This document shows positions 1 to 64,000 of a DNA stretch of 64,000 bases, piece by piece. Position numbers and translations under genes: made by a program. How positions within the stretch are numbered: position 1 is the stretch's first letter; each line of letters starts with the position of its first letter. The stretch is from an uncultured Alphaproteobacteria bacterium (lineage in GTDB: Bacteria; Pseudomonadota; Alphaproteobacteria; CAAHEQ01; UBA3637). Below the pieces are notes generated by a model, which did no database searches, was not told the origin of the DNA, and saw nothing but the letters and a program-made list of their open reading frames with translations. The stretch covers positions 143,091 through 207,090 of the forward strand of contig CALXZG010000001.1 in the NCBI GenBank assembly GCA_944393195.1, read 5' to 3'.

Positions 1-483
1 TCCGATTAAATTGGCTACCCGTGCTGCCCGCATTAAATTCATGTTCCCCGGTAAAATACTCTCATCATCGGTCACTCCTTTCGGGAAAACCATACCGTAG
101 ATAACTTGCCGCGGTGCTAGATCCGGATCCAAAATATAGGTAAATAAATAAAAATTATATGAATCAACCGTACTTCCGTAACCATCCGGAACAAATGCTT
201 TGACCTCGTCGGCAATCGCACTTGAACTGATAGCACATTGTTCAACATCACTTTGGGATGAAGCAACACATGTTCCTGACTCTAACGTCGCTTTGTCCGC
301 TTGAATATAGGCTGTTAATGCTTCTTTCATAATCCGCATTTCCGAGGCCATATTGACATTTTCCAATTCTTCATTTCGCTGCAATATCTGACGGAACAAA
401 ACCGTTCCCATTGTGCCCAACAAAGCCAGAACGGAAATGACTTCCACCATAATTGCGCCGCGTTCGTTTTTTTTTGTCATCAT
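1..483 (-). CDS. Type IV pilin-like protein (prepilin-type N-terminus), partial; the 3' end lies beyond the window start
   Basis: Minus-strand ORF runs off coordinate 1. ATG is the complement of 481-483, preceded by a GGAGG RBS (complement of ~487-493). N-terminus MMTKKNERG|AIMVEVISVLALLGTMG: short basic leader ending in Gly, Glu at +5, hydrophobic helix with Gly at +14, as in type IV pilins/pseudopilins. Not in the ORF track because it is truncated by the window edge. Confidence 0.55.
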   Translation of the reverse strand, partial: MMTKKNERGAIMVEVISVLALLGTMGTVLFRQILQRNEELENVNMASEMRIMKEALTAYIQADKATLESGTCVASSQSDVEQCAISSSAIADEVKAFVPDGYGSTVDSYNFYLFTYILDPDLAPRQVIYGMVFPKGVTDDESILPGNMNLMRAARVANLIG

Positions 484-551
484 GTTGCCTCCTCACATCC
501 CTATCTTTTTATTATATATCGTTTAACGGATTTTGTCAAATTCATCCCTCG

Positions 552-1871
552 TTAAAATCTAATACCGAAACGTTTTTTGTCTGTTTTCAGGTTTTTGCTC
601 CGTTCTTCTTCCGTTAACGCTGAATTATAAATTTTAAAGTTTGCCAATGTATTGGTTAACTCGGATAAATTTCCCTCCGAAATTAATCGGCTTTTGCTAA
701 AATTCGGTTGAGATAATGTGTCTTCCTCTATCGGACAACTCGTTAAATCAGTTGTCGCTTTCCCATTGATATATAGTATTGCGTCACTTGTATCACTCCC
801 GTTCTGGACATAGGTAAAAGAGAAGATTTTGTTGGGTACTTCGACACATCGTTTCCCGATTTTTAAATAACTGTGTTGTTCGTTTTCCAAACTGGTAACC
901 CGCTCTAAAATCATAAAAGATTGAGCGTTAGCATCGGTTAAAACGCCAATGCTTTGTATGGTGGAAGGAAGAGTCACGACCCCCGAAACCGTGAATTGAG
1001 TCGAGTTAACGGATATCTCGGCCATATCCGGCGCCGATCCGAACCAACTGCCCGCTAATAAATTAGAAGCCCCCGCTTGATGACCTGTTACGTTATTGTT
1101 AATCTTGTCCCAATGAAAAACCAAATTATCCTGAACATACGGATTGTCAAACGGACTCATGCAAAATAAAATTTCATAATTATCTAATCCGCCATCAAAC
1201 AAAGTTGCCAATTTGTTGGAAACGGGGAGGGGAACAACACCTATTGTTCGTTGCTGATTTAAATCCCCGAACGTTTTGCTTTGTCCTCCGGTTAAACGCT
1301 GTGTCGTATCAATGCTGTAATATTGTTGAATCCCGTCCGAAAATGGACCAACCAAAGAACCGCATACGGCGGATCCGCGCGTCCTTTTTAAAATAGCCTT
1401 TCGCCACGTTTCCCGGCGTTGTACATTATCAGCCCACCATAACGGTTCTAATCCATAGGTTATAATATATTGATGATCGGCATCAACACAATTGCTGGTT
1501 AAATTATCGGCATCATCATTATAACACGCAACCACGCTGGTATAACCGTCATCACTATTCTGGTTTCGCTGCATATCCGGTGTTTCGTTGATATTACCGA
1601 AAAACTCATATGTTGATCCGTGTGGCATCATAGCAATTAATGGGGCACCCGGTAACGGTGTCATCACATTATCCCCCTCGTCCGTGGTGTCTCCCGCCGA
1701 TACCTGCAACATTTGAACCATGTAATCTTTGGCTGCCTGATGTTGATTGACGAAACTTAATACCCCACTTTCTGCCCGCATAATGTCTTGTGTATATTGA
1801 TCATTTCTGGGATAAAAAGAATAGGTTAATATGCTGATAATAAAAACTAAAACCGTTGCCCAAAAAACCAT
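552..1871 (-). CDS. Membrane-anchored protein with C-terminal LamG/concanavalin A-like lectin domain; possible pilus-associated adhesin
   Basis: The ORF-track start at 1919 is TTG with no RBS; its translated KKGG is really the AAAGGAGG RBS. The true start is ATG (complement of 1869-1871), giving MVFWATVLVFIISILTYSFY, an N-terminal TM/signal anchor. C-terminus ...AILYINGKATTDL...LANFKIYNSALTEEE matches the LamG_3 jellyroll signature (compare the classic DEVRIYNRALSAAEI). Co-oriented and immediately upstream of the pilin-like gene at 1..483. Confidence 0.55.
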   Translation of the reverse strand: MVFWATVLVFIISILTYSFYPRNDQYTQDIMRAESGVLSFVNQHQAAKDYMVQMLQVSAGDTTDEGDNVMTPLPGAPLIAMMPHGSTYEFFGNINETPDMQRNQNSDDGYTSVVACYNDDADNLTSNCVDADHQYIITYGLEPLWWADNVQRRETWRKAILKRTRGSAVCGSLVGPFSDGIQQYYSIDTTQRLTGGQSKTFGDLNQQRTIGVVPLPVSNKLATLFDGGLDNYEILFCMSPFDNPYVQDNLVFHWDKINNNVTGHQAGASNLLAGSWFGSAPDMAEISVNSTQFTVSGVVTLPSTIQSIGVLTDANAQSFMILERVTSLENEQHSYLKIGKRCVEVPNKIFSFTYVQNGSDTSDAILYINGKATTDLTSCPIEEDTLSQPNFSKSRLISEGNLSELTNTLANFKIYNSALTEEERSKNLKTDKKRFGIRF

Positions 1872-1982
1872 GGTGCCTCCTTTTTTTGAAAGTTTATGAT
1901 TCTTTTGTTTTTTTTTCAAGCAAAAAATGTATTAATATGTCAAAAAGTGTTTTTGACAAAAATACGGAAAAACCTTTTGGCA

Positions 1983-2046
1983 TAAAAATATCCCCCCGAT
2001 TGATGTCGAGGGGATATTCCGTTGACGAAAAGGTTAGGCCTTTTTC
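1983..2046 (-). terminator. Tandem hairpins downstream of ppdK (minus strand), rho-independent terminator
   Basis: Minus-strand reading: GGTTAAGGC-gaaaaa-GGCCTAACC followed by TTTTCG, overlapping the ppdK stop. Then ATATCCCC-(13 nt loop)-GGGGATAT followed by TTTTTATGCC. Confidence 0.45.
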
Positions 2047-4694
2047 GCCTTAACCGCAGCCTGAGCCGCCGCTAACCGTGCAATAGGTACACGGTACGGA
2101 GAGCAAGACACGCCGTCCAAATATTGATTTAAGTATTCAATAGAGGCCGGATCACCGCCGTGTTCACCACAAATGCTCAGGTACAAATCCGCTTTGGTCG
2201 ACCGACCGGCTTTGCAAGCCATCGCCACCAACTTGCCGACACCGCTTTGATCCAAAGATTGGAACGGATCGGACGGATAAATGCCTTTTGCCACAAACGT
2301 CGGCAAGAAGCTGCCCGCATCGTCGCGGCTCATACCCAACGTTGTTTGCGTCAAATCGTTTGTCCCGAATTCAAAGAAGTCGGCGATTTCCGCAATTTCA
2401 TCGGCCAATAAAGCCGCACGCGGCAATTCAATCATCGTACCGACAAAGTATTCGATTTTTGCGCCTTTTTCCGCAAAGACTTGTTCTGCCGTCGCATCAA
2501 TGATGTTTTTGCAGATTTCCAATTCTTTCTTGGACGTAATCAAAGGCACTTCGATTTCCGGAATGACTTTGATACCTTTGGCCGCAACATCCAAAGCCGC
2601 TTCAATGATCGCCCGTGTCTGCATTTCACAGATTTCCGGGTAAACAATGGCTAAACGGCATCCGCGCAGACCCAACATCGGGTTGGCTTCATGTAATTGG
2701 TGCGTCCGGGCAATGATTTCATCCACGGAAATACCCATTTCTTTCGCGATTTCTTCTTGTTCTGAACGTTTGTTCGGCAAGAATTCATGCAACGGCGGAT
2801 CCAACAAACGGATTGTCACCGGCAGACCGTCCATGATTGAGAACAAATCAACAAAGTCTTGACGTTGATACGGCAATAATTTGGCCAAAGCTTTCCGACG
2901 GTCGGCTTCGTTGTTCGCCAAAATCATTTCACGCATGTGGTTGATACGGCTCGGATCAAAGAACATGTGTTCCGTCCGGCACAAACCGATACCTTCCGCA
3001 CCGAACATCTTGGCCGTTTTGGCATCCGTCGGTGTTTCGGCGTTGGCACGTACGCGCAGTTTGCGAATGCTGTCAACCCATCCCATGAATTCGCCGAAGT
3101 CACCGGCCATTTCCGGAACAACCAATTTCAAAGCCCCGGCCATCACTTGACCCGTCGTACCGTCAATCGAAATCATGTCGCCGGCTTTCAAAGTCACATT
3201 GTCAACCGTCAAAGTTTGAGCGGCGTAGTCAATGCGCAGGTTAGGAACACCGGAAACGCACGGCTTACCCATACCGCGGGCAACCACCGCTGCGTGTGAT
3301 GTCATACCGCCACGGGCCGTTAAAATACCTTGGGATACATGCATACCGGCAATGTCTTCCGGAGATGTTTCCACGCGAACCAAGACGACTTTGCGTCCTT
3401 CTTCGGCAGCCTTTTCCGCATCTTCGGCCGAGAAAACAATTTCACCGACCGCGGCACCCGGAGAAGCCGGCAAACCTGTCGCAATAACGTCTTTTTTCGC
3501 GTTCTTGTCAAACATCGGGTGCAATAATTGATCTAATTGAGCCGCTTCAACACGTAAAACAGCCGTTTCTTTGTCAATTAAGCCTTCACGAACCATGTCG
3601 ACCGCAATTTTCAGAGCTGCCGTCCCCGTCCGTTTTCCGTTGCGGGTCTGCAACATCCACAATTTACCGTCTTGAATCGTGAATTCCATGTCTTGCATGT
3701 CTTTGTAGTGCGCTTCCAATTTGGCGCGAATATCACACAATTCTTTGAACAAAGCCGGGAATTCTTCTTCCATGCACGGCAGTTCCATACCACGCCGTTC
3801 TTTGACAAGCTTTGTCATCGGTTGCGGCGTCCGAATACCGGCCACCACGTCTTCGCCTTGCGCGTTCTTTAAATATTCACCATAGAAATAGTTTTCACCG
3901 GTCGCCGGATCGCGGGAGAAGCATACACCCGTTGCCGAGTTATCGCCCGAGTTCCCGAACACCATGGTTTGAACGTTGACGGCTGTACCCCAATCGCCCG
4001 GAATATTGTTGAGCTTCCGATAGTAAATCGCCCGTTCCACCATCCAAGAACCGAAAACGGCGCCAATACCGCCCCACAATTGTTCCATCGGATCTTGCGG
4101 CAACGGATGACCGTCATCTTCACAAATCTTTTTGAATTGTTCCACAACGTCTTTCAATTGTTCAACCGTCATTTGGTTGTCGAATTGATAGCCGTTTGTT
4201 TCACGAACGTGATCCAATACATGTTCAAATTTGTGAGAATCCACACCCATCACAACGTCGCCGTACATTTGGATAAAACGACGATAGCTGTCATAAGCGA
4301 ATTTTTCATTGCCGGAAATCTTGGCTAAACCTTTAACCGTTTCATCGTTCAAGCCCAAGTTTAAAACCGTATCCATCATACCCGGCATGGAAACGCGGGC
4401 ACCGGAACGAACCGAGAATAACAACGGGTTTTCGGTATCACCGAATTTTTTGCCCATTTTGGCTTCAATACCGGCCAAAGCCGCCAAGACCTGATCCTTT
4501 AATTCCGTCGGATAGGAATGATTGTTTTCATAATAATATGTACAAACTTCTGTTGTGATCGTGAACCCCGGAGGTACCGGAACACCGACCCGGCACATTT
4601 CCGCCAGGTTGGCCCCTTTACCGCCCAACAGGTTGCGCATGCTGGCATCGCCTTCTGCCGCGCCGTCACCAAAAGTATAAACCCATTTTGTCAT
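2034..4694 (-). CDS. ppdK: Pyruvate, phosphate dikinase
   Basis: 886 aa. N-terminus MTKWVYTFGDG...GGKGANLAEM...VPPGFTITTE, the PEP-utilising His domain, and the C-terminal PEP/pyruvate-binding TIM barrel are all recognisable across the full length. Confidence 0.95.
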   Translation of the reverse strand: MTKWVYTFGDGAAEGDASMRNLLGGKGANLAEMCRVGVPVPPGFTITTEVCTYYYENNHSYPTELKDQVLAALAGIEAKMGKKFGDTENPLLFSVRSGARVSMPGMMDTVLNLGLNDETVKGLAKISGNEKFAYDSYRRFIQMYGDVVMGVDSHKFEHVLDHVRETNGYQFDNQMTVEQLKDVVEQFKKICEDDGHPLPQDPMEQLWGGIGAVFGSWMVERAIYYRKLNNIPGDWGTAVNVQTMVFGNSGDNSATGVCFSRDPATGENYFYGEYLKNAQGEDVVAGIRTPQPMTKLVKERRGMELPCMEEEFPALFKELCDIRAKLEAHYKDMQDMEFTIQDGKLWMLQTRNGKRTGTAALKIAVDMVREGLIDKETAVLRVEAAQLDQLLHPMFDKNAKKDVIATGLPASPGAAVGEIVFSAEDAEKAAEEGRKVVLVRVETSPEDIAGMHVSQGILTARGGMTSHAAVVARGMGKPCVSGVPNLRIDYAAQTLTVDNVTLKAGDMISIDGTTGQVMAGALKLVVPEMAGDFGEFMGWVDSIRKLRVRANAETPTDAKTAKMFGAEGIGLCRTEHMFFDPSRINHMREMILANNEADRRKALAKLLPYQRQDFVDLFSIMDGLPVTIRLLDPPLHEFLPNKRSEQEEIAKEMGISVDEIIARTHQLHEANPMLGLRGCRLAIVYPEICEMQTRAIIEAALDVAAKGIKVIPEIEVPLITSKKELEICKNIIDATAEQVFAEKGAKIEYFVGTMIELPRAALLADEIAEIADFFEFGTNDLTQTTLGMSRDDAGSFLPTFVAKGIYPSDPFQSLDQSGVGKLVAMACKAGRSTKADLYLSICGEHGGDPASIEYLNQYLDGVSCSPYRVPIARLAAAQAAVKAKKA

Positions 4695-4989
4695 TCATTT
4701 ATTCCTTTGTTTTTTTCTGTTGAATTAATAAAAACCACGCTTGTTCGTGGAAAAATGCTTTTTTTACTCCATTCCTCTATCACTTTTTAAAACCGAATGC
4801 AAGCGTTTTTTGCATTTTCTTCTTTTTTATGATGTTCTTTTTCCGTTTGCTTTGCTTGCCAAGCCTCTTGGTATAACCAAAAAACGAAAATTTTTCATCA
4901 AAACTGTTTTTTTTCTTTCCTTTTTGTGAAAAACAATGCTATATAAAAAAATCAAATTAACATGACTCAAAAAAAGGTGAGGGGAGAAT

Positions 4990-7245
4990 ATGGGACTGAT
5001 TTTGGAAACCAATCTTGTTAACGCTATTGCCGAAGGTGGATACCGTGGCGACCCGTTTGCGGTTCTTGGCATGCATCAGGGACAGGATGCCGAAGGGAAA
5101 AACGGCCTCTATATCCGAACTTTTCAGCCGCAGGCTGCTCAGGTTGAAGTGATTCGAACGGATACCAATCAATCCCTTGGTCTGATGCGGCGCGTTCATC
5201 CCGCCGGCCTGTTTCAATTGGATATTTGGGAGGAAATGACCTTTTTCCCCTATATCTTTAAGATAACACTTTCCGCCGGTCAATCGTATATGGCCGAAGA
5301 TCCCTATCGCTTTTGGCCCGTTCTCGGGGAATTGGATTTGTATCTGTACGGCGAAGGAAATCATTTACAGATTTATGATAAGCTTGGTGCCCACCTGATG
5401 ACGCATCAGGGTGTTGATGGTGTTCTGTTTGCCGTTTGGGCCCCGAATGCTAAACGCGTCAGTGTTGTCGGCACCTTTAATGATTGGGATGGTCGCCGGC
5501 ATATGATGCGCCCGCGCGGCAGTTCCGGCATTTGGGAATTGTTTGTCCCCGGTTTAAAAGAATGGGATATGTATAAATATGAGTTGATCGGGGCGGACGA
5601 TCGGCTATTGCCTTTGAAATCCGATCCGTTCGGTTTTGCATTTGAAATGCGTCCCAAAACAGGCACTCTGGTCTTTGATACGTCAAAGTATCAGTGGCAA
5701 GATGCCGATTGGTTGAAAGGGCGTCGCGCCGAAGCCAATGACTGGCGCCGCCCGATTTCCGTTTACGAGGTTCATTTAGGTTCGTGGCGTCGTAACAGTC
5801 TGGAAAATAATCGTTGGTTGACATACCGCGAAATGGCGCGTGAGTTACCGGCTTATTTGGTGGAAATGGGCTTTACGCATGTGGAATTTTTACCGTTGGC
5901 CGAATACCCGTTCGATGGTTCATGGGGATATCAGGTAACCGGTATGTTCGCACCGACAAGCCGTTACGGTACCCCCGATGATTTTAAATACCTGATCGAT
6001 GCCCTACATCAGGCCGGTATCGGTGTCATTATGGATTGGGTGCCCGCCCATTTCCCGCGTGATGCTTTCGGTTTAGCGCAATTCGACGGTACCGCTTTGT
6101 ATGAACATGCCGATCCTCGGAAAGGTGAACATAAAGACTGGGGAACAAAAATTTATAACTATGGCCGGAACGAAGTTGCCAACTTTTTAATCGCTAATGC
6201 GTTATTCTGGATTAAAGAATACCATATTGACGCATTGCGCGTGGATGCGGTGGCCAGTATGCTCTACCTCGATTATTCCCGTAAGGAAGGCGAATGGATT
6301 CCCAACGAATTCGGCGGCCGTGAAAATTTGGAAGCCATCGCTTTCTTGCGTCGCCTGAACGAAGTTGTTTTTGCCGAAGGGCAGGGGGCTACGACTTTTG
6401 CGGAAGAATCCACTGCTTGGCCGATGGTTTCGCGCCCGACCTATGTTGGCGGTTTGGGTTTTGGTTATAAATGGAATATGGGCTGGATGCATGATACCCT
6501 GCATTACATGAGCGAAAACCCCATTCACCGTAAATATCATCATAATGAGTTGACATTTAGTTTGTTGTACGCGTTTACGGAAAATTTCGCACTGCCGTTA
6601 TCGCATGACGAAGTCGTCCACGGTAAAGGCCCGATGTTGGATAAAATGCCCGGGGATGAATGGCAAAAGTTTGCTAACCTGCGCTTGTATTACAGCTATA
6701 TGTTTATGCATCCCGGTAAAAAATTGCTCTTTATGGGTAATGAATTGGCCGCACGAACCGAATGGCGCTTTGCCGATAGTCTGGACTGGGATTTATTGAA
6801 AAATACCAATCATAAAGGTATCCAAAAACTGATACGGGATCTGAATACCCTGTATCGGGAAACGCCCGCACTCTATGAAATGGATTGTGAAGGCAGCGGC
6901 TTTGAATGGATTGACGGTAACGATTTTGAAAACTCCTGCTTTACATTTATCCGACACGGTAAAAGGCCCGAGGATACCTTGGTCGTTGCCTGTAATTTTA
7001 CGCCAGTGCCGCGCTATAACTACCGCATTGGTGTCAACGAATCCGGTCTGTATGAAGAAGTCTTTAATTCGGACGCGCCGATTTACGGCGGCTCCGGTGT
7101 TGGTAATGCAGGCACCATTCAAACCGAAGCTCCCGGTTGGAACTTTAAAGAATTCGCTTTACAGGTTGTTTTACCGCCATTGTCCGTTGTGTGCTTCCGT
7201 TTGAAAGAAGCCGGTTCCTCTCGACGGCGGGATATGCCCCTCTGA
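4990..7245 (+). CDS. glgB: 1,4-alpha-glucan branching enzyme
   Basis: 751 aa with GH13 catalytic motifs (YEVHLGSWRR, GIGVIMDWVPAHF, DALRVDAVASM). RBS AAAGGTGAGGGGAG precedes ATG 4990. Confidence 0.95.
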   Translation: MGLILETNLVNAIAEGGYRGDPFAVLGMHQGQDAEGKNGLYIRTFQPQAAQVEVIRTDTNQSLGLMRRVHPAGLFQLDIWEEMTFFPYIFKITLSAGQSYMAEDPYRFWPVLGELDLYLYGEGNHLQIYDKLGAHLMTHQGVDGVLFAVWAPNAKRVSVVGTFNDWDGRRHMMRPRGSSGIWELFVPGLKEWDMYKYELIGADDRLLPLKSDPFGFAFEMRPKTGTLVFDTSKYQWQDADWLKGRRAEANDWRRPISVYEVHLGSWRRNSLENNRWLTYREMARELPAYLVEMGFTHVEFLPLAEYPFDGSWGYQVTGMFAPTSRYGTPDDFKYLIDALHQAGIGVIMDWVPAHFPRDAFGLAQFDGTALYEHADPRKGEHKDWGTKIYNYGRNEVANFLIANALFWIKEYHIDALRVDAVASMLYLDYSRKEGEWIPNEFGGRENLEAIAFLRRLNEVVFAEGQGATTFAEESTAWPMVSRPTYVGGLGFGYKWNMGWMHDTLHYMSENPIHRKYHHNELTFSLLYAFTENFALPLSHDEVVHGKGPMLDKMPGDEWQKFANLRLYYSYMFMHPGKKLLFMGNELAARTEWRFADSLDWDLLKNTNHKGIQKLIRDLNTLYRETPALYEMDCEGSGFEWIDGNDFENSCFTFIRHGKRPEDTLVVACNFTPVPRYNYRIGVNESGLYEEVFNSDAPIYGGSGVGNAGTIQTEAPGWNFKEFALQVVLPPLSVVCFRLKEAGSSRRRDMPL

Positions 7246-7271
7246 TTCTCTTCCGGGAAAGGAAAAGTGAT

Positions 7272-9320
7272 ATGAGCATAAAAACAGAATTGGAAGTCTT
7301 GCCCGGCCTGCCGTATCCGTTAGGCGCGAACTTTGACGGTAACGGGGTTAATTTTGCTGTTTTTTCGGCGCACGCCGATCGGGTACAACTTTGCCTGTTT
7401 AATCAAAATGGTCATGGGGAAACCCATATTGATTTGCCGAAATATACCGACGAAGTTTTTCATGGCTATATTAAAGGCTTAAAACCGGGACAGTTGTACG
7501 GCTATCGTGTCTATGGTCCGTATGATCCCGAAAAAGGTCACCGCTTTAATCCGCATAAATTGTTGATAGATCCGTATGCCCGTATGTTGACGGGACCCGT
7601 TATCTCCCATAACAGTATGTTGGGCTACCGCCCCGGTTCGCCACAAGCCGACCTGTCTTTCAGCCGGACAAACTCCGCCCCCTATGTGCCGAAATGCGTT
7701 GTGGTCGATGATGCCGATTTTGATTGGGGAGATGCCAAACAACCGAAAACGCCATGGAGCGAAGAAGTCATTTACGAAACCCATGTCAAAAGTTTTACCG
7801 CCCTGAATCCCGATGTGGATAAAGCGTTGCGCGGTACCTGTGCGGGTATGTCCACGCCGGGTGTGATTAATTATTTAAAAAGTTTGCACATCTCATCGGT
7901 TGAATTGTTGCCGACAGCCGCTTTTATGACAAACGGTTTTCTGTTGGATAAAAATTTAACAAATTATTGGGGATACGATCCGATTGCCTTTATGGCGCCG
8001 CACGCCCCCTACCTGTCATCTCATCGCTTGGCCGAGCTGAAACAGATGGTACGTGTGTTTCATGAAGCCGGTATCGAGGTCATTTTAGACGTTGTTTATA
8101 ATCATACGGGCGAAGGCAACCATATGGGACAAACTCTGTGCTACCGCGGCATTGATAACGCCGTTTACTATCGTTTGAATAAGGAAAATCCCCGCTATTA
8201 TGACGATACAACCGGTTGTGGCAATTCCTTTAATCTGGATCATCCTCGTGCTTTACAATTAGTCATGGATTCTTTGCGCTATTGGGCTGAAAAAGTACAA
8301 ATCGACGGTTTTCGGTTCGACTTGGCAACAACGTTGGCGCGCGACGATAATAACCAGTATACCATTAACAGCGATTTTTTGGCAACCGTTCAACAAGACC
8401 CCACCTTGCAACGCCTGAAATTGATTGCCGAACCATGGGATCTTGGTTGGGGCGGCTATCAGGTCGGCTCTTTCCGCCCCGGTTGGGCCGAATGGAACGA
8501 TAAATTTCGTGATGTTGTCCGCCGTTTTTGGAAAGGCGATTTCGGTCAGGCTGCCGAATTTGCCAGCCGTTGGACCGGTTCTTCGGATGTCTATGACAAT
8601 AGAGGTCGCAAACCCTGGGAAAGCGTTAATTTTGTGACGGCACATGATGGTTTTACTTTGTGGGATTTGGTATCCTATAACCAAAAACATAACGAAGCTA
8701 ACGGGGAAGAAAACCGTGACGGCAATGACCATAACCATTCATGGAATAGTGGTGTTGAAGGGGATACCGATGACGATGCCGTTCTACGCCTGCGGCTGGC
8801 TCGCGCCAAAGCCATGATGGCTACCTTGTTGCTTTCGTTCGGAACACCCATGCTTCGCGGCGGGGATGAAGTCTGTCAAACCGCACAAGGTAACAATAAT
8901 ACCTATGCCCAAGATAACGCGTATTCATGGCTTGATTGGACGCGTGTGTCTCCGGCCGGTGAAAGTATGTATGTTTTTGTGGAAAAAATTATGTCTTTCC
9001 GCCGACAATACGCATCGGTTTGGAACGATGATTTTCTGACATCCGATACCTGTGTCTGGTTTCGACCGGATGGTCAACCGATGCAAGACACGGATTGGGA
9101 AGGCTATGTACGCGCTTTGTCCTGCCGGATTAGCAATACCGATACTGTCCCGCCGATGTTTTTTGCGTTCAATGCCACCGAAACGGCTATGGATTGGCAT
9201 CTGCCTTCCGGCCAATGGCATATCGCACTGGATACTTCCGATATCGCGACACAGGCCGATCGGATTTTGAAACTACCGGCGTGGAGTGTTGTCGTGCTGG
9301 TACAGGAGGTACAATCATGA
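7272..9320 (+). CDS. glgX: Glycogen debranching enzyme
   Basis: GH13_11 isoamylase-type. Start moved from the ORF-track 7191 to ATG 7272 (MSIKTELEVLPGLPYPLGANFDGNGVNFAVFS), which is the conserved GlgX N-terminus and has an upstream RBS. Confidence 0.9.
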   Translation: MSIKTELEVLPGLPYPLGANFDGNGVNFAVFSAHADRVQLCLFNQNGHGETHIDLPKYTDEVFHGYIKGLKPGQLYGYRVYGPYDPEKGHRFNPHKLLIDPYARMLTGPVISHNSMLGYRPGSPQADLSFSRTNSAPYVPKCVVVDDADFDWGDAKQPKTPWSEEVIYETHVKSFTALNPDVDKALRGTCAGMSTPGVINYLKSLHISSVELLPTAAFMTNGFLLDKNLTNYWGYDPIAFMAPHAPYLSSHRLAELKQMVRVFHEAGIEVILDVVYNHTGEGNHMGQTLCYRGIDNAVYYRLNKENPRYYDDTTGCGNSFNLDHPRALQLVMDSLRYWAEKVQIDGFRFDLATTLARDDNNQYTINSDFLATVQQDPTLQRLKLIAEPWDLGWGGYQVGSFRPGWAEWNDKFRDVVRRFWKGDFGQAAEFASRWTGSSDVYDNRGRKPWESVNFVTAHDGFTLWDLVSYNQKHNEANGEENRDGNDHNHSWNSGVEGDTDDDAVLRLRLARAKAMMATLLLSFGTPMLRGGDEVCQTAQGNNNTYAQDNAYSWLDWTRVSPAGESMYVFVEKIMSFRRQYASVWNDDFLTSDTCVWFRPDGQPMQDTDWEGYVRALSCRISNTDTVPPMFFAFNATETAMDWHLPSGQWHIALDTSDIATQADRILKLPAWSVVVLVQEVQS

Positions 9321-11524
9321 CCCCATTAGACGAACTCAGTCAACAACTCGGCATCTGGCATTCATATTGGGAAAACGGCCAAGAATATGTCGCATCCCCC
9401 GGTATTAAAAAAGCCCTTTGTCAAGCGCTCGGATATCCGGCCGATACACCGACCGAAGCGCGTCAATCTTTGGCTAAATGGCGGATGGATCAGTTTGCTG
9501 ATTTTGTCCCGCCCGTTGTTGTGGTTCGTGAATGGGAAGTGGCTTCTCTCGCACTTGAAATTGTTATCCCGGTCGAAGCACAAACACAAACTCTGTCTTG
9601 GTTTTTAACGCGTGAAGATCAAACAACCGACGGCGGCACCCAAAATTTAGCGGATCTTCCTGTTTTGGATAGTTGTATCGTTAAAGATAAAACATATTTA
9701 AAAAAACGCCTTTCTCTATCTTTATCTGTTCCGCTCGGCTATCATACATTAACCTTTCTGCTGGATGGAAAAAAGCCGACATCCAATACCATGACAAACC
9801 TGATTGTCACACCGAATACCTGTTATATGCCGGCCGGCATGCAACGCGGTAACCGTGTTTGGGGATTACCGATTCAACTTTATGCCGTTTCCTCACAACA
9901 CAATTGGGGAATGGGTGATATGACGGATTTACGCTATCTGGCCGACGTGGCCGAAACACTCAAAGCTTCCTTTATCGGTGTGAATCCCTTAAACGCTTTG
10001 TTTCCGGATAGTCCCCAAGATGCCAGTCCGTATTTTGCAACGGCGCGAACGTTTTTAAATCCGCTTTATATTGATACCGATGCTATTCCTGAGGCGGCCA
10101 CATCTCCGGCCTATGCCGATTATCAAAAATCTGCCCGCTTTATCGAATTGTTGACGGCCGCTAAACAATCCCCGACGGTTGAATATGATTACGTGGCGGA
10201 AATGAAATATACCGCTCTTGGCATTTTATATGATACCTTTAAAAACCTGCACCTGACATCGGATTGGCAGGCAACAACGCCCCGCGGACAGGCTTTTTTG
10301 GATTTTTGCCAAGGACAGGATGATGACCTGACCTTGTTCGCTACACATCAGGCGTTGCGCAGTTATTTTGCCGCCCGCGGTCAAAGCCGATGCTGGGCGG
10401 ATTGGCCAAAAGGTTATCGAACCCCGACCTCATCCGCCGTCCGTGCTTTTCAAAAAACATATGCCGACAGTATCTGGTTTGCCAAGTATCAACAATTTAT
10501 TGCCGTCGAACAATTCGAAGCCGTTCGTGCCGCATATGATCGGCCGTCTTTACCCGTTGGCTTGTATACGGATTTACCGGTCGGCGTCGGTTTAGGGAGT
10601 GCCGAAGTGTGGATGCATCAGAATATTTTTCTCCCCGGTGTTTCCGTGGGGGCGCCCCCGGATTTTATGAATAAAAAAGGGCAAGATTGGTCGTTGGCCG
10701 CCTTTAATCCCATTCGCCTGAAGAAAACACGATATGCGTTTTTTATTCGCTTGTTGAAACGTATTATGCGTCCGTCCGGTGCTTTGCGGATAGACCACGT
10801 TTTTTCCCTGATGCGCCTGTTTCTACGCGTTAAAGGCGGCGGAGCCTACCTGTCATATCCGTTTCGGGATTTACTCGGTTTGGTTGCCTTGGAAAGCGTT
10901 CGTAATCGCACTATTGTGGTCGGTGAGGATTTGGGAACGGTCCCGCCCGGATTTATGGAAGAAATGGCGCGTGCCGGAACACTTTCTTTCCGATTGATGC
11001 AGTATCAGAAAAGGGACGGAAAATTAATGCCGCCCGGTGCCTATGAACACCGCTGCCTCATTACACCGGGAACACACGATATGCCGACTTACCCCGCTTT
11101 TTGGCAGGGGCTTGACCTGGATTTGAAAAAACGCCTGAAAACCATGTCGCCGAAACAATATAAAGCGGAACAAAACGCCCGTCCGGAAGAACGTCGACAA
11201 TTTGTGGATGCCTTTATTGCGGAAGGTCTTTTGCCCGATCAGGATCGAACCGCTTGGTTGTCTTCCGATCTGCCGGATTGGTTTATTCCGAATACATACG
11301 CTTTTTTGGCCCGAACCCCCAGCTTGATGTTGGTCGTCCGCTTGGAAGATATGGTCGGGCAAATCGAACAGGTTAATGTTCCCGGAACATATTTAAACTA
11401 TCCGAATTGGCGGTATAAATTACCTGTTCTGCTTGAAAATATAACATCGGATGATCGGATTATGACGATAGCCGAACGCATTAACCGCGAACGCCCTCTG
11501 ATACCGGAGAATATGAATGGATAA
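9317..11524 (+). CDS. malQ: 4-alpha-glucanotransferase (amylomaltase)
   Basis: GH77 family. Start ATG 9317 overlaps the glgX stop (ATGA) and follows a CAGGAGG RBS. The ORF-track N-terminal extension is rejected. Confidence 0.9.
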   Translation: MTPLDELSQQLGIWHSYWENGQEYVASPGIKKALCQALGYPADTPTEARQSLAKWRMDQFADFVPPVVVVREWEVASLALEIVIPVEAQTQTLSWFLTREDQTTDGGTQNLADLPVLDSCIVKDKTYLKKRLSLSLSVPLGYHTLTFLLDGKKPTSNTMTNLIVTPNTCYMPAGMQRGNRVWGLPIQLYAVSSQHNWGMGDMTDLRYLADVAETLKASFIGVNPLNALFPDSPQDASPYFATARTFLNPLYIDTDAIPEAATSPAYADYQKSARFIELLTAAKQSPTVEYDYVAEMKYTALGILYDTFKNLHLTSDWQATTPRGQAFLDFCQGQDDDLTLFATHQALRSYFAARGQSRCWADWPKGYRTPTSSAVRAFQKTYADSIWFAKYQQFIAVEQFEAVRAAYDRPSLPVGLYTDLPVGVGLGSAEVWMHQNIFLPGVSVGAPPDFMNKKGQDWSLAAFNPIRLKKTRYAFFIRLLKRIMRPSGALRIDHVFSLMRLFLRVKGGGAYLSYPFRDLLGLVALESVRNRTIVVGEDLGTVPPGFMEEMARAGTLSFRLMQYQKRDGKLMPPGAYEHRCLITPGTHDMPTYPAFWQGLDLDLKKRLKTMSPKQYKAEQNARPEERRQFVDAFIAEGLLPDQDRTAWLSSDLPDWFIPNTYAFLARTPSLMLVVRLEDMVGQIEQVNVPGTYLNYPNWRYKLPVLLENITSDDRIMTIAERINRERPLIPENMNG

Positions 11525-12266
11525 ATACAAAAAATCATATATAATCAAAAGCTACGAATGCGATTTTAAATTAAAACTTCGCGTTCGAAGTCTGTTTAAT
11601 TTGTTTCAGGATATGGCCGATGAACACGCCGATGAAATGGGGCTCGGCTACGCCTATTGCCACGAACGCGGTATCGGATGGATCGGTGGCGGCTACCATG
11701 TCGCTGTCAATCAATGGCCGACATGGGGCGACACAATTGAAATGAGTACTTGGCCTTCCGCCGCGACGGCCGCTACCGGTATTCGTGATTTTTCCGCCAC
11801 GAATCAAAAGGGGGAAACCTTGATTCGGGCAACAAGCCAATGGGTTCTTGTCGATACCAATCGTATGCGGCCGATTCCCGTCTTAAAACATATCCCGACA
11901 TACGAACTCTTGCCGGAAAGAGCTTTTATCTCTGATTTTGCAAAAATCATAACACCGGATACCCCGCCGGATGATGTCCGCTCTTTTCCGGTTCGTATCG
12001 ATGATATCGATTTAAACGACCATGTTAATAATGCCCTTTATCCGACATGGGTACTGGATGCTTTTGACGCGGATTTTTTGAAAAAGCATACTCTTTCCGA
12101 AATACAGGTTTCTTTCCGCCATCCCGCCCGATATCGGGATATCATTACCCTACAAACATGGCAAAAGCAGAATGAAACCGTTCATACCCTGACAAACGCG
12201 GATCATACGGTTGAATACGCCCGTGTCCGTTTGGTCTGGCAACAGGAACGTTCCCATGACGCATAA
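11517..12266 (+). CDS. Acyl-ACP thioesterase family protein
   Basis: 249 aa hot-dog-fold thioesterase. Start overlaps the malQ stop by 8 nt. Confidence 0.6.
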   Translation: MDKYKKSYIIKSYECDFKLKLRVRSLFNLFQDMADEHADEMGLGYAYCHERGIGWIGGGYHVAVNQWPTWGDTIEMSTWPSAATAATGIRDFSATNQKGETLIRATSQWVLVDTNRMRPIPVLKHIPTYELLPERAFISDFAKIITPDTPPDDVRSFPVRIDDIDLNDHVNNALYPTWVLDAFDADFLKKHTLSEIQVSFRHPARYRDIITLQTWQKQNETVHTLTNADHTVEYARVRLVWQQERSHDA

Positions 12267-13530
12267 CGCCGTTGTTTTACTCCCGTACCTGAAAGAATCA
12301 ACCGATGTTCGTTCTCCCGAGGCGCGCTTGGCCGAAGCTGTGGCATTGACGGCCGCTATCGATCTGACCGTTTTCCATGCCGAAGCCATTGCTTTGCGTG
12401 AAATTAAGGCCAATACGTACTTAGGAAAAGGGACGATTGAACGCTTGGAATCCGTTATGCGAGCCCATGAAGTTGAGGTTGTCATTATCGCGTGTGCGTT
12501 GTCCCCCTTGCAACAACGTAACCTGGAAAAAGCATGGCAGACAAAAGTCATTGATAAAACCGCCCTGATTTTGGAAATTTTCGGTCAGCGCGCCCGTACC
12601 CGTGAAGGTGTTTTGCAAGTTGAATTGGCGCACCTGACCTACGCCCGATCCCGTTTGGTGCGTTCTTGGACGCACTTGGAAAGACAACGGGGCGGTAGTG
12701 GTTTTTTGGGCGGTCCCGGTGAAACCCAAATTGAACTTGACCGCCGTTTGATTGATGATGATATTCTGAAAATTAAAAAGGAATTGGCTGAGGTTAAAAA
12801 AACGCGAGAATTACATCGCAAAGCCCGTCGCCGGGTACCGTATCCGATTGTGGCTTTGGTCGGATATACCAATGCCGGTAAATCAACCTTGTTTAATTAC
12901 CTAACGCAATCGGATGTTTTTGCCAAAGACATGCTGTTTGCCACCCTTGACCCGACCATGCGTCACGTCCGCCTGCCGAACGGAACCGAGGTTATCCTTT
13001 CCGATACCGTCGGTTTTATTTCCGATTTACCAACCGAACTGGTTATGGCTTTCCGTGCCACCTTGGAAGAGGTGTTGGAAGCCGACATTATCGTCCATGT
13101 TCGTGATTTTTCACATCCGGATACGGCCGCTCAGAAACAAGATGTCGAAGCCGTCTTGGCCGACTTGGGTGTCAAAGATAAAGTGGATGCCGGCTTGATA
13201 GAAGTCTTAAATAAAATTGATTTGTTGGATGAAGACGAACAAAACCGGATTTGTACCCAAAAAACACGCCATGATAAAGAATGGCCTGTGTCCGCTAAAA
13301 CAGGGCAGGGAATACATGATTTCCTGTGCCGTATTGAAACCGAATTGATGAAGGATTACCGCCTTCTTGATTTGTCTGTTCCGGTCGAACGCGGCGATGT
13401 TTTGGCCGCTTTATATCGCAAAGGCCATATTCTGTCCCGTAAAGACGGTACAAAACATATTCGAATGACGGTTTCTTTGCCGCCGAAAGAAGTCCCTTTG
13501 TTCCATACCTATGAAAGGAAAATAAAATGA
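12256..13530 (+). CDS. hflX: GTPase HflX
   Basis: HflX N-domain followed by a G domain (GYTNAGKSTLFNYLT, DTVGF, NKID). Start chosen at ATG 12256, overlapping the upstream stop. Confidence 0.9.
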   Translation: MTHNAVVLLPYLKESTDVRSPEARLAEAVALTAAIDLTVFHAEAIALREIKANTYLGKGTIERLESVMRAHEVEVVIIACALSPLQQRNLEKAWQTKVIDKTALILEIFGQRARTREGVLQVELAHLTYARSRLVRSWTHLERQRGGSGFLGGPGETQIELDRRLIDDDILKIKKELAEVKKTRELHRKARRRVPYPIVALVGYTNAGKSTLFNYLTQSDVFAKDMLFATLDPTMRHVRLPNGTEVILSDTVGFISDLPTELVMAFRATLEEVLEADIIVHVRDFSHPDTAAQKQDVEAVLADLGVKDKVDAGLIEVLNKIDLLDEDEQNRICTQKTRHDKEWPVSAKTGQGIHDFLCRIETELMKDYRLLDLSVPVERGDVLAALYRKGHILSRKDGTKHIRMTVSLPPKEVPLFHTYERKIK

Positions 13531-13868
13531 CAACGGCTCTCTTTACCCGTCGTACGGAAGATTTTGATTGCGCTGTTTGCCACACACATGTTACGGGAAA
13601 CGGCTATACCAATCATTGCCCGACATGTCTGTATAGCAAACACGTTGATATTAACCCGGGGGACAGGGCTTCCCCGTGCCATGGTTTAATGCGTCCGATT
13701 GGTTTGGATACGAAAAACGGACAACAATACATCATTCATCAATGCGAAAAATGCGGTTTTACCCGTCGGAATAAAGTGTCCCCCGATGATGATTTTCGGG
13801 CGGTTATGGCTCTGTCAAACGGAACCATGGATGCTTATTGCGCCCGCTTGATACAACCTCAAAAATAA
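13527..13868 (+). CDS. RNHCP domain protein (Cys/His zinc-ribbon-like)
   Basis: 113 aa containing the GYTNHCPTCLYS and QCEKCGF motifs. Start overlaps the hflX stop. Confidence 0.5.
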   Translation: MTTALFTRRTEDFDCAVCHTHVTGNGYTNHCPTCLYSKHVDINPGDRASPCHGLMRPIGLDTKNGQQYIIHQCEKCGFTRRNKVSPDDDFRAVMALSNGTMDAYCARLIQPQK

Positions 13869-13872
13869 TCAC

Positions 13873-14883
13873 CTAATACAACACAATACCGCGTCGACAC
13901 ATGTCGGCAAAAATCGGTTTGTCTAATCCCAAAGCGGTAATCATTTCCCGCGGTGTTTCAACAACGTCAATATTGATAACCGATACAACACCGTTTTTTA
14001 CGGTTTTAACGACGGCGCTCGGTAAATCATTGCGCCCGATACAGGATGATAAATACACAAAACATTCATCATTGTTCCCTAAATACCGAACGGCTAAACG
14101 TCGCGCATATAGGTTTAACGTCAAATCCGCTTTTGTGGCATCCTTTGTCCAAGGGGATCCCCCACCGACGGGACACGCCGTTGAATAAAAATCACACGCC
14201 AGTTTGCGCCCCGTGATGCCGCAATCCGCAACCGCCGAATGACAGGTATAAGATCCCGTCCCATTCACAATTACCTGCGTCGGTGTTTCCCCTAAAATGT
14301 CGGCAATATCTTGGGGACTGATGACAACCGTCTGTCGCATGGGAACGGCTAAAATGGCCGTTTTGACCCGACCGTCCTCATGTAAAGTAATTTGCGCCTT
14401 AATATCCAATCCCAAATTGTCCGACATACGGGCCCGTTCGTAAAAAGTCGTCGCCAACCGTCGTGCCAAAACCAATTCTTTCGGTAAGAACATCTCCCCC
14501 TGACACGCATAGCCGACAAAAACGCCCTGATCCCCCCATCCGTTTTGCATCACGCCTTGATTGATTTCCGGCGATTGTTGCCCGATTAAATCAATCACCT
14601 CGACCCGATTGATGTTAATTGCTTGATCTCCCCACAAAGTCGCATACCGTTCATCATATCCGATGGCCCGCAAGGCTTCTTTTACCCAATCTGTCAAATT
14701 GTCTGTTGATACATGACCGCATATTTCTCCGCCCAACACAACTGTGTTTCCTTTGACCATGACCTCCACCCCGTATTTAATTGTGGGATCTTGTTCAATC
14801 AATCTGTCCAATATATAACTGCTGATAAAATCCGCCGTTTTGTCCGGATGTCCCAAAGAAACAAACTCTGCCGTTCTGATCAT
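13873..14883 (-). CDS. metK: S-adenosylmethionine synthetase, divergent and short (336 aa)
   Basis: Compared by eye with remembered MetK motifs: GHPDK near the N-terminus, IGQQSPEINQGV, GDQGVFVGYA, DCGITGRK and GGGSPWTKDATKADL align with IGKQSPDINQGV, GDQGLMFGYA, DCGLTGRK and GGGAFSGKDPSKVDRS. The central domain is shorter than typical bacterial MetK. Confidence 0.7.
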   Translation of the reverse strand: MIRTAEFVSLGHPDKTADFISSYILDRLIEQDPTIKYGVEVMVKGNTVVLGGEICGHVSTDNLTDWVKEALRAIGYDERYATLWGDQAININRVEVIDLIGQQSPEINQGVMQNGWGDQGVFVGYACQGEMFLPKELVLARRLATTFYERARMSDNLGLDIKAQITLHEDGRVKTAILAVPMRQTVVISPQDIADILGETPTQVIVNGTGSYTCHSAVADCGITGRKLACDFYSTACPVGGGSPWTKDATKADLTLNLYARRLAVRYLGNNDECFVYLSSCIGRNDLPSAVVKTVKNGVVSVINIDVVETPREMITALGLDKPIFADMCRRGIVLY

Positions 14884-16232
14884 GCTTTTTTCCTCCCGTT
14901 TTCAATCACTGATTTTTGCCATCTTCCCGAATAAAAATATGCCAGAGCCAATGTAATTTGCGGTATCGTCGCAATCGGTAAAGCCAACCCGGCGGCGAAT
15001 AAACTGGTCGCCGAATAAATCAACGGAATCCGGAAAAAGACCGTGCTGATAATATTGTTAATCATCGTAAATGTTGTTCGTCCGCACCCGTTCATAAATC
15101 CGTTGAGGCAAAAGACCAAACATAATAAAATGCAATCGGGACTATATGCCAAAATAAAGTCACTACCACTGCGGATAATATCACTGTTTTGCGTGAATAA
15201 ACGCATGACCCATGGCGCATGCGTATACATCATCGCAAAAGCCGGCGCGCCGAAACATAACGCCATTAAAAAACCCGTGTAAAAGGTTTCTCGTGCCCTT
15301 TGCGGTTGCCCCGCCCCGATGTTTTGTGCCGCCATAACCGAAACGGCCGAGGCAAAAGCCATTGCCGGCATAATCATAAATCCGTCAATTTTGGTTGTGA
15401 TACCGACCGCGGCGGCCGATATAACCCCCATTTTATTGACAATGGCCGTCATCAAAGTAAACGAACCGAAAATAATCGTCTGTTGAATAGCCGTCGGGAT
15501 TCCCAATCGCAGTATTTTTTTCGCTTTATTCGGATAAAACCCGACATTTTTCAGGGAAAAGTCAAATATAAACCCACACCGTCGTAAATATAAAACGGCA
15601 ATCATCACACTAAACGCTTGGGCAATAACGGTTGCGGTGGCAGCACCGGCAGCGCCCCATCCGAAATATCCGATAAATAATATATCCAAAAATACATTTA
15701 ATAAACATGCAATGGCGATAAATTTCATCGGGTTTTTTGAATCCCCCAACCCGCGTAAAACGGCACTGATGGATTCAAAAGAAAAAGTAAAAATAAGCCC
15801 GCCACCACAAATCGAAATGTATTGTACCGCCCCTTCAAAAGAGGCCGCTGGCGTTTCCAATAATCCGGCAATTTGTCGCGCGAAGATAACCATAAAAACC
15901 GCACATACAACCGCTGTTCCGGCAAATAAAGAAAAGACTGTCTTGATTGTTTCTGCCACATCCTGTTCACGCTTGGCACCGAAATATTGCCCGATTAAAA
16001 TTGTCCCGCCTAACGTCAATCCGATGGCCAAAGCCATCATCATAAAGACAGCCTGCGCCCCCGTTGCCGTCGCGGCCAAAGCCGACGGATCGGCGAACCG
16101 ACTGACAATAAATACATCCGCCGTCCCGTATAAAGCCATTAAAAAATTAGCCGCTAAATAGGGTAGGGCAAATTTTAACAACGTTTTGGCAATATGACCG
16201 TCCGTTAAACGATGTACATTCGCTGATAACAT
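14880..16232 (-). CDS. MATE family multidrug efflux transporter
   Basis: Twelve-TM MATE topology. The ORF-track start at 16421 is an artefact of an open frame; ATG at 16232 gives MLSANVHRLTDGHIAKTLLKFALPY. Confidence 0.8.
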   Translation of the reverse strand: MLSANVHRLTDGHIAKTLLKFALPYLAANFLMALYGTADVFIVSRFADPSALAATATGAQAVFMMMALAIGLTLGGTILIGQYFGAKREQDVAETIKTVFSLFAGTAVVCAVFMVIFARQIAGLLETPAASFEGAVQYISICGGGLIFTFSFESISAVLRGLGDSKNPMKFIAIACLLNVFLDILFIGYFGWGAAGAATATVIAQAFSVMIAVLYLRRCGFIFDFSLKNVGFYPNKAKKILRLGIPTAIQQTIIFGSFTLMTAIVNKMGVISAAAVGITTKIDGFMIMPAMAFASAVSVMAAQNIGAGQPQRARETFYTGFLMALCFGAPAFAMMYTHAPWVMRLFTQNSDIIRSGSDFILAYSPDCILLCLVFCLNGFMNGCGRTTFTMINNIISTVFFRIPLIYSATSLFAAGLALPIATIPQITLALAYFYSGRWQKSVIENGRKKA

Positions 16233-16337
16233 GATTTTCCCTTTCGGGAGTTGTATACCATTCAAAATAGATTTGGTCAAGCACTCGACCGAATAAACTT
16301 GATTTTTTCTCGCGTTTCTGATATCTCTTTCGGTAAG

Positions 16338-18173
16338 ATGATAGATATTAACGATATAACCGTCCGTATCGGACAACGTGTTTTGTTGGATCATGCTTCC
16401 GTTCATATTGCCGATTGTCAAAAAGTCGGTATCGTCGGTTTGAATGGTTGCGGTAAATCAACCTTGTTTCGTGTCCTGAAACACGAAATAGATACCGAAA
16501 CCGGTTCCGTTTCTTTTCCCAATAAAGCCCGTATCGTTTCCGTGGCTCAGGAATTAACCGATACCGATTTACCTGTTTTGGAATATGTGTTGGCACGTGA
16601 TACCGATTTGGCTGCTTTGAAAAAAAGTTTGGCCACTGCCACTGATTTAGAAAAACCGGAGCTCTTGGAACAATGGCGCTTGATGGAAGGTGACGCTGCC
16701 CCCGCTCGTGCGGCACGTATTTTACGAGGTCTCGGTTTCGCCGAAACTGATTTAACCCGTCCGGTTCAAGATTTCTCCGGCGGTTGGCGTATGCGCCTGA
16801 CGCTGGCCGCTGCTCTGTTCCGACCTTCAACTATTTTACTGCTGGACGAACCGACCAACCATTTGGATTTGGAGGCAACACTCTGGCTCCTGAATCACTT
16901 AAAAAAGTATACCGGAACATTGTTGTTGATCAGTCATGATCGAATTGTCCTGAATGAATTATGCGACCATATCATCCATTTTGATAATCGTAAACTGACT
17001 CTTTATACCGGAAATTACGATACCTTTCAACAAACCTATGCGGCCCAAATCGACTTGCTCTCTAAACAAATAGCTAAACAAAACCAAAAACGGGCACACC
17101 TGCAATCCTTTATCGATCGCTTCCGGTATAAAGCCACAAAGGCGCGCCAAGCACAAAGCCGTTTGAAACAATTGGAAAAGATGGCAGAGTTGCCCGAATT
17201 GCCCGGTCATGCGGAATCCCATTTCACTTTTCCTGAACCCGCCCGCTTGGCCCCACCGTTACTGACCTTGGATAACGTGTCTGTCGGGTACGATGATCAT
17301 GTTGTTTTACGAAAACTCTCCTTTTCCGTTGGCCCGCATGATCGGATAGCCTTAATGGGGGCAAACGGTAACGGAAAGTCCACATTGGCAAAATTGCTTG
17401 TCGGTCGCTTGTCCCCTATGGACGGAACTCTCCGTCGCGCTCCGCAACTGCAAATAGGCTACTTTGCCCAACACCAAACCGAAGATTTGCCCCTTGCCAT
17501 CACACCGTTGCTGTTGATGTCACGCCTGATGCCCACGGCAACGGAAACTAAACTCAGGTCGCATCTGGCGCGTTTCGGCTTAACCGGTGACCGCGCTTTG
17601 ACACGTATTGAATACCTGTCCGGTGGGGAAAAAGCTCGCCTGTTGTTCGCTCGCATGACGATTCACGAACCCGCTCTCCTGATTTTGGACGAGCCGACCA
17701 ATCACTTGGATATCCAAGGCCGCGAAGCTCTGATTGAAGCCCTGAATGCTTATCAGGGCGGCGTGATTATGATTGCCCATGATTTGAATATGATAGAATT
17801 GGCCGCCGATGATTTGTGGTTGGTTCAAGACGGTACCTGTCGCCCCTTTATCGGCGATTTGGATGATTATCGTCGCCAAGTTCTGACAGCGGATAATCCC
17901 CGTCCGCCCGTTAAACAACCTAAGGTCACCACGACACCGCCGCCGCGTAAAGTCCATGCTTCGGCCGAAATCCGTCAGACCAAAGCTAAAATGGGATTGT
18001 TGGAAAAAGAATTGGATACTTTAACGGCCCGAAAACAAGCCATCGAAAACTCCTTTACGACACCGCTGACTCCTGATCAAATTCGTCAAGCCTCGGACGA
18101 ACTACGTCAACTGGATGCTCAAATTGCTGATTTGGAAGAAAAATGGCTTGCTTTGTCTGATAAAATTATGTAA
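16338..18173 (+). CDS. ABC-F family ATPase (YheS/Uup/EttA-like; two ABC domains, no TMD)
   Basis: Two Walker A sites (GLNGCGKST and GANGNGKST) and two LSGG signatures. Start at ATG 16338 (MIDINDITVRIGQRVLLDHASV), which aligns with the N-terminus of ABC-F proteins. Confidence 0.85.
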   Translation: MIDINDITVRIGQRVLLDHASVHIADCQKVGIVGLNGCGKSTLFRVLKHEIDTETGSVSFPNKARIVSVAQELTDTDLPVLEYVLARDTDLAALKKSLATATDLEKPELLEQWRLMEGDAAPARAARILRGLGFAETDLTRPVQDFSGGWRMRLTLAAALFRPSTILLLDEPTNHLDLEATLWLLNHLKKYTGTLLLISHDRIVLNELCDHIIHFDNRKLTLYTGNYDTFQQTYAAQIDLLSKQIAKQNQKRAHLQSFIDRFRYKATKARQAQSRLKQLEKMAELPELPGHAESHFTFPEPARLAPPLLTLDNVSVGYDDHVVLRKLSFSVGPHDRIALMGANGNGKSTLAKLLVGRLSPMDGTLRRAPQLQIGYFAQHQTEDLPLAITPLLLMSRLMPTATETKLRSHLARFGLTGDRALTRIEYLSGGEKARLLFARMTIHEPALLILDEPTNHLDIQGREALIEALNAYQGGVIMIAHDLNMIELAADDLWLVQDGTCRPFIGDLDDYRRQVLTADNPRPPVKQPKVTTTPPPRKVHASAEIRQTKAKMGLLEKELDTLTARKQAIENSFTTPLTPDQIRQASDELRQLDAQIADLEEKWLALSDKIM

Positions 18174-18199
18174 TCTGTTGGGGTAGGAGGATAATCCCA

Positions 18200-19120
18200 A
18201 TGTTTTCATTTTTGCATCGTACCCCGAAACCCTATGATACCGGTTGGTTGCCGACCGATAACGGTCATGAAATTTATTATCAACAATTCGGTCATCCGAA
18301 AGGGACACCCGTTTTACTCTTTCACGGTGGTCCCGGCGGTTGCGGACGGGCAAAAAACGCTACCCATTACGATTTGAAGAAATGGCGCGTCATTCTGTTT
18401 GATCAACGCGGCTGTGGTCAATCCCGCTATACGGATCTCCTGCGCGATAATACCGCTCCCGCCGCTGTACGGGATGCCATGGCTTTGTTGACCCATTTGA
18501 AAATCAAAGGCAAAATTACGGTCGGTGGCGGCTCCTATGGGGCAGGGCTGGCTCTTTTGTTTGCCGAAACATACCCGAACCGTGTTAAACAGTTGATTTT
18601 AAATTCCGTCTTTTTAATGCGCCGACAGGATGTCGAATGGGTTTCACACGATAGTCGCCTGTTTTACCCCGATTTGATTGACGAAATGCGTCGTCAAGCC
18701 GGTTCAACCGATATTGTTTCTTTCTATCACCGCTTAATTTTTTCCGATAAGTATTTGGATTTGCAACAAGCCCAAAAATACTATGGCGCTTACGAACATA
18801 TGCTTGGCCAAACCGAGGCCGCATTTGATAAAACACCGGCGTTGACGGATGCCGGTATTCGCTTTACCCGAATTTATCTACACTATGAGAAAAATGACTT
18901 TTTTGTTCAGGAAAACCAAATCCTAAAAAATATCGCAACAATTCGGGATATTCCCACCCTGATTGTCCATAACCGTTTGGATTTTTGTTGTCCCGTTGTA
19001 CAGGCTTACGACCTTGCTCAATCTCTGTCACATGCTAAATTGGTCATTGTTCCGGATAAAGGGCATAGCAGTCCTTTGTTGTTTACGACATTGACGCGGG
19101 AGATTAAAAAGATATCCTGA
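18200..19120 (+). CDS. pip: Proline iminopeptidase (S33 alpha/beta hydrolase)
   Basis: 306 aa with the HGGPGG motif and GGSYG nucleophile elbow. Confidence 0.8.
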   Translation: MFSFLHRTPKPYDTGWLPTDNGHEIYYQQFGHPKGTPVLLFHGGPGGCGRAKNATHYDLKKWRVILFDQRGCGQSRYTDLLRDNTAPAAVRDAMALLTHLKIKGKITVGGGSYGAGLALLFAETYPNRVKQLILNSVFLMRRQDVEWVSHDSRLFYPDLIDEMRRQAGSTDIVSFYHRLIFSDKYLDLQQAQKYYGAYEHMLGQTEAAFDKTPALTDAGIRFTRIYLHYEKNDFFVQENQILKNIATIRDIPTLIVHNRLDFCCPVVQAYDLAQSLSHAKLVIVPDKGHSSPLLFTTLTREIKKIS

Positions 19121-19160
19121 TTAACTTGTATTCCTACCAAAAAGAATACTCCAAAAACAG

Positions 19161-19189
19161 TTGACAAAAATACGGAAGTGCTTTATAAT
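19161..19189 (+). promoter_or_regulatory. Sigma-70 type promoter
   Basis: TTGACA (19161-19166), 17-nt spacer, TATAAT (19184-19189). It lies inside the ORF-track N-terminal extension of the next gene, so that extension is rejected. Confidence 0.55.
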
Positions 19190-19234
19190 GCGCGACATCC
19201 TATATTAATTTTTATACTGTTAAAGGAATCATAC

Positions 19235-19843
19235 ATGTCTATTTTATCTGAAAAATGTCGATATTATGCACAAAAATTACATGCCGGAGTTGTTTATGAA
19301 AACGGCTCGGATACAGCGGAACAGGTCAAAGGAATAGCCTCTTTGGTTAGTATCTATTCACGGTTGTTCGGGTATAAAAAGGAAGTCGTGATTTCCGCCG
19401 CATACCTGTCAAAATGTTTGGATGCCAAACGAATTAGGGAAGGTGTTTCTCCCTTAACGATAGCGCAGGTTGAAAAAATCGGTGGCCCGGATATTTGTCG
19501 GATTGTGACGGAATTAAGCACGGAACAGGAAACAACAGGATTGTCTGAAACCGAAAAATGGCAGGAAAAAGCCGCTTGGGCCAAAAGGTTATCCCAAGAT
19601 GCTCAGGAAATTTTATTGGCAGAACATGCCTTGAATTTTCAAATTGCCCATGATCGGCCGGATTCACAAAAAACATTGCAAAGCCAAAAAGAATACTTTG
19701 AAACACGTATGCTTGTGGTAAATGAAATTGCTTCCGCTAATCAGGGGTTATCTCATTTGGCTACCGTCATGAGTCGTGAAGCGTTGATTAAAATCAACGG
19801 AGCGCTGGCACAACAACGCCATGCGGATCGCGACGGGCGATAA
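19235..19843 (+). CDS. Hypothetical protein
   Basis: ATG 19235 (MSILSEKCRYYAQKLHAG) follows an AAGGA RBS and lies downstream of the promoter at 19161. No confident domain assignment from sequence alone. Confidence 0.5.
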   Translation: MSILSEKCRYYAQKLHAGVVYENGSDTAEQVKGIASLVSIYSRLFGYKKEVVISAAYLSKCLDAKRIREGVSPLTIAQVEKIGGPDICRIVTELSTEQETTGLSETEKWQEKAAWAKRLSQDAQEILLAEHALNFQIAHDRPDSQKTLQSQKEYFETRMLVVNEIASANQGLSHLATVMSREALIKINGALAQQRHADRDGR

Positions 19844-19863
19844 TTGGGTATTACCTAAAATAA

Positions 19864-19891
19864 CAGAGGCTCTTCAGAGCCTCTTTTCTTA
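19864..19891. terminator. Bidirectional rho-independent terminator
   Basis: AGAGGCTCTTCAGAGCCTCT hairpin with flanking T/A runs, between convergent genes. Confidence 0.6.
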
Positions 19892-20314
19892 TTCCATTTC
19901 CTCCCGTAAGATAACTCCCTCGTTTATTGCGGCTACGGCTCTTTGTATAAAAATAGGAACATTGTCAGGCAACTTGTCCCAATCCGCTACAATAATATCG
20001 CCACATTTTTCCGGTTCGCAATTGCAAACGGTTCCCTGCCACCGATGGCATTCAAAATAAAACTGTAAATACTCTTCGCCGGCATCATGATGTAATATCA
20101 ATCGCAGATTTAAATCAGCCGGTTTGATATCAATTCCGACCTCTTCACGCGCTTCACGAATCATACCGTCTTTTAACGTTTCATTCCCGTCTAAATGACC
20201 GGCGATAAAACAATATTGTCCGGCAAAAGAAGCATTTTTACGTAATTGTAAATAGACCTGCTTCCCCTGTCGCAGAATTAAAAACAGCCCGACGGGCACT
20301 TTAAACCGTTCCAT
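19889..20314 (-). CDS. NUDIX hydrolase
   Basis: Nudix box GHLDGNETLKDGMIREAREEVGI. Confidence 0.85.
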   Translation of the reverse strand: MERFKVPVGLFLILRQGKQVYLQLRKNASFAGQYCFIAGHLDGNETLKDGMIREAREEVGIDIKPADLNLRLILHHDAGEEYLQFYFECHRWQGTVCNCEPEKCGDIIVADWDKLPDNVPIFIQRAVAAINEGVILREEME

Positions 20315-20381
20315 TTTGTCTCCTTATTTTTTTGCAAAGTGTACCTGATCTACCCCTAAAATGCAAGATATAAAAAAATAG

Positions 20382-20410
20382 CTTGCATTTTTCCGGAAAA
20401 TAGCATATAC
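20382..20410 (+). promoter_or_regulatory. Putative tRNA promoter
   Basis: TTGCAT, 17-nt spacer, TATACA, ending ~13 nt before the tRNA 5' end. A 10-bp inverted repeat AAAATGCAAG/CTTGCATTTT (20357-20390) overlaps the -35 element. Confidence 0.4.
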
Positions 20411-20423
20411 AAGTAACAGTTCG

Positions 20424-20500
20424 CGGAATGTAGCGCAGCCTGGTAGCGCACTTGTCTGGGGGGCAAGTGGCCGCGGGTTCAAATCCCGCCATTCCGACCA
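20424..20500 (+). tRNA. tRNA-Pro (anticodon GGG)
   Basis: Hand-folded cloverleaf: acceptor stem CGGAATG/CATTCCG, T-arm GGGTTCAAATCCC, anticodon stem CTTGT/GCAAG (one G-U pair) with loop CTGGGGG (anticodon GGG, G37), encoded CCA at the 3' end. Confidence 0.8.
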
Positions 20501-20536
20501 ATATCAAAAAGCGGAAGTTTATACTTTCGCTTTTTT
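20496..20536 (+). repeat. Left copy of a 41-bp direct repeat (att-like), starting in the last 5 nt of tRNA-Pro
   Basis: GACCAATATCAAAAAGCGGAAGTTTATACTTTCGCTTTTTT. Repeated at 24136-24177 with one substitution and one extra T. Contains a terminator-like hairpin. Confidence 0.8.
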
Positions 20537-20790
20537 ATGAGGTGATTGCCCGATAACCTATCGGTTCGAGATTAAAGCCCCTCTCTCAACCACAAAAGGG
20601 CATCTTCTTGTCTGAAAAGCAAATTAACCTCTTCTGTAGAAAGTTTTGTCTCAAGAGTTTGGGATTTGACAAACAATACCTATCATCAGCTATTAAAGCT
20701 TCTTATACGGGTTGATCTATCCTACAAACAAAAAAACAAATGCCTGCTCGGAAAAAACAGCATTTATAGCTTATGTATCTCATTTTTATC

Positions 20791-20819
20791 TTGCTTGTCC
20801 GCATATGACATGATACAAT
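20791..20819 (+). promoter_or_regulatory. Putative sigma-70 promoter of the islet gene
   Basis: TTGCTT, 17-nt spacer, TACAAT (20814-20819), ~50 nt upstream of the GTG start. Confidence 0.45.
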
Positions 20820-20867
20820 AGTCAGTTATATAGCATATATTTGATAATAGAGAAGGAGCAGTTATTC

Positions 20868-23800
20868 GTGCACAATAGATATTCAAACGGTCATGAGAGT
20901 GGACGTGCCGCATTGGAAATGATTCTAGTCTTATGTATTATGGGGATTTTGAGTATAGCCATTGTTGTGGGTGCCCATTACGCTATCATTCGAGCGCAGG
21001 TTGTTGAAACAGAGAATCTGATTTCCAAGTCTGTTGCCGGTGTTCGGACAAGCCATTATTTGGAAAATCTATCTCATCAATATGAAGCAGAAAATGAGGA
21101 TTTATTTGCCTTGGCTGAAAAAATTGAAACATCCTTTTATATCAGCGATATTGCTTTATCCCAACCCGGTGATAAGGAATATGATTTGTATGGTGGAGAA
21201 AACTTTAAAGGGCCGGCCGGAACGGTGATTTCTGCTAATGTTTTAGTAAATGGATTAGGTCTTATTATCAACCTAAACCAAATATCAACAGAAATTTGCG
21301 AAGCCATATTAGAACATAAATTAGGCTATGAGGCGGCTTTTCGTTTAAATGATTTATATTCACAGGGCGGATATTTAAGTATCAGTGATAATAGCATCTT
21401 CCACGCACAAGACAGTGTGATTGGCTCAACCGGCGCTGAGGTGCGCACAAGATTGTGCGCTCCGGATATAAAAGATGCTTATGGATTAGAGAACGTTGCA
21501 CATATCGGATTATTATTCAGTGCTTCTCCTGATAGGAATATCTCATTTGACTGTGAAGGGGCTTGTTCTTCATGTACACAGTGTATTCTAGATATGTGTC
21601 TACCAATCAAGAAAGACATTTGCGGAGAGCTGGCCTATTATGACTACCAAAGCTGCTCTTGTCGATGCTATGCCAATACCAGTGGGGATCCTCACACAAA
21701 GTGTGAATGTCCATCCGGCACATTTTTTGACACAGATAAAAAGAAATGCGTCTTATGCCAAACGGATCAGGATTGTTATCAACAAAACCCCTATAAACCT
21801 TTTTGTGAAGAGGATGGCATGGCTTGTTGGGGATGTTCAGATTACGCCAAAACAGACGATAGCTATAAAAACTCGGTTTTTGTGTTGCCAAGCAACAGTC
21901 CTGGCACCCAAGAGCCTCAGAACTTTGATCCAAGCAGTACCTGCTTAACCTGTGCGGCGCAAGGTCTTCACGAAAAGTGGGTAGATAATAATTTGCTGTG
22001 TGTGGAGTGTAATACGGATGATGATTGTCACCACCAGGAAACTTTGCGTATCTGTGATCAAGAGACCAACACATGCGTCTGCCCCGGCATGATGACATGG
22101 AACGATAAGTCCGGACGATGTGAGTGTATTGTAGATGTATCGGGAGATCATTTTGACAACCAAAACTGTGTCTGTGCGACAGGGTATGAAACCGTGATAA
22201 CAACCAATGCGGAGAATCAAGAGGACATATCCTGTTTCTCACCTTGTGTTGGACTGGGAATGACAGGCGTTCGTGAAAATGGCGTGTGTTTATGTGATAC
22301 CAGTAAGGGATATTTAAGATTGGCCATCTCGACCGACGATAATGGACAACCCATTACTCCCTATTGTCCCTGTGACACTGATCAGGGATATTTTCAAGAT
22401 GCCAATGGTGGGTGTGTCAAATGTCATCCTATATCCGATGAACAAAAGAAGGCCTTTGAAGATGGTTCTATTGATCCCCATACATATGTGGATACATGGA
22501 ACTGTGGCCGTTCGTATCTAGGGTTTGTACGCTGGTTTAATCCGGACTATACACAAGATGCGCGTCTGACTAACGGTGAAAAATATTGTCCTGACGGATG
22601 GGTATTGAAACGAGAGCATGATGTCACCAAAGAGCTCAAAATCGATGATAGAACCTATCAGGTCATTGATGTAGACAAGTCCAGCGGTTTATTTAAATGT
22701 ACCCCATGTCGGGATCTAACGGATCCCAATGGAAAACCTGCCATAGCGGAGGGAACGGGTTGGGGATATTGTGGATGCGGTCGCTATACGATCCCAATAT
22801 ACTATACAGCTGAGAATGCTCTGAACAATAAGCGGGGCTCAGGAGGCACTTGTCAAAGTTCTTGCTATGACACCTATAAAGCATGGTATCAAAACGAAAC
22901 GAGTGAGGATGCCACTGCCAGAAAGGGATATCATCTAGATTCTTTTGATGCAAGAAATTCCTCTTTTGGAACAGGAAGTGAGGCCGAAGGATGTGGATGG
23001 AATTGGAACTATAATTTTATCAGCGATCAACCGGGACAACGATTTGAAGATATCGCTATTCCCCAGGGAAAAGATGAGTGGAAAAAGGTCAACATTGCTC
23101 GCACAGATTGTGGGATAAACGGAGAACGCCCTCTTTGGGATAAAAACGGGCGTAGAAACTTTTCTTATGAGCGCTGGTATAGAAACACTCCTCAGAAGTG
23201 TCATCCGGGCAACCATTACTATTATCAAACGATGAGCGGTGATTGTTCCTATGAAAAAGGATGCACCACGACGTATCTCTCTTTGGCGGCTTGCGGCGCT
23301 AATGTTCAGATAAAAGATTGCACCTGCGAAGGGAGTTATGTTGCTCGGGGGGCGAATAAGGACATTTGCTGTCATAAAAATCAATACCTGAAGGGTAGCC
23401 AATGTGTTTATTGTCCGACGGGACAAATTCCCAATATGGATGGCACGGCTTGTATCGTATGTAAAGCCGGAGAATATGTCGAAAATGGAGCATGCTTGGC
23501 ATGTCCAGCCGGTTCCGAGCCTAATACCGACAAAACCGGTTGCATTGCTTGTCGAGAAGGATATGCGGTCCAAAACGGAACATGTCAAAAATGCCCCAGC
23601 GGATATATTCCCAATACAAATAAAACAGCATGTGAAGCCTGTAAAAACGGCATGATTGTCATATCCGAGTATCAGAATGGTCTATTAACCAAGACCTATT
23701 GTGATTGCCCCAAGACTCAGTTCGAGGTTAAAGACAACGTCACGGGAGAGACCTACTGTCGAACCTCAGAGGAGGATAAATGCTATAATGGTGTCTGCTG

Positions 23801-23966
23801 CTCATCAGGTAAATACCCGGTCTGTACAGATGAACATTGTACCAATACCAGATGTTGTCCGGATGGTTATACTCTGTTTGGAAGTGACACCTGCATTATC
23901 TGTCCGGAGGGAACAAAAACAATAGAGTCAACACCTAATTCAGGCCGATATGCTTGTGGGGCTTAA
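20868..23966 (+). CDS. Large pilin-like (class III signal peptide) Cys-rich secreted/surface protein with eukaryote-like furin-like CxxC repeat array
   Basis: GTG 20868 lies 9 nt after a strong AGAAGGAG RBS; the ORF-track TTG at 20841 overlaps the RBS. N-terminus VHNRYSNGHESG|RAALEMILVLCIMGILSIAIV: Gly, Glu at +5, Gly-Ile-Leu at +14 to +16 match the type IV pilin helix. The remaining ~980 aa carry more than 100 Cys. The C-terminal third holds 6 consecutive ~19-aa units CxxCPxGxxPNxxxTxC (about 23363-23660), which is furin-like/GFR Cys-rich character. Confidence 0.75.
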   Translation: MHNRYSNGHESGRAALEMILVLCIMGILSIAIVVGAHYAIIRAQVVETENLISKSVAGVRTSHYLENLSHQYEAENEDLFALAEKIETSFYISDIALSQPGDKEYDLYGGENFKGPAGTVISANVLVNGLGLIINLNQISTEICEAILEHKLGYEAAFRLNDLYSQGGYLSISDNSIFHAQDSVIGSTGAEVRTRLCAPDIKDAYGLENVAHIGLLFSASPDRNISFDCEGACSSCTQCILDMCLPIKKDICGELAYYDYQSCSCRCYANTSGDPHTKCECPSGTFFDTDKKKCVLCQTDQDCYQQNPYKPFCEEDGMACWGCSDYAKTDDSYKNSVFVLPSNSPGTQEPQNFDPSSTCLTCAAQGLHEKWVDNNLLCVECNTDDDCHHQETLRICDQETNTCVCPGMMTWNDKSGRCECIVDVSGDHFDNQNCVCATGYETVITTNAENQEDISCFSPCVGLGMTGVRENGVCLCDTSKGYLRLAISTDDNGQPITPYCPCDTDQGYFQDANGGCVKCHPISDEQKKAFEDGSIDPHTYVDTWNCGRSYLGFVRWFNPDYTQDARLTNGEKYCPDGWVLKREHDVTKELKIDDRTYQVIDVDKSSGLFKCTPCRDLTDPNGKPAIAEGTGWGYCGCGRYTIPIYYTAENALNNKRGSGGTCQSSCYDTYKAWYQNETSEDATARKGYHLDSFDARNSSFGTGSEAEGCGWNWNYNFISDQPGQRFEDIAIPQGKDEWKKVNIARTDCGINGERPLWDKNGRRNFSYERWYRNTPQKCHPGNHYYYQTMSGDCSYEKGCTTTYLSLAACGANVQIKDCTCEGSYVARGANKDICCHKNQYLKGSQCVYCPTGQIPNMDGTACIVCKAGEYVENGACLACPAGSEPNTDKTGCIACREGYAVQNGTCQKCPSGYIPNTNKTACEACKNGMIVISEYQNGLLTKTYCDCPKTQFEVKDNVTGETYCRTSEEDKCYNGVCCSSGKYPVCTDEHCTNTRCCPDGYTLFGSDTCIICPEGTKTIESTPNSGRYACGA

Positions 23967-23991
23967 ACCATATGGTAAACTGATGATAATC

Positions 23992-24018
23992 GAGCGGGGT
24001 CTTCCCGCTCTGTTTCGT
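23992..24018 (+). terminator. Putative terminator of the islet gene
   Basis: GAGCGGG-gtctt-CCCGCTC hairpin followed by TGTTTCGT. Confidence 0.4.
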
Positions 24019-24135
24019 ATCTGGGAACGCTTGTCCATACTAAAGTATGTCTTGCCAACAAAGTACGTGGCTTGAGCAATCCTTGTCAACAGGCTGAATG
24101 ATAAACACGACACTGAATCTTAGACTTATCAAGCT

Positions 24136-24177
24136 GACCAATATAAAAAAGCGGAAGTTTATACTTTCGCTTTTTTT
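24136..24177 (+). repeat. Right copy of the 41/42-bp direct repeat
   Basis: GACCAATATAAAAAAGCGGAAGTTTATACTTTCGCTTTTTTT. Confidence 0.8.
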
Positions 24178-24417
24178 GTTGTCTTACCCATTTAGATTTC
24201 CTTTCTTTTGATTAACGAAATTCAGTATACAGCAATCATATGCAAAATCAATCTTTTTTATGAATCCATATGAAAAAAGATATTTCCCGGTTATTGGTAC
24301 TAATAATCCCGTTATTCCGGACGAAAGCATGCCTGTCTTTTCACCGCTAATCGATTGACAAGTTTCCTTTTTCCGCTTATCTGAACCCTGGATGACGGGA
24401 ATCCGAAAGGGGGAAAC

Positions 24418-25542
24418 ATGAATAAAGAACGGGTTCTGCTATGGCTGATTATTTTGATCTTGGGCGGTTTGCTGGCTGTTATGATATGGGATAATCAACG
24501 CCATCCGCCTGTGATGCCAATCCCGAAAAACACGAACCAACCTCTGTCGGTTCCCACGCAAACACGTCGGCCGGAATCCGTTGCATTGACCGAAACGTAT
24601 CTGGGGAGTGTGCAAGCCATTCACGCTGTTCCCGTTCAACCCTACCTGTCCGGGTTTATTGAAAAAATACAGGTCAAAGGTGGACAATTTGTCAAAGCCG
24701 GTGATTTGCTGTTCGTTTTGCAACAAGAAACGTATCAGGCCGCCCGGGATCAGGCTTTGGCGCAAGCGGCTCAGGCCGAAGCCAATCTGGCCAATGCAAA
24801 GGCTTACCTGGAACGAATTCGAAACACAGCCTCCAAAGCCGTTTCTAAAACCGAATTGGATAATGCAACGGCCTCTTTTTTATCTGCGCAAGCAAATGTA
24901 AAAGCTGCCCAAGCCGCCGTTAAAACTGCCGAAGTTAATTACGGATATACCGAAATCAAAGCCCCGATTGACGGTGTTGTCGGTAACGTCAATGTTACGG
25001 TCGGCGACTATGTTTCGCCGACTTCCCGACCCTTGGTGACAATTGTGCAATATGACCCGATACGGGTCGTTTTTTCGATTCCGTATCAAAAATATGCCAC
25101 CCTTATCGGATCGGTTTTTGATGGTTGGCAGATGCATTTAAAATTATCTGACGGCAAGGTGTATCCCGAAACGGGTGAAATGCGTTTTACGGATAATCAG
25201 GTTAATGCCCAAACGGCTTCGGTTCGATTGTATGCGGATTTTAAAAATGCCGATAACATACTCTTGCCAAATGCGTTTGTAACAGTCTTGATGACGAAAC
25301 GGGTTCAAGGAATCCTGATCAACAAAGGATGGATCAGCCTGACACCGGACGGTGATTTTATATATATTTTAAAGGATGGTCGTATTCAAAAACAACCGGT
25401 GATATTGGGACCGGCCGTCGGTGATTCTTTTGTGATAACACAAAACCTGCCGGATAAGTATGTTGTTATTACGGGGCAAGTGCACCCCTCCCAAATCGGA
25501 CATCCCGCCGTATCCGTTCCAACCGATACAAAGGGGGAATAA
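24418..25542 (+). CDS. RND efflux periplasmic adaptor (membrane fusion protein)
   Basis: N-terminal TM, then lipoyl/beta-barrel adaptor architecture. Immediately upstream of the RND pump with ATGA-type coupling. Confidence 0.85.
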   Translation: MNKERVLLWLIILILGGLLAVMIWDNQRHPPVMPIPKNTNQPLSVPTQTRRPESVALTETYLGSVQAIHAVPVQPYLSGFIEKIQVKGGQFVKAGDLLFVLQQETYQAARDQALAQAAQAEANLANAKAYLERIRNTASKAVSKTELDNATASFLSAQANVKAAQAAVKTAEVNYGYTEIKAPIDGVVGNVNVTVGDYVSPTSRPLVTIVQYDPIRVVFSIPYQKYATLIGSVFDGWQMHLKLSDGKVYPETGEMRFTDNQVNAQTASVRLYADFKNADNILLPNAFVTVLMTKRVQGILINKGWISLTPDGDFIYILKDGRIQKQPVILGPAVGDSFVITQNLPDKYVVITGQVHPSQIGHPAVSVPTDTKGE

Positions 25543-28500
25543 ATGGATATATCGCGCTTTTTTATCGAAAAGCCTCGTTTTTCCGGTGTTATTGCCGTCG
25601 TAATGGTCTTAATCGGGTTGATTGCCATCGTTGTTTTGCCTGTGTCGCAATACCCCCAAATTACACCGCCTCAGATTGTTGTGACGGCCACTTATCCCGG
25701 TGCCGGTGCAACGGTTTTGACCGATACGGTGGCCGTGCCGATTGAAAATGCCCTAAACGGTATTGACGGCGTATTGTATATGTCCTCTACTTCCTCGGAC
25801 GATGGTACATATCAATTGACGATTACGTTTAATATCGGCGTTGATCCCGATATGGCTCAGGTTAAAGTTGAAAACAGATTACAACAGGTTAAATCCCTTC
25901 TGCCCGATATTGTGAATCAGGAAGGTTTGAATGTCAAAACACAATCCGCCAATATTTTGGGCTTTATGGTATTGGAATCTCCGGGACATACATTTACAGG
26001 CTTGGAACTCAGTAATTTTGCCTATACGACAATTCAAAATCCGTTGGGACGCGTGCCGGGTGTCGGCGATGTTACGGTGTATGGTCCCCAAAACAGTATG
26101 CGGATATGGTTGGATCCTTTGAAGTTAGCCGGCTTAAATTTGTCGGCCTCGGATGTTGTTCAGGCAATTGAAAGCCAAAATACCCAGGCTGCCTTGGGGA
26201 GTATCGGTTCGGCCCCTGTTTCCGGAAACAATAATTTAGTGTTGGGTTTGACAACCAAAGGACTCTTAACGTCCGTATCCGATTTTGAAAATATCACGAT
26301 AGCTTCCTCATCGGACGGCGGTCTTGTTCGTTTAAAAGATGTTGCCCGTATTGAAATCGGTGCCGATAATTATAATCTAAGCGCCGAATACAATAACGAA
26401 CCATCCGTGATTATTGCGCTCAGCCAAACACCGGGATCAAATGCGTTGACAACCATGAAATCATTACGTACAGAAATCGAAACTCTGCAACGTTCTTTCC
26501 CGGATGATATGATTTTGAAAATAGCCTATGATTCAACGGATTTTGTGCGTGCTTCCATTGAAGGTATTATTTCAACGTTGGTGATTACCTTCCTGCTTGT
26601 TATCGGGGTTGTGTATTTGTTTTTGCAAAATTTAAAAGCAACCGTTATTCCGATGTTGACCATACCGGTATCCTTAATCGCCACATTTATGGTCATTTAC
26701 GCCATCGGATTTGATATTAATATCCTGACCTTGTTTGCATTGATTTTAGCTATCGGCTTGGTTGTGGATGATGCCATTATTGTTGTCGAACGTGTTCAAT
26801 ATTTAATGCAATACCGCCATATGGATTCCGTTTCGGCCGCTGTTCAGGCTATGAAAGATATCGGTAGTTCCATTATTGCGACTACATTGGTTCTATTATC
26901 CATTTTTGTTCCAGTCGGTATGATGGCCGGTATTACCGGTGAAATTTATAAACAATTCGCTATTACAATCGCTACCGCCGTTTTGTTTTCGGCCGTTAAC
27001 GCCCTGACGTTGAGTCCGGCCTTATGCGCTATCTTTTTAAGGCAAAAAGAAAATATTAAAAACAAAAATAAAAATAAAAACTTATTTTGTTATTTTAATG
27101 TATTACTTGATAAATTGCAAAACGCTTATTTACAGGTGGTGGGATGGCTTACGGCCCACTTGGGCGTAATGGTTTTATTGGTTGGTGCGGTGATTGGAAG
27201 TGTGATTCTGTTGTTCCTACGGACACCACAATCTTTTATTCCGGAGGAGGATCAAGGGGTTATTTTTGCCAGTATTCAATTACCCGATACAGCCGGCATT
27301 GATCAGACCGAGGCCGTTTTACGTGCATTGGGAACCCCGATTTTACAGGAAAAAGGTGTTGCCTATTTCATGGGTATTTCGGGGGCCAGTCTTTTGGGTG
27401 GTTCGGGTGAAAATATCGGTATGGCCGTCGTCGGCCTGAAACCATGGGATGAACGTGCCGGAAAAGAAATGACCAGTATGGCCATTGAATCTCGATTACG
27501 GACAAAATATGGCAATAATCCGAATGCCGATGTAAATTTCTTTGCTTTACCGGCCATTCCCGGTGTGGGAAACAGCGACGGTTTGTCTTTTCAACTCAAC
27601 GCTGTTACGGCAACGGCAACAACGGATGATTTGGCCAAGGCATTGGATCATATTCTGATGACCCTTAACCAAAACAAAAAAGAATTTTCCTATGCGTTCA
27701 GTACCTTTATTCCCGGTACACCCCACTTATACCTGGATATTGATCGGGATAAACTGGCGGCTTATGATATTCCGGTCGGTACGTTCTTCGAAACACTCCA
27801 AAACAATATCGGTTCCCGATACGTGAATAACATTACCTTGATGGGACAAATCAACCAAGTCGTGATTCAGGCGGATTTTCCCAGTCGTGCCGATATTGAA
27901 GATGTCCTGAATCTCTATGTACCGGCACGAAACGGTGCATTGGTGCAAGTACGCAACTTTGCGTCTGTCAGAACGGTTTTGATGCCGTCCGCCATTAACC
28001 GCTACAATCAATATTTAACGGCGGCCGTTACGGCGGCAACGGCTTCGGGTGTTAGTACGGGAACGGCCATAGCCACGGTTGATAAAACGGCAGCTTCTCT
28101 GGGAAAAGCATTCAATATCGCCTGGACGGGATTAAGCCTGCAAGAAGTTGAAACGGCCGGATTGGCTCTGATTTTAATTGCATTGGCTGTTGTGTTTAGT
28201 TATTTGTTTCTGGTAGCTCTTTATGAAAGTTGGTTGATAGCTTTGGCCGTTATTTTTACAAACGTGTTTGCCGTCTTGGGGGCTTTAATGGGATTAACAT
28301 GGATGGGACTTCCGCTCAGCATTTACGCCCAGTTGGGAATCGTTCTCCTCATCGGGTTGGCCAGTAAGAACGCTATTTTAATTGTTCAATTCACATTGTC
28401 TTACCACCGCCAAGGCATGCCGATTTTACAAGCCGCCGTTAAAGGTGCCGGAGAGCGTTTCCGAGCCGTTGTCATGACCGCCTTGACTTTTATTTTAGGT

Positions 28501-28701
28501 GTTATGCCCATGATTTTTGCCACCGGTGCCGGTGCGGGAAGTCAGGTTTCCATGGGGACAAGCGTCTTTTTCGGCATGATTATCGCAACGGCCGTCGGCA
28601 TTTTGTTCGTTCCGGCCTTATTCGCGTTGTTTGCCTCTGTGTCGGATTACTTCGCCCGTTCACAACCGATTCAACCGAAACAAAGGAGACATCAAAAATG
28701 A
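25543..28701 (+). CDS. RND family (HAE1, AcrB/MexB-like) inner-membrane efflux pump
   Basis: 1052 aa with the 12-TM two-large-loop architecture. Contains a KNKNKNKN insertion encoded by an (AAAAAY)4 tract. Confidence 0.9.
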   Translation: MDISRFFIEKPRFSGVIAVVMVLIGLIAIVVLPVSQYPQITPPQIVVTATYPGAGATVLTDTVAVPIENALNGIDGVLYMSSTSSDDGTYQLTITFNIGVDPDMAQVKVENRLQQVKSLLPDIVNQEGLNVKTQSANILGFMVLESPGHTFTGLELSNFAYTTIQNPLGRVPGVGDVTVYGPQNSMRIWLDPLKLAGLNLSASDVVQAIESQNTQAALGSIGSAPVSGNNNLVLGLTTKGLLTSVSDFENITIASSSDGGLVRLKDVARIEIGADNYNLSAEYNNEPSVIIALSQTPGSNALTTMKSLRTEIETLQRSFPDDMILKIAYDSTDFVRASIEGIISTLVITFLLVIGVVYLFLQNLKATVIPMLTIPVSLIATFMVIYAIGFDINILTLFALILAIGLVVDDAIIVVERVQYLMQYRHMDSVSAAVQAMKDIGSSIIATTLVLLSIFVPVGMMAGITGEIYKQFAITIATAVLFSAVNALTLSPALCAIFLRQKENIKNKNKNKNLFCYFNVLLDKLQNAYLQVVGWLTAHLGVMVLLVGAVIGSVILLFLRTPQSFIPEEDQGVIFASIQLPDTAGIDQTEAVLRALGTPILQEKGVAYFMGISGASLLGGSGENIGMAVVGLKPWDERAGKEMTSMAIESRLRTKYGNNPNADVNFFALPAIPGVGNSDGLSFQLNAVTATATTDDLAKALDHILMTLNQNKKEFSYAFSTFIPGTPHLYLDIDRDKLAAYDIPVGTFFETLQNNIGSRYVNNITLMGQINQVVIQADFPSRADIEDVLNLYVPARNGALVQVRNFASVRTVLMPSAINRYNQYLTAAVTAATASGVSTGTAIATVDKTAASLGKAFNIAWTGLSLQEVETAGLALILIALAVVFSYLFLVALYESWLIALAVIFTNVFAVLGALMGLTWMGLPLSIYAQLGIVLLIGLASKNAILIVQFTLSYHRQGMPILQAAVKGAGERFRAVVMTALTFILGVMPMIFATGAGAGSQVSMGTSVFFGMIIATAVGILFVPALFALFASVSDYFARSQPIQPKQRRHQK
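27058..27081 (+). repeat. Hexanucleotide SSR (AAAAAY)x4 inside the RND pump gene
   Basis: aaaaac aaaaat aaaaat aaaaac, in frame, encoding NKNKNKNK. Confidence 0.7.
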
Positions 28702-30128
28702 AATGGGGAATCAACCTGATTTTATTGTCTGGTATTGTCGGATTGGGAATTGCGGCCTGCATGGTCGGTCCGGATTATGTCCGTCCGACCGTGGTTTCTG
28801 ATCAGGCTGTTCGGAATGCCTTGTCTCTTCATTCGGAACAGTCGGGAAATACCGCGCCGTTTACCCTTTTGGATTTTAATGATCCGGTACTTAACGACCT
28901 GATAGCCTTGGCCGAACGTAACAGTCCGACCTTGAAACAAGCGGTCGCCCGCTTAAAGCAAGCCCGTGCAACCCTTCGAATGACGACGGCGGCCGAGGCG
29001 CCCGAGTTAGATGCCGGGGCAAAATACAACGCCCTTCGGGAAAGCAGAAATATGGGATTAATGACGGATGATGATTACTATCAGGTCGGATTGGACGCTT
29101 CATGGGAATTGGATGTTTTCGGTGGTAATCGTCGGCGAACAGAGGCTGCCGAAGCCGGTTGGATCGGTGCCCAAGCCGCTTTGGCGGATGTCCGTGTTTC
29201 TTTGGCGGCGGAAGTGGCTTTGAGCTATATCCGCTTGCGAACAACGGAGGAGTTATTACAACGTGCCAAGGAAAACCTTGCCATACAAAAAGGCATTGCC
29301 CAATTAACGCAGGATAAATACGATACGGGGCTAACGGATGCCATTTCCCTCAAACAGGCGCGCTATGCCGTCGAAAATACGCGTGCCACTATTCCGCAAT
29401 TGCAGGCCGAGGCGACGGTCCAACGGAATGCCTTGGCTCTGTTAACCGGCCAACTTCCGGGGATGGTGGATGATTTATTGGCTTCCGCACACAATAATTT
29501 GGTTAATCAACCGTTTCGTTATCCCTTAAACACATTATACGATTTACCGGTCGATATCATTCGCCGTCGTCCGGATGTTCGGGCAGCGGAGGAATCCTTG
29601 ATCGCCCAAAACGCCTTAATCGGTGCGGCTGTTGCCGATTTGTATCCGAAGATTAGTGTCACGGGTTTTCTGGGATTTGAATCTCTGAAAGGCAGTGATT
29701 TAATCACGGGAAAGAGTTTTATGGCCAATGCGGTTCCTCAGGTTAGTTTACCGATTTTTCACTTCGGAGCCCTGAAAAATAATGTCGAACTGCAAAAACA
29801 AAAGAAGGAAGAACAGGTGGCGGCTTATGAACAGGCTGTTTTGCAAGCGGCCGGCGATATTCGGAACGCGCTTGTCAACTTGGAAAACGAACAAAAACGC
29901 AACCGATCGGCGCGGGCGGCTTATCGCAATATGACAGAAGCCGCCGAACTAACCCGTAACCGGTACCAAAACGGATTGATCGAATATACGGATGTATTGA
30001 ATGCCGAAGAACGTCGCTTGTCGGCTCAGGAGCAAATGATTCAATCCAACGGACAACAATATCAAAATATCATCTCTTTCTATAAAGCTATTGGCGGCGA
30101 TACCGTTTTTAATCATCACGCTGAATGA
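28698..30128 (+). CDS. Efflux outer-membrane factor lipoprotein (NodT/OprM family)
   Basis: Lipobox ...GIAAC, two TolC-like repeats. Start overlaps the pump stop. Confidence 0.9.
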   Translation: MKWGINLILLSGIVGLGIAACMVGPDYVRPTVVSDQAVRNALSLHSEQSGNTAPFTLLDFNDPVLNDLIALAERNSPTLKQAVARLKQARATLRMTTAAEAPELDAGAKYNALRESRNMGLMTDDDYYQVGLDASWELDVFGGNRRRTEAAEAGWIGAQAALADVRVSLAAEVALSYIRLRTTEELLQRAKENLAIQKGIAQLTQDKYDTGLTDAISLKQARYAVENTRATIPQLQAEATVQRNALALLTGQLPGMVDDLLASAHNNLVNQPFRYPLNTLYDLPVDIIRRRPDVRAAEESLIAQNALIGAAVADLYPKISVTGFLGFESLKGSDLITGKSFMANAVPQVSLPIFHFGALKNNVELQKQKKEEQVAAYEQAVLQAAGDIRNALVNLENEQKRNRSARAAYRNMTEAAELTRNRYQNGLIEYTDVLNAEERRLSAQEQMIQSNGQQYQNIISFYKAIGGDTVFNHHAE

Positions 30129-30240
30129 TATATTCCTTGATTAGTATGTCATTTCGATAGATATTTTTTTCTTGTGTATTTTTTCGGGCTGTGCTAAAAT
30201 CAACCGCAAACGATAATGCGGTTCAATGATTGGAGACGGT

Positions 30241-31722
30241 ATGCCCCTGACATCAACATGTATAGATCATTTTAAAAACACAAAAATATTGGTGATCGGC
30301 GATGTTATGCTGGATAAGTTTAAATACGGTAAAGTTGAAAGAATTTCACCGGAAGCGCCGGTTCCGGTCTTTAAATTCGAACACGAAAAACAAATGCTCG
30401 GTGGGGCGGGAAATGTTGTCGCCAACCTGGTCAGTTTGGGGTGCCAAACAACTTTTATCGGTATTATTGGAAAAGACGATAACGGCCTTAAAATCCGGGA
30501 ATTGCTCGATCAAATCGGTGCCCGCAGTCATTTAATCAAATTAAAAAATTATCGGACGATTGTCAAAACTCGTCTGATTGCCGGAAACAACCATTTACTG
30601 CGTGCCGATCAGGAAGAAATTTTTCCGGTCAATGAAGATGTGTTGCCGAAGTATCAAAAAATTTTGGAACAGATTGTTAAAAAGTATGATATTATTTTGG
30701 TGTCGGATTATAACAAAGGGCTTTTGACACCCGTTACCACCCGAATGATTGTTGATATTTGTCGGAAATATCATAAAAATGTTATTGTTGATCCGAAGGG
30801 AAACGATTACGCAAAATATGCCGGCAGTTATTTGGTTAAACCGAACTTAAAAGAATTTTCCGAAGCAACGGGGCGTAAATACGATCCGAAATCGCCGGAT
30901 TTTAAAGAACAGGTAATTCAAGGTGCCCGCCTCCTGTTTGACAAGTTTAACATTCAAAATTTGGTTATTACGCTGAGCGAACACGGTATGATGTTTATTC
31001 CGTCCCAACCCGATCATCAACCGGTGCAAATTCCGACTCAGGCCAAAGAAGTTTTTGATGTCAGCGGGGCAGGGGATACATCTTTGGCCGCTTTGGGTGC
31101 TTCTTTGGCGGCCGGTTTACCGATTTTGGAAGCGATTAATATGGCCAATATTGCCTCGGGTATTGTTGTCGGTAAATTGGGAACGGCTACCGTCAGTCCG
31201 GATGAATTGTCGGAAGCTTTAACGGAACAAGAAAACACAACTGATATATGGCGGCAAAAAAGAAAAATCATAACGTTGAAACAGGCGAAAACAATCGTCG
31301 AAAAATTACGGGCAAAGGGGCTGAAAATCGGTTTTACAAACGGTTGTTTCGATTGTTGCCATTTGGGACACCTGAATTCTTTTATGCAGGCCAAACAATT
31401 ATGCGATGTGTTGATTGTGGCCGTTAATTCGGATGCTTCCGTTAAACGATACAAAGGCCCGAACCGTCCCATTCAGGACGAACAAACCCGTTCCATTTTA
31501 TTGGCTTCGTTGGAATTTATCGATTACGTTATTTTGTTTGAAGAGGATTCCCCCATTGATATCGTCCGAACGTTAAAACCTGATATTGTGGCCAAAGAAG
31601 GATACACGTTGGATCAATGGCCGGAGGGTCGTTTGGCGATCAGTTATGGCGGCGAAGCCGTCACATTAAACCGGTTAGAGGGTTATTCCACCTCCGATCT
31701 GGTTCATAAAATGAAAGGGTGA
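30241..31722 (+). CDS. hldE: Bifunctional D-beta-D-heptose 7-phosphate kinase / heptose 1-phosphate adenylyltransferase
   Basis: N-terminal ribokinase-like domain (GAGDT) plus C-terminal cytidylyltransferase domain (GCFDCCHLGH). ATG 30241 follows a GGAG RBS. Confidence 0.9.
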   Translation: MPLTSTCIDHFKNTKILVIGDVMLDKFKYGKVERISPEAPVPVFKFEHEKQMLGGAGNVVANLVSLGCQTTFIGIIGKDDNGLKIRELLDQIGARSHLIKLKNYRTIVKTRLIAGNNHLLRADQEEIFPVNEDVLPKYQKILEQIVKKYDIILVSDYNKGLLTPVTTRMIVDICRKYHKNVIVDPKGNDYAKYAGSYLVKPNLKEFSEATGRKYDPKSPDFKEQVIQGARLLFDKFNIQNLVITLSEHGMMFIPSQPDHQPVQIPTQAKEVFDVSGAGDTSLAALGASLAAGLPILEAINMANIASGIVVGKLGTATVSPDELSEALTEQENTTDIWRQKRKIITLKQAKTIVEKLRAKGLKIGFTNGCFDCCHLGHLNSFMQAKQLCDVLIVAVNSDASVKRYKGPNRPIQDEQTRSILLASLEFIDYVILFEEDSPIDIVRTLKPDIVAKEGYTLDQWPEGRLAISYGGEAVTLNRLEGYSTSDLVHKMKG

Positions 31723-31725
31723 CAT

Positions 31726-32301
31726 ATGAAAGAATATATTGCCGACCAATTACTGGAACTGTCCCGACAATTACAAACATTCAGCCATCAATCCGCCGAA
31801 ATTCAACACATAGCCGATATGTGTGTCGCGGCGTTACGACAGGGACGTAAAATCATTTGGTGCGGAAACGGTGGTTCGGCGGCACAAAGCCAACACCTGG
31901 CGGCCGAATTGGTCGGTCGATATCAAATCAACCGTCCCGCCATGAATTCTATTTCTTTAACCGTGGATACTTCTTGCCTGACGGCTGTCGGCAACGATTA
32001 CGGCTATGATGTTGTCTTTTCCCGTCAGTTGGAAGGTGTGGGACAGGCGGGCGATATCCTGATCGGTTTGTCGACAAGCGGTCGCTCCCCCAACGTGATT
32101 CGTGCTTTTGAACAAGCTCAAAAAATGCATATCACAACCATAGCCATTGTCGGCGGAACGGGTGGTCCGATGAAAGAAATGGCGGATTACGCTTTGGTTG
32201 TGCCGGCCACTACTTCCGCCCATATTCAGGAAATGCATATCGCGGCCGGGCACCTGATTTGCGATGTGATAGAAAGAGAATTTTATGGCTCCCCCAAATA
32301 A
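31726..32301 (+). CDS. gmhA: Phosphoheptose isomerase (SIS domain)
   Basis: 191 aa SIS fold (GNGGSAA...STSGRS). Confidence 0.9.
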   Translation: MKEYIADQLLELSRQLQTFSHQSAEIQHIADMCVAALRQGRKIIWCGNGGSAAQSQHLAAELVGRYQINRPAMNSISLTVDTSCLTAVGNDYGYDVVFSRQLEGVGQAGDILIGLSTSGRSPNVIRAFEQAQKMHITTIAIVGGTGGPMKEMADYALVVPATTSAHIQEMHIAAGHLICDVIEREFYGSPK

Positions 32302-32761
32302 AGCCCTTTTTTTGGATCGGGACGGTACGATTAACGTCGATTACGGTTATGTGTATCAGGCGGATAAATTCGACTTGATTGACGGGATTATTGATATTTG
32401 TCGGGTGGCGCAGGAAAAAGGCTATTTAATCATTGTTATTACCAATCAATCCGGTATTGCCCGCGGTTATTATACCGAGGCCGACTTTCACGCCATAACA
32501 CAACATATGAAAGATGTATTTCAAAAGCACGGTATTCATATCACGGATGTTTTTCATTGTCCGGATTTAACGGGCGAGGATAGAAAACCCAATCCGGGAC
32601 TGTTTTTGAAAGCACAACAAAAATATAATATCGATATGGCGGCTTCTATTTCCATCGGTGATAAAGAACGGGATATTACGGCGGCAAAAAAAGCTGGCGT
32701 TTCTCGGAATTTTTTGTATAATGGGCATAATTACGAAATGATAAAGGAGAAAATAGGATGA
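32285..32761 (+). CDS. gmhB: D-glycero-D-manno-heptose 1,7-bisphosphate phosphatase (HAD)
   Basis: FLDRDGTIN HAD motif I; 158 aa. Confidence 0.85.
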   Translation: MAPPNKALFLDRDGTINVDYGYVYQADKFDLIDGIIDICRVAQEKGYLIIVITNQSGIARGYYTEADFHAITQHMKDVFQKHGIHITDVFHCPDLTGEDRKPNPGLFLKAQQKYNIDMAASISIGDKERDITAAKKAGVSRNFLYNGHNYEMIKEKIG

Positions 32762-33744
32762 TTATTGTGACGGGCGGGGCCGGTTTTATCGGTTCAAATA
32801 TTTTAAAGGGATTGGAAGATAAAGGATACCGTGATTTGGTCGTGGTTGATTGGCTGGGTACCGATGATAAATGGAAAAACATTATGAAACGGGAACTGGC
32901 CGCCGTTGTCCTGCCGGAACAAATGGACGCTTTCTTACAAAAGCATGAAAAGGATATTACGGCCGTTATTCATATGGGGGCTATTTCAACCACAACGGAA
33001 AAAGATGTGGATTTAATTGTCCGCTCCAATCAACAAATGACTTGGAAGCTGTGGGAATTTTGTCGCGATTTTAATAAACAGTTTATCTACGCTTCCTCCG
33101 CTGCTACATACGGATCGGGGGAAAACGGTTTTGAAGACAGGGAAGATCAAAACTATTTAAACAATCTGCGCCCCTTAAATCCCTATGGGTGGAGTAAGGC
33201 CTTTATGGATCGGAAAATTGCCCGGGAAATCGGCGAAGGCAGAAAATGCCCCAAACAACATGTCGGATTAAAATTTTTCAATGTGTATGGTCCCAATGAA
33301 TATCATAAAGGGGGACAAAAAAGTGTTGTTGCCCATATTTTCCCCGTTGTTCAAAAAGGCGAGGAAGTAAAATTATTTAAATCATATCATCCCCAATACG
33401 CCGATGGTCAACAATTGCGTGATTTTGTCTGGGTCGGCGATATTGTCAATGTTGTTGTTTGGATGTTGGAACATCCCGAAGTTAACGGCCTGTTTAATGT
33501 CGGATCGGGGGAAGCTCGCTCTTTCTATGATTTGGCGGCGGCCACATGGCATGCCATGGGACAGGAACCCAAAATCGGATATAAGGATATGCCCGAAGAA
33601 CTTCGCGGAAAATATCAATATTATACCAAAGCAGATTTAACAAAATTGCGTGCTGTCGGATACACTGCCCCTATGACACGATTGGAAGACGGTGTGGCCG
33701 AATATGTGCAACAGTATTTGAATTGTGATGATATTTATCTGTAA
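32758..33744 (+). CDS. hldD: ADP-L-glycero-D-manno-heptose 6-epimerase
   Basis: SDR fold with N-terminal MIIVTGGAGFIGSN and YxxxK. Confidence 0.9.
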   Translation: MIIVTGGAGFIGSNILKGLEDKGYRDLVVVDWLGTDDKWKNIMKRELAAVVLPEQMDAFLQKHEKDITAVIHMGAISTTTEKDVDLIVRSNQQMTWKLWEFCRDFNKQFIYASSAATYGSGENGFEDREDQNYLNNLRPLNPYGWSKAFMDRKIAREIGEGRKCPKQHVGLKFFNVYGPNEYHKGGQKSVVAHIFPVVQKGEEVKLFKSYHPQYADGQQLRDFVWVGDIVNVVVWMLEHPEVNGLFNVGSGEARSFYDLAAATWHAMGQEPKIGYKDMPEELRGKYQYYTKADLTKLRAVGYTAPMTRLEDGVAEYVQQYLNCDDIYL

Positions 33745-33755
33745 ATAGGAAAGTC

Positions 33756-34679
33756 ATGAAAAAGATTTTGGTGATTAAATTAGGCGCTTTGGGCGATTTT
33801 GTCTTAATGACCGGCTTGATGCAATCTATCCGTCGGGCTTATCCGGATGCGCATATTACCTTGATGACAAACCAAAGCTTTATCAAACTGGCTCGCCAAA
33901 GCGGTTATTTCGATGATTTCATTGTGGATAACCGAACACATAAGGTTAAAGATTACATCCGTATCATTCGACAACTGGCCTCAAACCGTTTTGACCTGAT
34001 TTTCGATCTTCAAATTTCTAAAAGAACACGTCGCCTGTATTATTGGGCAACTCGGATTTTTGCCAAAAGAAACTTTACTTGGGCAAAACTGACATCCGGC
34101 GGTTTTTGTTTCATTAATATCGTCAAAAAATATCCGCTGACATGGGGGCGAACTACACAACAAACACAAAAATGGACAAGCTTTCCGCCTACGCTCACTT
34201 TTTGCCGGGGCGATAATACCCATTTTGATTTATTACCGGATCGGTATGTTTTGCTGATTCCCGGTTGTTCCGCCAATCATCCGTATAAAAGATGGCCGGC
34301 AACCTCCTATGCCGAACTGGCACACAAATTAGCCGAAAAAAATATCCCGACGGTTGTTCTGGGTACCTCAACCGAGCGGGAAGAAATCAACGTTATTTGT
34401 TCACGGGAACCGATGGCGGTTGATTTTTGTAATAAATCCTCCTTAATGGATATTCCTAATTTGGCACAAAAAGCCTTGGCTGTTGTGGGGAACGATACCG
34501 GTCCGACACATATGGCCTCCTTGGTTGACAAACCGGTTGTCGCCCTGTTTTGTGAAAAAACGCAAAGGTCCGCTCTTTCCCTGCCGAATGTCCATAATAT
34601 TATCAAACAGAATATAGCCGATATTACCCCGGACGAAGTCTTGGTACAACTGCAAAAAATGATGCCTTTGGAAGGGTAA
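33756..34679 (+). CDS. ADP-heptose:LPS heptosyltransferase (GT9)
   Basis: GT9 family architecture (MKKILVIKLGALGD...). Last gene of the heptose cluster. Confidence 0.8.
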   Translation: MKKILVIKLGALGDFVLMTGLMQSIRRAYPDAHITLMTNQSFIKLARQSGYFDDFIVDNRTHKVKDYIRIIRQLASNRFDLIFDLQISKRTRRLYYWATRIFAKRNFTWAKLTSGGFCFINIVKKYPLTWGRTTQQTQKWTSFPPTLTFCRGDNTHFDLLPDRYVLLIPGCSANHPYKRWPATSYAELAHKLAEKNIPTVVLGTSTEREEINVICSREPMAVDFCNKSSLMDIPNLAQKALAVVGNDTGPTHMASLVDKPVVALFCEKTQRSALSLPNVHNIIKQNIADITPDEVLVQLQKMMPLEG

Positions 34680-34767
34680 ATCCCCCAAAAAAAAGAGTGC
34701 TGACTTGCGCGGGCGGTTTTATCTGCCTATGTTTTTCCTGTACTGATTAAAAAAGGGGGAAATAATC

Positions 34768-35064
34768 ATGCCGGAATTTGCAAATATTAACAGTGTTTAT
34801 ACACCGGATAAAAAATTAACAACCATTGAAATGTTGCGTGCCATTAAGTTTGCAATCGCTTCGGAATACGAAGCAATTCAACTCTACCAACAAATCATGG
34901 AATCAACGGATAATAAAGACGTTAAAATCGTTCTGTCCGATGTTGCCAAGGAAGAAAAACACCATGTCGGTGAATTGCGAAAACTACTTGAAATCCTGTC
35001 ACCGGAAGATGAAAAAGAATATCAACACGGTGATCGGGAAACGGTGGAAAATCTGGGACAATAA
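34768..35064 (+). CDS. Small ferritin-like/rubrerythrin-family di-iron protein
   Basis: 98 aa with paired E...ExxH-like motifs (SEYEAIQLY, KEEKHHVGEL). Strong terminator follows. Confidence 0.45.
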   Translation: MPEFANINSVYTPDKKLTTIEMLRAIKFAIASEYEAIQLYQQIMESTDNKDVKIVLSDVAKEEKHHVGELRKLLEILSPEDEKEYQHGDRETVENLGQ

Positions 35065-35085
35065 AAGCGGATTTTTCCGCTTTTA
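35063..35085. terminator. Rho-independent terminator (bidirectional)
   Basis: AAAAGCGGATTTTTCCGCTTTT. Confidence 0.7.
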
Positions 35086-35988
35086 TTCATTTTCACCCAT
35101 ATTTATCCGGTTCTTTGCTCGTTCTGTTTGATACCGATAGGCAACGGCCCGTAAAACCCGTATAAAATCGGGATCGGTTAAAAAAGTTCCGTCATCCGGC
35201 GGATGAATCCGCGGAGCTTTCGCCAAAAAGGCGGCTCGTTCTTCGGGTGGTAAAGAGGTTGCCTGAGTTCTGGCTTCAAATATAGCCTGTCCGTGCCCGA
35301 CAACATCGTCGTCATAGGCCACCTGTTCGGGAAGCCATCTCCGTCGAAAAGCATAAGCGGACGATTCCAAATCCCGCCCTTCGGTCGGATATCCGATAAT
35401 ATCCAATAACTCTTTAACGGTATATTCGGCCATTTTGTCGGCATCGTCCAACCGATACCATAATCCGATACCGGCTTCGGCCAACCGTTGCCAAGGAAAA
35501 GCCTTTCCGGGATCGGCTTTGGCATCCGGAACAATATCGCTGTGTCCGACAATGTTTTCGGGCGGGATATGATACCGCGCCATTATATCCTGAACCAATG
35601 GGATAAGGGCTGCGATCTGTTCTTCTGAAAAAGGCGTTTGTCCGAAATCCGGATGCTGTAACTCTATCCCGACAGAGGCTTTGTTCAATCCGTTTAATCC
35701 GTGCCAATAGCTGACCCCCGCATGCCAGGCAACTTTATCCTCCGGTACCACAGGAATAATATGCCCCGCCGTGTCAATAATATAATGAACACTGATACGA
35801 CTTCTATCCAAAGTCCGCAACATTTCTGCCACGGATAGGGTAAAATGGTGAATCACAATATGTGTCACCGGTTGCATGCGTGTTTCACTGTGGGGCAGGG
35901 GCAGGCTCGGTATAAAATCGTCCCTTTGTACCGGTTGACTGACCAGGCATATCAAAATCATAAGAAACATAAAATCGGCTTTTGTCAT
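35083..35988 (-). CDS. N-acetylmuramoyl-L-alanine amidase (Amidase_2, AmpD/AmiD-like) with signal peptide
   Basis: Start set to the ATG complement of 35986-35988 after a GGAGG RBS, giving MTKADFMFLMILICLVSQPV. Amidase_2 zinc ligands (H...H...D) recognisable. Confidence 0.75.
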   Translation of the reverse strand: MTKADFMFLMILICLVSQPVQRDDFIPSLPLPHSETRMQPVTHIVIHHFTLSVAEMLRTLDRSRISVHYIIDTAGHIIPVVPEDKVAWHAGVSYWHGLNGLNKASVGIELQHPDFGQTPFSEEQIAALIPLVQDIMARYHIPPENIVGHSDIVPDAKADPGKAFPWQRLAEAGIGLWYRLDDADKMAEYTVKELLDIIGYPTEGRDLESSAYAFRRRWLPEQVAYDDDVVGHGQAIFEARTQATSLPPEERAAFLAKAPRIHPPDDGTFLTDPDFIRVLRAVAYRYQTERAKNRINMGENE

Positions 35989-36000
35989 AATGCCTCCGTT

Positions 36001-36032
36001 AAAAAGCCCCGTCTGAAACGGGGCCATTTTTA
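36001..36032 (-). terminator. hisS terminator hairpin
   Basis: GCCCCGTCTGAAACGGGGC with a T-run on the minus strand. Confidence 0.6.
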
Positions 36033-37340
36033 TGCTTGCAATATAGCGATTAAATTTTCCTTAAACTCGGAAACCGGTACAACTTTTTGGACACCCGTTT
36101 CCATGTTTTTGATCAGGACTTGCCCCATCGCCGCCTCCTGCTCACCGATGTAGGCCGCCGCTCGCGCCTGACGTTTGTTGGCTCTTCCCATAAATTTACC
36201 GGTTTGCGCCGCCTTGAAATCACAATCGGCCGATAAACCGCTATCCGTCAAAGCTGCCGACATTTTAAGGATATCCGGCAAAGCCGCGGCCCCGTATCCG
36301 CCGATTAACACATCCACCGCCGGTATAACCCGTGTGTCCGGATATTTGGCTTTGTATAACTCCTCAATAACAACATCGCCGAACCCAAGGCCACACGCCT
36401 CTGTTGCCCGTCCGGTCAATTTTTCAAACAAATGATCATACCGGCCACCGCCGAAAATAGCCCGAAATTTCCGGTTGGTGTCAAATGCTTCAAAGACTAT
36501 CCCGGTGTAATACGCCAACCCGCGCACAATCGCCGGATCGATCATGATATAGTCACGAATCCCCAAAGCCTCACAGGCCGCCAAAAAAGCCTTCATATCG
36601 GCCATACCCGGTGCGTCTGCCAATCCGAAAGCCTCAATTTCCGGCAAACTACGTGCATTCATAAAGGCCGTAATTGCTTGAATCTGATTGTCAAGAACCC
36701 CGATTTCACGCAACATATCGGCAAAAACTTCGGGTGCCACTTTGTCCTTTTTATCCATAACCCCCATTACGGCAACGATATTCTCTTCCGTTATCCCGAT
36801 AGAAATTAAAAAGTCGCTGACCAATTGGCGGTTATTGACATGGATTTGAAAATCAGCCGCCGAAAATCCGATTTTCTGTAAAGCCGCTACCGCTGTTTTA
36901 AGCAGGTACGCCTCGGCTACACACTTTTCTTCCCCGATAATATCAATATTCCATTGAAAATGTTCCCGCTTCCGTCCCAAAGAAGCCCGTTCGTATCGGA
37001 AACATTGACCGATTGCATACACTTTTCCTTGGGCCGTAAAGGCATCACGGTTTCCCGCTACAATCCGAACCATGGAAGGCGTTAACTCCGGCCGTAACGC
37101 GATTTTCCGCCCCGATTTATCCTCAAAATTGTAAATTTGATCGGAAATTTCCTCTCCCGCTTTTCTTTCCAATAAAGATAACGGTTCGACAATCGGCGTT
37201 TCATATCGCACAAAGCCATGCTCTTCGGCCGCACTTGTCCACGCCGTCATTAACTTTTGCCGAAAAATCCAATCTTTCGGAAGAAAATCACGCATGCCGC
37301 GTAACGGAAGCTTGTCAATCGACTCTGTTTTTTCTGCCAT
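36030..37340 (-). CDS. hisS: Histidine--tRNA ligase
   Basis: Class II aaRS motifs and C-terminal anticodon-binding domain. Start at ATG (MAEKTESIDKLPLRGMRDF) with a GAGGA RBS. Confidence 0.9.
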   Translation of the reverse strand: MAEKTESIDKLPLRGMRDFLPKDWIFRQKLMTAWTSAAEEHGFVRYETPIVEPLSLLERKAGEEISDQIYNFEDKSGRKIALRPELTPSMVRIVAGNRDAFTAQGKVYAIGQCFRYERASLGRKREHFQWNIDIIGEEKCVAEAYLLKTAVAALQKIGFSAADFQIHVNNRQLVSDFLISIGITEENIVAVMGVMDKKDKVAPEVFADMLREIGVLDNQIQAITAFMNARSLPEIEAFGLADAPGMADMKAFLAACEALGIRDYIMIDPAIVRGLAYYTGIVFEAFDTNRKFRAIFGGGRYDHLFEKLTGRATEACGLGFGDVVIEELYKAKYPDTRVIPAVDVLIGGYGAAALPDILKMSAALTDSGLSADCDFKAAQTGKFMGRANKRQARAAAYIGEQEAAMGQVLIKNMETGVQKVVPVSEFKENLIAILQA

Positions 37341-37585
37341 ATTTTTATTCCTCATTTATATCGGTTGTTTTTTTGCTACTGTATGTGAAAAGCGACCGAA
37401 AGTCAAGGATTTTTCTGTATTTCTGTTCCGCCTGTTTTGTTTTTCCGGTTTTTCTGCAAATTTTGCTTGCTTTTTCCCATAAAAAAGTGTATAAATACCC
37501 CGCGCGTCATGGGGATGCGCGACAAGAGTTTGGTTCACCCCTGGAGGACATCTCTTGTAGTTTTTTAATTTAAAAGGATAAAATT

Positions 37586-38215
37586 ATGAAATCGACAAAG
37601 TTAAACGCAACAAAACGTGTGAAAGCTGGTAAGGGGGCCTCTCGGGCAAATCGTCGGGCCGGTCTGATTCCTGCTGTTATTTACGGAGATAAAAAAGAAC
37701 CGGTAATGATTGCCTTGGAAGAAAAGGTTTTGGTTGCCGAAATGAATAAAAAAGGTCTGTGGACCCGTCAATACGAAATCGTTGCCGACGGTGAAAGCCA
37801 CCACGTCTTGTGCCAAGATATCCAAAAACACCCGGTTTCCAACCGGCCGATTCATGCGGATTTCTTGCGCATTTCTAAAAATTCTCACTTAACATTGGAT
37901 ATTCCGTTGACATTTGCGAACGGAGAAGTCGCGCCGGGTATTAAGAAGGGCGGTATTTTGAATATCGTTCACCGGACGATTGAAGTCAAATGTACACCGG
38001 ATAATATCCCGGAAACATTTGTCATCGATTTGGCTCAGGCCGAAATCGGCGATTCTTTCTGGGCATTTGCCATCACATTGCCGAAGGGCGTTTCTTTGAC
38101 GGCCGAAGAAGACTTTACGGTTGCGACCATCGTCACACCGACACAAACCGAAGAAGCTCCGGCCGTGGAAGCTGCTGCTCCGGCGGCTGATGCTGCGGCT
38201 GAAAAGAAGGAATAA
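37586..38215 (+). CDS. rplY: 50S ribosomal protein L25 (Ctc form)
   Basis: L25 N-domain plus C-terminal extension, 209 aa. Confidence 0.9.
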   Translation: MKSTKLNATKRVKAGKGASRANRRAGLIPAVIYGDKKEPVMIALEEKVLVAEMNKKGLWTRQYEIVADGESHHVLCQDIQKHPVSNRPIHADFLRISKNSHLTLDIPLTFANGEVAPGIKKGGILNIVHRTIEVKCTPDNIPETFVIDLAQAEIGDSFWAFAITLPKGVSLTAEEDFTVATIVTPTQTEEAPAVEAAAPAADAAAEKKE

Positions 38216-38218
38216 CCC

Positions 38219-38776
38219 ATGTTTTTATTGGTGGGGCTCGGTAATCCCGGTTCGGAATACGCCGATACCCGCCATAACGTTGGATTTATGGCGGTGGACG
38301 AAATTGTCCGCCGCTATTCCTTAAATCATTTTAAAGATAAATTTAAAGGGCAAATCACAACGGGAACGATTGGTGATGAAAAAACGGCTCTTTTAAAACC
38401 TGCCACATATATGAACCTGTCGGGTGAATCGGTTTTGTCCGCCTGTTCGTTTTATAAAATTAAACCGGAAAATATTATTGTTTTCCATGATGATATGGAT
38501 CTTCCCGTCGGTAAAGTCAAAGTGAAAACCGGTGGTAGCCCCGGCGGTCATAACGGAATTAAAAGTATTGACACCCATATCGGGGTAAACTACATGCGTG
38601 TTCGCGTCGGTGTCGGCCGCCCCACGCATAAAGAGGATGTCGTGAATTGGGTTTTAGCTCCTTTTGCTTCCGATGATGCCCTTAAAATACAGGATACCTT
38701 GGCTAAAATAGCCGAAAATCTGCCACTTCTTCTGATCGGCCAAGATCAAACTTTTATGAACAAAATAATCCGTTAA
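38219..38776 (+). CDS. pth: Peptidyl-tRNA hydrolase
   Basis: LVGLGNPG...RHNVGF. Confidence 0.95.
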   Translation: MFLLVGLGNPGSEYADTRHNVGFMAVDEIVRRYSLNHFKDKFKGQITTGTIGDEKTALLKPATYMNLSGESVLSACSFYKIKPENIIVFHDDMDLPVGKVKVKTGGSPGGHNGIKSIDTHIGVNYMRVRVGVGRPTHKEDVVNWVLAPFASDDALKIQDTLAKIAENLPLLLIGQDQTFMNKIIR

Positions 38777-38791
38777 ATCGCGAAAAACTTG

Positions 38792-38819
38792 TTGACAACC
38801 GCGACCGTTCCTTTATAAT
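38792..38819 (+). promoter_or_regulatory. Sigma-70 type promoter for ychF
   Basis: TTGACA, 16-nt spacer, TATAAT. Confidence 0.55.
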
Positions 38820-38851
38820 GAAACAAAAAAAGAGAGTAAAAGGAACTGAAT

Positions 38852-39955
38852 ATGGGATTTAACTGTGGTATCGTCGGCCTGCCAAACGTCGGAAAGTCAA
38901 CTTTATTTAATGCCTTGACCGCTACCGTTAACGCACAGGCTGCCAACTATCCTTTTTGTACGATTGAACCGAATGTCGGCCGCGTTGCCGTTCCGGACAA
39001 TCGATTGTTTGAATTACAAAAAATTGATAAGGCAGAAAAAATTATTCCGACGCAATTGGAATTTGTCGATATTGCCGGCCTTGTCAAAGGGGCTTCGCGC
39101 GGGGAAGGTTTGGGTAATCAGTTTTTGGCCAATATTCGCGAAGTAGATGCCATTATTCATGTTTTGCGTTGCTTTGATGATACCGATGTCGTCCATGTGG
39201 AAGGGAGTGTCGACCCGATCCGTGATGCGGAAACCGTGGAAACAGAACTGATGCTGGCTGATTTGGAAAGTCTTGAAAAGCGAATTGTTGGTGTTCAAAA
39301 GAAAGCGCAAGCCGGTGACAAAGAATCTAAAATGTTGCTGGACGTAATGCGTCCCGCGTTGGAAATGTTGCAAAGTGGTAAGCCTGCCCGTTTGGCTCGT
39401 CCGACGGACGCAGAAGCGCAAAAACAATTCGATAACATGTATCTGTTGACCGGCAAACCCGTTTTATATGTTTGCAACGTGGATGAAGCTTCCGCGGCGA
39501 CCGGTAATGCCTATTCCGAACAGGTGCGTGAAATGGCTGAACGTCAGGGGAATTCAAGTGTTGTAATTTCCGCGGCGATTGAGGCCGAAGTGGCTCAATT
39601 GACCGATACCGCGGAACAACAGGAATTCTTGTCGGCGCTTGGTTTGGCCGAAACGGGGCTCAGTCGGATTATTAAAGCGGGCTATGCGTTGTTGGGGTTG
39701 GAAACATTTTTTACCAGTGGTCCCAAAGAAGCCCACGCATGGACAATGCGTCGGGGATGTACGGCGCCCCAGGCGGCGGGCATTATTCATACCGATTTCG
39801 AAAAAGGTTTTATCCGGGCGGAAGTTGTGTCGTATGCGGATTATATTGCCTATCACGGTGAAGCCGGTGCGCGTGAAAACGGCAAATTGCGACAGGAAGG
39901 TAAAGCCTACATCATGCAAGATGGCGACGTTGTGCACTTTTTGTTTAATGTATAA
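38852..39955 (+). CDS. ychF: Ribosome-binding ATPase YchF
   Basis: [18 protein letters not shown] and the C-terminal TGS domain. Confidence 0.95.
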
Positions 39956-39970
39956 AGGGGAGGGGGAGAC

Positions 39971-40408
39971 ATGCCGATTGTTTCATGGCGAGATCAAATG
40001 AGCTTAAATTATCCGCCGTTGGATGATGAACATCAGGATTTTTTAAATACGGTTAATCAAGCCGTCGTGGCCGCGAATGCGGGGGATTTGCAAACAATGG
40101 ACGAAGTATTTGAAAAAAGCTATGACTATGTTCGTTATCATTTTGCGCATGAAGAGGATGTAATGGAACGTATCCGCTTCCCGGATATGGAAGCACATAT
40201 GAACGCCCATCAAACATTTATTCAAAATATTTCCGAGTTTCGTCAGAAATACGAAAATGCACCGAATCTGACGCAAAAAAAGAAGATAGCCGTTGATACC
40301 GCTAACTTCTTAAATTTGTGGTTTTTGGGTCATATCCTTAGTCGGGATAAACTCTTAAAGCCGTATCTTGTCCGCTTGCGCAATTTACCGCCGCGGATGA
40401 ATTATTAA
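39971..40408 (+). CDS. Hemerythrin-like metal-binding protein
   Basis: H...HFxxEE...H...H...D pattern of bacteriohemerythrins, 145 aa. Confidence 0.75.
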   Translation: MPIVSWRDQMSLNYPPLDDEHQDFLNTVNQAVVAANAGDLQTMDEVFEKSYDYVRYHFAHEEDVMERIRFPDMEAHMNAHQTFIQNISEFRQKYENAPNLTQKKKIAVDTANFLNLWFLGHILSRDKLLKPYLVRLRNLPPRMNY

Positions 40409-40435
40409 CCAACTGAAAAAGAAAGGATACCCCTT

Positions 40436-41365
40436 ATGGAATTTGCCGTTATTCTGCTTGTTTTAGCATTCTTTGTTTTGTTGAAATCAATCATCGTTGT
40501 TCGTCAAGGATATGAATATACGATTGAAAATTTTGGTCGTTTTACCCGTGTGTTGGAACCGGGGCTGCATTTTGTCATGCCGATTGTTGAAACGGTCGGT
40601 GCTAAAATCAATAAAATGGAACAGGTGTTGGACGTTCCTTCTCAGGAAGTGATTACCAAAGATAACGCCATGGTTCGCGTCGACGGTGTTTTGTTCTTTC
40701 AAATTCAAGATGCCGTGAATGCCGCTTATCAGGTGCGCGACTTACATGCCGCTATTTTAAACCTGATTATGACAAATATTCGTACCGTTATCGGTAGTAT
40801 GGAAATCGATGAATTGCTGTCGCAACGGGACGTGCTGAACCATAAATTATTGTCTGTTGTGGATGAAGCGACGGTTCCTTGGGGTGTCAAAGTGACACGT
40901 GTGGAAATTAAAGATATTACGCCACCGCGTGATTTGATTGATGCCATGGCTCGCCAAATGAAAGCCGAACGTGAAAAACGGGCGAATATTTTGGATGCCG
41001 AAGGGTTCCGTCAATCTGAAATTTTAAAAGCCGAAGGGGAAAAGCAAGCCGCTATTTTGGATGCCGAAGGTAAGAAAATGGCCGCCTTTTTAGAGGCCGA
41101 AGCCCGTGAACGTTCCGCCGAAGCCGAAGCGAATGCCACACGCATGGTATCCGAAGCCATTGCCAAGGGGAATATGCAGGCTTTGAACTATTTCTTGGGA
41201 CAAAGATATATTGAAGCGTTACAAGGCATCGTGACATCTCCGAACCAAAAATTACTGATGTTGCCGATGGATACGGCAAATGTGGCCGGATCTTTGGCTG
41301 GTATTGCCGAAATTGCCAAAGATATCCTGCAAACGCCGACGACTGCCACCCATAAAAAGAAATAG
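40436..41365 (+). CDS. SPFH/Band 7 (stomatin-like) protein
   Basis: N-terminal TM followed by an SPFH domain and a coiled-coil A/E-rich tail. Confidence 0.85.
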   Translation: MEFAVILLVLAFFVLLKSIIVVRQGYEYTIENFGRFTRVLEPGLHFVMPIVETVGAKINKMEQVLDVPSQEVITKDNAMVRVDGVLFFQIQDAVNAAYQVRDLHAAILNLIMTNIRTVIGSMEIDELLSQRDVLNHKLLSVVDEATVPWGVKVTRVEIKDITPPRDLIDAMARQMKAEREKRANILDAEGFRQSEILKAEGEKQAAILDAEGKKMAAFLEAEARERSAEAEANATRMVSEAIAKGNMQALNYFLGQRYIEALQGIVTSPNQKLLMLPMDTANVAGSLAGIAEIAKDILQTPTTATHKKK

Positions 41366-41373
41366 GGGGTATC

Positions 41374-41841
41374 ATGCCATTATTTCTGAATTGGCTAACG
41401 GCCGGTGTTGCATTAACTCTTCTGGAATTGTTGATGCCCGGCACCTATCTGATATGGTTCGGTTTTTCGGCCTTGCTGATGGGGATTATCACCTATTTTA
41501 GCGGTTCGTTTGACTTGGTTTATCAACTGACTTTGTTTGGTGTGATGGCTGTCGTTTTTGCTTTGATCGGGTGGCGCATATACGGTCGCTTGATTTTTAA
41601 AGCCAATACGCCCGAAGCTTACCGCCATCTGAATAATACCATGGCGCAACATTTAAACAAAGTTGTCACGGTTGCCGATGTGAAGGACGATAAAATCCAA
41701 ATCACCATTGGGGATACCGTTTGGCCGGCTGTTGCGGAGGAGCCCTTAAAAAAAGGTGATAAAGTGCTTATTGTCGGCATGGAAAACAATATTGTTTACA
41801 AAATTAAAAAATTTGTTGACAAAAATAAAAAAAGGGTATAA
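41374..41841 (+). CDS. NfeD family membrane protein
   Basis: Membrane helices with a C-terminal OB-fold. The SPFH-NfeD pair is a conserved operon. Confidence 0.7.
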   Translation: MPLFLNWLTAGVALTLLELLMPGTYLIWFGFSALLMGIITYFSGSFDLVYQLTLFGVMAVVFALIGWRIYGRLIFKANTPEAYRHLNNTMAQHLNKVVTVADVKDDKIQITIGDTVWPAVAEEPLKKGDKVLIVGMENNIVYKIKKFVDKNKKRV

Positions 41842-41853
41842 ACTGGTACTCAG

Positions 41854-41928
41854 AGTGATAAGGGGATTTGATAATACTCCTCACAAACACATTTCAAACT
41901 TGTCTTCGGACACCCCTTATCATTCACT
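41854..41928 (+). promoter_or_regulatory. Structured 5' leader (long-range inverted repeat enclosing a UUCG hairpin)
   Basis: AGTGATAAGGGG (41854-41865) pairs with CCCCTTATCATTCACT (41913-41928). The enclosed region contains a GTC-TTCG-GAC tetraloop. No T-run follows, so this is not a terminator. Confidence 0.35.
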
Positions 41929-41949
41929 TAATAATAGGAGGACGTTGTT

Positions 41950-42144
41950 ATGATTGATATTGGTGCGGATATTCGTAATTTGGTTCTACCGGAATGCTTA
42001 AAAGAAAACCCGGAACGTGTTGAAACGGAAGAGGCTGTTAAAAAGCCTGTTGAAAAAACACCGAATAAACCCAAAGTGATTGCAACACGGCGTCGGCCGA
42101 AGTTTAAACAACCACCGCGTAACCGTCGCGGAGCACGTGTTTAA
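41950..42144 (+). CDS. Small basic hypothetical protein (64 aa)
   Basis: Strong AGGAGG RBS 6 nt upstream of the ATG. Followed by a clear terminator. Confidence 0.4.
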   Translation: MIDIGADIRNLVLPECLKENPERVETEEAVKKPVEKTPNKPKVIATRRRPKFKQPPRNRRGARV

Positions 42145-42174
42145 TACCCGTTTTACATTTATATACTGATGATG

Positions 42175-42207
42175 AAAGGGGACGATTTTCATTGTCCCTT
42201 TTTTATT
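42175..42207 (+). terminator. Rho-independent terminator
   Basis: AAAGGGGAC-gattttcatt-GTCCCTTTT followed by TTTTATTG. Confidence 0.6.
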
Positions 42208-42276
42208 GTTGATAAGCCCCTTATTCTTATACTTTTGATAATCTGTGGTATTGCATGGCTTATAAAGCAGTCCGTT

Positions 42277-42398
42277 ATCCTCTATAATTTTACGTCATCC
42301 TTGCGAAAGCGGAGATCTTTTAACCATCCTACTCCCTCATCCTCTATAATTTTACGTCATTCCCGCGTAGGCGGGAATCTTTGGACGCATACACTCTT
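42277..42398 (+). repeat. Tandem ~62-bp repeat (2 units); each unit carries a TATAAT box and a hairpin
   Basis: Both units start ATCCTCTATAATTTTACGTCAT. Unit B then has the perfect palindrome ATTCCCGC-GTAG-GCGGGAAT (42359-42378); unit A has a degenerate copy (ATCCTTGCGAAAGCGGAGAT). Confidence 0.7.
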
Positions 42399-42516
42399 CC
42401 AATTCCAACATCCGCTTGCCGGCGGCGACTTCCGCTGCCTTGGCACGCGGTGTTTCATTGCTTTGCGCATCAAAACTTGCCACCGGCAACTTTTGATTTA
42501 CGCAGTATCCTTGGGC

Positions 42517-42843
42517 TTGACCCGAGAATCTTCCAACGCACACAACGAACGGGGTCGGAGTATGGTTGAAATGTTGGGCGTTCTGGCCGTAGCCGGTGTG
42601 TTATCGATCGGTGGCGTGGCCGGGTATCGGTATGCGATGGACAAGATGAATGCGAATGACATTATTAACGAAGTAAAAAAAAGAGCCGTGACGGCAAGTC
42701 AACAACGGATTTTGGGACAGAATATCAGTTTAGCAGAGTACGGGGATAACGGACGGATTAAAGGAATTCATACTGTCACAGCGACAAACGATTATGCGGG
42801 TGACAAAGGGTTCTTTGCATTAACGGTATCGGCGGTACCGTAA
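42517..42843 (+). CDS. Small pilin-like protein (prepilin-type N-terminus); possibly the N-terminal fragment of a disrupted pilin-EGF fusion gene
   Basis: Leader ...TRESSNAHNERG|RSMVEMLGVLAVAGVLSIGGV parallels the islet protein (NGHESG|RAALEM...): Gly, Arg at +1, Glu at +5, Gly at +14. Start uncertain: TTG 42511, TTG 42517 or ATG 42562, none with a good RBS. Ends at TAA 42841-42843, which is in frame with the next ORF. The ORF-track 42169 start is rejected because the upstream part is repeat/non-coding DNA. Confidence 0.5.
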   Translation: MTRESSNAHNERGRSMVEMLGVLAVAGVLSIGGVAGYRYAMDKMNANDIINEVKKRAVTASQQRILGQNISLAEYGDNGRIKGIHTVTATNDYAGDKGFFALTVSAVP

Positions 42844-42867
42844 CGGGTATGCGATGCAATTCTGAAA

Positions 42868-43611
42868 ATGGATTGGAATATGCCGGTTGAAACAGCCGTT
42901 GGGGAATTTATCGTAGATGATGACACGGTATGCGCCGAAGGCGATAATGAAATGTTGTTTGCTTTCCATAATACCTTGGACAACTCACTCGTCCCGGGGG
43001 AAGGGGGAGAAGAAACCCTGAGTCCAGATGAAGCAAAGTGTTCCGGAAATGGAACGTGGGATGGAACAGCTTGTGCCTGTGCCGATGGTTGGATCGGGGA
43101 TGATTGTTCAACATCGTGTGTGCTTAAAGGACGTGATGGCAATTGTTATTCTTGTGATAGCACAGAAATCGTTAGGATTGATGATAGCGCGGATTGCCGT
43201 GTTTGTGATGGTGTGACCGAAACAAAGCGATATATATCCTTTCAAAATGGAAAAACATGTGTTTTAGGAAATGATTGTCCCGATGGGTCAACACCGGACG
43301 ACTCGACGGGATATTGTGAATGCCCCAACGGACAATTTTTTACCTTGGGTTTTAGCAACACATGCGTGACATGCGAAGACGCTTTTGATGATGATCATAT
43401 TTCAGTTTTAGAGGACAAGGTAGACGAAATTTGTAGTATGTGTGGATTGGACGTAACGGATTATTATGCGCCGAACAAACAAGCAATTGACGGATCACTG
43501 ATTTGTGTCAACCTCGATGAAGCAAAGTGTTCCGGTCATGGAACGTGGAACGGATGTGGATGTGATTGTGACACCGGTTGGTGTGGGAGTGGTTGCTCAA
43601 CGGGGTATTAG
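42868..43611 (+). CDS. Cys-rich EGF-like domain protein with no signal peptide; likely the C-terminal portion of the upstream pilin-like gene (pseudogene or readthrough)
   Basis: Same reading frame as 42517-42843, separated only by TAA plus 24 nt. Two EGF-like signatures: CSGNGTWDGTACACADGWIGDDC and CSGHGTWNGCGCDCDTGWCGSGC. 38 Cys in 247 aa. No secretion signal of its own. Confidence 0.5.
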   Translation: MDWNMPVETAVGEFIVDDDTVCAEGDNEMLFAFHNTLDNSLVPGEGGEETLSPDEAKCSGNGTWDGTACACADGWIGDDCSTSCVLKGRDGNCYSCDSTEIVRIDDSADCRVCDGVTETKRYISFQNGKTCVLGNDCPDGSTPDDSTGYCECPNGQFFTLGFSNTCVTCEDAFDDDHISVLEDKVDEICSMCGLDVTDYYAPNKQAIDGSLICVNLDEAKCSGHGTWNGCGCDCDTGWCGSGCSTGY

Positions 43612-43629
43612 TTGCATCATACCCAAAAT

Positions 43630-43666
43630 CAAAAACCGCGGAGGATTTCCGCGGTTCTTTTTTTAT
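43630..43666. terminator. Bidirectional rho-independent terminator
   Basis: AACCGCGGAGGATTTCCGCGGTT followed by TCTTTTTTT, between convergent genes. Confidence 0.7.
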
Positions 43667-43679
43667 AATTAAATCTTGT

Positions 43680-45725
43680 TTAACCGTCTTCCAAAAAGCT
43701 GCGCAGTTTTCGGGAACGGGTGGGGTGCTTTAATTTCCGCAAAGCCTTGGCCTCAATCTGCCGAATACGTTCACGTGTCACCGCAAATTGTAACCCGACT
43801 TCTTCCAACGTGTGGTCCGAATTCATCCCGATACCGAAGCGCATCCGCAACACCCGCTCTTCACGGGGGGATAACGTCGCTAAAACGGCGGTACACGATT
43901 GCCGCAGGTTTGTTTGAATGGCGGCTTCCAAAGGTTGTACCGTGTTCTTATCCTCAATAAAGTCCCCTAAATGGCTGTCTTCTTCGTCCCCCACCGGCGT
44001 TTCTAATGAAATCGGTTCTTTGGCGATTTTCATGACTTTTTTGATTTTATCAACCGACATATTAATCCGCGGAGCCAACTCTTCCGGTGTCGGTTCGTGT
44101 CCCGTTTCCAACATCATTTGGCGACTTGTCCGCAGCATTTTATTAATAGTTTCAATCATATGCACCGGAATACGAATTGTCCGAGCCTGATCCGCAATCG
44201 CCCGCGTAATGGATTGACGAATCCACCATGTTGCATATGTGGAAAATTTATATCCGCGCTGATATTCAAACTTGTCCACGGCCTTCATTAAGCCGATATT
44301 GCCTTCCTGAATTAAATCAAGGAATTGCAACCCGCGGTTGGTGTACTTTTTCGAAATGGAAATCACTAACCTCAGGTTAGCTTCAATCATTTCCTGTTTT
44401 GCCTTATTTGTTTCCTGCTTACCCTTTTTAACCGTTGTCACCAATTTACGGTATTCCGAAATAGGAATCTTGACCTCTTCAACAATGTGTTGAATTGCCG
44501 TCCGAATATCTTGAATTTCCGGTTTGTGTTTTGCAATAAAGTCTTTCCAATGCTTGTCCGTCCGCTTGGCCGCTTTACTGACCCACTTCTCATCCATTTC
44601 ACTGTTTTGATAGGAAGCCAGAAAATCATCCCGATCTATTTTACAGGCCGTCGCCAATCGCAATAACTTGCCTTCCAACATCATTAATCGTTGGTTGATA
44701 TCCGTTACCTGATCAATTAAAAAGTCAATTTTGGCCGGATTTAAATGGATATTTTTTAACCGCTCCGTCAATTCCTTTTTAAGTGTCAGATACTTTTTCT
44801 CCAAAGTCGCCGGCACTTCTTTTTTCTTAAAAATTAAGCCAAATTTATCCTGCTGAACAACTTCGAATTTTTGATATACCGCTTCAATATCTCCCAAAGC
44901 TTCTAAAATCTGAGGCAGTAAATTTTCTTCCATTTGTCCGATAGACAAAATATTTTCATCATCGTCATCGTCATCATTTTCATCCGGACCATTTCCCCGA
45001 GAGTCCGCGTCAAAAGCATCAATTTCGTCCAGATCCTCACTGCTTTTCCGCGTACTTGTCGCCTCTTTTTCGGCCTTGGCCTTTTTACCACCCGATTTTT
45101 CTTCTTTTTCCAACAAAGCTAAATCGGCATCCGCCTCTTTGCGTATCCTTTCCGCTTTGTCCATTTGCTCTTTGTTGGGGTTGGCTTCAAAAGTTGCTTC
45201 CAGGTCTATCAACTCGCGCAACAAAATTTCACCGTCCAATAACTGCTTGTGCCATTTGGATAACGATTGCATAGTCATCGCACTTTCGGCCAAACCGCTC
45301 ATCATCACATCAACGCCGGCCGAAATCCGTTTGGCAATGGCAATCTCTCCCTCGCGGGATAATAACTCAACCGCCCCCATTTCCCGTAAGTATAAACGAA
45401 CCGGATCATTGACACGCGCCCCGACATCGGTTTCCTGGGTATTTTCTTCCACCGTCGGTGCCGAATTTTGTAATTCGGTTAAATCCGTAATATCTTCGCT
45501 ACCGTCAATGACATTAATTCCCATATCACTGAAAGACGAAATGATGACTTCCAAAGCGTCTTCCGTTTGGGATTCCTGGGGCAACGTTTTTTTTAATTGA
45601 TCCAAGGCAATAAAGCCACGCTCTTTCCCTTGTTCAATCAATTTTTTCATCAGAGATTTTGAATCACTTATACCCGCTTCCAAGGAAACGGCAGACATTT
45701 CTTCATTTATCGCGCTAGGGGTCAT
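43680..45725 (-). CDS. rpoD: RNA polymerase sigma factor RpoD (sigma-70)
   Basis: Regions 1.1-4 are present, with an acidic ([11 protein letters not shown]) non-conserved insert. Start taken at ATG (MTPSAINEE...). The ORF-track TTG at 45752 is an alternative. Confidence 0.9.
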
Positions 45726-45799
45726 ATCGATGCATCTCACTTGTTGGGTCAAAACAAATTACATTTATTATATGTATTTTTAGAGCAATGTCAACGATT

Positions 45800-47545
45800 T
45801 TATTCACTTTCGGACAGTTTTTCGATTTCTTTTTTTAACGCCTTGATTATTTCCCATAATTCTGCCGACGGCGCCGCCAAATAATTTTCTGTCTTTTGGG
45901 CGATTTCCGCTTGAATCGATTGAATGCGTGATTGTAAAATCATCCGCTTTAAAATAGCCGTTGCTTCCGGCAATTGTCGATCGGAACGACGCAACATTTC
46001 AATCTCGGCCGCCAAAATGCGCCGTTCTTCATCATTCAAAACCGATTCCCAATCCGTTTCAACCGCATCGGGATTTTCCAACAAGTACCCGACAACATGT
46101 TGAAAAATATCGTTTAAGATCTTGTCAGGCAATCGAAAACTGGCCATGTCTTCCAAAAATTCAGTCGCCGCTGTCGGATAACAAATCAAATAAGCCAATA
46201 ACATCCGTGCGTCCGCTAATCCCGGTGTCGGAGAATGAATCGGCACATTCATACGATTTGACCGGTTACCCGCTTTCTTGGAACGATGCGTTAAACGCCA
46301 TAATCGATCTCGAAAATCTTTGGTATAATAATTCCGAACGACTTGATTTTGAATGCTTTCCAATGTTTTTTGTATTAAATCCTCAAACTTGGCCAACCGT
46401 TCCGGTGTGTCAATCGGTTGGGCAGCCAATAAAGTTTCCCATAAAACCGTTGCAAAAGGTCGCGCCTCGGCCACAACCTGAGCGAAAGCCTCCGGTGATT
46501 TTTTGCGAATCATATCGTCCGGATCAAACGGATCGGGCAGGGCGACAAATCGTAAAGATTTTCCCGGCGCCAATATCGGCAGTGCTCTGTTTAGAGCGCG
46601 TATTGCGGCCTTTTGTCCCGCACCGTCGCCGTCAAAACAAATTAAGGGCTCATCACACGATTGCCACAATATTTTAATCTGATTTTCGGTCAAAGCCGTT
46701 CCCAAAGGGGCCACGGCATTTGTAAACCCGGCCGCATGTAATGCAATGACATCCATATACCCTTCCACCAAAATGGCTTCGTTTTTCTTACGAATGGTAT
46801 CGATCGCATTCGGCAAAGCATATAACTGTTCCCCTTTGTGAAACAAAACTGTTTCCGGTGAATTCAGGTACTTTGGCTCCCCTTTTTCCAACATTCGACC
46901 GCCAAAACCGATGACCCGTTTCCGCCGATCTAAAATCGGAAACATCACACGATCGTAAAAATAATCGTGCCATTGCCCGCTTTGACTGTTTCTGGCAACT
47001 AATCCCAAAGCGGCACACGCTTTCATGTCAAGCCCTTTCCGCTGTAAATGCGCCGTTAAGGCCGATCCGCTGGAGGCATACCCCAACCGAAACTGTTTGG
47101 CGATATCACCGGAAATACCCCGCCGGATCAGATAGTTGCGACCTCGTTCTCCGCCGGCACCGAATAACTGAGCCTGAAAAAAACGACAGGCTTCTTCCAT
47201 AATGGCCGTTAAATTGCTCTGCTGCTTTTCCCGTGCCGCCTGTGCCGGCGAAGCTTCCGGAACCTTTACACCCGCCAATCCGGCCAAATACTCGACCGCT
47301 TCCATAAACGGCATTTTTTCACCGTCCATTAAGTATTTAATGGCATCCCCATGCGCGCCACAGCCGAAACAATGATAAAATCCCTTGTCGTCATTAATGG
47401 TAAATGACGGTGTTTTTTCATGATGAAACGGACAAAGTCCCGTAAATTCACGCCCTCGACGGGTTAATTTAACCTTTTTGCCGATCAGCTCTGATAACGG
47501 AACTTTATCACGTAATTCATCTAAAAACCGCGGGGGTAACGCCAT
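45800..47545 (-). CDS. dnaG: DNA primase
   Basis: Zinc-binding CPFHHEKTPSF...CFGCG, TOPRIM domain, and C-terminal DnaB-interaction domain. Confidence 0.95.
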   Translation of the reverse strand: MALPPRFLDELRDKVPLSELIGKKVKLTRRGREFTGLCPFHHEKTPSFTINDDKGFYHCFGCGAHGDAIKYLMDGEKMPFMEAVEYLAGLAGVKVPEASPAQAAREKQQSNLTAIMEEACRFFQAQLFGAGGERGRNYLIRRGISGDIAKQFRLGYASSGSALTAHLQRKGLDMKACAALGLVARNSQSGQWHDYFYDRVMFPILDRRKRVIGFGGRMLEKGEPKYLNSPETVLFHKGEQLYALPNAIDTIRKKNEAILVEGYMDVIALHAAGFTNAVAPLGTALTENQIKILWQSCDEPLICFDGDGAGQKAAIRALNRALPILAPGKSLRFVALPDPFDPDDMIRKKSPEAFAQVVAEARPFATVLWETLLAAQPIDTPERLAKFEDLIQKTLESIQNQVVRNYYTKDFRDRLWRLTHRSKKAGNRSNRMNVPIHSPTPGLADARMLLAYLICYPTAATEFLEDMASFRLPDKILNDIFQHVVGYLLENPDAVETDWESVLNDEERRILAAEIEMLRRSDRQLPEATAILKRMILQSRIQSIQAEIAQKTENYLAAPSAELWEIIKALKKEIEKLSESE

Positions 47546-47548
47546 GAC

Positions 47549-48004
47549 CTATCCCAACAAAGATTTAATTAAACCGGAAGCCTTACCCATATCCATACTG
47601 CCGGCATAGCGCGTTTTTAAAGCACCCATCACTTTACCCATGTCTTTAACGGATGAAGCCCCTGTTTCGGTTATTATTTGGCGAATAGCCGCCGTCATTT
47701 CTTCTTCGGTCATTTGTTGCGGTAAGAATGATTGAATAACATCAATTTCCGCCTGTTCGGCCGCCGCCAAATCCGCCCGACCGCCTTTCGTGTACATATC
47801 AATGCTTTCTTTGCGCTGTTTGATCATAGATTGCAATAAGCTCATAATCGCGTTATCGTCAATCCCGTCCGTAATTCCTTTGGGACGCGCTTCAATATCT
47901 TTATCCTTAATCGCCGCATTGATTAAACGTAACGTTCCCGTTACTTTTTCATCCTTGGCTTTCATCGCTTCAATCAACTTACTTTTAATCTGTTCACGAA
48001 TCAT
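47549..48004 (-). CDS. GatB/YqeY domain protein
   Basis: 151 aa YqeY family. The rpoD-dnaG-yqeY arrangement is a common syntenic order. Confidence 0.8.
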   Translation of the reverse strand: MIREQIKSKLIEAMKAKDEKVTGTLRLINAAIKDKDIEARPKGITDGIDDNAIMSLLQSMIKQRKESIDMYTKGGRADLAAAEQAEIDVIQSFLPQQMTEEEMTAAIRQIITETGASSVKDMGKVMGALKTRYAGSMDMGKASGLIKSLLG

Positions 48005-48109
48005 TTTTGTTCTCTCCTTTTTTCGAACGAAAATCAGTATACGTTTTTTTATAACAAAATAAAAGAAAAATCTTGCATCCTGCTGTTTTTTTCTTTATAA
48101 GCAAAATAA

Positions 48110-48805
48110 ATGACACATGTAACACTTTCGATTTTATACGGATTCCTCATCGGATTATTGCTGCCGGCCATTGCCGGTCGCTTCGGTAAGATTTTACCTG
48201 CCGACCCCGGTCTTGTTCTTCTTCGCCTGATCCATTTTCCCCGTTGCCCCCATACCGATAACCGATCCCGTCGTCACCGCTTTTTCCGGTTGTGGGGTAA
48301 ATTCACCGCCTTCACACTCCTTTGGGGTGTCCTGCTTGCCACTTTGTTTGGAATAATAGATCTCTTTATAACACCCGGCTTTATCCTGTGGGCCAAAGTA
48401 TTTACCACCATTATCTGCCTGTGCGTTATTATCGATCAAAAATATCTTCTGTTGCCCGACTTTTTTACAATCCCTCTGCTCCTGATCGGATGGGCGGCGG
48501 CCGTGTATATCGGTATCGTACCGGTTGAATATAGCTTAGCCGGTGCCGCTTTCGGGTATCTGGTTTCTACTCTTTCCGTTGTCTTAATGGGACTTTTTCG
48601 CCATCCGGAATTCGGGGGCGGGGACGTAAAAATGGTCACGGCTCTCGGGGCATGGTTCGGAATGCCGGGATTAAACTTTACCCTGATCTTGGCCTTTTTA
48701 CTGTTCGCAATGCCCGCCACACTCGCTTCTCGCAGGCGTGGTCCGTTCGGTCCCGCTTTGGGAGTGGCCGCCTTGATAACCCTGTTTATAATTTACGGCA
48801 AATAA
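48110..48805 (+). CDS. Prepilin peptidase (A24 family), single-domain form
   Basis: Polytopic membrane protein with both catalytic Asp motifs: IIDQKYLLLPDFF (compare ID..H.LLPD) and GGGDVKMVTALGAWFG (compare GMGDVKLLAALGAWLG). Only a single Cys (RCPH) where PilD has its tetracysteine loop. Confidence 0.7.
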   Translation: MTHVTLSILYGFLIGLLLPAIAGRFGKILPADPGLVLLRLIHFPRCPHTDNRSRRHRFFRLWGKFTAFTLLWGVLLATLFGIIDLFITPGFILWAKVFTTIICLCVIIDQKYLLLPDFFTIPLLLIGWAAAVYIGIVPVEYSLAGAAFGYLVSTLSVVLMGLFRHPEFGGGDVKMVTALGAWFGMPGLNFTLILAFLLFAMPATLASRRRGPFGPALGVAALITLFIIYGK

Positions 48806-48864
48806 TGCTTTACAAATGAACATAAAAACAGTATGATGTAAAAATCAATCAAAAGAGGTTGCCT

Positions 48865-49791
48865 ATGCCGCGTAAAAAGAAAACAGAAGAAGTCTTGGTG
48901 CATTTGGATTTGGAAACCATGTCCAAACCCGTGCGCCGTAAAAAAGAACCGTTGCCCGACGATGCCGTTTTGCCGTTAACTCTCGGCATGATATTGCAAC
49001 AAGCCCGCCAACACAAAAAATTAAAATTGGCCGATATCGCTCAAAAACTATGTATTAAGGAGGTTTACCTCGATGCATTGGAAAAAGGGCACTACTACGC
49101 TTTTCCCGGCCGTGTGTACGGAATCGGCTTTTTACGAACATACGCCACTTTTTTAGGGCTGGATGCCAATGAATTGGTCGATCGTTTTTATCAGGAAACG
49201 TCCGGTATGCAATCCGAACCCTTGGATATGCCCCGTGCCGAAAATACAAACGCGCTTCCGTCCGGAAAATGCCTTGTTAAAACAATTCTTGTTTTGATTG
49301 TGTTGTGGTTGTTCTGGTGGCTTATTTCCGCCTTGACAACGCCGCCCGAAGTAATGCCTGTTTTACCGGAAAAAGTTGAAACAACCATTCAAGAAATGGC
49401 GCCGGCCACAACTTCCGCCATTTCGGCCCCCTTGGATACCGAAGAGTTAACCGCTCCGGAAACAACCGCACCGGTCCCGGAACCGCCCAAAGAAGTCCGC
49501 CAATCGGTTTCTTATGGTCTAAAAACGCCGGCACGCGTATCTTTTGTTGCAACCGATAAAGTATGGATAGAAGTTCGTGATACCGATGCGGATCGTGTTT
49601 TGCTCAGCAAAATTCTCTTACCCGGAGATCGGTATAACCCGGCCGCCGATGCCGACGGTCTTGCGTTAAAAACGGCAAATGCCGGTGCTTTAACCGTTTA
49701 TGTGGACGGTACTGAAGTCGGTCCCGTCGGTCGAAACGGTGTCATTAAATCCGGTATATTAATGAATGCTGATGATTTTGTGAAAGACTGA
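48865..49791 (+). CDS. RodZ-like cytoskeleton protein (HTH, TM, C-terminal DUF4115-like)
   Basis: [39 protein letters not shown], then ...[15 protein letters not shown], a TM segment ([18 protein letters not shown]) and a Pro/Thr-rich linker. ATG 48865 follows an AAAAGAGG RBS. Confidence 0.65.
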
Positions 49792-49796
49792 TAACC

Positions 49797-50864
49797 ATGA
49801 ATTTTGAACAAAAACTGGAAACGATTTTATCGCGCCATGAGGAATTAACGGCTTTGTTATCCGCCGGCGCATCTGGCGATGAATTTGTTAAATTATCTAA
49901 GGAACTCAGTTCGTTGGATGAAGTTGTTAAAGTCGGGAATGAATATAAAAAATGTGTGTCTGACTTGGCCGATACCGAAGCTTTATTAACGGATGAATCC
50001 CTGGACGCGGATATGAAAGAGATGGCCTCGGAAGAATTACGCACCCTGCGGGATAAATTGCCGGAATTGGAAAAACAAATCCAAATTTTATTGTTGCCCC
50101 GGGATGAAGCGGACGACCGCAACGTCATTCTGGAAATTCGGGCCGGCACAGGGGGGGAGGAAGCCGCTCTTTTTGCCGCCGAATTATTCCGCATGTACGA
50201 ACGATATGCGGCCAACCGCGGTTGGAAATTCGAAACATTGTCTTTGAATGATACGGGATTAGGCGGTTATAAAGAAGCCGTCGCCCAAATTTCCGGACAC
50301 GCCGTTTTCGCCCGCCTTAAATTCGAATCGGGTGCCCACCGTGTCCAACGGGTTCCGGAAACGGAAGCCGGCGGACGCGTCCATACGTCGGCGGCTACCG
50401 TTGCTGTTTTACCCGAGGCTCAAGAGGTGGACGTTAAAATTAACGAAGCCGACTTGGAAATTACCACTTGCCGTGCTTCCGGTGCCGGCGGACAACACGT
50501 GAATAAAACGGATAGCGCTATCCGTATTGTCCATAAACCGACCGGTATCGCCGTCGAATGTCAGGAAGAACGTTCTCAGTTTAAAAACAAAGAAAAAGCC
50601 ATGACCCGCCTGCGGACAGCGTTATACGATATGCAACGTCAGGCCTTGGATAAGGAGCGTTCCCAAAACCGTAAAAATCAGGTCGGATCCGGTGACCGTT
50701 CCGAACGTATCCGTACTTATAATTTCCCCCAAGGACGCGTCACGGATCATCGTATCAATAAAACAAGCTATCAACTCCATGAATTTATGGATGGCAACTT
50801 GGATGAATTTATTGATGCCCTGATTATGGAAGATCAAATGGCGCGGCTGGCGGAAATTGATTGA
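49797..50864 (+). CDS. prfA: Peptide chain release factor 1
   Basis: PxT-containing domain and GGQ motif ([16 protein letters not shown]). Confidence 0.95.
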
Positions 50865-51643
50865 TGGACGAAATTCACCGCATTGCCCAAAAATTAACAC
50901 CTGTTTCCGACACACCATTGTCGGATGCCCGTTTATTGACTGCTGCCGCCCGTTCTGCCGAAGAATTAGCCGCTTTCATTGATCGCCGTTGCCAATGCGA
51001 ACCGGTTTCTAAAATCATCGGTCGTCGCGGTTTTTGGAAAAGCGATTTTATTACAACAAAGGATGTGCTCGATCCGCGTCCCGACTCCGAAACAATGATA
51101 GAGGCCGTTTTGCATACTTGTTCCGACACGACACAACCTTATCGTATTTTGGATATCGGCACCGGTTCCGGTTGCCTGTTGTTCAGCTTGCTGGACGAAT
51201 ATCCCAATGCCCGCGGTACCGGCTTTGATATTTCCGAACAGGCTTTGACCGTTGCCTGTGCAAATCAAGGTAGCCGTCAGGCCGATTTAAGGGTAGGGGA
51301 CTTTATGCACTCGTTCCCAACCGATATGGGACTATTCGATATCGTTGTATCAAATCCCCCTTATATTCCGACGGCGAATATAGCCACTCTGGCACCGGAT
51401 GTGCGCCTTTATGATCCGATAATCGCTCTGGATGGCGGTACGGACGGTCTAGATGCCTATCGCGCTTTGACGCGCCATATTCCATCCGTTTTATCCTCAA
51501 AAGGATTCGTTTTTTTAGAGGTTGGCATTCATCAATCCTCCTCGGTCGCTGCCTTGTTTGAAGCAAGCGGTTTTCACCATATCGCCACCCATTCGGATTT
51601 GGGTGGCATTCCCCGTATCGTTGTTTTACAAAAGGAGTCTTAA
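50861..51643 (+). CDS. prmC: Release factor glutamine methyltransferase
   Basis: NPPY motif (VVSNPPYIP) and SAM-binding DIGTGSG. Start overlaps the prfA stop. Confidence 0.9.
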
Positions 51644-52201
51644 ATGTTTCAAGGTACATTTCCGGAAGAAATCACCGGCACCCGTTTGATTTTAAAAAAA
51701 CTACCCGTCACATTTGATATGGCTCGACAAATATTTACCTTGGCCGATGCCGACCGTGACGGCTTGCGCTTTCTTCCGTGGATTCCCTACACCCATCGAC
51801 CGGAAGACAGTTATACTTTCCTCTATGAATCGGATAAAAACTGGCGCGCTAAAACAGATGCTGAATACGGTATCTGGCATAAGGAAACCAATACCTTTAT
51901 GGGGTGCATCGGCGCTATGGATTTTCATGATAATGATGAAGCCATGATCGGATTCTGGTTGGGTAAAGATTTCCGTGGTCACGGTTATATGTGTGAAGCC
52001 GTTGCTTTAATGGAAAATATGCTTTTTCCTACTGTCAATCGTATTATTATTCGTAATGATACGGTTAATGAAGCCTCCATCCATGTGGCCGAAAAGATGG
52101 GATATCATCGGGACGGTATTATGCGTGCCGGCCTCAAATACGCCGACGGCCATTATGCCGATTGTAATATCTTTTCCAAATTACGTTCTGATCGATCATA
52201 A
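51644..52201 (+). CDS. GNAT family N-acetyltransferase (RimJ/RimL-like)
   Basis: 185 aa GNAT fold (IGFWLGKDFRGHGYMCEAV). Confidence 0.75.
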   Translation: MFQGTFPEEITGTRLILKKLPVTFDMARQIFTLADADRDGLRFLPWIPYTHRPEDSYTFLYESDKNWRAKTDAEYGIWHKETNTFMGCIGAMDFHDNDEAMIGFWLGKDFRGHGYMCEAVALMENMLFPTVNRIIIRNDTVNEASIHVAEKMGYHRDGIMRAGLKYADGHYADCNIFSKLRSDRS

Positions 52202-52251
52202 TATATTGACATTTTTGATTTCCTTTGATACCTTGGTATCGGAGGTACATC

Positions 52252-52827
52252 ATGACTTATCAAGGCGAATTTAAAGAAGAAATTATCGGCGACCGTATTA
52301 TTCTCAGGAAATATCCTGTCACATTTGATATGGCGCAACAAATTTTTGCATTGACAGATGAATCTCGGGATTGTTTACGGACTTTTTTGCCGTGGCCGGA
52401 TTTAACAGTACAGCCGGAGGATTCTTTTGCTTTTATTTATGAATCTAATAAGGCATGGAAAACAAAGGAAAAAGCCGAATACGGTATTTGGAATAAAGAA
52501 ACCGGAACTTTGATGGGGGGAATCGGTATTATGCATTTTCACGACAATGATTCGGCAGAAATCGGCTATTGGCTGGCAACCCGGTTTCAAGGAAACGGCT
52601 ATATGCGCGAAGCGGTTCAATTGCTGGAAAATGAATTCTTTCCGACACTGATACGAATCGTTATTCGCAATGATGTGAAAAATATTCGCTCCGCCAATGT
52701 ACCGGCTAAAATAGGTTATCATTTAGACGGTGTTATGCGATCATCGCTAAAATACCTCGACGGTCATTATGGGGATATGAATGTCTGGACAAAATTACGT
52801 ACCGATTGGGAAAAACAACGTCAATAA
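52252..52827 (+). CDS. GNAT family N-acetyltransferase; tandem paralog of the previous gene
   Basis: Roughly 50% identical to the upstream gene by eye (YPVTFDMAQQIF, IGYWLATRFQGNGYMREAV). ATG 52252 follows a GGAGG RBS. Confidence 0.75.
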   Translation: MTYQGEFKEEIIGDRIILRKYPVTFDMAQQIFALTDESRDCLRTFLPWPDLTVQPEDSFAFIYESNKAWKTKEKAEYGIWNKETGTLMGGIGIMHFHDNDSAEIGYWLATRFQGNGYMREAVQLLENEFFPTLIRIVIRNDVKNIRSANVPAKIGYHLDGVMRSSLKYLDGHYGDMNVWTKLRTDWEKQRQ

Positions 52828-52857
52828 AAAAAGAGGCGGAAAGCCTCTTTTTTTTAT
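52826..52857. terminator. Bidirectional rho-independent terminator
   Basis: AGAGGCGGAAAGCCTCT flanked by A-run and T-run. Confidence 0.7.
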
Positions 52858-54686
52858 CCCCGTCGACCGAATAGCTTTTCAATATCACTCAACTTTAATT
52901 CAACATACGTCGGGCGTCCGTGAATACATTGTCCGGAGGTGCCGCACGCTTCCATCTGTCGCAACAAAGCGTTCATCTCTTCAATGGTTAAAACACGCCC
53001 GGCGCGGATTGATCCGTGACATGCCATTCGTGCACAAACATCCTTAATTCGATCCTTTAACAAAACCGTATCATCAAATTCTTTCAACGTGTCCGCTATG
53101 TCTTGGACAAGTCGTTTAATATCTGCCTTATCCAATAAAGCCGGTATTTCCCGTACGGCAACACAATCGGCCCCAAAGACATCCAACACAAAACCAAAAG
53201 CCTTTAACTCTTCTGCCCGTCGACCGAGTAATGAAACCTCTTCCGGTTTTAAATCAATAATTTCCGGAATTAACAACATTTGCGTTTGAATCGATGTCTC
53301 TGTTCGTTGCATCAACTTTTCATACGTTAACCGCTCATGCGCCGCATGTTGATCCACAATGATAATTCCTTCTTTACCTTGGGCAATAATATACGTTTTG
53401 TGGAGCTGTGCTTTTGCCAAACCTAACGGCGGAAATTCTTCCGGCGTCGGTGTTGCTACCTGTACCGGATTAACCACTACATCCCGTCGAACCGAATAGC
53501 TGTCCGATAAAGCCATCCGCGGCATTTCCGGATTGCCATCGGATACGTTTCCCACCGGTCGGGCAGAGGAGGTGTAGGTATTGAATAATCCGCGACTGCT
53601 TCCACGATACCCACCGCTAATCGGACGGGACATTGGACGAGGCACCACCATTTCAACCGCTTTATTTAACATCTCCGTTCCAATGGCGGAGGAGGTCTTA
53701 TTGCCGTGTTCGATTAAAGCCTGTCGTATCGAACCGACCAAAATTCCTTTAACCTTTGCCGCGTCTTTGAATCGTACTTCCGTTTTGGCCGGATGAACAT
53801 TAACATCCACATCCGCATTCGGCACGTTTAAAAATAAAACAGCAACCGGATATACATCATGCCCGATTAATCCTTGATACGCTCCACGAACGGCACCCGT
53901 CAAAACTTTGTCCTTAATACACCGCCCGTTGACGAACAAGTACTGCTCCGTCGATGTCGCCCGTGTATAGGTCGGAAGCCCGGCAAAACCCGATAATTGA
54001 ATCCCGTCATGACTTGCTTGAACGGATACCACATTTTCGTCAAAGCCTTTTCCGATAACGGCCGATACCCGCGCCAATACAGATGTCGTCGCCGGATAAT
54101 TTAAAATGACCCGCCGATCATCCGCCAAAGAAAAGCCGATTCCCGGGTATGCCATCGCTAACCGATTAATAACATCTTTGGCCGCCAATAATTCACTTTG
54201 CGACGACTTTAAAAACTTTAAGCGGGCAGGGGTCGCAAAAAATAAATCCCGTACCTCAACCGTTGTTCCAAAACCGTGTGCCGCCGGCCGAGGTTCTCCT
54301 TTTTGTCCACCCTCAACGGTTAAACTCCACGCTTCACTCGCGCCTTTGGGGCGAGATGTCATCGTTAATCTGGCAACCGAAGCAATAGACGGCAAAGCTT
54401 CCCCCCGAAAGCCCAAGAAATGAATGTTAAATAAATCTTCATCCGGCAACTTACTGGTCGCATGACGCTCCACGGCCAGGTTTAACTCTTCCTGAGTCAT
54501 CCCTTTTCCGTTATCTGTCACGGAAAAGTATGTTTTTCCACCGTCAATCATCTTGACATCAATGGTCGTTCCGCCGGCATCAATCGCGTTTTCAATTAAC
54601 TCTTTTAACGCCGCCGCCGGTCGTTCAACCACTTCACCGGCCGCAATTTGGTTAATCAGGTTTTGGGGTAATAATCGTATCGTCAT
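52854..54686 (-). CDS. mutL: DNA mismatch repair protein MutL
   Basis: GHKL ATPase N-domain (NQIAAGEVVERPAAALKELIENAIDA) and C-terminal dimerisation domain. Confidence 0.95.
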   Translation of the reverse strand: MTIRLLPQNLINQIAAGEVVERPAAALKELIENAIDAGGTTIDVKMIDGGKTYFSVTDNGKGMTQEELNLAVERHATSKLPDEDLFNIHFLGFRGEALPSIASVARLTMTSRPKGASEAWSLTVEGGQKGEPRPAAHGFGTTVEVRDLFFATPARLKFLKSSQSELLAAKDVINRLAMAYPGIGFSLADDRRVILNYPATTSVLARVSAVIGKGFDENVVSVQASHDGIQLSGFAGLPTYTRATSTEQYLFVNGRCIKDKVLTGAVRGAYQGLIGHDVYPVAVLFLNVPNADVDVNVHPAKTEVRFKDAAKVKGILVGSIRQALIEHGNKTSSAIGTEMLNKAVEMVVPRPMSRPISGGYRGSSRGLFNTYTSSARPVGNVSDGNPEMPRMALSDSYSVRRDVVVNPVQVATPTPEEFPPLGLAKAQLHKTYIIAQGKEGIIIVDQHAAHERLTYEKLMQRTETSIQTQMLLIPEIIDLKPEEVSLLGRRAEELKAFGFVLDVFGADCVAVREIPALLDKADIKRLVQDIADTLKEFDDTVLLKDRIKDVCARMACHGSIRAGRVLTIEEMNALLRQMEACGTSGQCIHGRPTYVELKLSDIEKLFGRRG

Positions 54687-54763
54687 GTTTATCCTTTTCG
54701 GAATTATTGTACGCTAAAATAAAATAAGAATCAACAATAATTCGTTAAATAACAATTCTGCTT

Positions 54764-54794
54764 AAAAAAACGCCCGTCGATTGACAGGCGTTTT
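54764..54794 (-). terminator. pgi terminator
   Basis: Minus strand: AACGCCTGTCAATCGACGGGCGTT followed by TTTTTTT. Confidence 0.6.
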
Positions 54795-54810
54795 AACACT
54801 TTTTCGGCTT

Positions 54811-56567
<1,757 letters not shown>

Positions 56568-56581
<14 letters not shown>

Positions 56582-57026
56582 GTTTTGACTCCTTCATCCA
56601 ATGAATAAAAATCAACATAACCCCCAGGCAAATCGCACTGTCCGCAATATTAAAAGCCGGCCAATGATACCTGCCGATATAAAAATCGAGGAAATCAACC
56701 ACCGCCCCGAAACGAATTCGATCAATGACATTGGCAATCGCTCCGCCCAAAATCAAAGCCAACCCTGTCAAAACCAACCGACTTTTTTCCCGCCGCATCC
56801 AACCGACAATCATAATACATATGGCAATCGCCAAACCGGATAAAATCCAAGGTGTTACCGGATGATTATTGCTTAAAAACGAAAAGCTGACCCCTTTGTT
56901 GAACGTTAAATACAAATTAAAACAAGGGAAAACCGATACAGCTTCCCATTTGGGTAATCCGATTAAAGCCCACCATTTCGTCAATTGGTCAAGTACGATA
57001 ACCCCCAAAGACAACACATAAATCAT
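56568..57026 (-). CDS. lspA: Lipoprotein signal peptidase II
   Basis: 152 aa, four TM segments, conserved NKGVSF and ANVIDR motifs. AAGAGGAG RBS. Confidence 0.9.
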
Positions 57027-57115
57027 CCCGACTCCTCTTGTTTTTTTACTGTTATAGTATAAATAAACCGAAAAGTCACTCTTTTTTTATTTATTTTTAG
57101 AATTTATATGATATA

Positions 57116-58147
57116 ATGAAAAACATGACAGATAAGCTGACACGTCCCGCTTTGAAACAAGCCGATACAAAAGTTTCGGAAGCCGATATGATTTACTTTT
57201 CGTTGGGCATCGATACCGCAACGGATTTTGTGTTGCCGTCCGAAAGGGATGACTATCGTTCGGATAAACGCGCCGTTCAATTGGTGCACGACATTCGGGC
57301 CGGCAAAGATATGTCCGGTCGGGATTTCAGTGGTATTAACCTGAAAAACGCGGATATTTCCGGTGGCCGGTTCCAAGGTGCCTCCTTTAAAGGTGCCGTG
57401 TTTTATCAGACGCAAGCCGCCGATTGTGACTTTACCGATTGTGATTTTACCGAGGCTTATTTGGAAGACAGCGATTTTTCCCGTTCATGGTTTACCGGTG
57501 CCCGCTTTCAAAAAGCATACTTGCGCCATTTAACGTTGGATGAAGCACATTTGGATGACGAAGCCCGTAACCGGATAACCGCTATGGATAAGCTGATAGA
57601 TCTGATTGAATCCGGCGAAATCGATATTCACAACTTAACGGAATCTGATTTGCTTTTCCTTGATTTGCGTCGTCTGGACCTGTCTAAAGTCGATATCTCC
57701 GACATGGATTTATCCATGTTTAATTTGGAAGGGGTCAACCTTCGCGGTACCTACGTACCGCCCGGTATGCTGCTCAGTTTAAAGGAACTGAAACACAACT
57801 ACCTCCGTGTTCAAGCTTTGAATGAAAAAAAATTAAAGGCCGAAACGCTGAAAGTCCTCAAACAAAAACAGGACGAATTAATGGCGTATGCACAGTCTGC
57901 GGTTAATCATAAACCGGTCATTGATACCATGCCGATACACGATCAGAACCTGAAACGTCCCCCCATAAAGCAAGACGAATTTGACCGTTCCGTTCCGTCT
58001 CCCACACCGGTATCGTCCCCGAAAAAGACGGAAACGGACGAAACCAATCGTCCGCCCCGCACATCGCACAGGGAACCGACACAACCGATTTTGATGCCAC
58101 GTTTGCGCCGGTTGGCTAAAACCAAGAAAGTAAAGGCAAGAACCTGA
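57116..58147 (+). CDS. Pentapeptide-repeat protein with C-terminal basic/Pro-rich tail
   Basis: Multiple A(D/N)LxG-type pentapeptide tandem repeats (DMSGRDFSGINLKNADISGGRFQGASFKGAVF...). C-terminal ~80 aa is Lys/Arg/Pro rich. TATAAT overlaps the first ATG, so the start may be ATG 57125 (possibly leaderless). Confidence 0.75.
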   Translation: MKNMTDKLTRPALKQADTKVSEADMIYFSLGIDTATDFVLPSERDDYRSDKRAVQLVHDIRAGKDMSGRDFSGINLKNADISGGRFQGASFKGAVFYQTQAADCDFTDCDFTEAYLEDSDFSRSWFTGARFQKAYLRHLTLDEAHLDDEARNRITAMDKLIDLIESGEIDIHNLTESDLLFLDLRRLDLSKVDISDMDLSMFNLEGVNLRGTYVPPGMLLSLKELKHNYLRVQALNEKKLKAETLKVLKQKQDELMAYAQSAVNHKPVIDTMPIHDQNLKRPPIKQDEFDRSVPSPTPVSSPKKTETDETNRPPRTSHREPTQPILMPRLRRLAKTKKVKART

Positions 58148-58148
58148 T

Positions 58149-60326
58149 ATGATACACTTGAATCCCGCTTTTAAATCCCGTCGAAACGCTATTAAATGGT
58201 GGTCATGGCGCGCCCTGATCGGTGTTATGATTTTATGGGCGCTTTTGCTCTTTTTTCTGCCGTTTTGCTTGTGGTTACAGCCCAGCTATCAAGGTTCCCT
58301 CTGGTCGGTTGTTTCCGCCTTTTGGAAACAAACGGTGACACAAAATCTTTTCTTTCCGCTCAAAGCCTGGGGAGGGTGGTTGACTTCTTACCTGTTCCGG
58401 GAACCGATTCATACCCAATGGTCCTCTTTCTTTGCTTGGAAACTCCCCCTTATTCCAACTATGGCTTTTGTTTTGTATGAAATCTGGTTGTTTGTTCAGA
58501 ATCCGTTTACCATGGATGATCAAACATTCGGGAGCGGTCGTGAAGCCCGCCCTTCCGATGTGGAAAAAATGGGACTTTTTAAAGGGAAATACCTTTTTCT
58601 CGGCCTCTATCAGGGGCGCAAAATCAAATTGCCTGATACCCGATCCGTCTTTTGTATCGGCGCCCCCGGAAGCGGCAAAACCATGGGAACCGTCGTCCCC
58701 GCCATTCTGGAAATGAACGATGCCTGCCTGATTATTAACGATCCCAAAGGTGAGTTGGCTAAATTGACAAGTGGTCACCGTGCAACACTCGGCCCCGTGT
58801 TTATGATGAATTGGGGGGCGACGGATGAACCGGCCAAAGGTATTTGCTGGCCCTCATGGAATCCGATCGGCGGCGGTAACCTGCCACCGCTTCACGCCGG
58901 CCGAGAAGCCTATATCGACGGCTTGATTTCTTTCCTTATCCCCGACGGTCCGACCGGTACCGATCCCTATTGGGTCAAAACCGGACGCGGTTGCCTGACC
59001 GGCTTAACCGGCTATCTGTGCGGTAAAGTGGACCAAGCCAAAGCAAACGACTATTTTGTTGCCCGTTTAAGGGAAGGGGGCTTGGATGATGAAGATTACG
59101 CCGTTTTGCTCTCCTATTATCGGTCCATGCGTGATTTCAAAGAAGTCAAAGAAGCCATCCGTAACGCCGAAAATAAAACCATTACACGGGACAATTATCT
59201 ACCGATCGGAAAGTGGGATCCGATTCCCGAAAACTGGCGCGGTAATGAAGCTTGCTTTGCTATGCTGTTGGATATCATTACCTCCTCCCAAATTCGTATT
59301 AACGAAGAATTGGCAGAACGAAAACGTCAACGGGATTTAAGCGCTACAACAACAGATGCCTGGAAAATTATTTTGGAAGACATTGTTCTGGAAACCGCCT
59401 ACTACGGCTACGGCCGCCGAACTTTGTTGGAATTGAATCAAGTACTCAGTCTGCCGGATAAACAACGCGGATCCGTCATTTCAATGGCGCTGTCCGGCAT
59501 TAATCTCTTTAAGAATGCTGCCGTTCGTGTACGCACGTCCATGAATGACTTTGATTACGCCCATCTGCGCGGTATGAAAGATCCCGAAACGGGTACGTAT
59601 AAACCGATTACCATCTATTTGTCCGTCCCTTATGAAGACTTGAATTCATCCGTTTTGTTAAGTACCCTCTTTATCAATATGGCAACCGGCTACTTAATGG
59701 AATTCGGCCCGAACGAGGGTAAGGTGGGACCATATCCGATGGGCTTTATTTTGGACGAATTCCAACATATGCCTTCCTTACAAAGTATTTCCGACGGGAT
59801 TGTTTTCGGACGGGCAAAACAAAACATGTTCTTTGTCGTTGTGCAGGATTGGCACCAAATCTCTGCCAAATACGGTAAAGAAACCGCCCAAGTGGTCATG
59901 AGTTCCAGCGCCGTTAAAATCATTAAACGACAAAATAATCCGGAAACCCGTAATCCGCTCTTAAAAGGCATTACCCCCTTAACCAAAGTTGTCCATAGTT
60001 ACAGCGGTAAGTTTAATTCGTTAATCAGCTTTTTCCCAAAATCCGATATGAAAAAAGACCTTTTCCGTATTTGGGATCATGGTTATTCACATAAAATAAA
60101 GATCCAATCCGATTCCGTTATCGGCGGTTCCGGTATTCTCAGTATGGCAATCAATAAACAATTGGTCTTGTTTTCCGGCCACCTCAATACCCCTATCCGC
60201 GCCGAAACACCGCTTTGTTATAAAAATGCTACTTACAAAGCCTTAACCGCTCTTCCGCCGGCACCTAAAATGCCGCCGGAAATGGAACATGACGATACAA
60301 TCATCCAATCTATTGCGTCTATTTAG
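58149..60326 (+). CDS. Type IV secretion coupling protein (VirD4/TraG family)
   Basis: N-terminal TM helices, Walker A FCIGAPGSGKTMGTVVPAIL, Walker B ILDEFQHM, and GSGREARPSD resembling the TraG GSARWA motif. No relaxase or VirB genes in the window. Confidence 0.75.
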   Translation: MIHLNPAFKSRRNAIKWWSWRALIGVMILWALLLFFLPFCLWLQPSYQGSLWSVVSAFWKQTVTQNLFFPLKAWGGWLTSYLFREPIHTQWSSFFAWKLPLIPTMAFVLYEIWLFVQNPFTMDDQTFGSGREARPSDVEKMGLFKGKYLFLGLYQGRKIKLPDTRSVFCIGAPGSGKTMGTVVPAILEMNDACLIINDPKGELAKLTSGHRATLGPVFMMNWGATDEPAKGICWPSWNPIGGGNLPPLHAGREAYIDGLISFLIPDGPTGTDPYWVKTGRGCLTGLTGYLCGKVDQAKANDYFVARLREGGLDDEDYAVLLSYYRSMRDFKEVKEAIRNAENKTITRDNYLPIGKWDPIPENWRGNEACFAMLLDIITSSQIRINEELAERKRQRDLSATTTDAWKIILEDIVLETAYYGYGRRTLLELNQVLSLPDKQRGSVISMALSGINLFKNAAVRVRTSMNDFDYAHLRGMKDPETGTYKPITIYLSVPYEDLNSSVLLSTLFINMATGYLMEFGPNEGKVGPYPMGFILDEFQHMPSLQSISDGIVFGRAKQNMFFVVVQDWHQISAKYGKETAQVVMSSSAVKIIKRQNNPETRNPLLKGITPLTKVVHSYSGKFNSLISFFPKSDMKKDLFRIWDHGYSHKIKIQSDSVIGGSGILSMAINKQLVLFSGHLNTPIRAETPLCYKNATYKALTALPPAPKMPPEMEHDDTIIQSIASI

Positions 60327-60335
60327 GTATATTGT

Positions 60336-61079
60336 TTATTCCGTATAGTAATCAAATACAACACCATCCCAATCGGTATGTGTTGCACCGGGAATAACTT
60401 TTACCGTCGCCGATCGCGGATTCTTTAACCGAGCCACAAACCGTTCGGCCATTCGCCGCGTTGTTTCGGTATCTCGACCGCCGACATAGTGAATCTGTTC
60501 CACCCGAGATAAAGCATCTTTTAAATCTCCCGGATTAAGCCCATTAATCGGCCCTGCGCTTTGTTCGGCCGCATAAACCGCCGTATCCAAAATACCGCCA
60601 ATCGTAATGACACGCGCAACCGGCATTTTGGTTGCTAATATTAAAGCCATCGTTCCCCCTCCGTCATATCCGATTAATTCCAAAGAAGGCGTTCTGTATT
60701 TAATCGCCAAATATTCAACCAACTCTTTCATTTCATTGACAATTTCTTCATGAAACCGTTCGGATCCCCACACGGCCGGATTGGCACATTCCCGATTGCG
60801 AATATATTGACACGGACGGGATACATAAATAACATTTTGTGACGGATCCCGTTCCGCCAACTCTAACCCGATTGCCCGACGCGGTGTCGGGTTTCCGTCA
60901 CCTTCAATGTAAATGCGTAAAGGCTTTCCGGCGACAATATCTTTTTCCCATACGGCAAAAGAAAAATATTCCGTTTCTATCGTTTTTTCGGTAAATCCCG
61001 GAGGTGTTGCCGGCTTGCCCGCCGCACATCCGACCACAATCAACCCCATACAAACCAAAGAAACAAATCGCCCCATCAT
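60336..61079 (-). CDS. Putative lipoprotein with alpha/beta-hydrolase-like fold
   Basis: Lipobox IVVGC after a signal peptide (MMGRFVSLVCMGLIVVGCAAG). Start chosen at Met13/14 of the ORF-track frame, overlapping the addA stop. Confidence 0.45.
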   Translation of the reverse strand: MMGRFVSLVCMGLIVVGCAAGKPATPPGFTEKTIETEYFSFAVWEKDIVAGKPLRIYIEGDGNPTPRRAIGLELAERDPSQNVIYVSRPCQYIRNRECANPAVWGSERFHEEIVNEMKELVEYLAIKYRTPSLELIGYDGGGTMALILATKMPVARVITIGGILDTAVYAAEQSAGPINGLNPGDLKDALSRVEQIHYVGGRDTETTRRMAERFVARLKNPRSATVKVIPGATHTDWDGVVFDYYTE

Positions 61080-64000
61080 TCCGTGATCTCCATTAAATCT
61101 AAATTTTCCGTCCATAATAAATACGTGCGCACCAGTTTATCAGGAAAAATATTTTTTATCAAGCCCCGATAAATCTCTAATTGCCGTCGATAGGCCATCG
61201 GCACGTCATCTGTTGTCCGCGGCACCCGTCGATTTGTTTTAAAATCAATAACCCATACTTCATTCGGTAACACCACAATCCGGTCGATTTGACCGGATAC
61301 CCCTTGATTTTCCCACACCCCGACAATCGGTACCTCGGCCAAAGATTTTTCCCCGAACAAAATCTGAAAATCCGGTCGGCGCAGTATTTCCCCAATTTCA
61401 TTTGGGACATCGATATCCGCCGGCTTTAACCGCCGAATTACATCATCCCATTTGTCAACCGGTACATCCGGTAAGTATTGTAACAATTGATGAATAAAGG
61501 CTCCGCGCCGCATTGCTTTTCCCTGATCCGCCGTTAACGGAGAATCCGTTTCAAATACCGTTTCTACGGCTCGTGACGGGGCTAACGGCCGCGGTGGCAA
61601 CGGCTCTGGCGCCGGCGCCGTCTTTGCCCACGCCGGTAAAATCACATCTGCCACAGTCCGCTCTTTAACCAACTTCGATGACACAATTCGCTTCTGTGTC
61701 GATTGAATACGGATAATCCCGTCCGCATCGGCCTGTTGGGGCAGGGAGGACACAATCAAATCATACCAATTTCCCGCCTGTGCTTTTGTTCTATTCTCAT
61801 ATCCGCAAATGTATAACCTGTCCCGCGCCCGCGTTAAGGCCACATACAACAACCGTCGACTTTCTTCATCATCCCGTTGATCTTGCGCGTCTATTAATGC
61901 TTCCGTTATCTGACTACGCAAGGCCTTCTTCGGTATCCAAAAAGGCAGTTGACCATTTAGCCATAAAAAATTCCCCCGTTGCCGCTTAACATATCGCGTT
62001 TGCGGCAGGAAAACAATATTTCCCTGCAATCCTTTTGATCCGTGTACCGTCATGATTCGAACGGCATTTAAACCGTTTTGCGCCATATCTCGCTTGATTT
62101 CAATATCCCGATCCCCGATCCAATCCGCAAATCGTTGCAAAGACGGTACTTCTTCTTTTTCAAAAGACAAAGCCAAATTTAAAAATTCATCCAAAGCCTC
62201 GTTTGCTTCTTCTCCCAATCGGGCGATAAAGGCCTGTCTTCCCCCCATTGGTCCTAAAATCATAGCGAAAAATTCATATGGTGGCACCTTGTCCGATTGC
62301 GTTAGCAACGGTCGCAATTTGTCTGCCGCCGCCGGAAACAAAGTCTGAACCCGATCCCATAAAGAAGCCTTTTCCCGCCCGTAAGCCGCCTGAAACAACT
62401 CTTCTTCCCCCATCTTAACCAAAGGACTTTTAAGCAAACAGGCTAAATTCAAATCATCTTCCGGCAATAAAGCAAACCGCGCTGCCGCCATTAAATCCTG
62501 CGCAACGATATGGGCGCTTAACGGCAACCTGTCCACACCGGCCACCGGGACACCGCGTTCTTTTAATAACCGAACCAATTCACCGACCAAAGCATTCCGG
62601 CGTTGAACCAAGATTAAAAAATCCCCCGCTTCGACGGGACGCCCTGCCGACGGTAATTCCTCCCGCCGCCGAATCATATCCGCAATTTTATCCGCCGTCC
62701 GTTCCGCCAACCGGCGCATTGCCGACGATTTTTCAACCCGCTCAACCGGTGGTTTCCAAGGCTGCACCGCATCTTCCTTTTCCGCTGTTTCCAACGGCCA
62801 TATTTCAACAAGACCCGCGTCTTCACTCCGGTGCGCAATATGAACGGCTTCTTCCCCTCTTTCCAATACACCAACCCGTGCTGCCGGATTGGCCAACACA
62901 CGATTGACAACTTCTAAAACCGCCCTCGTTGACCGAAAAGAACGATTTAACGGTACAACCTCAAAATCATTTTCCGAGCCACGAATCCGTTCTTCAAAAT
63001 AACAACGCATCCGCTCAAACTCTTTCGGATCCGCCCCTTGAAAACTGTAAATAGATTGTTTTTTATCCCCGACGGCAAAGATAGTCCGAATGGTATCGTG
63101 ATGATCCTCTCCCGCAAAAAACTCCTCGGCCAATAATCGAATAATTTCCCATTGATCCGGATTCGTATCCTGCGCTTCATCCACCAATATATGATCGATT
63201 CCGCCGTCAAGCTTGAACAAAACCCACGCCGCCGCCCCCGATTCGGCTAAAAGCGCGCGCGTCTTATCAATTAAATCGTCATAATCCAGCACACCCAAAG
63301 CCGCTTTTTGGGATTGATAAGCCGTCATAATTGCAAATGTTAAATGCAATAAGGCCTCTGTTAGCTGAACCGCCTGAAAATTCCGAACCCGTTCGTGCAC
63401 ATCCCATACCCGTAAAGCCGTTGCATCTTCTTTATAGGTACTTCGAATATGTGTTTCATCTTTCGTCAAATATGTTGTTTTTAAATCTGCCCACTCATTT
63501 TCATTAATTTCTTCTGAAATAATTTGTTTTTCAGATTGATATTTATCAATATTAAAGTATCTCTTTATCTCATGAACAACCGTTTTAAAACTGCCCTTGC
63601 CCAACAAAGCGGTTAATTTTCCCCGTTCTCCCAACAACTCCTGCAACAATTGAATTAACCGTTTTTCATCCGTATAGCGCGCCAATAAATTCAGGTCATC
63701 CCGATATGATTCCTGACAAAGCGTTTCTTGTAACGCAACCGATAAAATCGCCTGAGCCCCTTGTTCGTCCATCACTTCAAAATTCGGCGGAATATGCGCT
63801 TCAATCGGAAAACGTTGCAAGACGGATTGACAAAAGCTGTGAATCGTCATGATTTTCATACCGCCCGGCGCTTCCAACACCGCCGCAAATAACCGTCGCG
63901 CCCGTGTTAAAACAGATGCCTCCGGTATCTCTCCCGTCAACGTTTCGATTTCGGCGACCAATTCACTTTCCGAACAAATAGCCCACTTTTTTAACACATC
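61076..64000 (-). CDS. addA: Double-strand break repair helicase-nuclease AddA (UvrD-like helicase plus C-terminal PD-(D/E)xK nuclease), N-terminus beyond window end
   Basis: UvrD helicase motifs (TIHSFC, VDEAQDT, RSxRS, VMTVHGSKGLQ) and a C-terminal RecB-type nuclease motif (GQIDRIVVL...VIDFKTN). AddA versus RecB cannot be settled from this fragment. Confidence 0.8.
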   Translation of the reverse strand, partial: DVLKKWAICSESELVAEIETLTGEIPEASVLTRARRLFAAVLEAPGGMKIMTIHSFCQSVLQRFPIEAHIPPNFEVMDEQGAQAILSVALQETLCQESYRDDLNLLARYTDEKRLIQLLQELLGERGKLTALLGKGSFKTVVHEIKRYFNIDKYQSEKQIISEEINENEWADLKTTYLTKDETHIRSTYKEDATALRVWDVHERVRNFQAVQLTEALLHLTFAIMTAYQSQKAALGVLDYDDLIDKTRALLAESGAAAWVLFKLDGGIDHILVDEAQDTNPDQWEIIRLLAEEFFAGEDHHDTIRTIFAVGDKKQSIYSFQGADPKEFERMRCYFEERIRGSENDFEVVPLNRSFRSTRAVLEVVNRVLANPAARVGVLERGEEAVHIAHRSEDAGLVEIWPLETAEKEDAVQPWKPPVERVEKSSAMRRLAERTADKIADMIRRREELPSAGRPVEAGDFLILVQRRNALVGELVRLLKERGVPVAGVDRLPLSAHIVAQDLMAAARFALLPEDDLNLACLLKSPLVKMGEEELFQAAYGREKASLWDRVQTLFPAAADKLRPLLTQSDKVPPYEFFAMILGPMGGRQAFIARLGEEANEALDEFLNLALSFEKEEVPSLQRFADWIGDRDIEIKRDMAQNGLNAVRIMTVHGSKGLQGNIVFLPQTRYVKRQRGNFLWLNGQLPFWIPKKALRSQITEALIDAQDQRDDEESRRLLYVALTRARDRLYICGYENRTKAQAGNWYDLIVSSLPQQADADGIIRIQSTQKRIVSSKLVKERTVADVILPAWAKTAPAPEPLPPRPLAPSRAVETVFETDSPLTADQGKAMRRGAFIHQLLQYLPDVPVDKWDDVIRRLKPADIDVPNEIGEILRRPDFQILFGEKSLAEVPIVGVWENQGVSGQIDRIVVLPNEVWVIDFKTNRRVPRTTDDVPMAYRRQLEIYRGLIKNIFPDKLVRTYLLWTENLDLMEITE

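What the first reader, a model, noticed from the sequence alone, without database searches (positions are those of the whole stretch)
20496..24177. 3.6-kb single-gene islet bounded by 41-bp direct repeats immediately 3' of tRNA-Pro
A 41-bp sequence (GACCAATAT[C/A]AAAAAGCGGAAGTTTATACTTTCGCTTTTTT) begins in the last 5 nt of tRNA-Pro(GGG). It recurs 3.64 kb downstream with a single substitution. Between the copies lie only the large pilin-like Cys-rich gene, its promoter and its terminator. Duplication of a tRNA-proximal segment is the classic footprint of site-specific integration at a tRNA locus. The cargo appears to use AGA/ATA/GGA/CTA codons more than the neighbouring core genes (impression by eye, not computed). 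No integrase is present, so the islet may be a decayed or satellite element, or it may be mobilised in trans.
Basis: seen in the sequence. Interest (0 to 1): 0.7.

Follow-up and report, generated by a model that had tools for sequence, protein, structure and literature searches.

The report
Strain-variable gene cassette beside tRNA-Pro
A 3.6-kb single-gene insert, bracketed by two copies of the tRNA-Pro trailer/terminator, is one of several alternative gene sets that strains of an uncultured gut alphaproteobacterium carry at this spot; it is a real accessory cassette, but no integrase has been found for it.

Summary
It consists of the last 5 nt of tRNA-Pro(GGG) plus that tRNA's own trailer and intrinsic terminator.

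The segment it brackets is accessory. Contigs whose flanks are 99% identical carry at least four other gene sets between tRNA-Pro and the RND operon. In one strain the same cassette, with both repeats, lies next to a type III R-M/DrmD defence block instead of the tRNA.

The cargo is a 1032-aa protein with a type IV pilin-like signal and 83 Cys. Its codon usage is atypical (AGA, CTA, GGA) and resembles a lower-GC relative. That relative's native tRNA-Pro trailer is identical to repeat copy 1.

No integrase was found in the islet, the window, or the related loci examined.

In several related genomes the recombination junctions fall exactly at (CC)GACCA. My best reading (about 0.45) is a single crossover at the tRNA's extreme 3' end. 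The repeat looks long only because donor and recipient share the conserved trailer. RecA-mediated exchange through the repeat (0.3) is not excluded.

Verdict: a new member of a known kind (tRNA-linked islet in a hotspot), moderately interesting.

The parts
19889..20314 (-). NUDIX hydrolase gene. It is the last conserved core gene on the left of the variable site.
   Evidence: Pfam NUDIX 3e-12. An identical protein is present on 16 contigs whose DNA matches the window at about 99% up to the tRNA.
20424..20500 (+). tRNA-Pro(GGG) with an encoded CCA. It forms the left anchor of the hotspot.
   Evidence: ARAGORN. The same tRNA sits at the same place in strain types A, B and C.
20494..20500 (+). 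CCGACCA (end of the acceptor stem, discriminator, CCA). This is the proposed crossover core. It is inferred, not shown.
   Evidence: It is the only sequence common to all junction types seen: tRNA|trailer, tRNA|mini-element...AAGCCGACCA|trailer...AAGCCGACCA|mini-element, and the 19-20-nt tRNA-end repeats.
20496..20536 (+). Repeat copy 1: GACCA plus the trailer and intrinsic terminator, with C at repeat position 10.
   Evidence: Together with the 15 tRNA bases upstream of it, it is 56/56 identical to the tRNA-Pro 3' fragment plus native trailer of a lower-GC relative, L035 8029-8084.
20537..20867 (+). 5' non-coding part of the cargo. It holds a promoter-like TTGCTT-17 nt-TACAAT (20791-20819), the RBS GAAGGAG (20852-20858), and a minus-strand terminator-like hairpin (20600-20579).
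   Evidence: Sequence reading. It has no similarity to any of the other loci compared.
20868..23966 (+). Cargo gene of 1032 aa. It has a type IV pilin-like signal (G|RAALE followed by a hydrophobic helix), a family domain of about 230 aa, and Cys-rich repeats (83 Cys, 8%; furin/TNFR-like CxxC repeats around residues 840-930).
   Evidence: Only this species appears at more than 90% identity among 5.8e9 clusters. HMMER finds 508 distant relatives. The family profile hits PDB type IV pilins, best E = 8.5e-4. Codon bias.
23992..24010 (+). The cargo gene's own intrinsic terminator. Because of it, repeat copy 2 is not needed to terminate the cargo transcript.
   Evidence: 8 pairs, 6 GC, T-rich tail; -15 kcal/mol.
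24131..24140 (+). Right end of the cassette, AAGCTGACCA. In sister strains it reads AAGCCGACCA. The same 10-mer ends the R-M/DrmD block in L034, L039 and L041.
24136..24176 (+). Repeat copy 2, with A at position 10 as in the tRNA-proximal copy of strains lacking the cassette. I read it as the displaced resident trailer/terminator.
   Evidence: It is followed by TGTTGTC, which matches 6 of the first 7 nt of module M (TGTTATC) that natively follows the trailer in other strains and species.
24177..24417 (+). A 7-nt remnant of module M (24177-24183), then the RND operon's upstream region. Homology with type B strains resumes at 24185 and with type D at 24271.
   Evidence: BLAST breakpoints and junction sequences.
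24418..30128 (+). RND efflux operon (MFP, AcrB-type pump, OEP). It is the conserved right anchor of the hotspot.
   Evidence: Pfam. An identical MFP is present on 11 contigs with different upstream cargo.

Best explanation
The islet is an integrase-less accessory cassette sitting in a recombination hotspot between tRNA-Pro(GGG) and an RND efflux operon of an uncultured gut alphaproteobacterium.

Shown: the cassette is present in some strains and replaced by other gene sets in others. It also travels with both repeats into a different left-hand context.

Inferred:
- It entered by one reciprocal (Campbell-type) crossover between a circular or donor DNA and the chromosome, at the extreme 3' end of the tRNA (core about CCGACCA, possibly extending into AATAT).
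- The crossover was catalysed by a recombinase encoded elsewhere.
- The donor was a lower-GC relative in which the cargo lay just downstream of the orthologous tRNA-Pro trailer.
- Because donor and recipient share this conserved trailer/terminator, the duplicated segment looks 41 nt long. Copy 1 is the incoming trailer and now terminates the tRNA. Copy 2 is the displaced resident trailer.
- The cargo is a prepilin-peptidase-type, Cys-rich surface or pilus-associated protein, plausibly a strain-specific adhesin or antigen.
For: 1. Hotspot. Flanks that are 98.6-99.6% identical surround different cargo:
- type A (window, L002/L033, L004, L031);
- type B (L001, L005: truncated Mod, TPM, DUF3137, LemA);
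- type C (L010, L011: DinB, DUF1737, Macro);
- type D (L007: Ham1-like);
- L034 (type III R-M + PDC-S13 + DrmD, then cassette A).
Sources.

2. Divergence between strain types starts inside the repeat, at position 10-16, not at its end.

3. Copy 1 carries C at position 10 and is identical to the native trailer of L035. Copy 2 carries A, as do the tRNA-proximal copies of types B and C. This is what a crossover to the left of position 10 predicts.

4. Cargo codon usage (AGA .26, ATA .24, GGA .44) matches L035 core genes (.19.27.39) and not window core genes (.04.11.23).

5. Junctions fall exactly at GACCA in independent contexts:
- A 315-nt Mod-upstream segment ending ...AAGCCGACCA is 99% identical in L034, L039 and L041. 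It continues into the repeat and cassette A in L034, but into a mini-element of about 190 nt in L039/L041.
- The same trailer and module M follow tRNA-Pro(GGG), tRNA-Pro(TGG) or tRNA 3' fragments in different genomes.

6. Related genomes carry tandem mini-elements bounded by 19-20-nt repeats of the tRNA-Pro 3' end. This shows recurrent recombination at this end in the clade.

7. SNP density in the islet between strains is 0.36%, against 0.95% in the flanks (Fisher p = 4e-4). This fits a spread later than the divergence of the flanks.

8. Copy 2 is redundant for the cargo gene, which has its own terminator.
Against: - No recombinase gene was found in the islet, in the 64-kb window, or among the called genes of the related loci examined.
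- No empty site and no circular junction was recovered.
- CCGACCA alone occurs 15 times in the window, which is chance level, so it cannot by itself define specificity.
- The single C/A difference between the copies could be a point mutation.
- Copy 2's hairpin resembles copy 1 more than it resembles the type B resident trailer, so gene conversion or a different resident allele must be assumed.
- The L034 arrangement rests on one scaffold whose left end is missing.
- A 41-nt repeat is long enough for rare RecA-dependent exchange.
Confidence: 0.45

Rival explanations
1. Homologous (RecA-dependent) recombination explains the structure, with no dedicated site-specific enzyme. The conserved tRNA-Pro trailer (41-46 nt) acts as a portable patch of homology. 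A circle or a transformed fragment carrying one or two copies recombines with the chromosomal trailer, or a pre-formed repeat-cassette-repeat block is imported by double crossover in the flanks.
For: - The repeat is 41 nt (46 nt in L034) and 95-98% identical, above the minimal length usually needed for RecA exchange (general knowledge).
- Its boundaries coincide with the ends of shared homology.
- No integrase was found anywhere.
- Module M and the Mod fragment are mosaic between species, which shows ordinary recombination in this region.
- The lower SNP density of the islet fits strain-to-strain import.
Against: - Several exchanges end precisely at GACCA where there is no homology on the right-hand side: L034 versus L039/L041, and the swap of tRNA isoacceptors.
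- Homologous recombination cannot create the first duplicated copy.
- Type C diverges after only 15 shared nt.
Confidence: 0.3
2. One reading: a once-autonomous tRNA-integrating island or prophage with its own integrase inserted here, then decayed in place to a single gene while keeping attL and attR.
For: - Direct repeats abut a tRNA, presence is strain-variable, and codon usage is foreign-like.
- CIMEs are defined as such decayed remnants.
Against: - The repeat lacks the tRNA body. Catalogued tDNA islands cross over in the anticodon loop, the T loop or the T/acceptor junction, and leave a recognisable tRNA fragment.
- The 75 nt upstream of copy 2 show no significant tRNA remnant (p at least 0.056 for all five tRNA-Pro genes tested).
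- No integrase pseudogene or other mobile-element remnant was noticed in the 331- and 169-nt non-coding parts. These had no nucleotide match to any other locus compared, but no translated search was run on them.
- The cassette is the same 3.6 kb in every contig that spans it.
Confidence: 0.1
3. Nothing was inserted. The gene is ancestral at this position and the second terminator copy arose by a local duplication or by convergence. The other strains have lost the gene.
For: - Overall GC of the islet is within the range of the window.
- The cassette has diverged about 0.4% between strains, so it is not brand new.
Against: - The strains lacking it do not carry a simple deletion. They carry other genes at the same junctions.
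- The nearest other species (L021) has none of it.
- The gene is restricted to this species at more than 90% identity.
- Rare-codon usage is significantly foreign.
- Copy 2 includes the tRNA's GACCA, which a terminator of independent origin would not have.
Confidence: 0.04
4. Assembly artefact: the repeat made an assembler thread a separate (for example circular) contig into the chromosome.
For: Contigs assembled with k = 31 break exactly at the shared 31-mer (L003, L013, L019). Short-k graphs therefore cannot distinguish an integrated form from an excised one.
Against: - Independent assemblies from other samples give the same structure.
- In the sister strain, copy 2 has a loop SNP that removes the shared 31-mer, and Logan contigs L004 and L031 run straight from the cargo through copy 2 into the RND operon.
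- The tRNA-copy 1-cargo junction is present in the window and in L002/L033. There are no Ns in the window or in L034.
Confidence: 0.03

Closest known systems
tRNA/tmRNA-integrated genomic islands (Islander-type tDNA islands; Williams 2002, Hudson et al. 2015)
   Same: An intact tRNA gene lies at one end and a direct repeat at the other. The incoming DNA supplies the sequence that now follows the tRNA, and the original is displaced to the far end. Presence is strain-variable and codon usage is foreign-like.
   Different: - There is no integrase gene.
- The displaced 'fragment' holds only 5-7 nt of the tRNA, and the rest is the trailer/terminator.
- The size is one gene (3.6 kb).
- The catalogued crossover subsites are the anticodon loop, the T loop and the T/acceptor junction. 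From memory, Williams 2002 also describes an asymmetric 3'-end sublocation, which would be the nearest match.
CIMEs (cis-mobilizable elements): att-flanked remnants without integration or transfer genes
   Same: The cassette is flanked by att-like direct repeats and has no recombinase or transfer genes. It is found in tandem with another cargo block (L034), as in accretion at the att site next to a tRNA 3' end (definition).
   Different: - No evidence shows that it derives from an ICE or IME.
- No partner ICE or integrase has been identified.
- Neither att function nor mobilisation has been demonstrated.
Chromosomal integration/recombination hotspots and 'genomic islets' between conserved core genes, often next to tRNAs
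   Same: The same core flanks (NUDIX-tRNA-Pro on one side, the RND operon on the other) enclose at least five different accessory contents in near-identical strains. The contents include defence genes (type III R-M, DrmD-like, PDC-S13, HNH).
   Different: The sharp recurrence of junctions at GACCA, and the repeat-bounded form of this one cassette, are more ordered than a generic hotspot requires.
Integron gene cassettes
   Same: Both are small cassettes, mostly of one gene, separated by hairpin-forming sites, arrayed at one locus and lacking a recombinase of their own.
   Different: - No IntI, attI or Pc was found.
- The boundary element is one conserved sequence (a terminator), not diverse attC sites with R/L boxes.
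- The cassette has its own promoter and terminator.
Elements that integrate with a host- or helper-encoded recombinase (IMEX at dif using XerCD; mobilizable islands that borrow an ICE integrase)
   Same: The cargo has no integrase of its own yet sits at a specific short site, flanked by repeats of that site.
   Different: The site is a tRNA 3' end, not dif or an ICE att site, and the enzyme is unknown.
Type IV pilin-like proteins with large C-terminal extensions (minor pilins and pseudopilins)
   Same: The cargo's N-terminus matches the class III signal logic (Gly, Glu at +5, hydrophobic helix). The family profile hits PilA, PilE, TcpA and geopilin in the PDB. A prepilin peptidase gene lies in the window at 48110-48805.
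   Different: - Position +1 is Arg, not Phe or Met.
- The match falls below the Pfam and NCBIfam thresholds.
- A Cys-rich extension of about 800 aa is far larger than in typical pilins.

Membership tests
tDNA genomic island (Islander definition) | Intact tRNA/tmRNA gene at one end of the element | tested here: met
   tRNA-Pro(GGG) at 20424-20500 abuts repeat copy 1.
tDNA genomic island (Islander definition) | Displaced fragment of the same tRNA gene, covering the crossover subsite (anticodon loop, T loop or T/acceptor junction), in direct orientation at the other end | tested here: not met
   Copy 2 shares only GACCA with the tRNA (CCGACCA in sister strains). The 75 nt upstream show no significant similarity to five tRNA-Pro genes (p at least 0.056).
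tDNA genomic island (Islander definition) | Tyrosine integrase gene inside the island | tested here: not met
   The islet has one ORF with no Pfam, NCBIfam or PADLOC recombinase hit. None of the window ORFs scanned has one either.
CIME (cis-mobilizable element) | Retains attL and attR (direct repeats of the attachment site) | tested here: inconclusive
   41-nt direct repeats are present, and 46 nt in L034. Whether they function as att sites cannot be shown from sequence.
CIME (cis-mobilizable element) | [quoted passage not shown] | tested here: met
   The only gene is the Cys-rich pilin-like protein.
CIME (cis-mobilizable element) | Derives from a decayed ICE/IME and can be mobilised in cis after accretion with one | not testable with these tools
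   No ICE or IME remnant was seen. Tandem accretion with an R-M/DrmD block in L034 is compatible with this but does not prove it.
Chromosomal integration hotspot / genomic islet | The same pair of core flanks encloses different accessory genes in different strains | tested here: met
   Types A, B, C, D and the L034 array share flanks that are 98.6-99.6% identical.
Integron cassette | attC recombination site, and an array headed by intI/attI | tested here: not met
   No IntI-like gene was found in the window or the loci. The boundary is a single conserved terminator sequence, and the cassette carries its own promoter-like region.
Intrinsic (rho-independent) terminator (the repeat itself) | GC-containing hairpin followed by a T-tract, placed at the 3' end of a transcription unit | tested here: met
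   One search lists copy 2 (14 pairs, then a T run). One search gives -16.3 and -19.2 kcal/mol with z = -4.7 and -7.1. Variants keep the stem (G-U in the window, G-C in type B).
   There are only 2 copies in 64 kb. All 7 metagenome hits, and L035-L037, lie after a tRNA-Pro gene or a tRNA-Pro 3' fragment. There are no hits in viral contigs.
Type IV pilin-like (prepilin peptidase substrate) protein (the cargo) | N-terminal Gly cleavage site, Glu at +5, and a hydrophobic alpha-helix of about 20 aa | tested here: met
   The sequence ...ESG|RAALEMILVLCIMGILSIAIVV. The family profile A3 aligns this region to PilA 9laa_A (E = 8.5e-4) and to eight other pilins. Four of 11 relatives touch Pfam N_methyl weakly.
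Type IV pilin-like (prepilin peptidase substrate) protein (the cargo) | Passes a curated family threshold (TIGR02532 / PF07963) | tested here: not met
   The window protein has no hit. Its relative P0008 scores 13 bits against a cut-off of 16.3.
Type IV pilin-like (prepilin peptidase substrate) protein (the cargo) | Cognate prepilin peptidase encoded in the genome | tested here: met
   Peptidase_A24 at window 48110-48805, E = 3e-17.

The most novel reading that the evidence does not exclude
The tRNA-Pro genes of this clade of uncultured gut Alphaproteobacteria may anchor an integron-like cassette system of a new kind. A single recombinase encoded elsewhere would cut at the extreme 3' end of tRNA-Pro (core CCGACCA). 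It would shuffle integrase-less units between tRNA-Pro isoacceptor loci and between species. The units would include non-coding mini-elements of about 190 nt in tandem arrays, defence blocks, and single-gene surface-protein cassettes such as this one. The tRNA trailer/terminator would serve as the cassette boundary and would insulate each unit transcriptionally.
Probability: 0.2. Interest if true: 0.7.

Novelty: new member of a known kind. Interest (0 to 1): 0.5.

Why it matters
The locus gives a concrete, testable example of how accessory surface-protein and defence genes are swapped at one tRNA-linked site among strains. The organism is an uncultured human/animal-gut alphaproteobacterium known only from metagenomes.

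If the junction rule (crossover at CCGACCA, with the trailer carried along) holds, it has practical consequences. Island-finding tools that demand a recognisable tRNA fragment and an integrase would systematically miss such cassettes. The responsible recombinase would also be a compact tool that targets tRNA-Pro.

The cargo family (pilin signal plus giant Cys-rich domain) is a candidate strain-specific adhesin or antigen.

If instead the exchange is plain homologous recombination through a conserved terminator, the locus is an ordinary hotspot.

Tried and rejected
- PLSDB megablast of 19800-24600: no match.
- Viral-contig scan for the repeat: none.
- Viral scans for the 19-20-nt tRNA-Pro 3' fragments: only high-GC phage attP sites reaching back to the anticodon stem, and jumbo-phage tRNA arrays. 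They are unrelated to this clade.
- Rfam on L024 and L025: only tRNAs.
- Module M tested as a structured RNA: weak consensus fold (-15 kcal/mol over 349 columns, little covariation). I treat it as regulatory/intergenic DNA.
- Search for an empty site or a circular junction among all fetched contigs: none. The k = 31 contigs simply break at the shared 31-mer.
- tRNA remnant upstream of copy 2: not significant.
- The one genome-contig scan (MFP) returned a single relative, L021. Its tRNA-Pro(TGG) locus is not syntenic on the left.
- The look-up through the truncated SNF2 protein did not find the left end of the L034 array. It landed on decayed copies of the same defence block, which by luck exposed the L035 tRNA-Pro array.
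- The Mod look-ups again did not reach a tRNA.
- L016 switches to 58% GC DNA 28 nt before the tRNA. I regard it as a probable chimeric scaffold.
- IS200/IS605-type, group IIC intron and integron mechanisms were considered because they use hairpins or terminators. I dropped them because there is no transposase, reverse transcriptase, IntI or matching end structure.
- The context of the distant homologue P0002 (L020) has no tRNA and no flanking repeat. The protein family as such is therefore not tied to tRNA islets.

Full report
**Observation.** ARAGORN places tRNA-Pro(GGG) at 20424-20500 on the + strand. The 41-mer GACCAATAT[C/A]AAAAAGCGGAAGTTTATACTTTCGCTTTTTT is found at 20496-20536 and 24136-24176. 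There is one mismatch, no other copy with up to 3 mismatches in the window, and none in 100 shuffles.

The repeat begins with the tRNA's last five bases (GACCA). The rest is an A-tract/stem/T-tract hairpin that folds at -16 to -19 kcal/mol, z = -4.7 to -7.1, and is listed by the terminator scan. So the repeat is the tRNA's 3' trailer and intrinsic terminator.

Between the copies are 331 nt of non-coding DNA, one ORF (GTG 20868 to 23966, 1032 aa), that ORF's own terminator (23992-24010), and 125 nt of spacer.

**Composition.** GC of the islet (0.40-0.46) is not distinct from the surrounding DNA.

| Codon | Cargo (fraction of its family) | 46 other window genes | Fisher p |
|---|---|---|---|
| AGA | 0.26 | 0.04 | 2e-5 |
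| CTA | 0.17 | 0.02 | 2e-6 |
| GGA | 0.44 | 0.23 | 4e-5 |
| ATA | 0.24 | 0.11 | 0.02 |

GC3 is 0.383 against 0.457 +/- 0.039, z = -1.9.

**Organism and strain comparison.** The nearest species representative is an 'uncultured Alphaproteobacteria bacterium' MAG whose MFP is 81% identical. Several matching contigs are labelled human-gut metagenome.

Exact-protein look-ups of the flanking NUDIX and MFP genes returned contigs 98.6-100% identical to the window in the flanks, but with different content between tRNA-Pro and the RND operon:

| Type | Contigs | Content |
|---|---|---|
| A | window, L002/L033, L004, L031 | the 1032-aa gene |
| B | L001/L009, L005 | 5.5 kb: truncated type III Mod fragment, TPM-domain, DUF3137 and LemA genes |
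| C | L010, L011, L015, L017, L018 | DinB, DUF1737, Macro |
| D | L007 | a Ham1-like gene |

The right-hand breakpoints differ: 24185 for B and 24271 for D. On the left, all types share the tRNA and GACCAATAT(A/C)AAAAA and then diverge. This is a strain-variable hotspot and the islet is accessory. No empty site was found.

**The repeat is not a generic terminator.** A scan of 241 million metagenome records for GACCAATATNAAAAAGCGGAAG gave seven loci.
- Six have the sequence directly after a different tRNA, tRNA-Pro(TGG).
- One (L024) has it after a tRNA 3' fragment, in an array downstream of tRNA-Pro(CGG).
- Three further loci (L035-L037) have it after a tRNA-Pro(GGG) 3' fragment.

In all of these loci and in type B, the trailer is followed by a conserved module of about 330 nt, which I call M (72-81% identity). 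M has no Rfam match (L024 and L025 scanned) and only weak consensus folding. In the window, copy 2 is followed by TGTTGTC, which matches six of the first seven bases of M (TGTTATC). It is then fused to the RND upstream region. Copy 2 therefore keeps the native right-hand context, and copy 1 keeps the native left-hand context (the tRNA). That is the geometry produced by a single-crossover insertion into the trailer region.

**The cassette in a second context.** In scaffold L029/L034 the same cassette (99.6% identical) with both repeats lies upstream of the RND operon. Its left neighbour there is not the tRNA. It is a block of type III Mod and Res, a PDC-S13/Bro-N protein and a DrmD-like SNF2 helicase. 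Both repeat copies in that strain are preceded by AAGCC, so the repeat is 46 nt.

The 315 nt upstream of Mod, ending ...GGGGCTTAAGCCGACCA, are 99% identical in two other low-GC genomes (L039, L041). There the sequence after GACCA is not the trailer and cassette. It is a non-coding mini-element of about 190 nt that ends in the 3' 19 nt of tRNA-Pro(TGG).

Related genomes also carry one to three such mini-elements in tandem behind tRNA-Pro genes. Each is bounded by a 19-20-nt repeat running from the T loop to CCA (L021, L024, L035). The only sequence common to all of these junction types is (CC)GACCA.

**Donor signal.** Copy 1, with the 15 tRNA bases before it, is 56/56 identical to the tRNA-Pro(GGG) 3' fragment and native trailer of the lower-GC species represented by L035. 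It has C at repeat position 10. Copy 2 has A, as do the tRNA-proximal copies of types B and C.

A Campbell insertion with the crossover to the left of position 10 predicts exactly this distribution: the incoming allele next to the tRNA and the resident allele displaced. The cargo's codon usage resembles L035 core genes and not window core genes. Between the window and its sister strain the islet has 0.36% differences against 0.95% in the flanks (p = 4e-4). The coding changes are 5 synonymous and 5 non-synonymous.

**Mechanism.**
- Shown: the repeat; the accessory status; the hotspot; the recurrence of junctions at GACCA; the foreign-like codon usage.
- Inferred: a single reciprocal crossover at the extreme 3' end of tRNA-Pro, carried out by a recombinase encoded elsewhere. 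The 41-nt repeat would then be the short core plus the orthologous trailer carried by both donor and recipient.

I put this at about 0.45. RecA-mediated exchange through the 41-46-nt trailer is the main rival (0.3). It explains the lack of an integrase, but not the exchanges that stop at GACCA without homology beyond it.

A classic island decayed in place (0.1) is disfavoured for two reasons. The repeat lacks the tRNA body, whereas catalogued tDNA islands cross over in the anticodon loop, the T loop or the T/acceptor junction (classes I and II). No tRNA remnant precedes copy 2.

An ancestral gene (0.04) and an assembly artefact (0.03) are unlikely. For the artefact, Logan contigs L004 and L031 read through copy 2 in a strain whose loop SNP removes the shared 31-mer.

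Weaknesses of the preferred reading:
- No recombinase was found in the window or among the called genes of the related loci examined.
- CCGACCA alone occurs 15 times in the window.
- The L034 array rests on one scaffold whose left end is missing.
- In the window strain the copy-2 core reads CTGACCA. Under the site-specific model this would make the cassette hard to excise.

**Cargo.** The protein begins ...HESG|RAALEMILVLCIMGILSIAIVV. It has 83 Cys (8%), concentrated in residues 231-500 and 801-1032. The word-indexed search found only the same species plus one weak hit. Full HMMER found 508 relatives of two kinds:
- about 15 proteins sharing the N-terminal domain (the closest align over residues 6-440);
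- many giant repeat proteins matching the CxxC repeats at about 840-930.

A profile of the N-terminal domain hits type IV pilins in the PDB through the signal and alpha-1 helix (PilA 9laa_A E = 8.5e-4, then geopilin, PilE, TcpA). The curated pilin models are not passed. The window also encodes a prepilin peptidase (48110-48805) and a second gene with the same signal and Cys-rich repeats (about 42532-43611). The cargo is best read as a prepilin-peptidase-processed, disulfide-rich surface or pilus-associated protein. Its actual function is unknown.

**Comparison and verdict.** The locus works like a tRNA-linked genomic islet, or CIME, in a chromosomal hotspot (CIME definition). It fails two defining features of Islander-type tDNA islands (tRNA fragment, integrase). 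It is not an integron cassette. I classify it as a new member of a known kind. An unusual feature is worth testing: a crossover at the very 3' end of tRNA-Pro, with the conserved trailer/terminator carried along. I score interest at 0.5.

Noticed in passing
L035 7659-7858 (second copy after an N gap, to 8048); L021 4831-5030; L024 about 2636-1985 (minus strand); L041 9679-9480 (minus strand): Non-coding mini-elements of about 190 nt sit behind tRNA-Pro genes of related MAGs. They occur singly or in tandem (up to three units in L024), each ending in a 19-20-nt copy of a tRNA-Pro 3' end. Each has its own terminator hairpin, an inverted plus forward T-arm-like segment, a GGCGGGCG..AAGAACGCCG hairpin and CAGCCCTTTAGGGTGA. 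They have no ORF, no integrase and no Rfam match.
   Followed up: partly
L001 4277-4608; L024 1937-1610 (minus strand); L027 8575-8246 (minus strand); L035 8085-8420; 7-nt remnant at window 24177-24183: Module M is a conserved stretch of about 330 nt directly after the tRNA-Pro trailer in four lineages. It lies upstream of different genes (dinB, type III mod, an HNH gene) and is mosaic between lineages. Its consensus folding is weak, so it is probably a regulatory region and not an RNA gene.
   Followed up: partly
L022-L028 versus L001, L035 and the window: The same trailer and module M (and dinB in L027 and L010) follow tRNA-Pro(TGG) in one species but tRNA-Pro(GGG) in others. The switch falls exactly at GACCA, so the tRNA isoacceptor itself appears to have been exchanged at this junction.
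   Followed up: partly
window 42169-43611 (+): A second gene carries the same pilin-type signal (ERGRSMVEMLGVLAVAGVLS) and EGF-like Cys-rich repeats. It is interrupted by a stop at 42841-42843, so it is either two ORFs or a pseudogene. It contains internal 86-nt and 50-nt repeats (D2 and D6).
   Followed up: partly
window 48110-48805 (+): A prepilin peptidase gene (Peptidase_A24) is present, consistent with processing of the pilin-signal proteins.
   Followed up: yes
window 57116-60326 (+): A pentapeptide-repeat protein is followed by a VirD4/TraG-type type IV secretion coupling protein, hinting at a conjugative or effector-translocating system nearby.
   Followed up: no
L034 1-7230; L001 4730-5275; L035 8537-11650; L038; L039-L041: A defence block of type III Mod/Res, PDC-S13 (Bro-N) and a DrmD-like SNF2 helicase recurs in several related genomes in intact, rearranged and truncated forms. 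Type B strains of the window species keep only a 181-aa Mod fragment in the opposite orientation.
   Followed up: partly
L016 1-3086: This scaffold is 99.8% identical to the window over the NUDIX gene. It switches to 58% GC DNA (HU, S4, a periplasmic binding protein) 28 nt before the tRNA. It is probably a chimeric assembly.
   Followed up: no
L027 6382-6780: A lone DUF2924 gene lies downstream of dinB near tRNA-Pro(TGG). From my own knowledge, this family often accompanies large serine recombinases. No recombinase is next to it here.
   Followed up: no
window 24134-24140: In the window strain the 7-mer before copy 2's trailer reads CTGACCA, against CCGACCA in sister strains and in the tRNA. 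If the core model is right, this strain's cassette may be locked in place.
   Followed up: no

Follow-up and report, generated by a model that had tools for sequence, protein, structure and literature searches.

The gene under study lies at 20868–23966 (+) of the window (the whole 64-kb stretch of DNA that was analysed) and is predicted to encode a 1032-aa modular type IVb-class pilin. Its enclosing ORF spans 20841–23966; translation probably begins at the GTG at 20868, which is positioned 9 nt downstream of a Shine-Dalgarno-like sequence recognised by inspection (GAGAAGGAG, 20850–20858, +), and the public gene call P0001 begins at the same GTG and is 100 % identical over its 1032 aa. A terminator-like hairpin (23992–24010, +) is located 26 nt 3′ of the stop codon. 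Directly upstream of the gene, ARAGORN detected a tRNA-Pro (GGG; 20424–20500, +), the last 5 nt of which are covered by the left copy (20496–20536, +) of a 41-nt direct repeat. The right copy (24136–24176, +) is 40/41 identical, and the pair encloses a 3.64-kb segment in which the pilin gene is the sole gene; both repeats are also found in strain variants L003–L006.

With this arrangement, the gene could be a cassette in a 3.6-kb tRNA-Pro islet that is decaying or silent. Given the position in the islet and the many truncated or frameshifted copies of the family, this copy may not be expressed, and the repeats bracketing the gene, a nonsense codon in the paralog at 42517 (see below) and the truncated or frameshifted members found in the databases (P0030, P0174 and P0007) all lend weight to this view. 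However, the reading frame is uninterrupted over its 1032 codons, has a ribosome-binding site and a terminator and is kept by strains from several samples. Two strain variants differ in the gene at 5 synonymous and 5 non-synonymous codons, all five non-synonymous differences falling within the middle region of the protein (aa 530–830), and strain divergence is ~0.35 % of nt in the gene versus 0.8–1.0 % in the flanks. We therefore consider a decaying or silent cassette improbable.

The precursor begins MHNRYSNGHESG↓RAALEMILVLCIMGILS (↓, predicted cleavage site), in which the class III signal described in the initial annotation can be read directly: a 12-aa leader (MHNRYSNGHESG, 20868–20903, +) with Gly as its last residue and predicted cleavage after Gly12, Arg at +1, Glu at +5, a hydrophobic helix and G14-I15-L16 (+14 to +16). 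As in type IV pilins, where ~20–25 mostly hydrophobic residues, often including Glu at position 5, come next to the cleavage site, a mainly hydrophobic stretch with Glu5 inside (RAALEMILVLCIMGILSIAIVVGA) lies past the predicted site; these proteins are further defined by a short hydrophilic leader that terminates in Gly or Ala (PMC10191384). At 12 aa, which is also the family median, the leader is shorter than the ~15–30 aa of classical type IVb pilins; leader length is not discriminatory (PMC10191384). A residue other than Phe at +1 is consistent with the type IVb class. The Arg found here had been flagged as atypical and is indeed present, but it is no oddity of this gene; rather, it is the family consensus, occurring in 220/229 relatives, with Glu at −3 in 214/229 family proteins. 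TcpA and CofA have Met at +1, and we know of no characterised precedent for Arg at this position. Overall, the family shows almost no variation in its signal, (N/S)E(S/T)G↓RSMVEMLG.

A six-frame regex search for the signal returned exactly three sites in the window (20868, 42517 and 483..1), compared with an average of 0.08 in shuffled sequences, so the N-terminal architecture recurs as had been claimed. The paralog at 42517–43611 (+) reads NERG↓RSMVEM and contains an in-frame TAA at 42841–42843, where its orthologs P0005, P0006 and P0007 read AVPQRVCDEIL and thus have Gln. An alternative genetic code was rejected as an explanation, as the codon is TAA and the other window genes are normal under table 11. 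The Cys-rich tail of this paralog (42868–43611) has a sub-threshold match to EGF_Teneurin (E value 6.8e-4, 20.1 bits versus a cut-off of 24.3). The third paralog (1–483, −; MMTKKNERG↓AIMVEV) is cut by the window edge, leaving its N-terminal 161 aa; it has orthologs that include P0020, and those that are full-length measure 726–732 aa.

The profile search that had been recommended for the N-terminus, using PF07963 (N_methyl), did not succeed: the target gave no match, even with its N-terminal 220 aa alone at E ≤ 10, and the 42517 paralog and P0012 reached only sub-threshold values (E value ~0.055, 13.5 bits versus a cut-off of 21.2). NCBIfam pilin models likewise did not match the target. These failures would suit an ordinary Sec signal or signal anchor, in which case the pilin resemblance would be fortuitous and the product a periplasmic or inner-membrane Cys-rich protein. 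This interpretation is scarcely credible and already largely refuted, as all 29 diverse family members of alignment A2 have Gly −1 and Glu +5, the signal motif is present in 145/152 of the best profile matches, a charged Glu in the hydrophobic core is atypical of Sec signals, and a 50-residue helix followed by a pilin head is confidently modelled by AF2.

That model (aa 1–235; pLDDT 82.8, pTM 0.77) comprises a helix at aa 11–61 plus a sheet, matching the ‘lollipop’ pilin fold in which a long α1 helix is packed on a β-sheet head. The helix (20898–21050, +; pLDDT 86–95 over aa 11–60), the N-terminal half of which is hydrophobic, is the one anticipated when structure prediction was proposed as a check, and the reading of the N-terminus as a pilin is borne out by a full type IVb pilin domain and not merely a signal. 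The domain covers mature aa 1–208 (20904–21527, +) and includes a family-invariant Cys pair (C144 and C197 of the precursor). The top three Foldseek matches in the PDB were all type IVb pilins, with S. Typhi PilS among the top matches, and the head is closest in fold to major type IVb pilins that polymerise. A phmmer search of the PDB with the full protein returned no match at E ≤ 1, whereas the family profile matched TcpA (E value 1.8e-5) and CofA (E value 6e-4) in a register that places the family Arg on TcpA residue 1 and family residue +2 on TcpA residue 2. Head fold and sequence are thus nearest to the TcpA, CofA, PilS or BfpA group, and we conclude that residues ~1–220 constitute a true type IVb pilin domain, the predicted Gly-Arg cleavage site of which is unusual.

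A prepilin peptidase gene (Peptidase_A24, 231 aa; 48110–48805, +; Pfam E value 3.4e-17) is present in the window. Its product has catalytic-type Asp residues at D117 and in the motif GGGDVK (D172), and a single Cys within its N-terminal 96 aa; it returned no methylase (DiS_P_DiS) domain and no other domain at E ≤ 0.1. Besides the peptidase, no pilus assembly genes were found in the 64-kb window or in the 10 kb beyond its left end. Related genomes encode a type IVb pilus operon (TcpQ-Secretin-PAP_PilO-T2SSE-T2SSF), and these operon-bearing gut Alphaproteobacteria share the L25-Pth-YchF-hemerythrin synteny of the window at 57–84 % aa identity. Type IVb assembly genes occur on related MAG contigs L088, L089 and L041, and in L041 a family member lies ~5 kb from the ATPase/platform pair. 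A regex search for assembly ATPases across 1.2 Mb surrounding 80 family loci found one only; hence, linkage gives little support.

The machinery also bears on whether the protein is a T2SS or Tad/Flp pseudopilin (GspH/K-like or TadE/F-like) instead of a type IVb pilin, as might be gathered from the JGI label ‘pseudopilin PulG’ on one family member and from the NCBI labels ‘TadA’ or ‘GspE/PulE’ on the ATPase of the lineage. The type IVb protein BfpD is the best solved relative of the related genomes' ATPase (313 bits versus 170 for GspE and ~150 for PilB/PilF), the operon includes TcpQ and PAP_PilO, and the platform protein is two-domain, with two T2SSF stretches and not the Tad arrangement. 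In both structure and sequence, the pilin itself matches TcpA, CofA and PilS best rather than any Gsp or Tad protein. Neither TadE nor Flp was listed when the full-length target and the N-terminal parts of the two paralogs were scanned with Pfam, the Pfam and NCBIfam scans of the target and paralogs likewise listed no Gsp family, and the Flp-type motif G↓xxxxEY is absent. A pseudopilin is thus very improbable.

Downstream of the pilin domain, residues ~225–1032 appear from their sequence to be a disulfide-rich extension without significant relatives. The remainder of the protein is very Cys-rich, as the initial annotation held: Cys accounts for 83 of the 1032 residues (8.0 %), 80 of these are past residue 200, and there are 15 CxxC and 11 CxC motifs. 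Region I (aa 229–520; 21552–22427, +) features CxxC, CxC and C..C.tD.DC-type motifs, has no recognised domain (no Pfam match even at E ≤ 10 on isolated segments) and was modelled by AF2 with pLDDT below 50. It is followed by the middle region (aa 530–830; 22455–23357, +), which is Trp/Tyr/Gly-rich with fewer Cys, and by six CxxC-initiated half-units resembling TNFR/furin-like repeats (aa 846–938; 23403–23681, +), detected by regex and by sub-threshold profile matches. The six tandem CxxCPxGxxPNxDxTxC units reported earlier do not hold, as two fit exactly and three under a relaxed pattern; rather, CxxCPxGxxPNxxxTxC (aa 846, 876 and 906) alternates with a second unit type, CxxCxxGxxVxNGxC (aa 862 and 892).

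The suggested EGF/furin-like assignment was not upheld by profile searches. The best model, TNFR_ELAPOR1_6th, has a cut-off of 33.2 and reached 28.3 bits (E value 1.7e-6) on the isolated segment and 19 bits when the full protein was scanned; NCD3G scored 14.8 bits (E value 0.027) on aa 846–938 versus a cut-off of 38.9, and no EGF family was listed for the target in Pfam scans of the full protein and segments. The repeat also weakly matched the mGluR1 cysteine-rich domain, and it is the sole part of the tail modelled at pLDDT 63–79, as β-hairpins; the AF2 model of aa 221–1032 without an alignment (pLDDT 37.5) was judged unusable. Shared CxxC...C spacing and predicted β-hairpins make aa 846–938 reminiscent of eukaryotic TNFR/furin-like/GCC2_GCC3 repeats (ELAPOR1, ephrin-receptor-like, mGluR); the searches of Pfam and the PDB found nothing else similar to the tail. 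However, the likeness is limited to ~90 of ~800 tail residues with all scores below curated thresholds, and we take it as a resemblance that need not mean common ancestry. Pfam and NCBIfam searches with the whole protein, five segments and eight relatives left both N-domain and tail below threshold, and when the full protein was used as query in a word-index homology search, P0001 itself and P0002 were the sole matches, making the tail an orphan at sequence level. The protein therefore has the layout of a modular pilin, a pilin module (aa 13–~220) joined to a separate module that is not T4P-specific, here ~800 aa, Cys-rich and with no above-threshold signature.

Thousands of proteins share the N-domain and make up a family far larger than was guessed when the gene was first suspected to belong to a family rather than being a one-off, and no Pfam or NCBIfam model matches it. 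When species-representative genomes were scanned with a profile from a narrow alignment (A3), the loci kept came almost exclusively from MAGs of uncultured gut Alphaproteobacteria, each genome having many copies and the large paralogs numbering from at least 10 to dozens. The host animals are humans, ruminants and rabbit, in agreement with the eukaryote-associated lifestyle proposed at the outset. Cys-rich C-terminal extensions occur in nearly all members; an extension of at least 100 aa is present in 181/229 family proteins (median 10 % Cys), and all complete members from representative genomes (73/73) are at least 200 aa once mature. The only short pilin seen is a 149-aa protein with the same signal (NESG↓RSMVEML; L086, 6872–7321), a candidate major subunit. 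No relevant literature was found on the motif RSMVEMLG or on pili of RF32/CAG-239 bacteria, and, as far as searched, no surface biology has been described for the uncultured gut Alphaproteobacteria that carry the family.

We favour, with a probability of roughly 0.6, the explanation that the protein is a modular type IVb-class pilin displaying its Cys-rich module at the pilus tip for binding to some ligand in the gut. Its most likely role is thus that of an adhesin at the pilus tip, and the family as a whole probably comprises pilus-displayed adhesins. The precursor would enter the inner membrane via its hydrophobic α1N segment and be cut past Gly12 by the A24 peptidase (48110–48805), making Arg residue 1. 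The N-terminus so produced would probably stay unmethylated, given that the peptidase returned no methylase domain. A type IVb machine like that of the relatives (TcpQ, secretin, PilO, BfpD-like ATPase and platform) would then put the pilin domain into a filament itself built of a small pilin with the same signal. The large size of the protein argues for a low-abundance, tip-located subunit comparable to CofB, TcpB or PilV. The Cys-rich module would thereby be placed outside the cell, where it may bind a host, mucus, food or microbial ligand. The many paralogs per genome, which share the pilin domain but differ in their tails, we read as a repertoire of alternative adhesive tips. Weighing against this explanation are the PF07963 and NCBIfam failures, the assembly genes seen in relatives but, apart from the peptidase, not in the window or the 10 kb to its left, the little support from linkage, the Arg at +1, the sole short pilin and the low-confidence tail model; moreover, at least 10 large modular pilins per genome is, to our knowledge, far beyond any characterised type IVb pilus.

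That abundance, with short pilins carrying the signal being scarce, would also fit a reading in which no long pilus is made and the pilin-type signal serves to display the proteins at the surface or to export them. The prepilin peptidase would process them, and a short pseudopilus-like or ‘bindosome’-like structure would hold them at the envelope or push them through the secretin, so that they are not adhesive tip subunits. Such a system would resemble the class III-signal sugar-binding proteins of the Sulfolobus ‘bindosome’, which are a precedent, or T2SS/TCP-dependent secretion, and the scattering of the genes away from the machine and the peptidase without a detected methylase domain fit as well. 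We nevertheless regard display or export as rather unlikely. Every A2 member keeps a complete pilin head and the invariant Cys pair, as filament incorporation requires, and the fold is nearest to pilins that polymerise; furthermore, at least one small pilin has the same signal, and the relatives' machine comprises the complete type IVb set, secretin included.

As a probable pilus-tip pilin, the protein belongs to an already known kind, the modular type IV pilins, which include CofB, TcpB and PilV. The earlier view that fusions of pilin N-domains to large modules are rare is contradicted by a list of >1,200 modular pilins (Raynaud et al. 2021, PMC8179133), with CofB and TcpB as type IVb precedents; according to that paper, such proteins occur widely, and their number is probably underestimated when a module has no signature in the databases. 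Accounts of modular pilins, and of CofB as a tip-located minor pilin of type IVb, are available (PMC8179133, PMC10191384), and TcpB and CofB are the subject of further papers (PMC5207764, PMC6048534). Unlike CofB (ETEC CFA/III) and TcpB (V. cholerae TCP), the target has Arg at +1 and a tail of ~800 aa with 8–10 % Cys and no detectable similarity to their domains; moreover, their systems have one such minor pilin, encoded in the pilus operon, whereas this family has many scattered paralogs per genome. The modular pilins of Raynaud et al. 2021, such as S. sanguinis PilB (vWA) and PilC (lectin), share the architecture of a pilin module with a grafted module for filament presentation. However, their pilin module is type IVa rather than type IVb, and the modules grafted here are Cys-rich repeats of eukaryotic flavour. 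That census also required an IPR012902 match, while this family falls below the threshold of PF07963, the N_methyl model of that motif. Lacking a Pfam or NCBIfam model as well, the family would probably be missed by pilin censuses that rely on signatures.

The R64/S. Typhi type IVb pilus is a further likeness, through the relatives' operon with PAP_PilO, secretin, ATPase and platform and through PilS as a top fold match. The gene order of that operon presumably matches R64 pilN-R. PilV is a minor pilin adhesin, the C-terminal part of which varies, changing binding specificity. In R64, this variation arises by DNA inversion of C-terminal segments, whereas here it resides in separate paralogs with unrelated Cys-rich tails; no shufflon or Rci recombinase was seen. 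More tentatively, and at odds we would call less than even, the family may be a distinct type IVb branch in uncultured gut Alphaproteobacteria, with the signal E-x-G↓R-S-M-V-E-M-L and a peptidase without a detected methylase domain. One machine would serve at least 10 interchangeable, cassette-like modular pilins per genome, each fused to its own disulfide-rich module with a eukaryotic look (EGF-like, TNFR/furin-like, lectin-like or even HINT). Such a system would parallel the R64 shufflon, with paralogs as the means of varying tip binding in the gut, and some cassettes, like the one at tRNA-Pro, might move between strains.

Type IV pili are among the principal means of host attachment in gut bacteria, and the repertoire of Cys-rich tails offers a list of candidate ligand-binding modules for studies of host-microbe interaction. 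The conserved Arg +1 and Glu −3, together with a peptidase without a detected methylase domain, provide a testable case for substrate choice by prepilin peptidases, and the same combination bears on whether N-methylation is dispensable.

A 455-aa ORF is annotated publicly from a later Met, giving a product of 439 aa.

The target gene lies in an ORF at 20841–23966 on the plus strand, with a GTG start at 20868, 9 nt 3′ of GAGAAGGAG, that is also the start chosen in public gene calls (P0001, a database protein of 1032 aa, 100 % identical to the target); a terminator-like hairpin is present 3′ of the stop codon. The encoded N-terminus reads MHNRYSNGHESG↓RAALEMILVLCIMGILSIAIVV (the arrow marks the cleavage site), with a hydrophilic leader of 12 residues ending in Gly and a mature start in which Arg occupies +1, Glu +5 and Gly-Ile-Leu +14 to +16; the initial annotation had read all of this correctly from the sequence. 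Its claim that the same signal recurs at two other sites also held: a six-frame regular expression search of the window returned three sites, namely the target and its paralogs at 42517 (NERG↓RSMVEM) and 483..1 on the minus strand (NERG↓AIMVEV), and none elsewhere (shuffle control: 100 shuffles, mean 0.08).

The N_methyl profile PF07963, put forward in the initial annotation as a check, did not match the target, nor did any NCBIfam model, even when the N-terminal 220 aa were scanned alone, and the 42517 paralog reached PF07963 with an E value of 0.055 at best. Three independent lines, from structure, sequence and conservation, show that the N-domain is a pilin and specifically one of type IVb. 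First, an AlphaFold2 model of residues 1–235, computed from a 29-sequence family alignment (pLDDT 82.8, pTM 0.77), yielded the anticipated pilin-type N-terminus, a single helix (residues 11–61) followed by a five-stranded head. Foldseek comparison of this domain with the PDB returned only PilS of S. Typhi, TcpA of V. cholerae and CofA of ETEC at a probability of at least 0.8, all of which are type IVb pilins. Second, a profile of the family N-domain searched against all PDB sequences recovered TcpA (E value 1.8e-5) and CofA (E value 6e-4); its register sets family position +2 on TcpA residue 2 and the first invariant family Cys on a TcpA Cys, placing cleavage between Gly and Arg. Third, Gly −1, Glu +5 and two Cys (C144 and C197, precursor numbering) are invariant across the diverse members in the 29-sequence alignment.

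That these proteins form a family rather than a one-off was borne out when the N-domain profile was run through HMMER in full against 1.84 billion representative proteins: 5209 passed E≤1e-3 and 628 passed E≤1e-10. More than 4600 were recovered by a word-index search. The consensus signal is (N/S)E(S/T)G↓RSMVEMLGVLAI(I/M)GVLS(I/V)GG(I/V)AGY, with a median leader length of 12 aa and Glu −3 in 214 of 229 family proteins. Arg +1 is present in 220/229 and is thus a rule of the family, not a peculiarity of the target gene. Together with P0002 (700 aa), P0061 (1601 aa), P0097, P0095 and P0113, the target falls in a divergent subfamily whose head is longer (~220 aa). Database names for the family are uninformative, save for 'pseudopilin PulG', which JGI applies to one member. 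Scanning a single genome for each species detected at least 562 loci, and the 80 kept are nearly all from MAGs of uncultured Alphaproteobacteria, three being titled Pseudomonadota or Acidaminococcaceae. Their gut sources are human (Hadza, Nepal, Brazil), goat, roe deer, buffalo, sheep and rabbit. A single MAG contributed up to seven separate loci among the 80, and some loci hold three to four members.

The target protein is very Cys-rich, with 83 Cys (8.0 %), 80 of them located past residue 200, and 15 CxxC and 11 CxC motifs. The six tandem furin-like units of the initial annotation proved not to be one motif repeated six times; three CxxCPxGxxPNxxxTxC units (aa 846, 876 and 906) alternate with a second type, CxxCxxGxxVxNGxC (aa 862 and 892). 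Pfam matched no family in segments of residues 221–830. Residues 800–1032 scored against TNFR_ELAPOR1_6th with an E value of 1.7e-6 (28.3 bits, below the 33.2 cut-off) and show weak similarity to the NCD3G/mGluR1 cysteine-rich domain, so 'eukaryote-like' fairly describes the style of the repeats rather than a demonstrated homology. AlphaFold2 run on the tail without an alignment was uninformative overall (pLDDT 37.5), with the exception of the CxxC repeats at aa ~820–880, modelled as beta-hairpins (pLDDT 63–79).

Tails are the norm in the family and vary widely between members: 181 of 229 proteins extend at least 100 aa past the pilin domain, their median Cys content being 10 %. Some contain EGF-like CxGxGxW..C.C..GW.G..C motifs, which are sub-threshold, and others contain WW.A..C...ALC domains that look lectin-like by eye. 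In the 356-aa family member P0098, the pilin domain is followed by a Pretoxin-HINT domain (PF07591; 28 bits, marginally over the cut-off), suggesting that some members deliver toxin-like or self-cleaving cargo instead of adhesive modules.

A prepilin peptidase gene is present in the window at 48110–48805 (Peptidase_A24, 231 aa, E value 3.4e-17). Its product has both catalytic-type Asp residues (Asp117 and that of a GGGDVK motif); no DiS_P_DiS/methylase domain was detected, and its N-terminal region has one Cys, compared with the four in the methylase region of methylating prepilin peptidases (PMC10191384). The gene stands alone between yqeY and rodZ, distant from pilus genes, and no further pilus genes were found in the window or the 10 kb past its left end.

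Relatives do encode a pilus machine. In the related MAG at locus L041, a family member lies ~5 kb from genes for a T2SSF platform protein and a T2SSE ATPase, the latter sharing 75–92 % identity with gut-metagenome proteins over the 120 best of 5702 matches. Around the ATPase gene at loci L088 and L089 are genes for a 378-aa protein, TcpQ, Secretin, PAP_PilO, a 360-aa coiled-coil protein, T2SSE and T2SSF. Among solved structures, the ATPase is closest to BfpD of the EPEC type IVb pilus (313 bits, compared with 170 for GspE and ~150 for PilB/PilF), so a type IVb pilus machine is present in the lineage. The operon region (L088/L089 3810–13275) was compared with window 34679–37586. The operon is upstream of an L25-Pth-YchF-hemerythrin block situated ~6 kb beyond it, and this block is syntenic with window 37586–40408 (74, 68, 84 and 57 % aa identity, respectively). 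In the window, the place of the operon is taken by HisS, an amidase and LPS-heptose genes, indicating that the region is rearranged. The window's own genome is likely also to possess a type IVb pilus machine. A TrbC-like gene adjoins the pilus operon in both L088 and L089, and window 57116–60326 encodes a pentapeptide-repeat protein followed by a VirD4/TraG-type coupling protein (T4SS-DNA_transf, E value 1.4e-38); these bacteria thus also have type IV secretion or conjugation components.

We propose that the A24 peptidase of the window would cut Gly12↓Arg13, probably without N-methylation, and that the pilin domain would enter a type IVb filament as a low-abundance subunit, probably at the tip. 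This placement is modelled on CofB, a tip-located type IVb minor pilin (PMC10191384, PMC8179133); two further papers deal with TcpB and CofB (PMC5207764, PMC6048534). The Cys-rich module would be exposed as a ligand-binding head, and the many paralogs may serve as alternative heads. The main competing option, that the pilin signal is used for display or export without a true pilus, draws on the number of large paralogs and on short pilins being scarce: the mature lengths of the 73 complete members in the kept loci are all at least 200 aa (median 402). Locus L086 (6872–7321) encodes a 149-aa pilin with an identical signal, a candidate major subunit. The concept of modular pilins is established (PMC8179133), and large extra domains are known from type IVb minor pilins; hence, the target gene is not categorically new. 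What is new is a large, coherent type IVb-class pilin family without a significant Pfam or NCBIfam model match here, together with its Cys-rich tails, the non-canonical ExG↓R signal that it carries, the fact that it is paired with a peptidase showing no detected methylase domain, and its multiplication to many copies in single genomes of uncultured gut Alphaproteobacteria.

The target gene exists in two strain variants, recovered from several independent assemblies, with 10 codon differences between them (5 synonymous, 5 non-synonymous), and all five non-synonymous differences fall within aa 627–790. Divergence amounts to ~0.35 % of nt in the gene as against 0.8–1.0 % in its flanks, which fits a functional gene under constraint. 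The target is the sole gene in a 3.64-kb segment between 41-nt direct repeats (20496–20536 and 24136–24176, 40/41 identical), the left of which overlaps the 3′ end of tRNA-Pro(GGG). The strain at locus L004 has, to the left of this repeat, a restriction-modification island (ResIII, N6_N4_Mtase, Bro-N). No integrase was seen; the site resembles an att-like hotspot for integration, with cassette-like accretion in tandem.

An in-frame TAA (42841–42843) interrupts the paralog at 42517–43611 (plus strand), leaving a pilin-domain fragment of 108 aa and, in the same frame, a Cys-rich ORF of 247 aa; in the orthologs P0005, P0006 and P0007 this codon specifies Gln (CAA). Database members P0030, P0174, P0007 and P0203 also appear frameshifted or truncated. 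Such interrupted members may be pseudogenes or products of on/off switching, or may reflect misassembly of a multi-copy family. A REP-like element (…CTCTATAATTTTACGTCATYCC…GCGGGAATC hairpin) is present in two tandem copies 5′ of the 42517 paralog (42270–42385); translations of such elements (IPAFAGMT, KIPDQVGDDG) form spurious N-terminal extensions in many family entries, e.g. P0153 and P0174.

Directly upstream of the third paralog (1–483, minus strand), window 552–1871 (minus strand) encodes a 439-aa protein with a hydrophobic N-terminal segment after KKGG and no match in Pfam, NCBIfam or the PDB. Three other assemblies keep the pair, with paralog lengths of 726, 728 and 732 aa, and the 439-aa protein may be its partner or accessory.

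Follow-up and report, generated by a model that had tools for sequence, protein, structure and literature searches.

The two adjacent open reading frames (ORFs) at positions 42517-43611 of the 64,000-nucleotide stretch of DNA analyzed here (the window) very probably represent one copy of a gene for a modular type IVb-like pilin that was inactivated recently, at once a decaying pseudogene and a strain variant. Sequence comparisons support the two ORFs being halves of one gene for a pilus subunit with a cysteine-rich head, and that head is probably adhesive. Two lesions would account for the loss of function: (i) a change of CAA to TAA at codon 109, which cuts the pilin fold, and (ii) a deletion of ~460 bp between palindromic repeats, through which the promoter region, ribosome-binding site and ATG were lost along with the start of the leader. 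Over 365 codons, the reading frame shows no damage other than these two lesions and no cysteine has been lost; the inactivation is therefore considered recent. The features of the locus, and related features elsewhere in the window, are listed in Table 1.

Table 1. Features of the interrupted pilin-like gene, its surroundings and related genes in the window. Slashes mark the junction of the deletion or the processing site of the encoded protein.
Feature	Position	Strand	Basis or remark
N-terminus of a third pilin-like gene, NERG/AIMVEVISVLALLG; the gene continues beyond the window edge	1..483	-	Weak ComGE/GspG matches
"Islet" protein, 1041 aa, distant intact relative: pilin module, then long Cys-rich region	20841..23966	+	
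Terminator-like hairpin that separates the SPFH/NfeD operon and a 64-aa ORF from the pilin-like gene downstream	42174..42203	+	
50-nt repeat in two copies, both with a small palindromic element at the end (CGTCATCCTTGCGAAAGCGGAGATC and CGTCATTCCCGCGTAGGCGGGAATC)	42271..42382	+	
Upstream segment common to the P0002 locus	42274..42510	+	77% identical to L002 7384-7631
Deletion junction GTATCC/TTGGGCTTGACCCGAGAATC in a hybrid palindromic element	42510..42517	+	Alignment to L002
Front part of the pilin module: leader remnant, class III signal motif, alpha-1 helix, first strands	42517..42840	+	
Class III motif codon, Gly-1	42553..42555	+	
Class III motif codon, Glu+5	42568..42570	+	
In-frame TAA derived from CAA (Gln)	42841..42843	+	Homologs, related strain
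Rest of the pilin module, RVCDAILKMDW...NEMLFAFHNTLDNSLVPGEGG, including the Cys pair invariant in the family	42844..43011	+	
Cys-rich C-terminal module; stop codon TAG at 43609-43611	43012..43611	+	
Bidirectional intrinsic terminator between the pilin-like gene and the convergent rpoD	43631..43659	.	
Prepilin peptidase (Peptidase_A24), the enzyme expected to process the family's proteins	48110..48805	+	E 3.4e-17

The upstream ORF starts with a TTG at 42517 and runs on the forward strand for 108 codons to the TAA. After a gap of 24 nt (42844-42867), the downstream ORF extends from an ATG at 42868 to 43611 and encodes 247 aa; its ATG is in frame with the upstream TTG (351 nt, or 117 x 3). The coordinates and frame given for both ORFs in a preliminary description of this DNA proved exact when the sequence was re-read, and its observations on the encoded proteins were borne out as well. 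The pilin-like N-terminus of the upstream ORF, SNAHNERG/RSMVEMLGVLAVAGVLSIGG, does parallel that of the islet protein, SNGHESG/RAALEMILVLCIMG, and has the layout of a class III (prepilin) signal, with Gly at -1, Glu at +5 and then a hydrophobic stretch. The downstream ORF, said to lack a signal peptide of its own, opens with the acidic, non-hydrophobic sequence MDWNMPVETAVGEFIVDDD... and therefore has none, and the two EGF-like signatures reported in it, CACADGWIGDDC and CDCDTGWCGSGC, both fit C-x-C-x2-G-W-x4-C. In the public record, the back half has been entered as a separate 243-aa hypothetical protein, P0001.

A search of the fused translation against 5.8 billion protein clusters returned 200 matches. 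Over 200 homologs in all are uninterrupted at the stop position. All 14 homologs that were aligned (368-618 aa) are continuous across the position of the stop, where the relatives read ...FFALTVSAVPQRVCDxILKQDWxMPVE.... Because homology to uninterrupted proteins crosses the stop, the in-frame arrangement of the two ORFs is not due to chance. At the stop column itself, 12 of the 14 have Gln and two have Glu, placing the TAA one transition from CAA. Conservation runs ~55 residues past the stop, to ...NEMLFAFxNTLD, and cysteines at fused residues 112 and 139, both downstream of the stop, are invariant in 56 sequences; the stop thus falls inside the pilin module and not at a domain boundary. The preliminary description had proposed that both ORFs make up one pilin-plus-Cys-rich gene with a nonsense codon, which these continuous homologs corroborate. 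It was also correct in treating the Cys-rich ORF as the C-terminal part of the pilin-like gene, with the correction that the module boundary does not coincide with the stop: the last third of the pilin module is made up by the first ~50 residues of that ORF, and this stretch takes in the start of the 247-aa ORF as called. No intact version of the window gene was found among the 5.8 billion protein clusters, in which the Cys-rich module occurs at >90% identity only as the split ORF P0001. Exact look-ups of RpoD, DnaG and the N-terminal fragment (with ten alternative starts) found none of them on record.

We used AlphaFold2 to model P0002, the closest intact homolog, with 57 aligned sequences. 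The model has a pLDDT of >90 for residues 70-190 and consists of a 46-residue N-terminal helix (54-99), two strands, a short helix (143-151) and further strands at 159-162 and 177-185. With its helix, sheet and Cys pair, it has a pilin fold, which the window copy encodes in two pieces. The stop maps to P0002 residue 143, just past the second strand, and on this model the TAA cuts the fold ahead of the short helix, two strands and the conserved Cys pair; since the helix, the two strands and the disulfide all lie beyond the stop, the upstream ORF cannot be a complete pilin. A Foldseek search of the PDB with the P0002 model returned type IVb pilins as the best matches, namely TcpA filaments (8uhf), the type IVb pilus of ETEC (9iuf) and CofA (3vor), with a probability of about 1.0, E values of 1.6e-3 to 6e-3 and TM scores to the target of 0.37-0.45. 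A profile search of the family against the PDB gave no match at E up to 1.

The pilin module thus finds its best structural matches in TcpA of Vibrio cholerae and CofA of ETEC, and the alpha-1 sequences follow a pattern similar to theirs. These systems also have large minor pilins, TcpB and CofB; CofB, in which a pilin module is followed by extra domains, sits at the pilus tip. The family differs from TcpA and CofA in having Arg at residue +1, in having no sequence-level relation to the solved structures, and in that its genes are scattered among housekeeping genes and are not found in a pilus operon.

The class III signal peptide of the window copy reads NERG/RSMVEMLGVLAVAGVLSIGGVAGY, and its Gly, Glu and hydrophobic stretch are nearly invariant in 56 homologs. 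The Pfam model N_methyl (PF07963) scores 13.5 bits (E 0.055), under its cut-off of 21.2, and the NCBIfam matches are also weak. A type IV pilin calls for a cognate prepilin peptidase, and the Peptidase_A24 gene of Table 1, which scores above its cut-off, lies 4.5 kb away; in a sister species (L094), a Peptidase_A24 gene occupies the same position. Pfam scans found no filament ATPase or platform gene in the 64-kb window, and a crude Walker-A search for an assembly ATPase in 1.3 Mb of sequence flanking family members found only FtsK, UvrA/B, PriA and ABC proteins. In intact members, we propose that this prepilin peptidase would cut off the leader that ends in Gly and that the protein would be fixed in a type IV filament by its long hydrophobic alpha-1 helix. 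The C-terminal module, variable and rich in disulfides, would then be exposed on the filament outside the cell, where it would most likely act as a gut adhesin. The continuous homologs have the architecture of modular pilins; in the window copy, the polypeptide is interrupted.

The second lesion emerged when the 5' region was aligned to the P0002 and P0007 loci. There, the genes start with AAAGGAG-N6-ATG, followed by a leader MTEIKMENGKSNV...SFLGLTRESSNAHNERG. An upstream segment of the window is shared with the P0002 locus, the last 99 nt of this segment being 99% identical to L003, and the window matches the paralog again from ...TTGGGCTTGACCCGAGAATC onward. At the junction, the window lacks ~460 bp of the paralog that hold a promoter-like site and the AAAGGAG together with the ATG and the leader MTEIKMENGKSNV...; the only promoter-like site of L002 falls within this missing segment. 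The type of palindromic element found at the junction (GTATCC/TTGGGC...) recurs nearby and in related metagenome-assembled genomes (MAGs), and recombination between two such elements is the likely cause of the loss. No promoter-like site was found between 42204 and 42517, and no Shine-Dalgarno sequence at the candidate starts, only TTG codons remaining for the front part. The preliminary description thus gave half of the damage: its nonsense codon stands, and the loss of the 5' expression signals is a lesion it did not include. With a TAA where relatives have a sense codon, and with the ribosome-binding site, ATG and leader deleted, the window copy has both the disabling change and the loss of expression signals that mark a pseudogene. 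Neither half would be a functional product, the front one being an incomplete pilin that lacks proper start signals and the back one having no export signal. We infer that the window copy is not expressed, although weak expression from a TTG start or by read-through transcription may occur.

It is very unlikely that these lesions are artefacts of sequencing or assembly, that is, that the true codon is CAA or the sequence a chimera of paralogs, and that the organism itself carries an intact gene. Over 42739-43845 (1107 bp), a Logan contig assembled from run ERR4096482 matches the window at 100% identity, TAA included, and on it the TAA is joined to rpoD and the unique C-terminal module. With the TAA present in this second assembly too, the sequencing error raised earlier is improbable in the form of an assembler error, with the proviso that the Logan contig may share a read set with the window and so excludes an assembler error, not a minor-variant consensus. 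Further, records of the split ORF P0001 come from contigs of three size classes, and a k-mer assembler is unlikely to create a junction between two short palindromes. What lends the artefact some plausibility is the repetitive surroundings. Contigs of the window species from eight samples, with an identical NfeD and 99-100% DNA identity, all end at 42062-42426, at or short of the palindromic repeats, and do not reach the gene; the flanking repeats thus break these assemblies.

The segment 42427-42738 is also repeated among the paralogs, and no unique Logan contig spans it; the link of the 5' junction to this particular C-terminal module therefore rests on the original assembly.

The status of the TAA as a strain variant was established with contig L093 (ERZ17292904), reached by a search with RpoD, which is 99.06% identical over 2649 nt of the rpoD flank. 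The preliminary description had suggested looking for a sense codon in related strains, and L093 supplies it, with CAA (Gln) at codon 109. This allele also retains leader-coding sequence upstream of the palindromic element. It has lost pilin residues 112 to about 165 directly after ...VPQRV, with a shift of frame, leaving a 92-aa ORF in another frame with only two EGF-like units. These sequences indicate that the same locus is broken in two different ways in two strains and that the TAA is the derived, strain-specific state. Among the explanations first offered, pseudogenization or strain variation is accordingly the one favored by a stop where relatives have Gln or Glu, by the deleted 5' signals and by the different damage in L093. 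The pilin modules of the window and L093 are only 88% identical, while the flanks are 99% identical, which points to exchange with paralogs. Among 80 family loci in GTDB, none adjoins rpoD or NfeD. The gene for P0002 is flanked by those for seryl-tRNA synthetase and another tRNA synthetase, making P0002 a paralog and not the ortholog.

Another explanation offered at the outset, that a short and a long isoform are produced in a regulated manner, through read-through of the stop or re-initiation at the ATG at 42868 or 42880, now appears extremely improbable. The two ORFs do share a frame and lie 24 nt apart, and the base after the stop is C, which makes for a weaker termination context. However, TAA is a genuine stop in the window and the most frequent one, terminating 28 of the 45 genes, and among the 94 family matches that span the column in the fetched loci, the window copy alone has a stop there; the related strain has CAA, and distant relatives have K, E, Q, S, T and others. 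On the P0002 model, the short product would be an incomplete pilin fold. Neither 42868 nor 42880 is preceded by a Shine-Dalgarno sequence, a product started there would lack a signal peptide, and the gene as a whole is without its own 5' start signals. Reassignment of the stop codon or programmed read-through was rejected on the same counts (no stop in the 93 other copies, and 28 of 45 genes terminated by TAA). CAA is the preferred Gln codon of the window, and RF1 and PrmC are encoded at 49797-51643. Rfam identified no RNA element near the stop, its only match in the window being one tRNA (20424-20497).

The Cys-rich module of the interrupted gene consists of two EGF-like units on either side of a Cys-rich core of ~140 aa. 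The units (43027-43112 and 43516-43601) form an 86-nt direct repeat that is 74% identical, and they resemble the tenascin/teneurin type, with which the window module shares the motif CSGHGxWxGxxCxCxxGWxGxxCS; precomputed EGF_Teneurin or EGF_TEN matches exist for three homologs of the window protein. The likeness has its bounds: the window protein is bacterial, its unit has four to five Cys and is no clear six-Cys unit, and its match to Pfam EGF_Teneurin is sub-threshold (E 6.8e-4; 20.1 bits, the cut-off being 24.3). For the Cys-rich part, the model of P0002 is unconfident. Relatives of the Cys-rich module always lie behind a pilin module in the same ORF. For instance, in P0003, an intact pilin module is followed by this Cys-rich module at 42% identity, its sub-motifs coming in the same order.

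The family to which this gene belongs is large. At least 558 relatives are encoded in GTDB species representatives. Nearly all of these relatives lie in MAGs of uncultured gut Alphaproteobacteria (sampled from humans, rabbit, goat, sheep and buffalo) and are numerous within single genomes, one MAG (SIG53) having at least 17 copies. A profile search of 1.84 billion representatives yielded 6,022 clusters with E values of 1e-3 or lower, 659 of them at 1e-30 or lower, the clusters (about 6,000) being defined at 50% identity. No family match reached a curated Pfam or NCBIfam cut-off, and literature searches returned no description of this modular pilin family. Its members are found as lone genes amid housekeeping genes or as tandem arrays of three or four. 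In some pairs of paralogs from the same genome, the pilin modules are 96-100% identical and the C-terminal modules only 35-50% identical, and the regions upstream of the paralogs are alike too (92-99% identity). The C-terminal modules of some paralogs are C-lectin-like; a diversity-generating retroelement (DGR) was considered as the origin of variation in these and dropped, no template repeat having been found near P0007.

This pattern, in which upstream regions and pilin modules are shared while C-terminal modules diverge, bears on a further reading of the window copy, namely that it is a silent donor cassette, a promoterless reservoir whose C-terminal module is moved into an expressed member by recombination through the conserved 5' pilin module. 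We regard this as improbable. Besides the paralog pairs and their upstream regions, the evidence consistent with it includes the lower identity of the pilin module than of the flanks between the two strains and the absence of a promoter and start codon from the window copy. Against it, neither an expression locus nor recombination machinery was identified, and the nonsense codon lies in the conserved module, such that it would be co-transferred in many exchanges. The partly deleted and frameshifted allele of L093 resembles decay rather than maintenance. Further, most family members are full-length genes, and the two paralog loci whose 5' ends were examined have their own ribosome-binding site and ATG.

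Such a system would recall the silent cassettes (pilS) of Neisseria, which act on pilE, except that here the 5' end would be the conserved one and the 3' end the variable one; we think that this analogy has little chance of holding. Like the window copy, the pilS cassettes are promoterless and non-expressible and have conserved sequence in common with expressed paralogs. They lack the conserved 5' coding part, however, and donate variable 3' segments to one pilE, whereas the window copy keeps its 5' pilin module in a broken state and most of its paralogs look independently expressible. A doubtful extension of the same idea would make the whole family a case of recombination-driven adhesin variation on a type IVb-like pilus, with promoterless copies as silent donors. 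The near-identical 5' unit (upstream region, leader and pilin module) might then act as a portable handle for the shuffling of eukaryote-like Cys-rich modules.

Returning to the reading of the window copy as an inactivated modular pilin gene, its intact relatives have counterparts in Streptococcus sanguinis, where the modular type IV pilins PilB and PilC carry a vWA and a lectin module, respectively, and which belong to a group of >1,200 modular pilins in 264 architectures (Raynaud et al. 2021, PMC8179133). Those proteins and the present family alike combine a class III signal peptide, a small pilin module and, for display on the filament, a C-terminal module of a kind not peculiar to pili. 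The family differs from them in that its modules are disulfide-rich and EGF-like or C-type-lectin-like, with no Pfam match above threshold, in its multiple copies per genome and, for the window copy, in having been inactivated.

The split gene is in itself ordinary and matters mainly for annotation, in that P0001 should be annotated as a pseudogene and not as a separate hypothetical protein. Its family context is worth more. The locus reveals an unannotated modular pilin family that is widespread in the gut Alphaproteobacteria of humans and livestock, and it illustrates a fast turnover of modular pilin genes between strains. If displayed on filaments, the proteins of this family would be prime candidates for mediating the attachment of these uncultured bacteria in the gut.

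A six-frame motif search of the window found two further N-termini of this kind, those of the islet protein and of the gene at the left edge. The likeness originally drawn between the architecture of the islet protein and that of the split gene holds, at a distance: the first ~195 residues of the islet protein align with the pilin module of the family (hhalign probability 95%, E 2e-8).

At the sister-species locus L094, whose RpoD is 84% identical, a diversity-generating retroelement lies downstream of rpoD (L094 9874-13909); the place beside rpoD is held by the pilin pseudogene in the window and by this retroelement in L094. Every difference between its template and variable repeats falls at a template adenine on the coding strand. 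Immediately upstream of bAvd is a 492-aa gene with a pilin N-terminus of the family type (NESGRSMVETLGVLAV).

Coordinates of features in the window and at other family loci
Feature	Location	Strand	Remarks
454-aa ORF	window 552-1919	-	hydrophobic N-terminus (GGTMVFWATVLVFIISILTY)
64-aa ORF	window 41950-42144	+	very basic (...RRRPKFKQPPRNRRGARV); downstream of NfeD
Small palindromic repeat elements	window 42271-42382; L002 7451 and 7687; L094 6503 and 6749; others		
Prepilin peptidase	window 48110-48805	+	Peptidase_A24, 231 aa
Pentapeptide-repeat protein, then TraG/VirD4-type type IV secretion coupling protein	window 57116-60326	+	
Variable repeat	L094 9874-9991		3' end of 139-aa gene
Reverse transcriptase	L094 10446-11807		part of diversity-generating retroelement
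Template repeat	L094 11825-11936		part of diversity-generating retroelement
bAvd	L094 12040-12441		part of diversity-generating retroelement

Family genes stand in tandem, three or four per group, in SIG53 (L028, L030, L055), BRZ_KF82 (L026, L034) and BRZ_CI89 (L045, L054). Because paralogue pairs at these loci share 96-100% identity in their pilin modules and 35-50% in their C-terminal modules, the sequences suggest module shuffling or gene conversion.

The small palindromic repeat elements, present in several related MAGs, have the form CGTCAT(T/C)CC-stem-loop-stem-GG(A/G)ATC, with stems that vary in sequence between elements while keeping their complementarity. Within the leader-coding region of the paralogues these elements are in frame (translated ...IPAFAGMTESS... 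or ...SFLGLTRESS...), so that the leader is longer, at ~45-65 residues; such translated insertions resemble the Rickettsia palindromic elements. Assembly breaks coincide with the repeat elements.

Two further regions of the window carry pilin-like genes. The 454-aa ORF, which is without a Pfam match, lies immediately upstream of the third pilin-like gene (1-483, minus strand), and these two genes at the edge of the window may therefore make up a small pilin operon. A tRNA gene (20424-20497) precedes the 1041-aa pilin-plus-Cys-rich "islet" gene (20841-23966) by ~340 bp, and G+C dips locally to 0.41 at 20001-22000, versus ~0.46 elsewhere.

The prepilin peptidase, for which no separate methyltransferase-domain match was found, is located among housekeeping genes (YqeY, DnaG, RodZ-like and RF1). 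At the equivalent position the sister species also encodes a Peptidase_A24 protein. The TraG/VirD4-type coupling protein was recognized by a T4SS-DNA_transf match (E 1.4e-38), with no further conjugation genes seen nearby. Of the eight same-species contigs retrieved, six have a gene call for the 64-aa basic ORF downstream of NfeD, and the remaining two end inside or ahead of it; the ORF has no match to any family.
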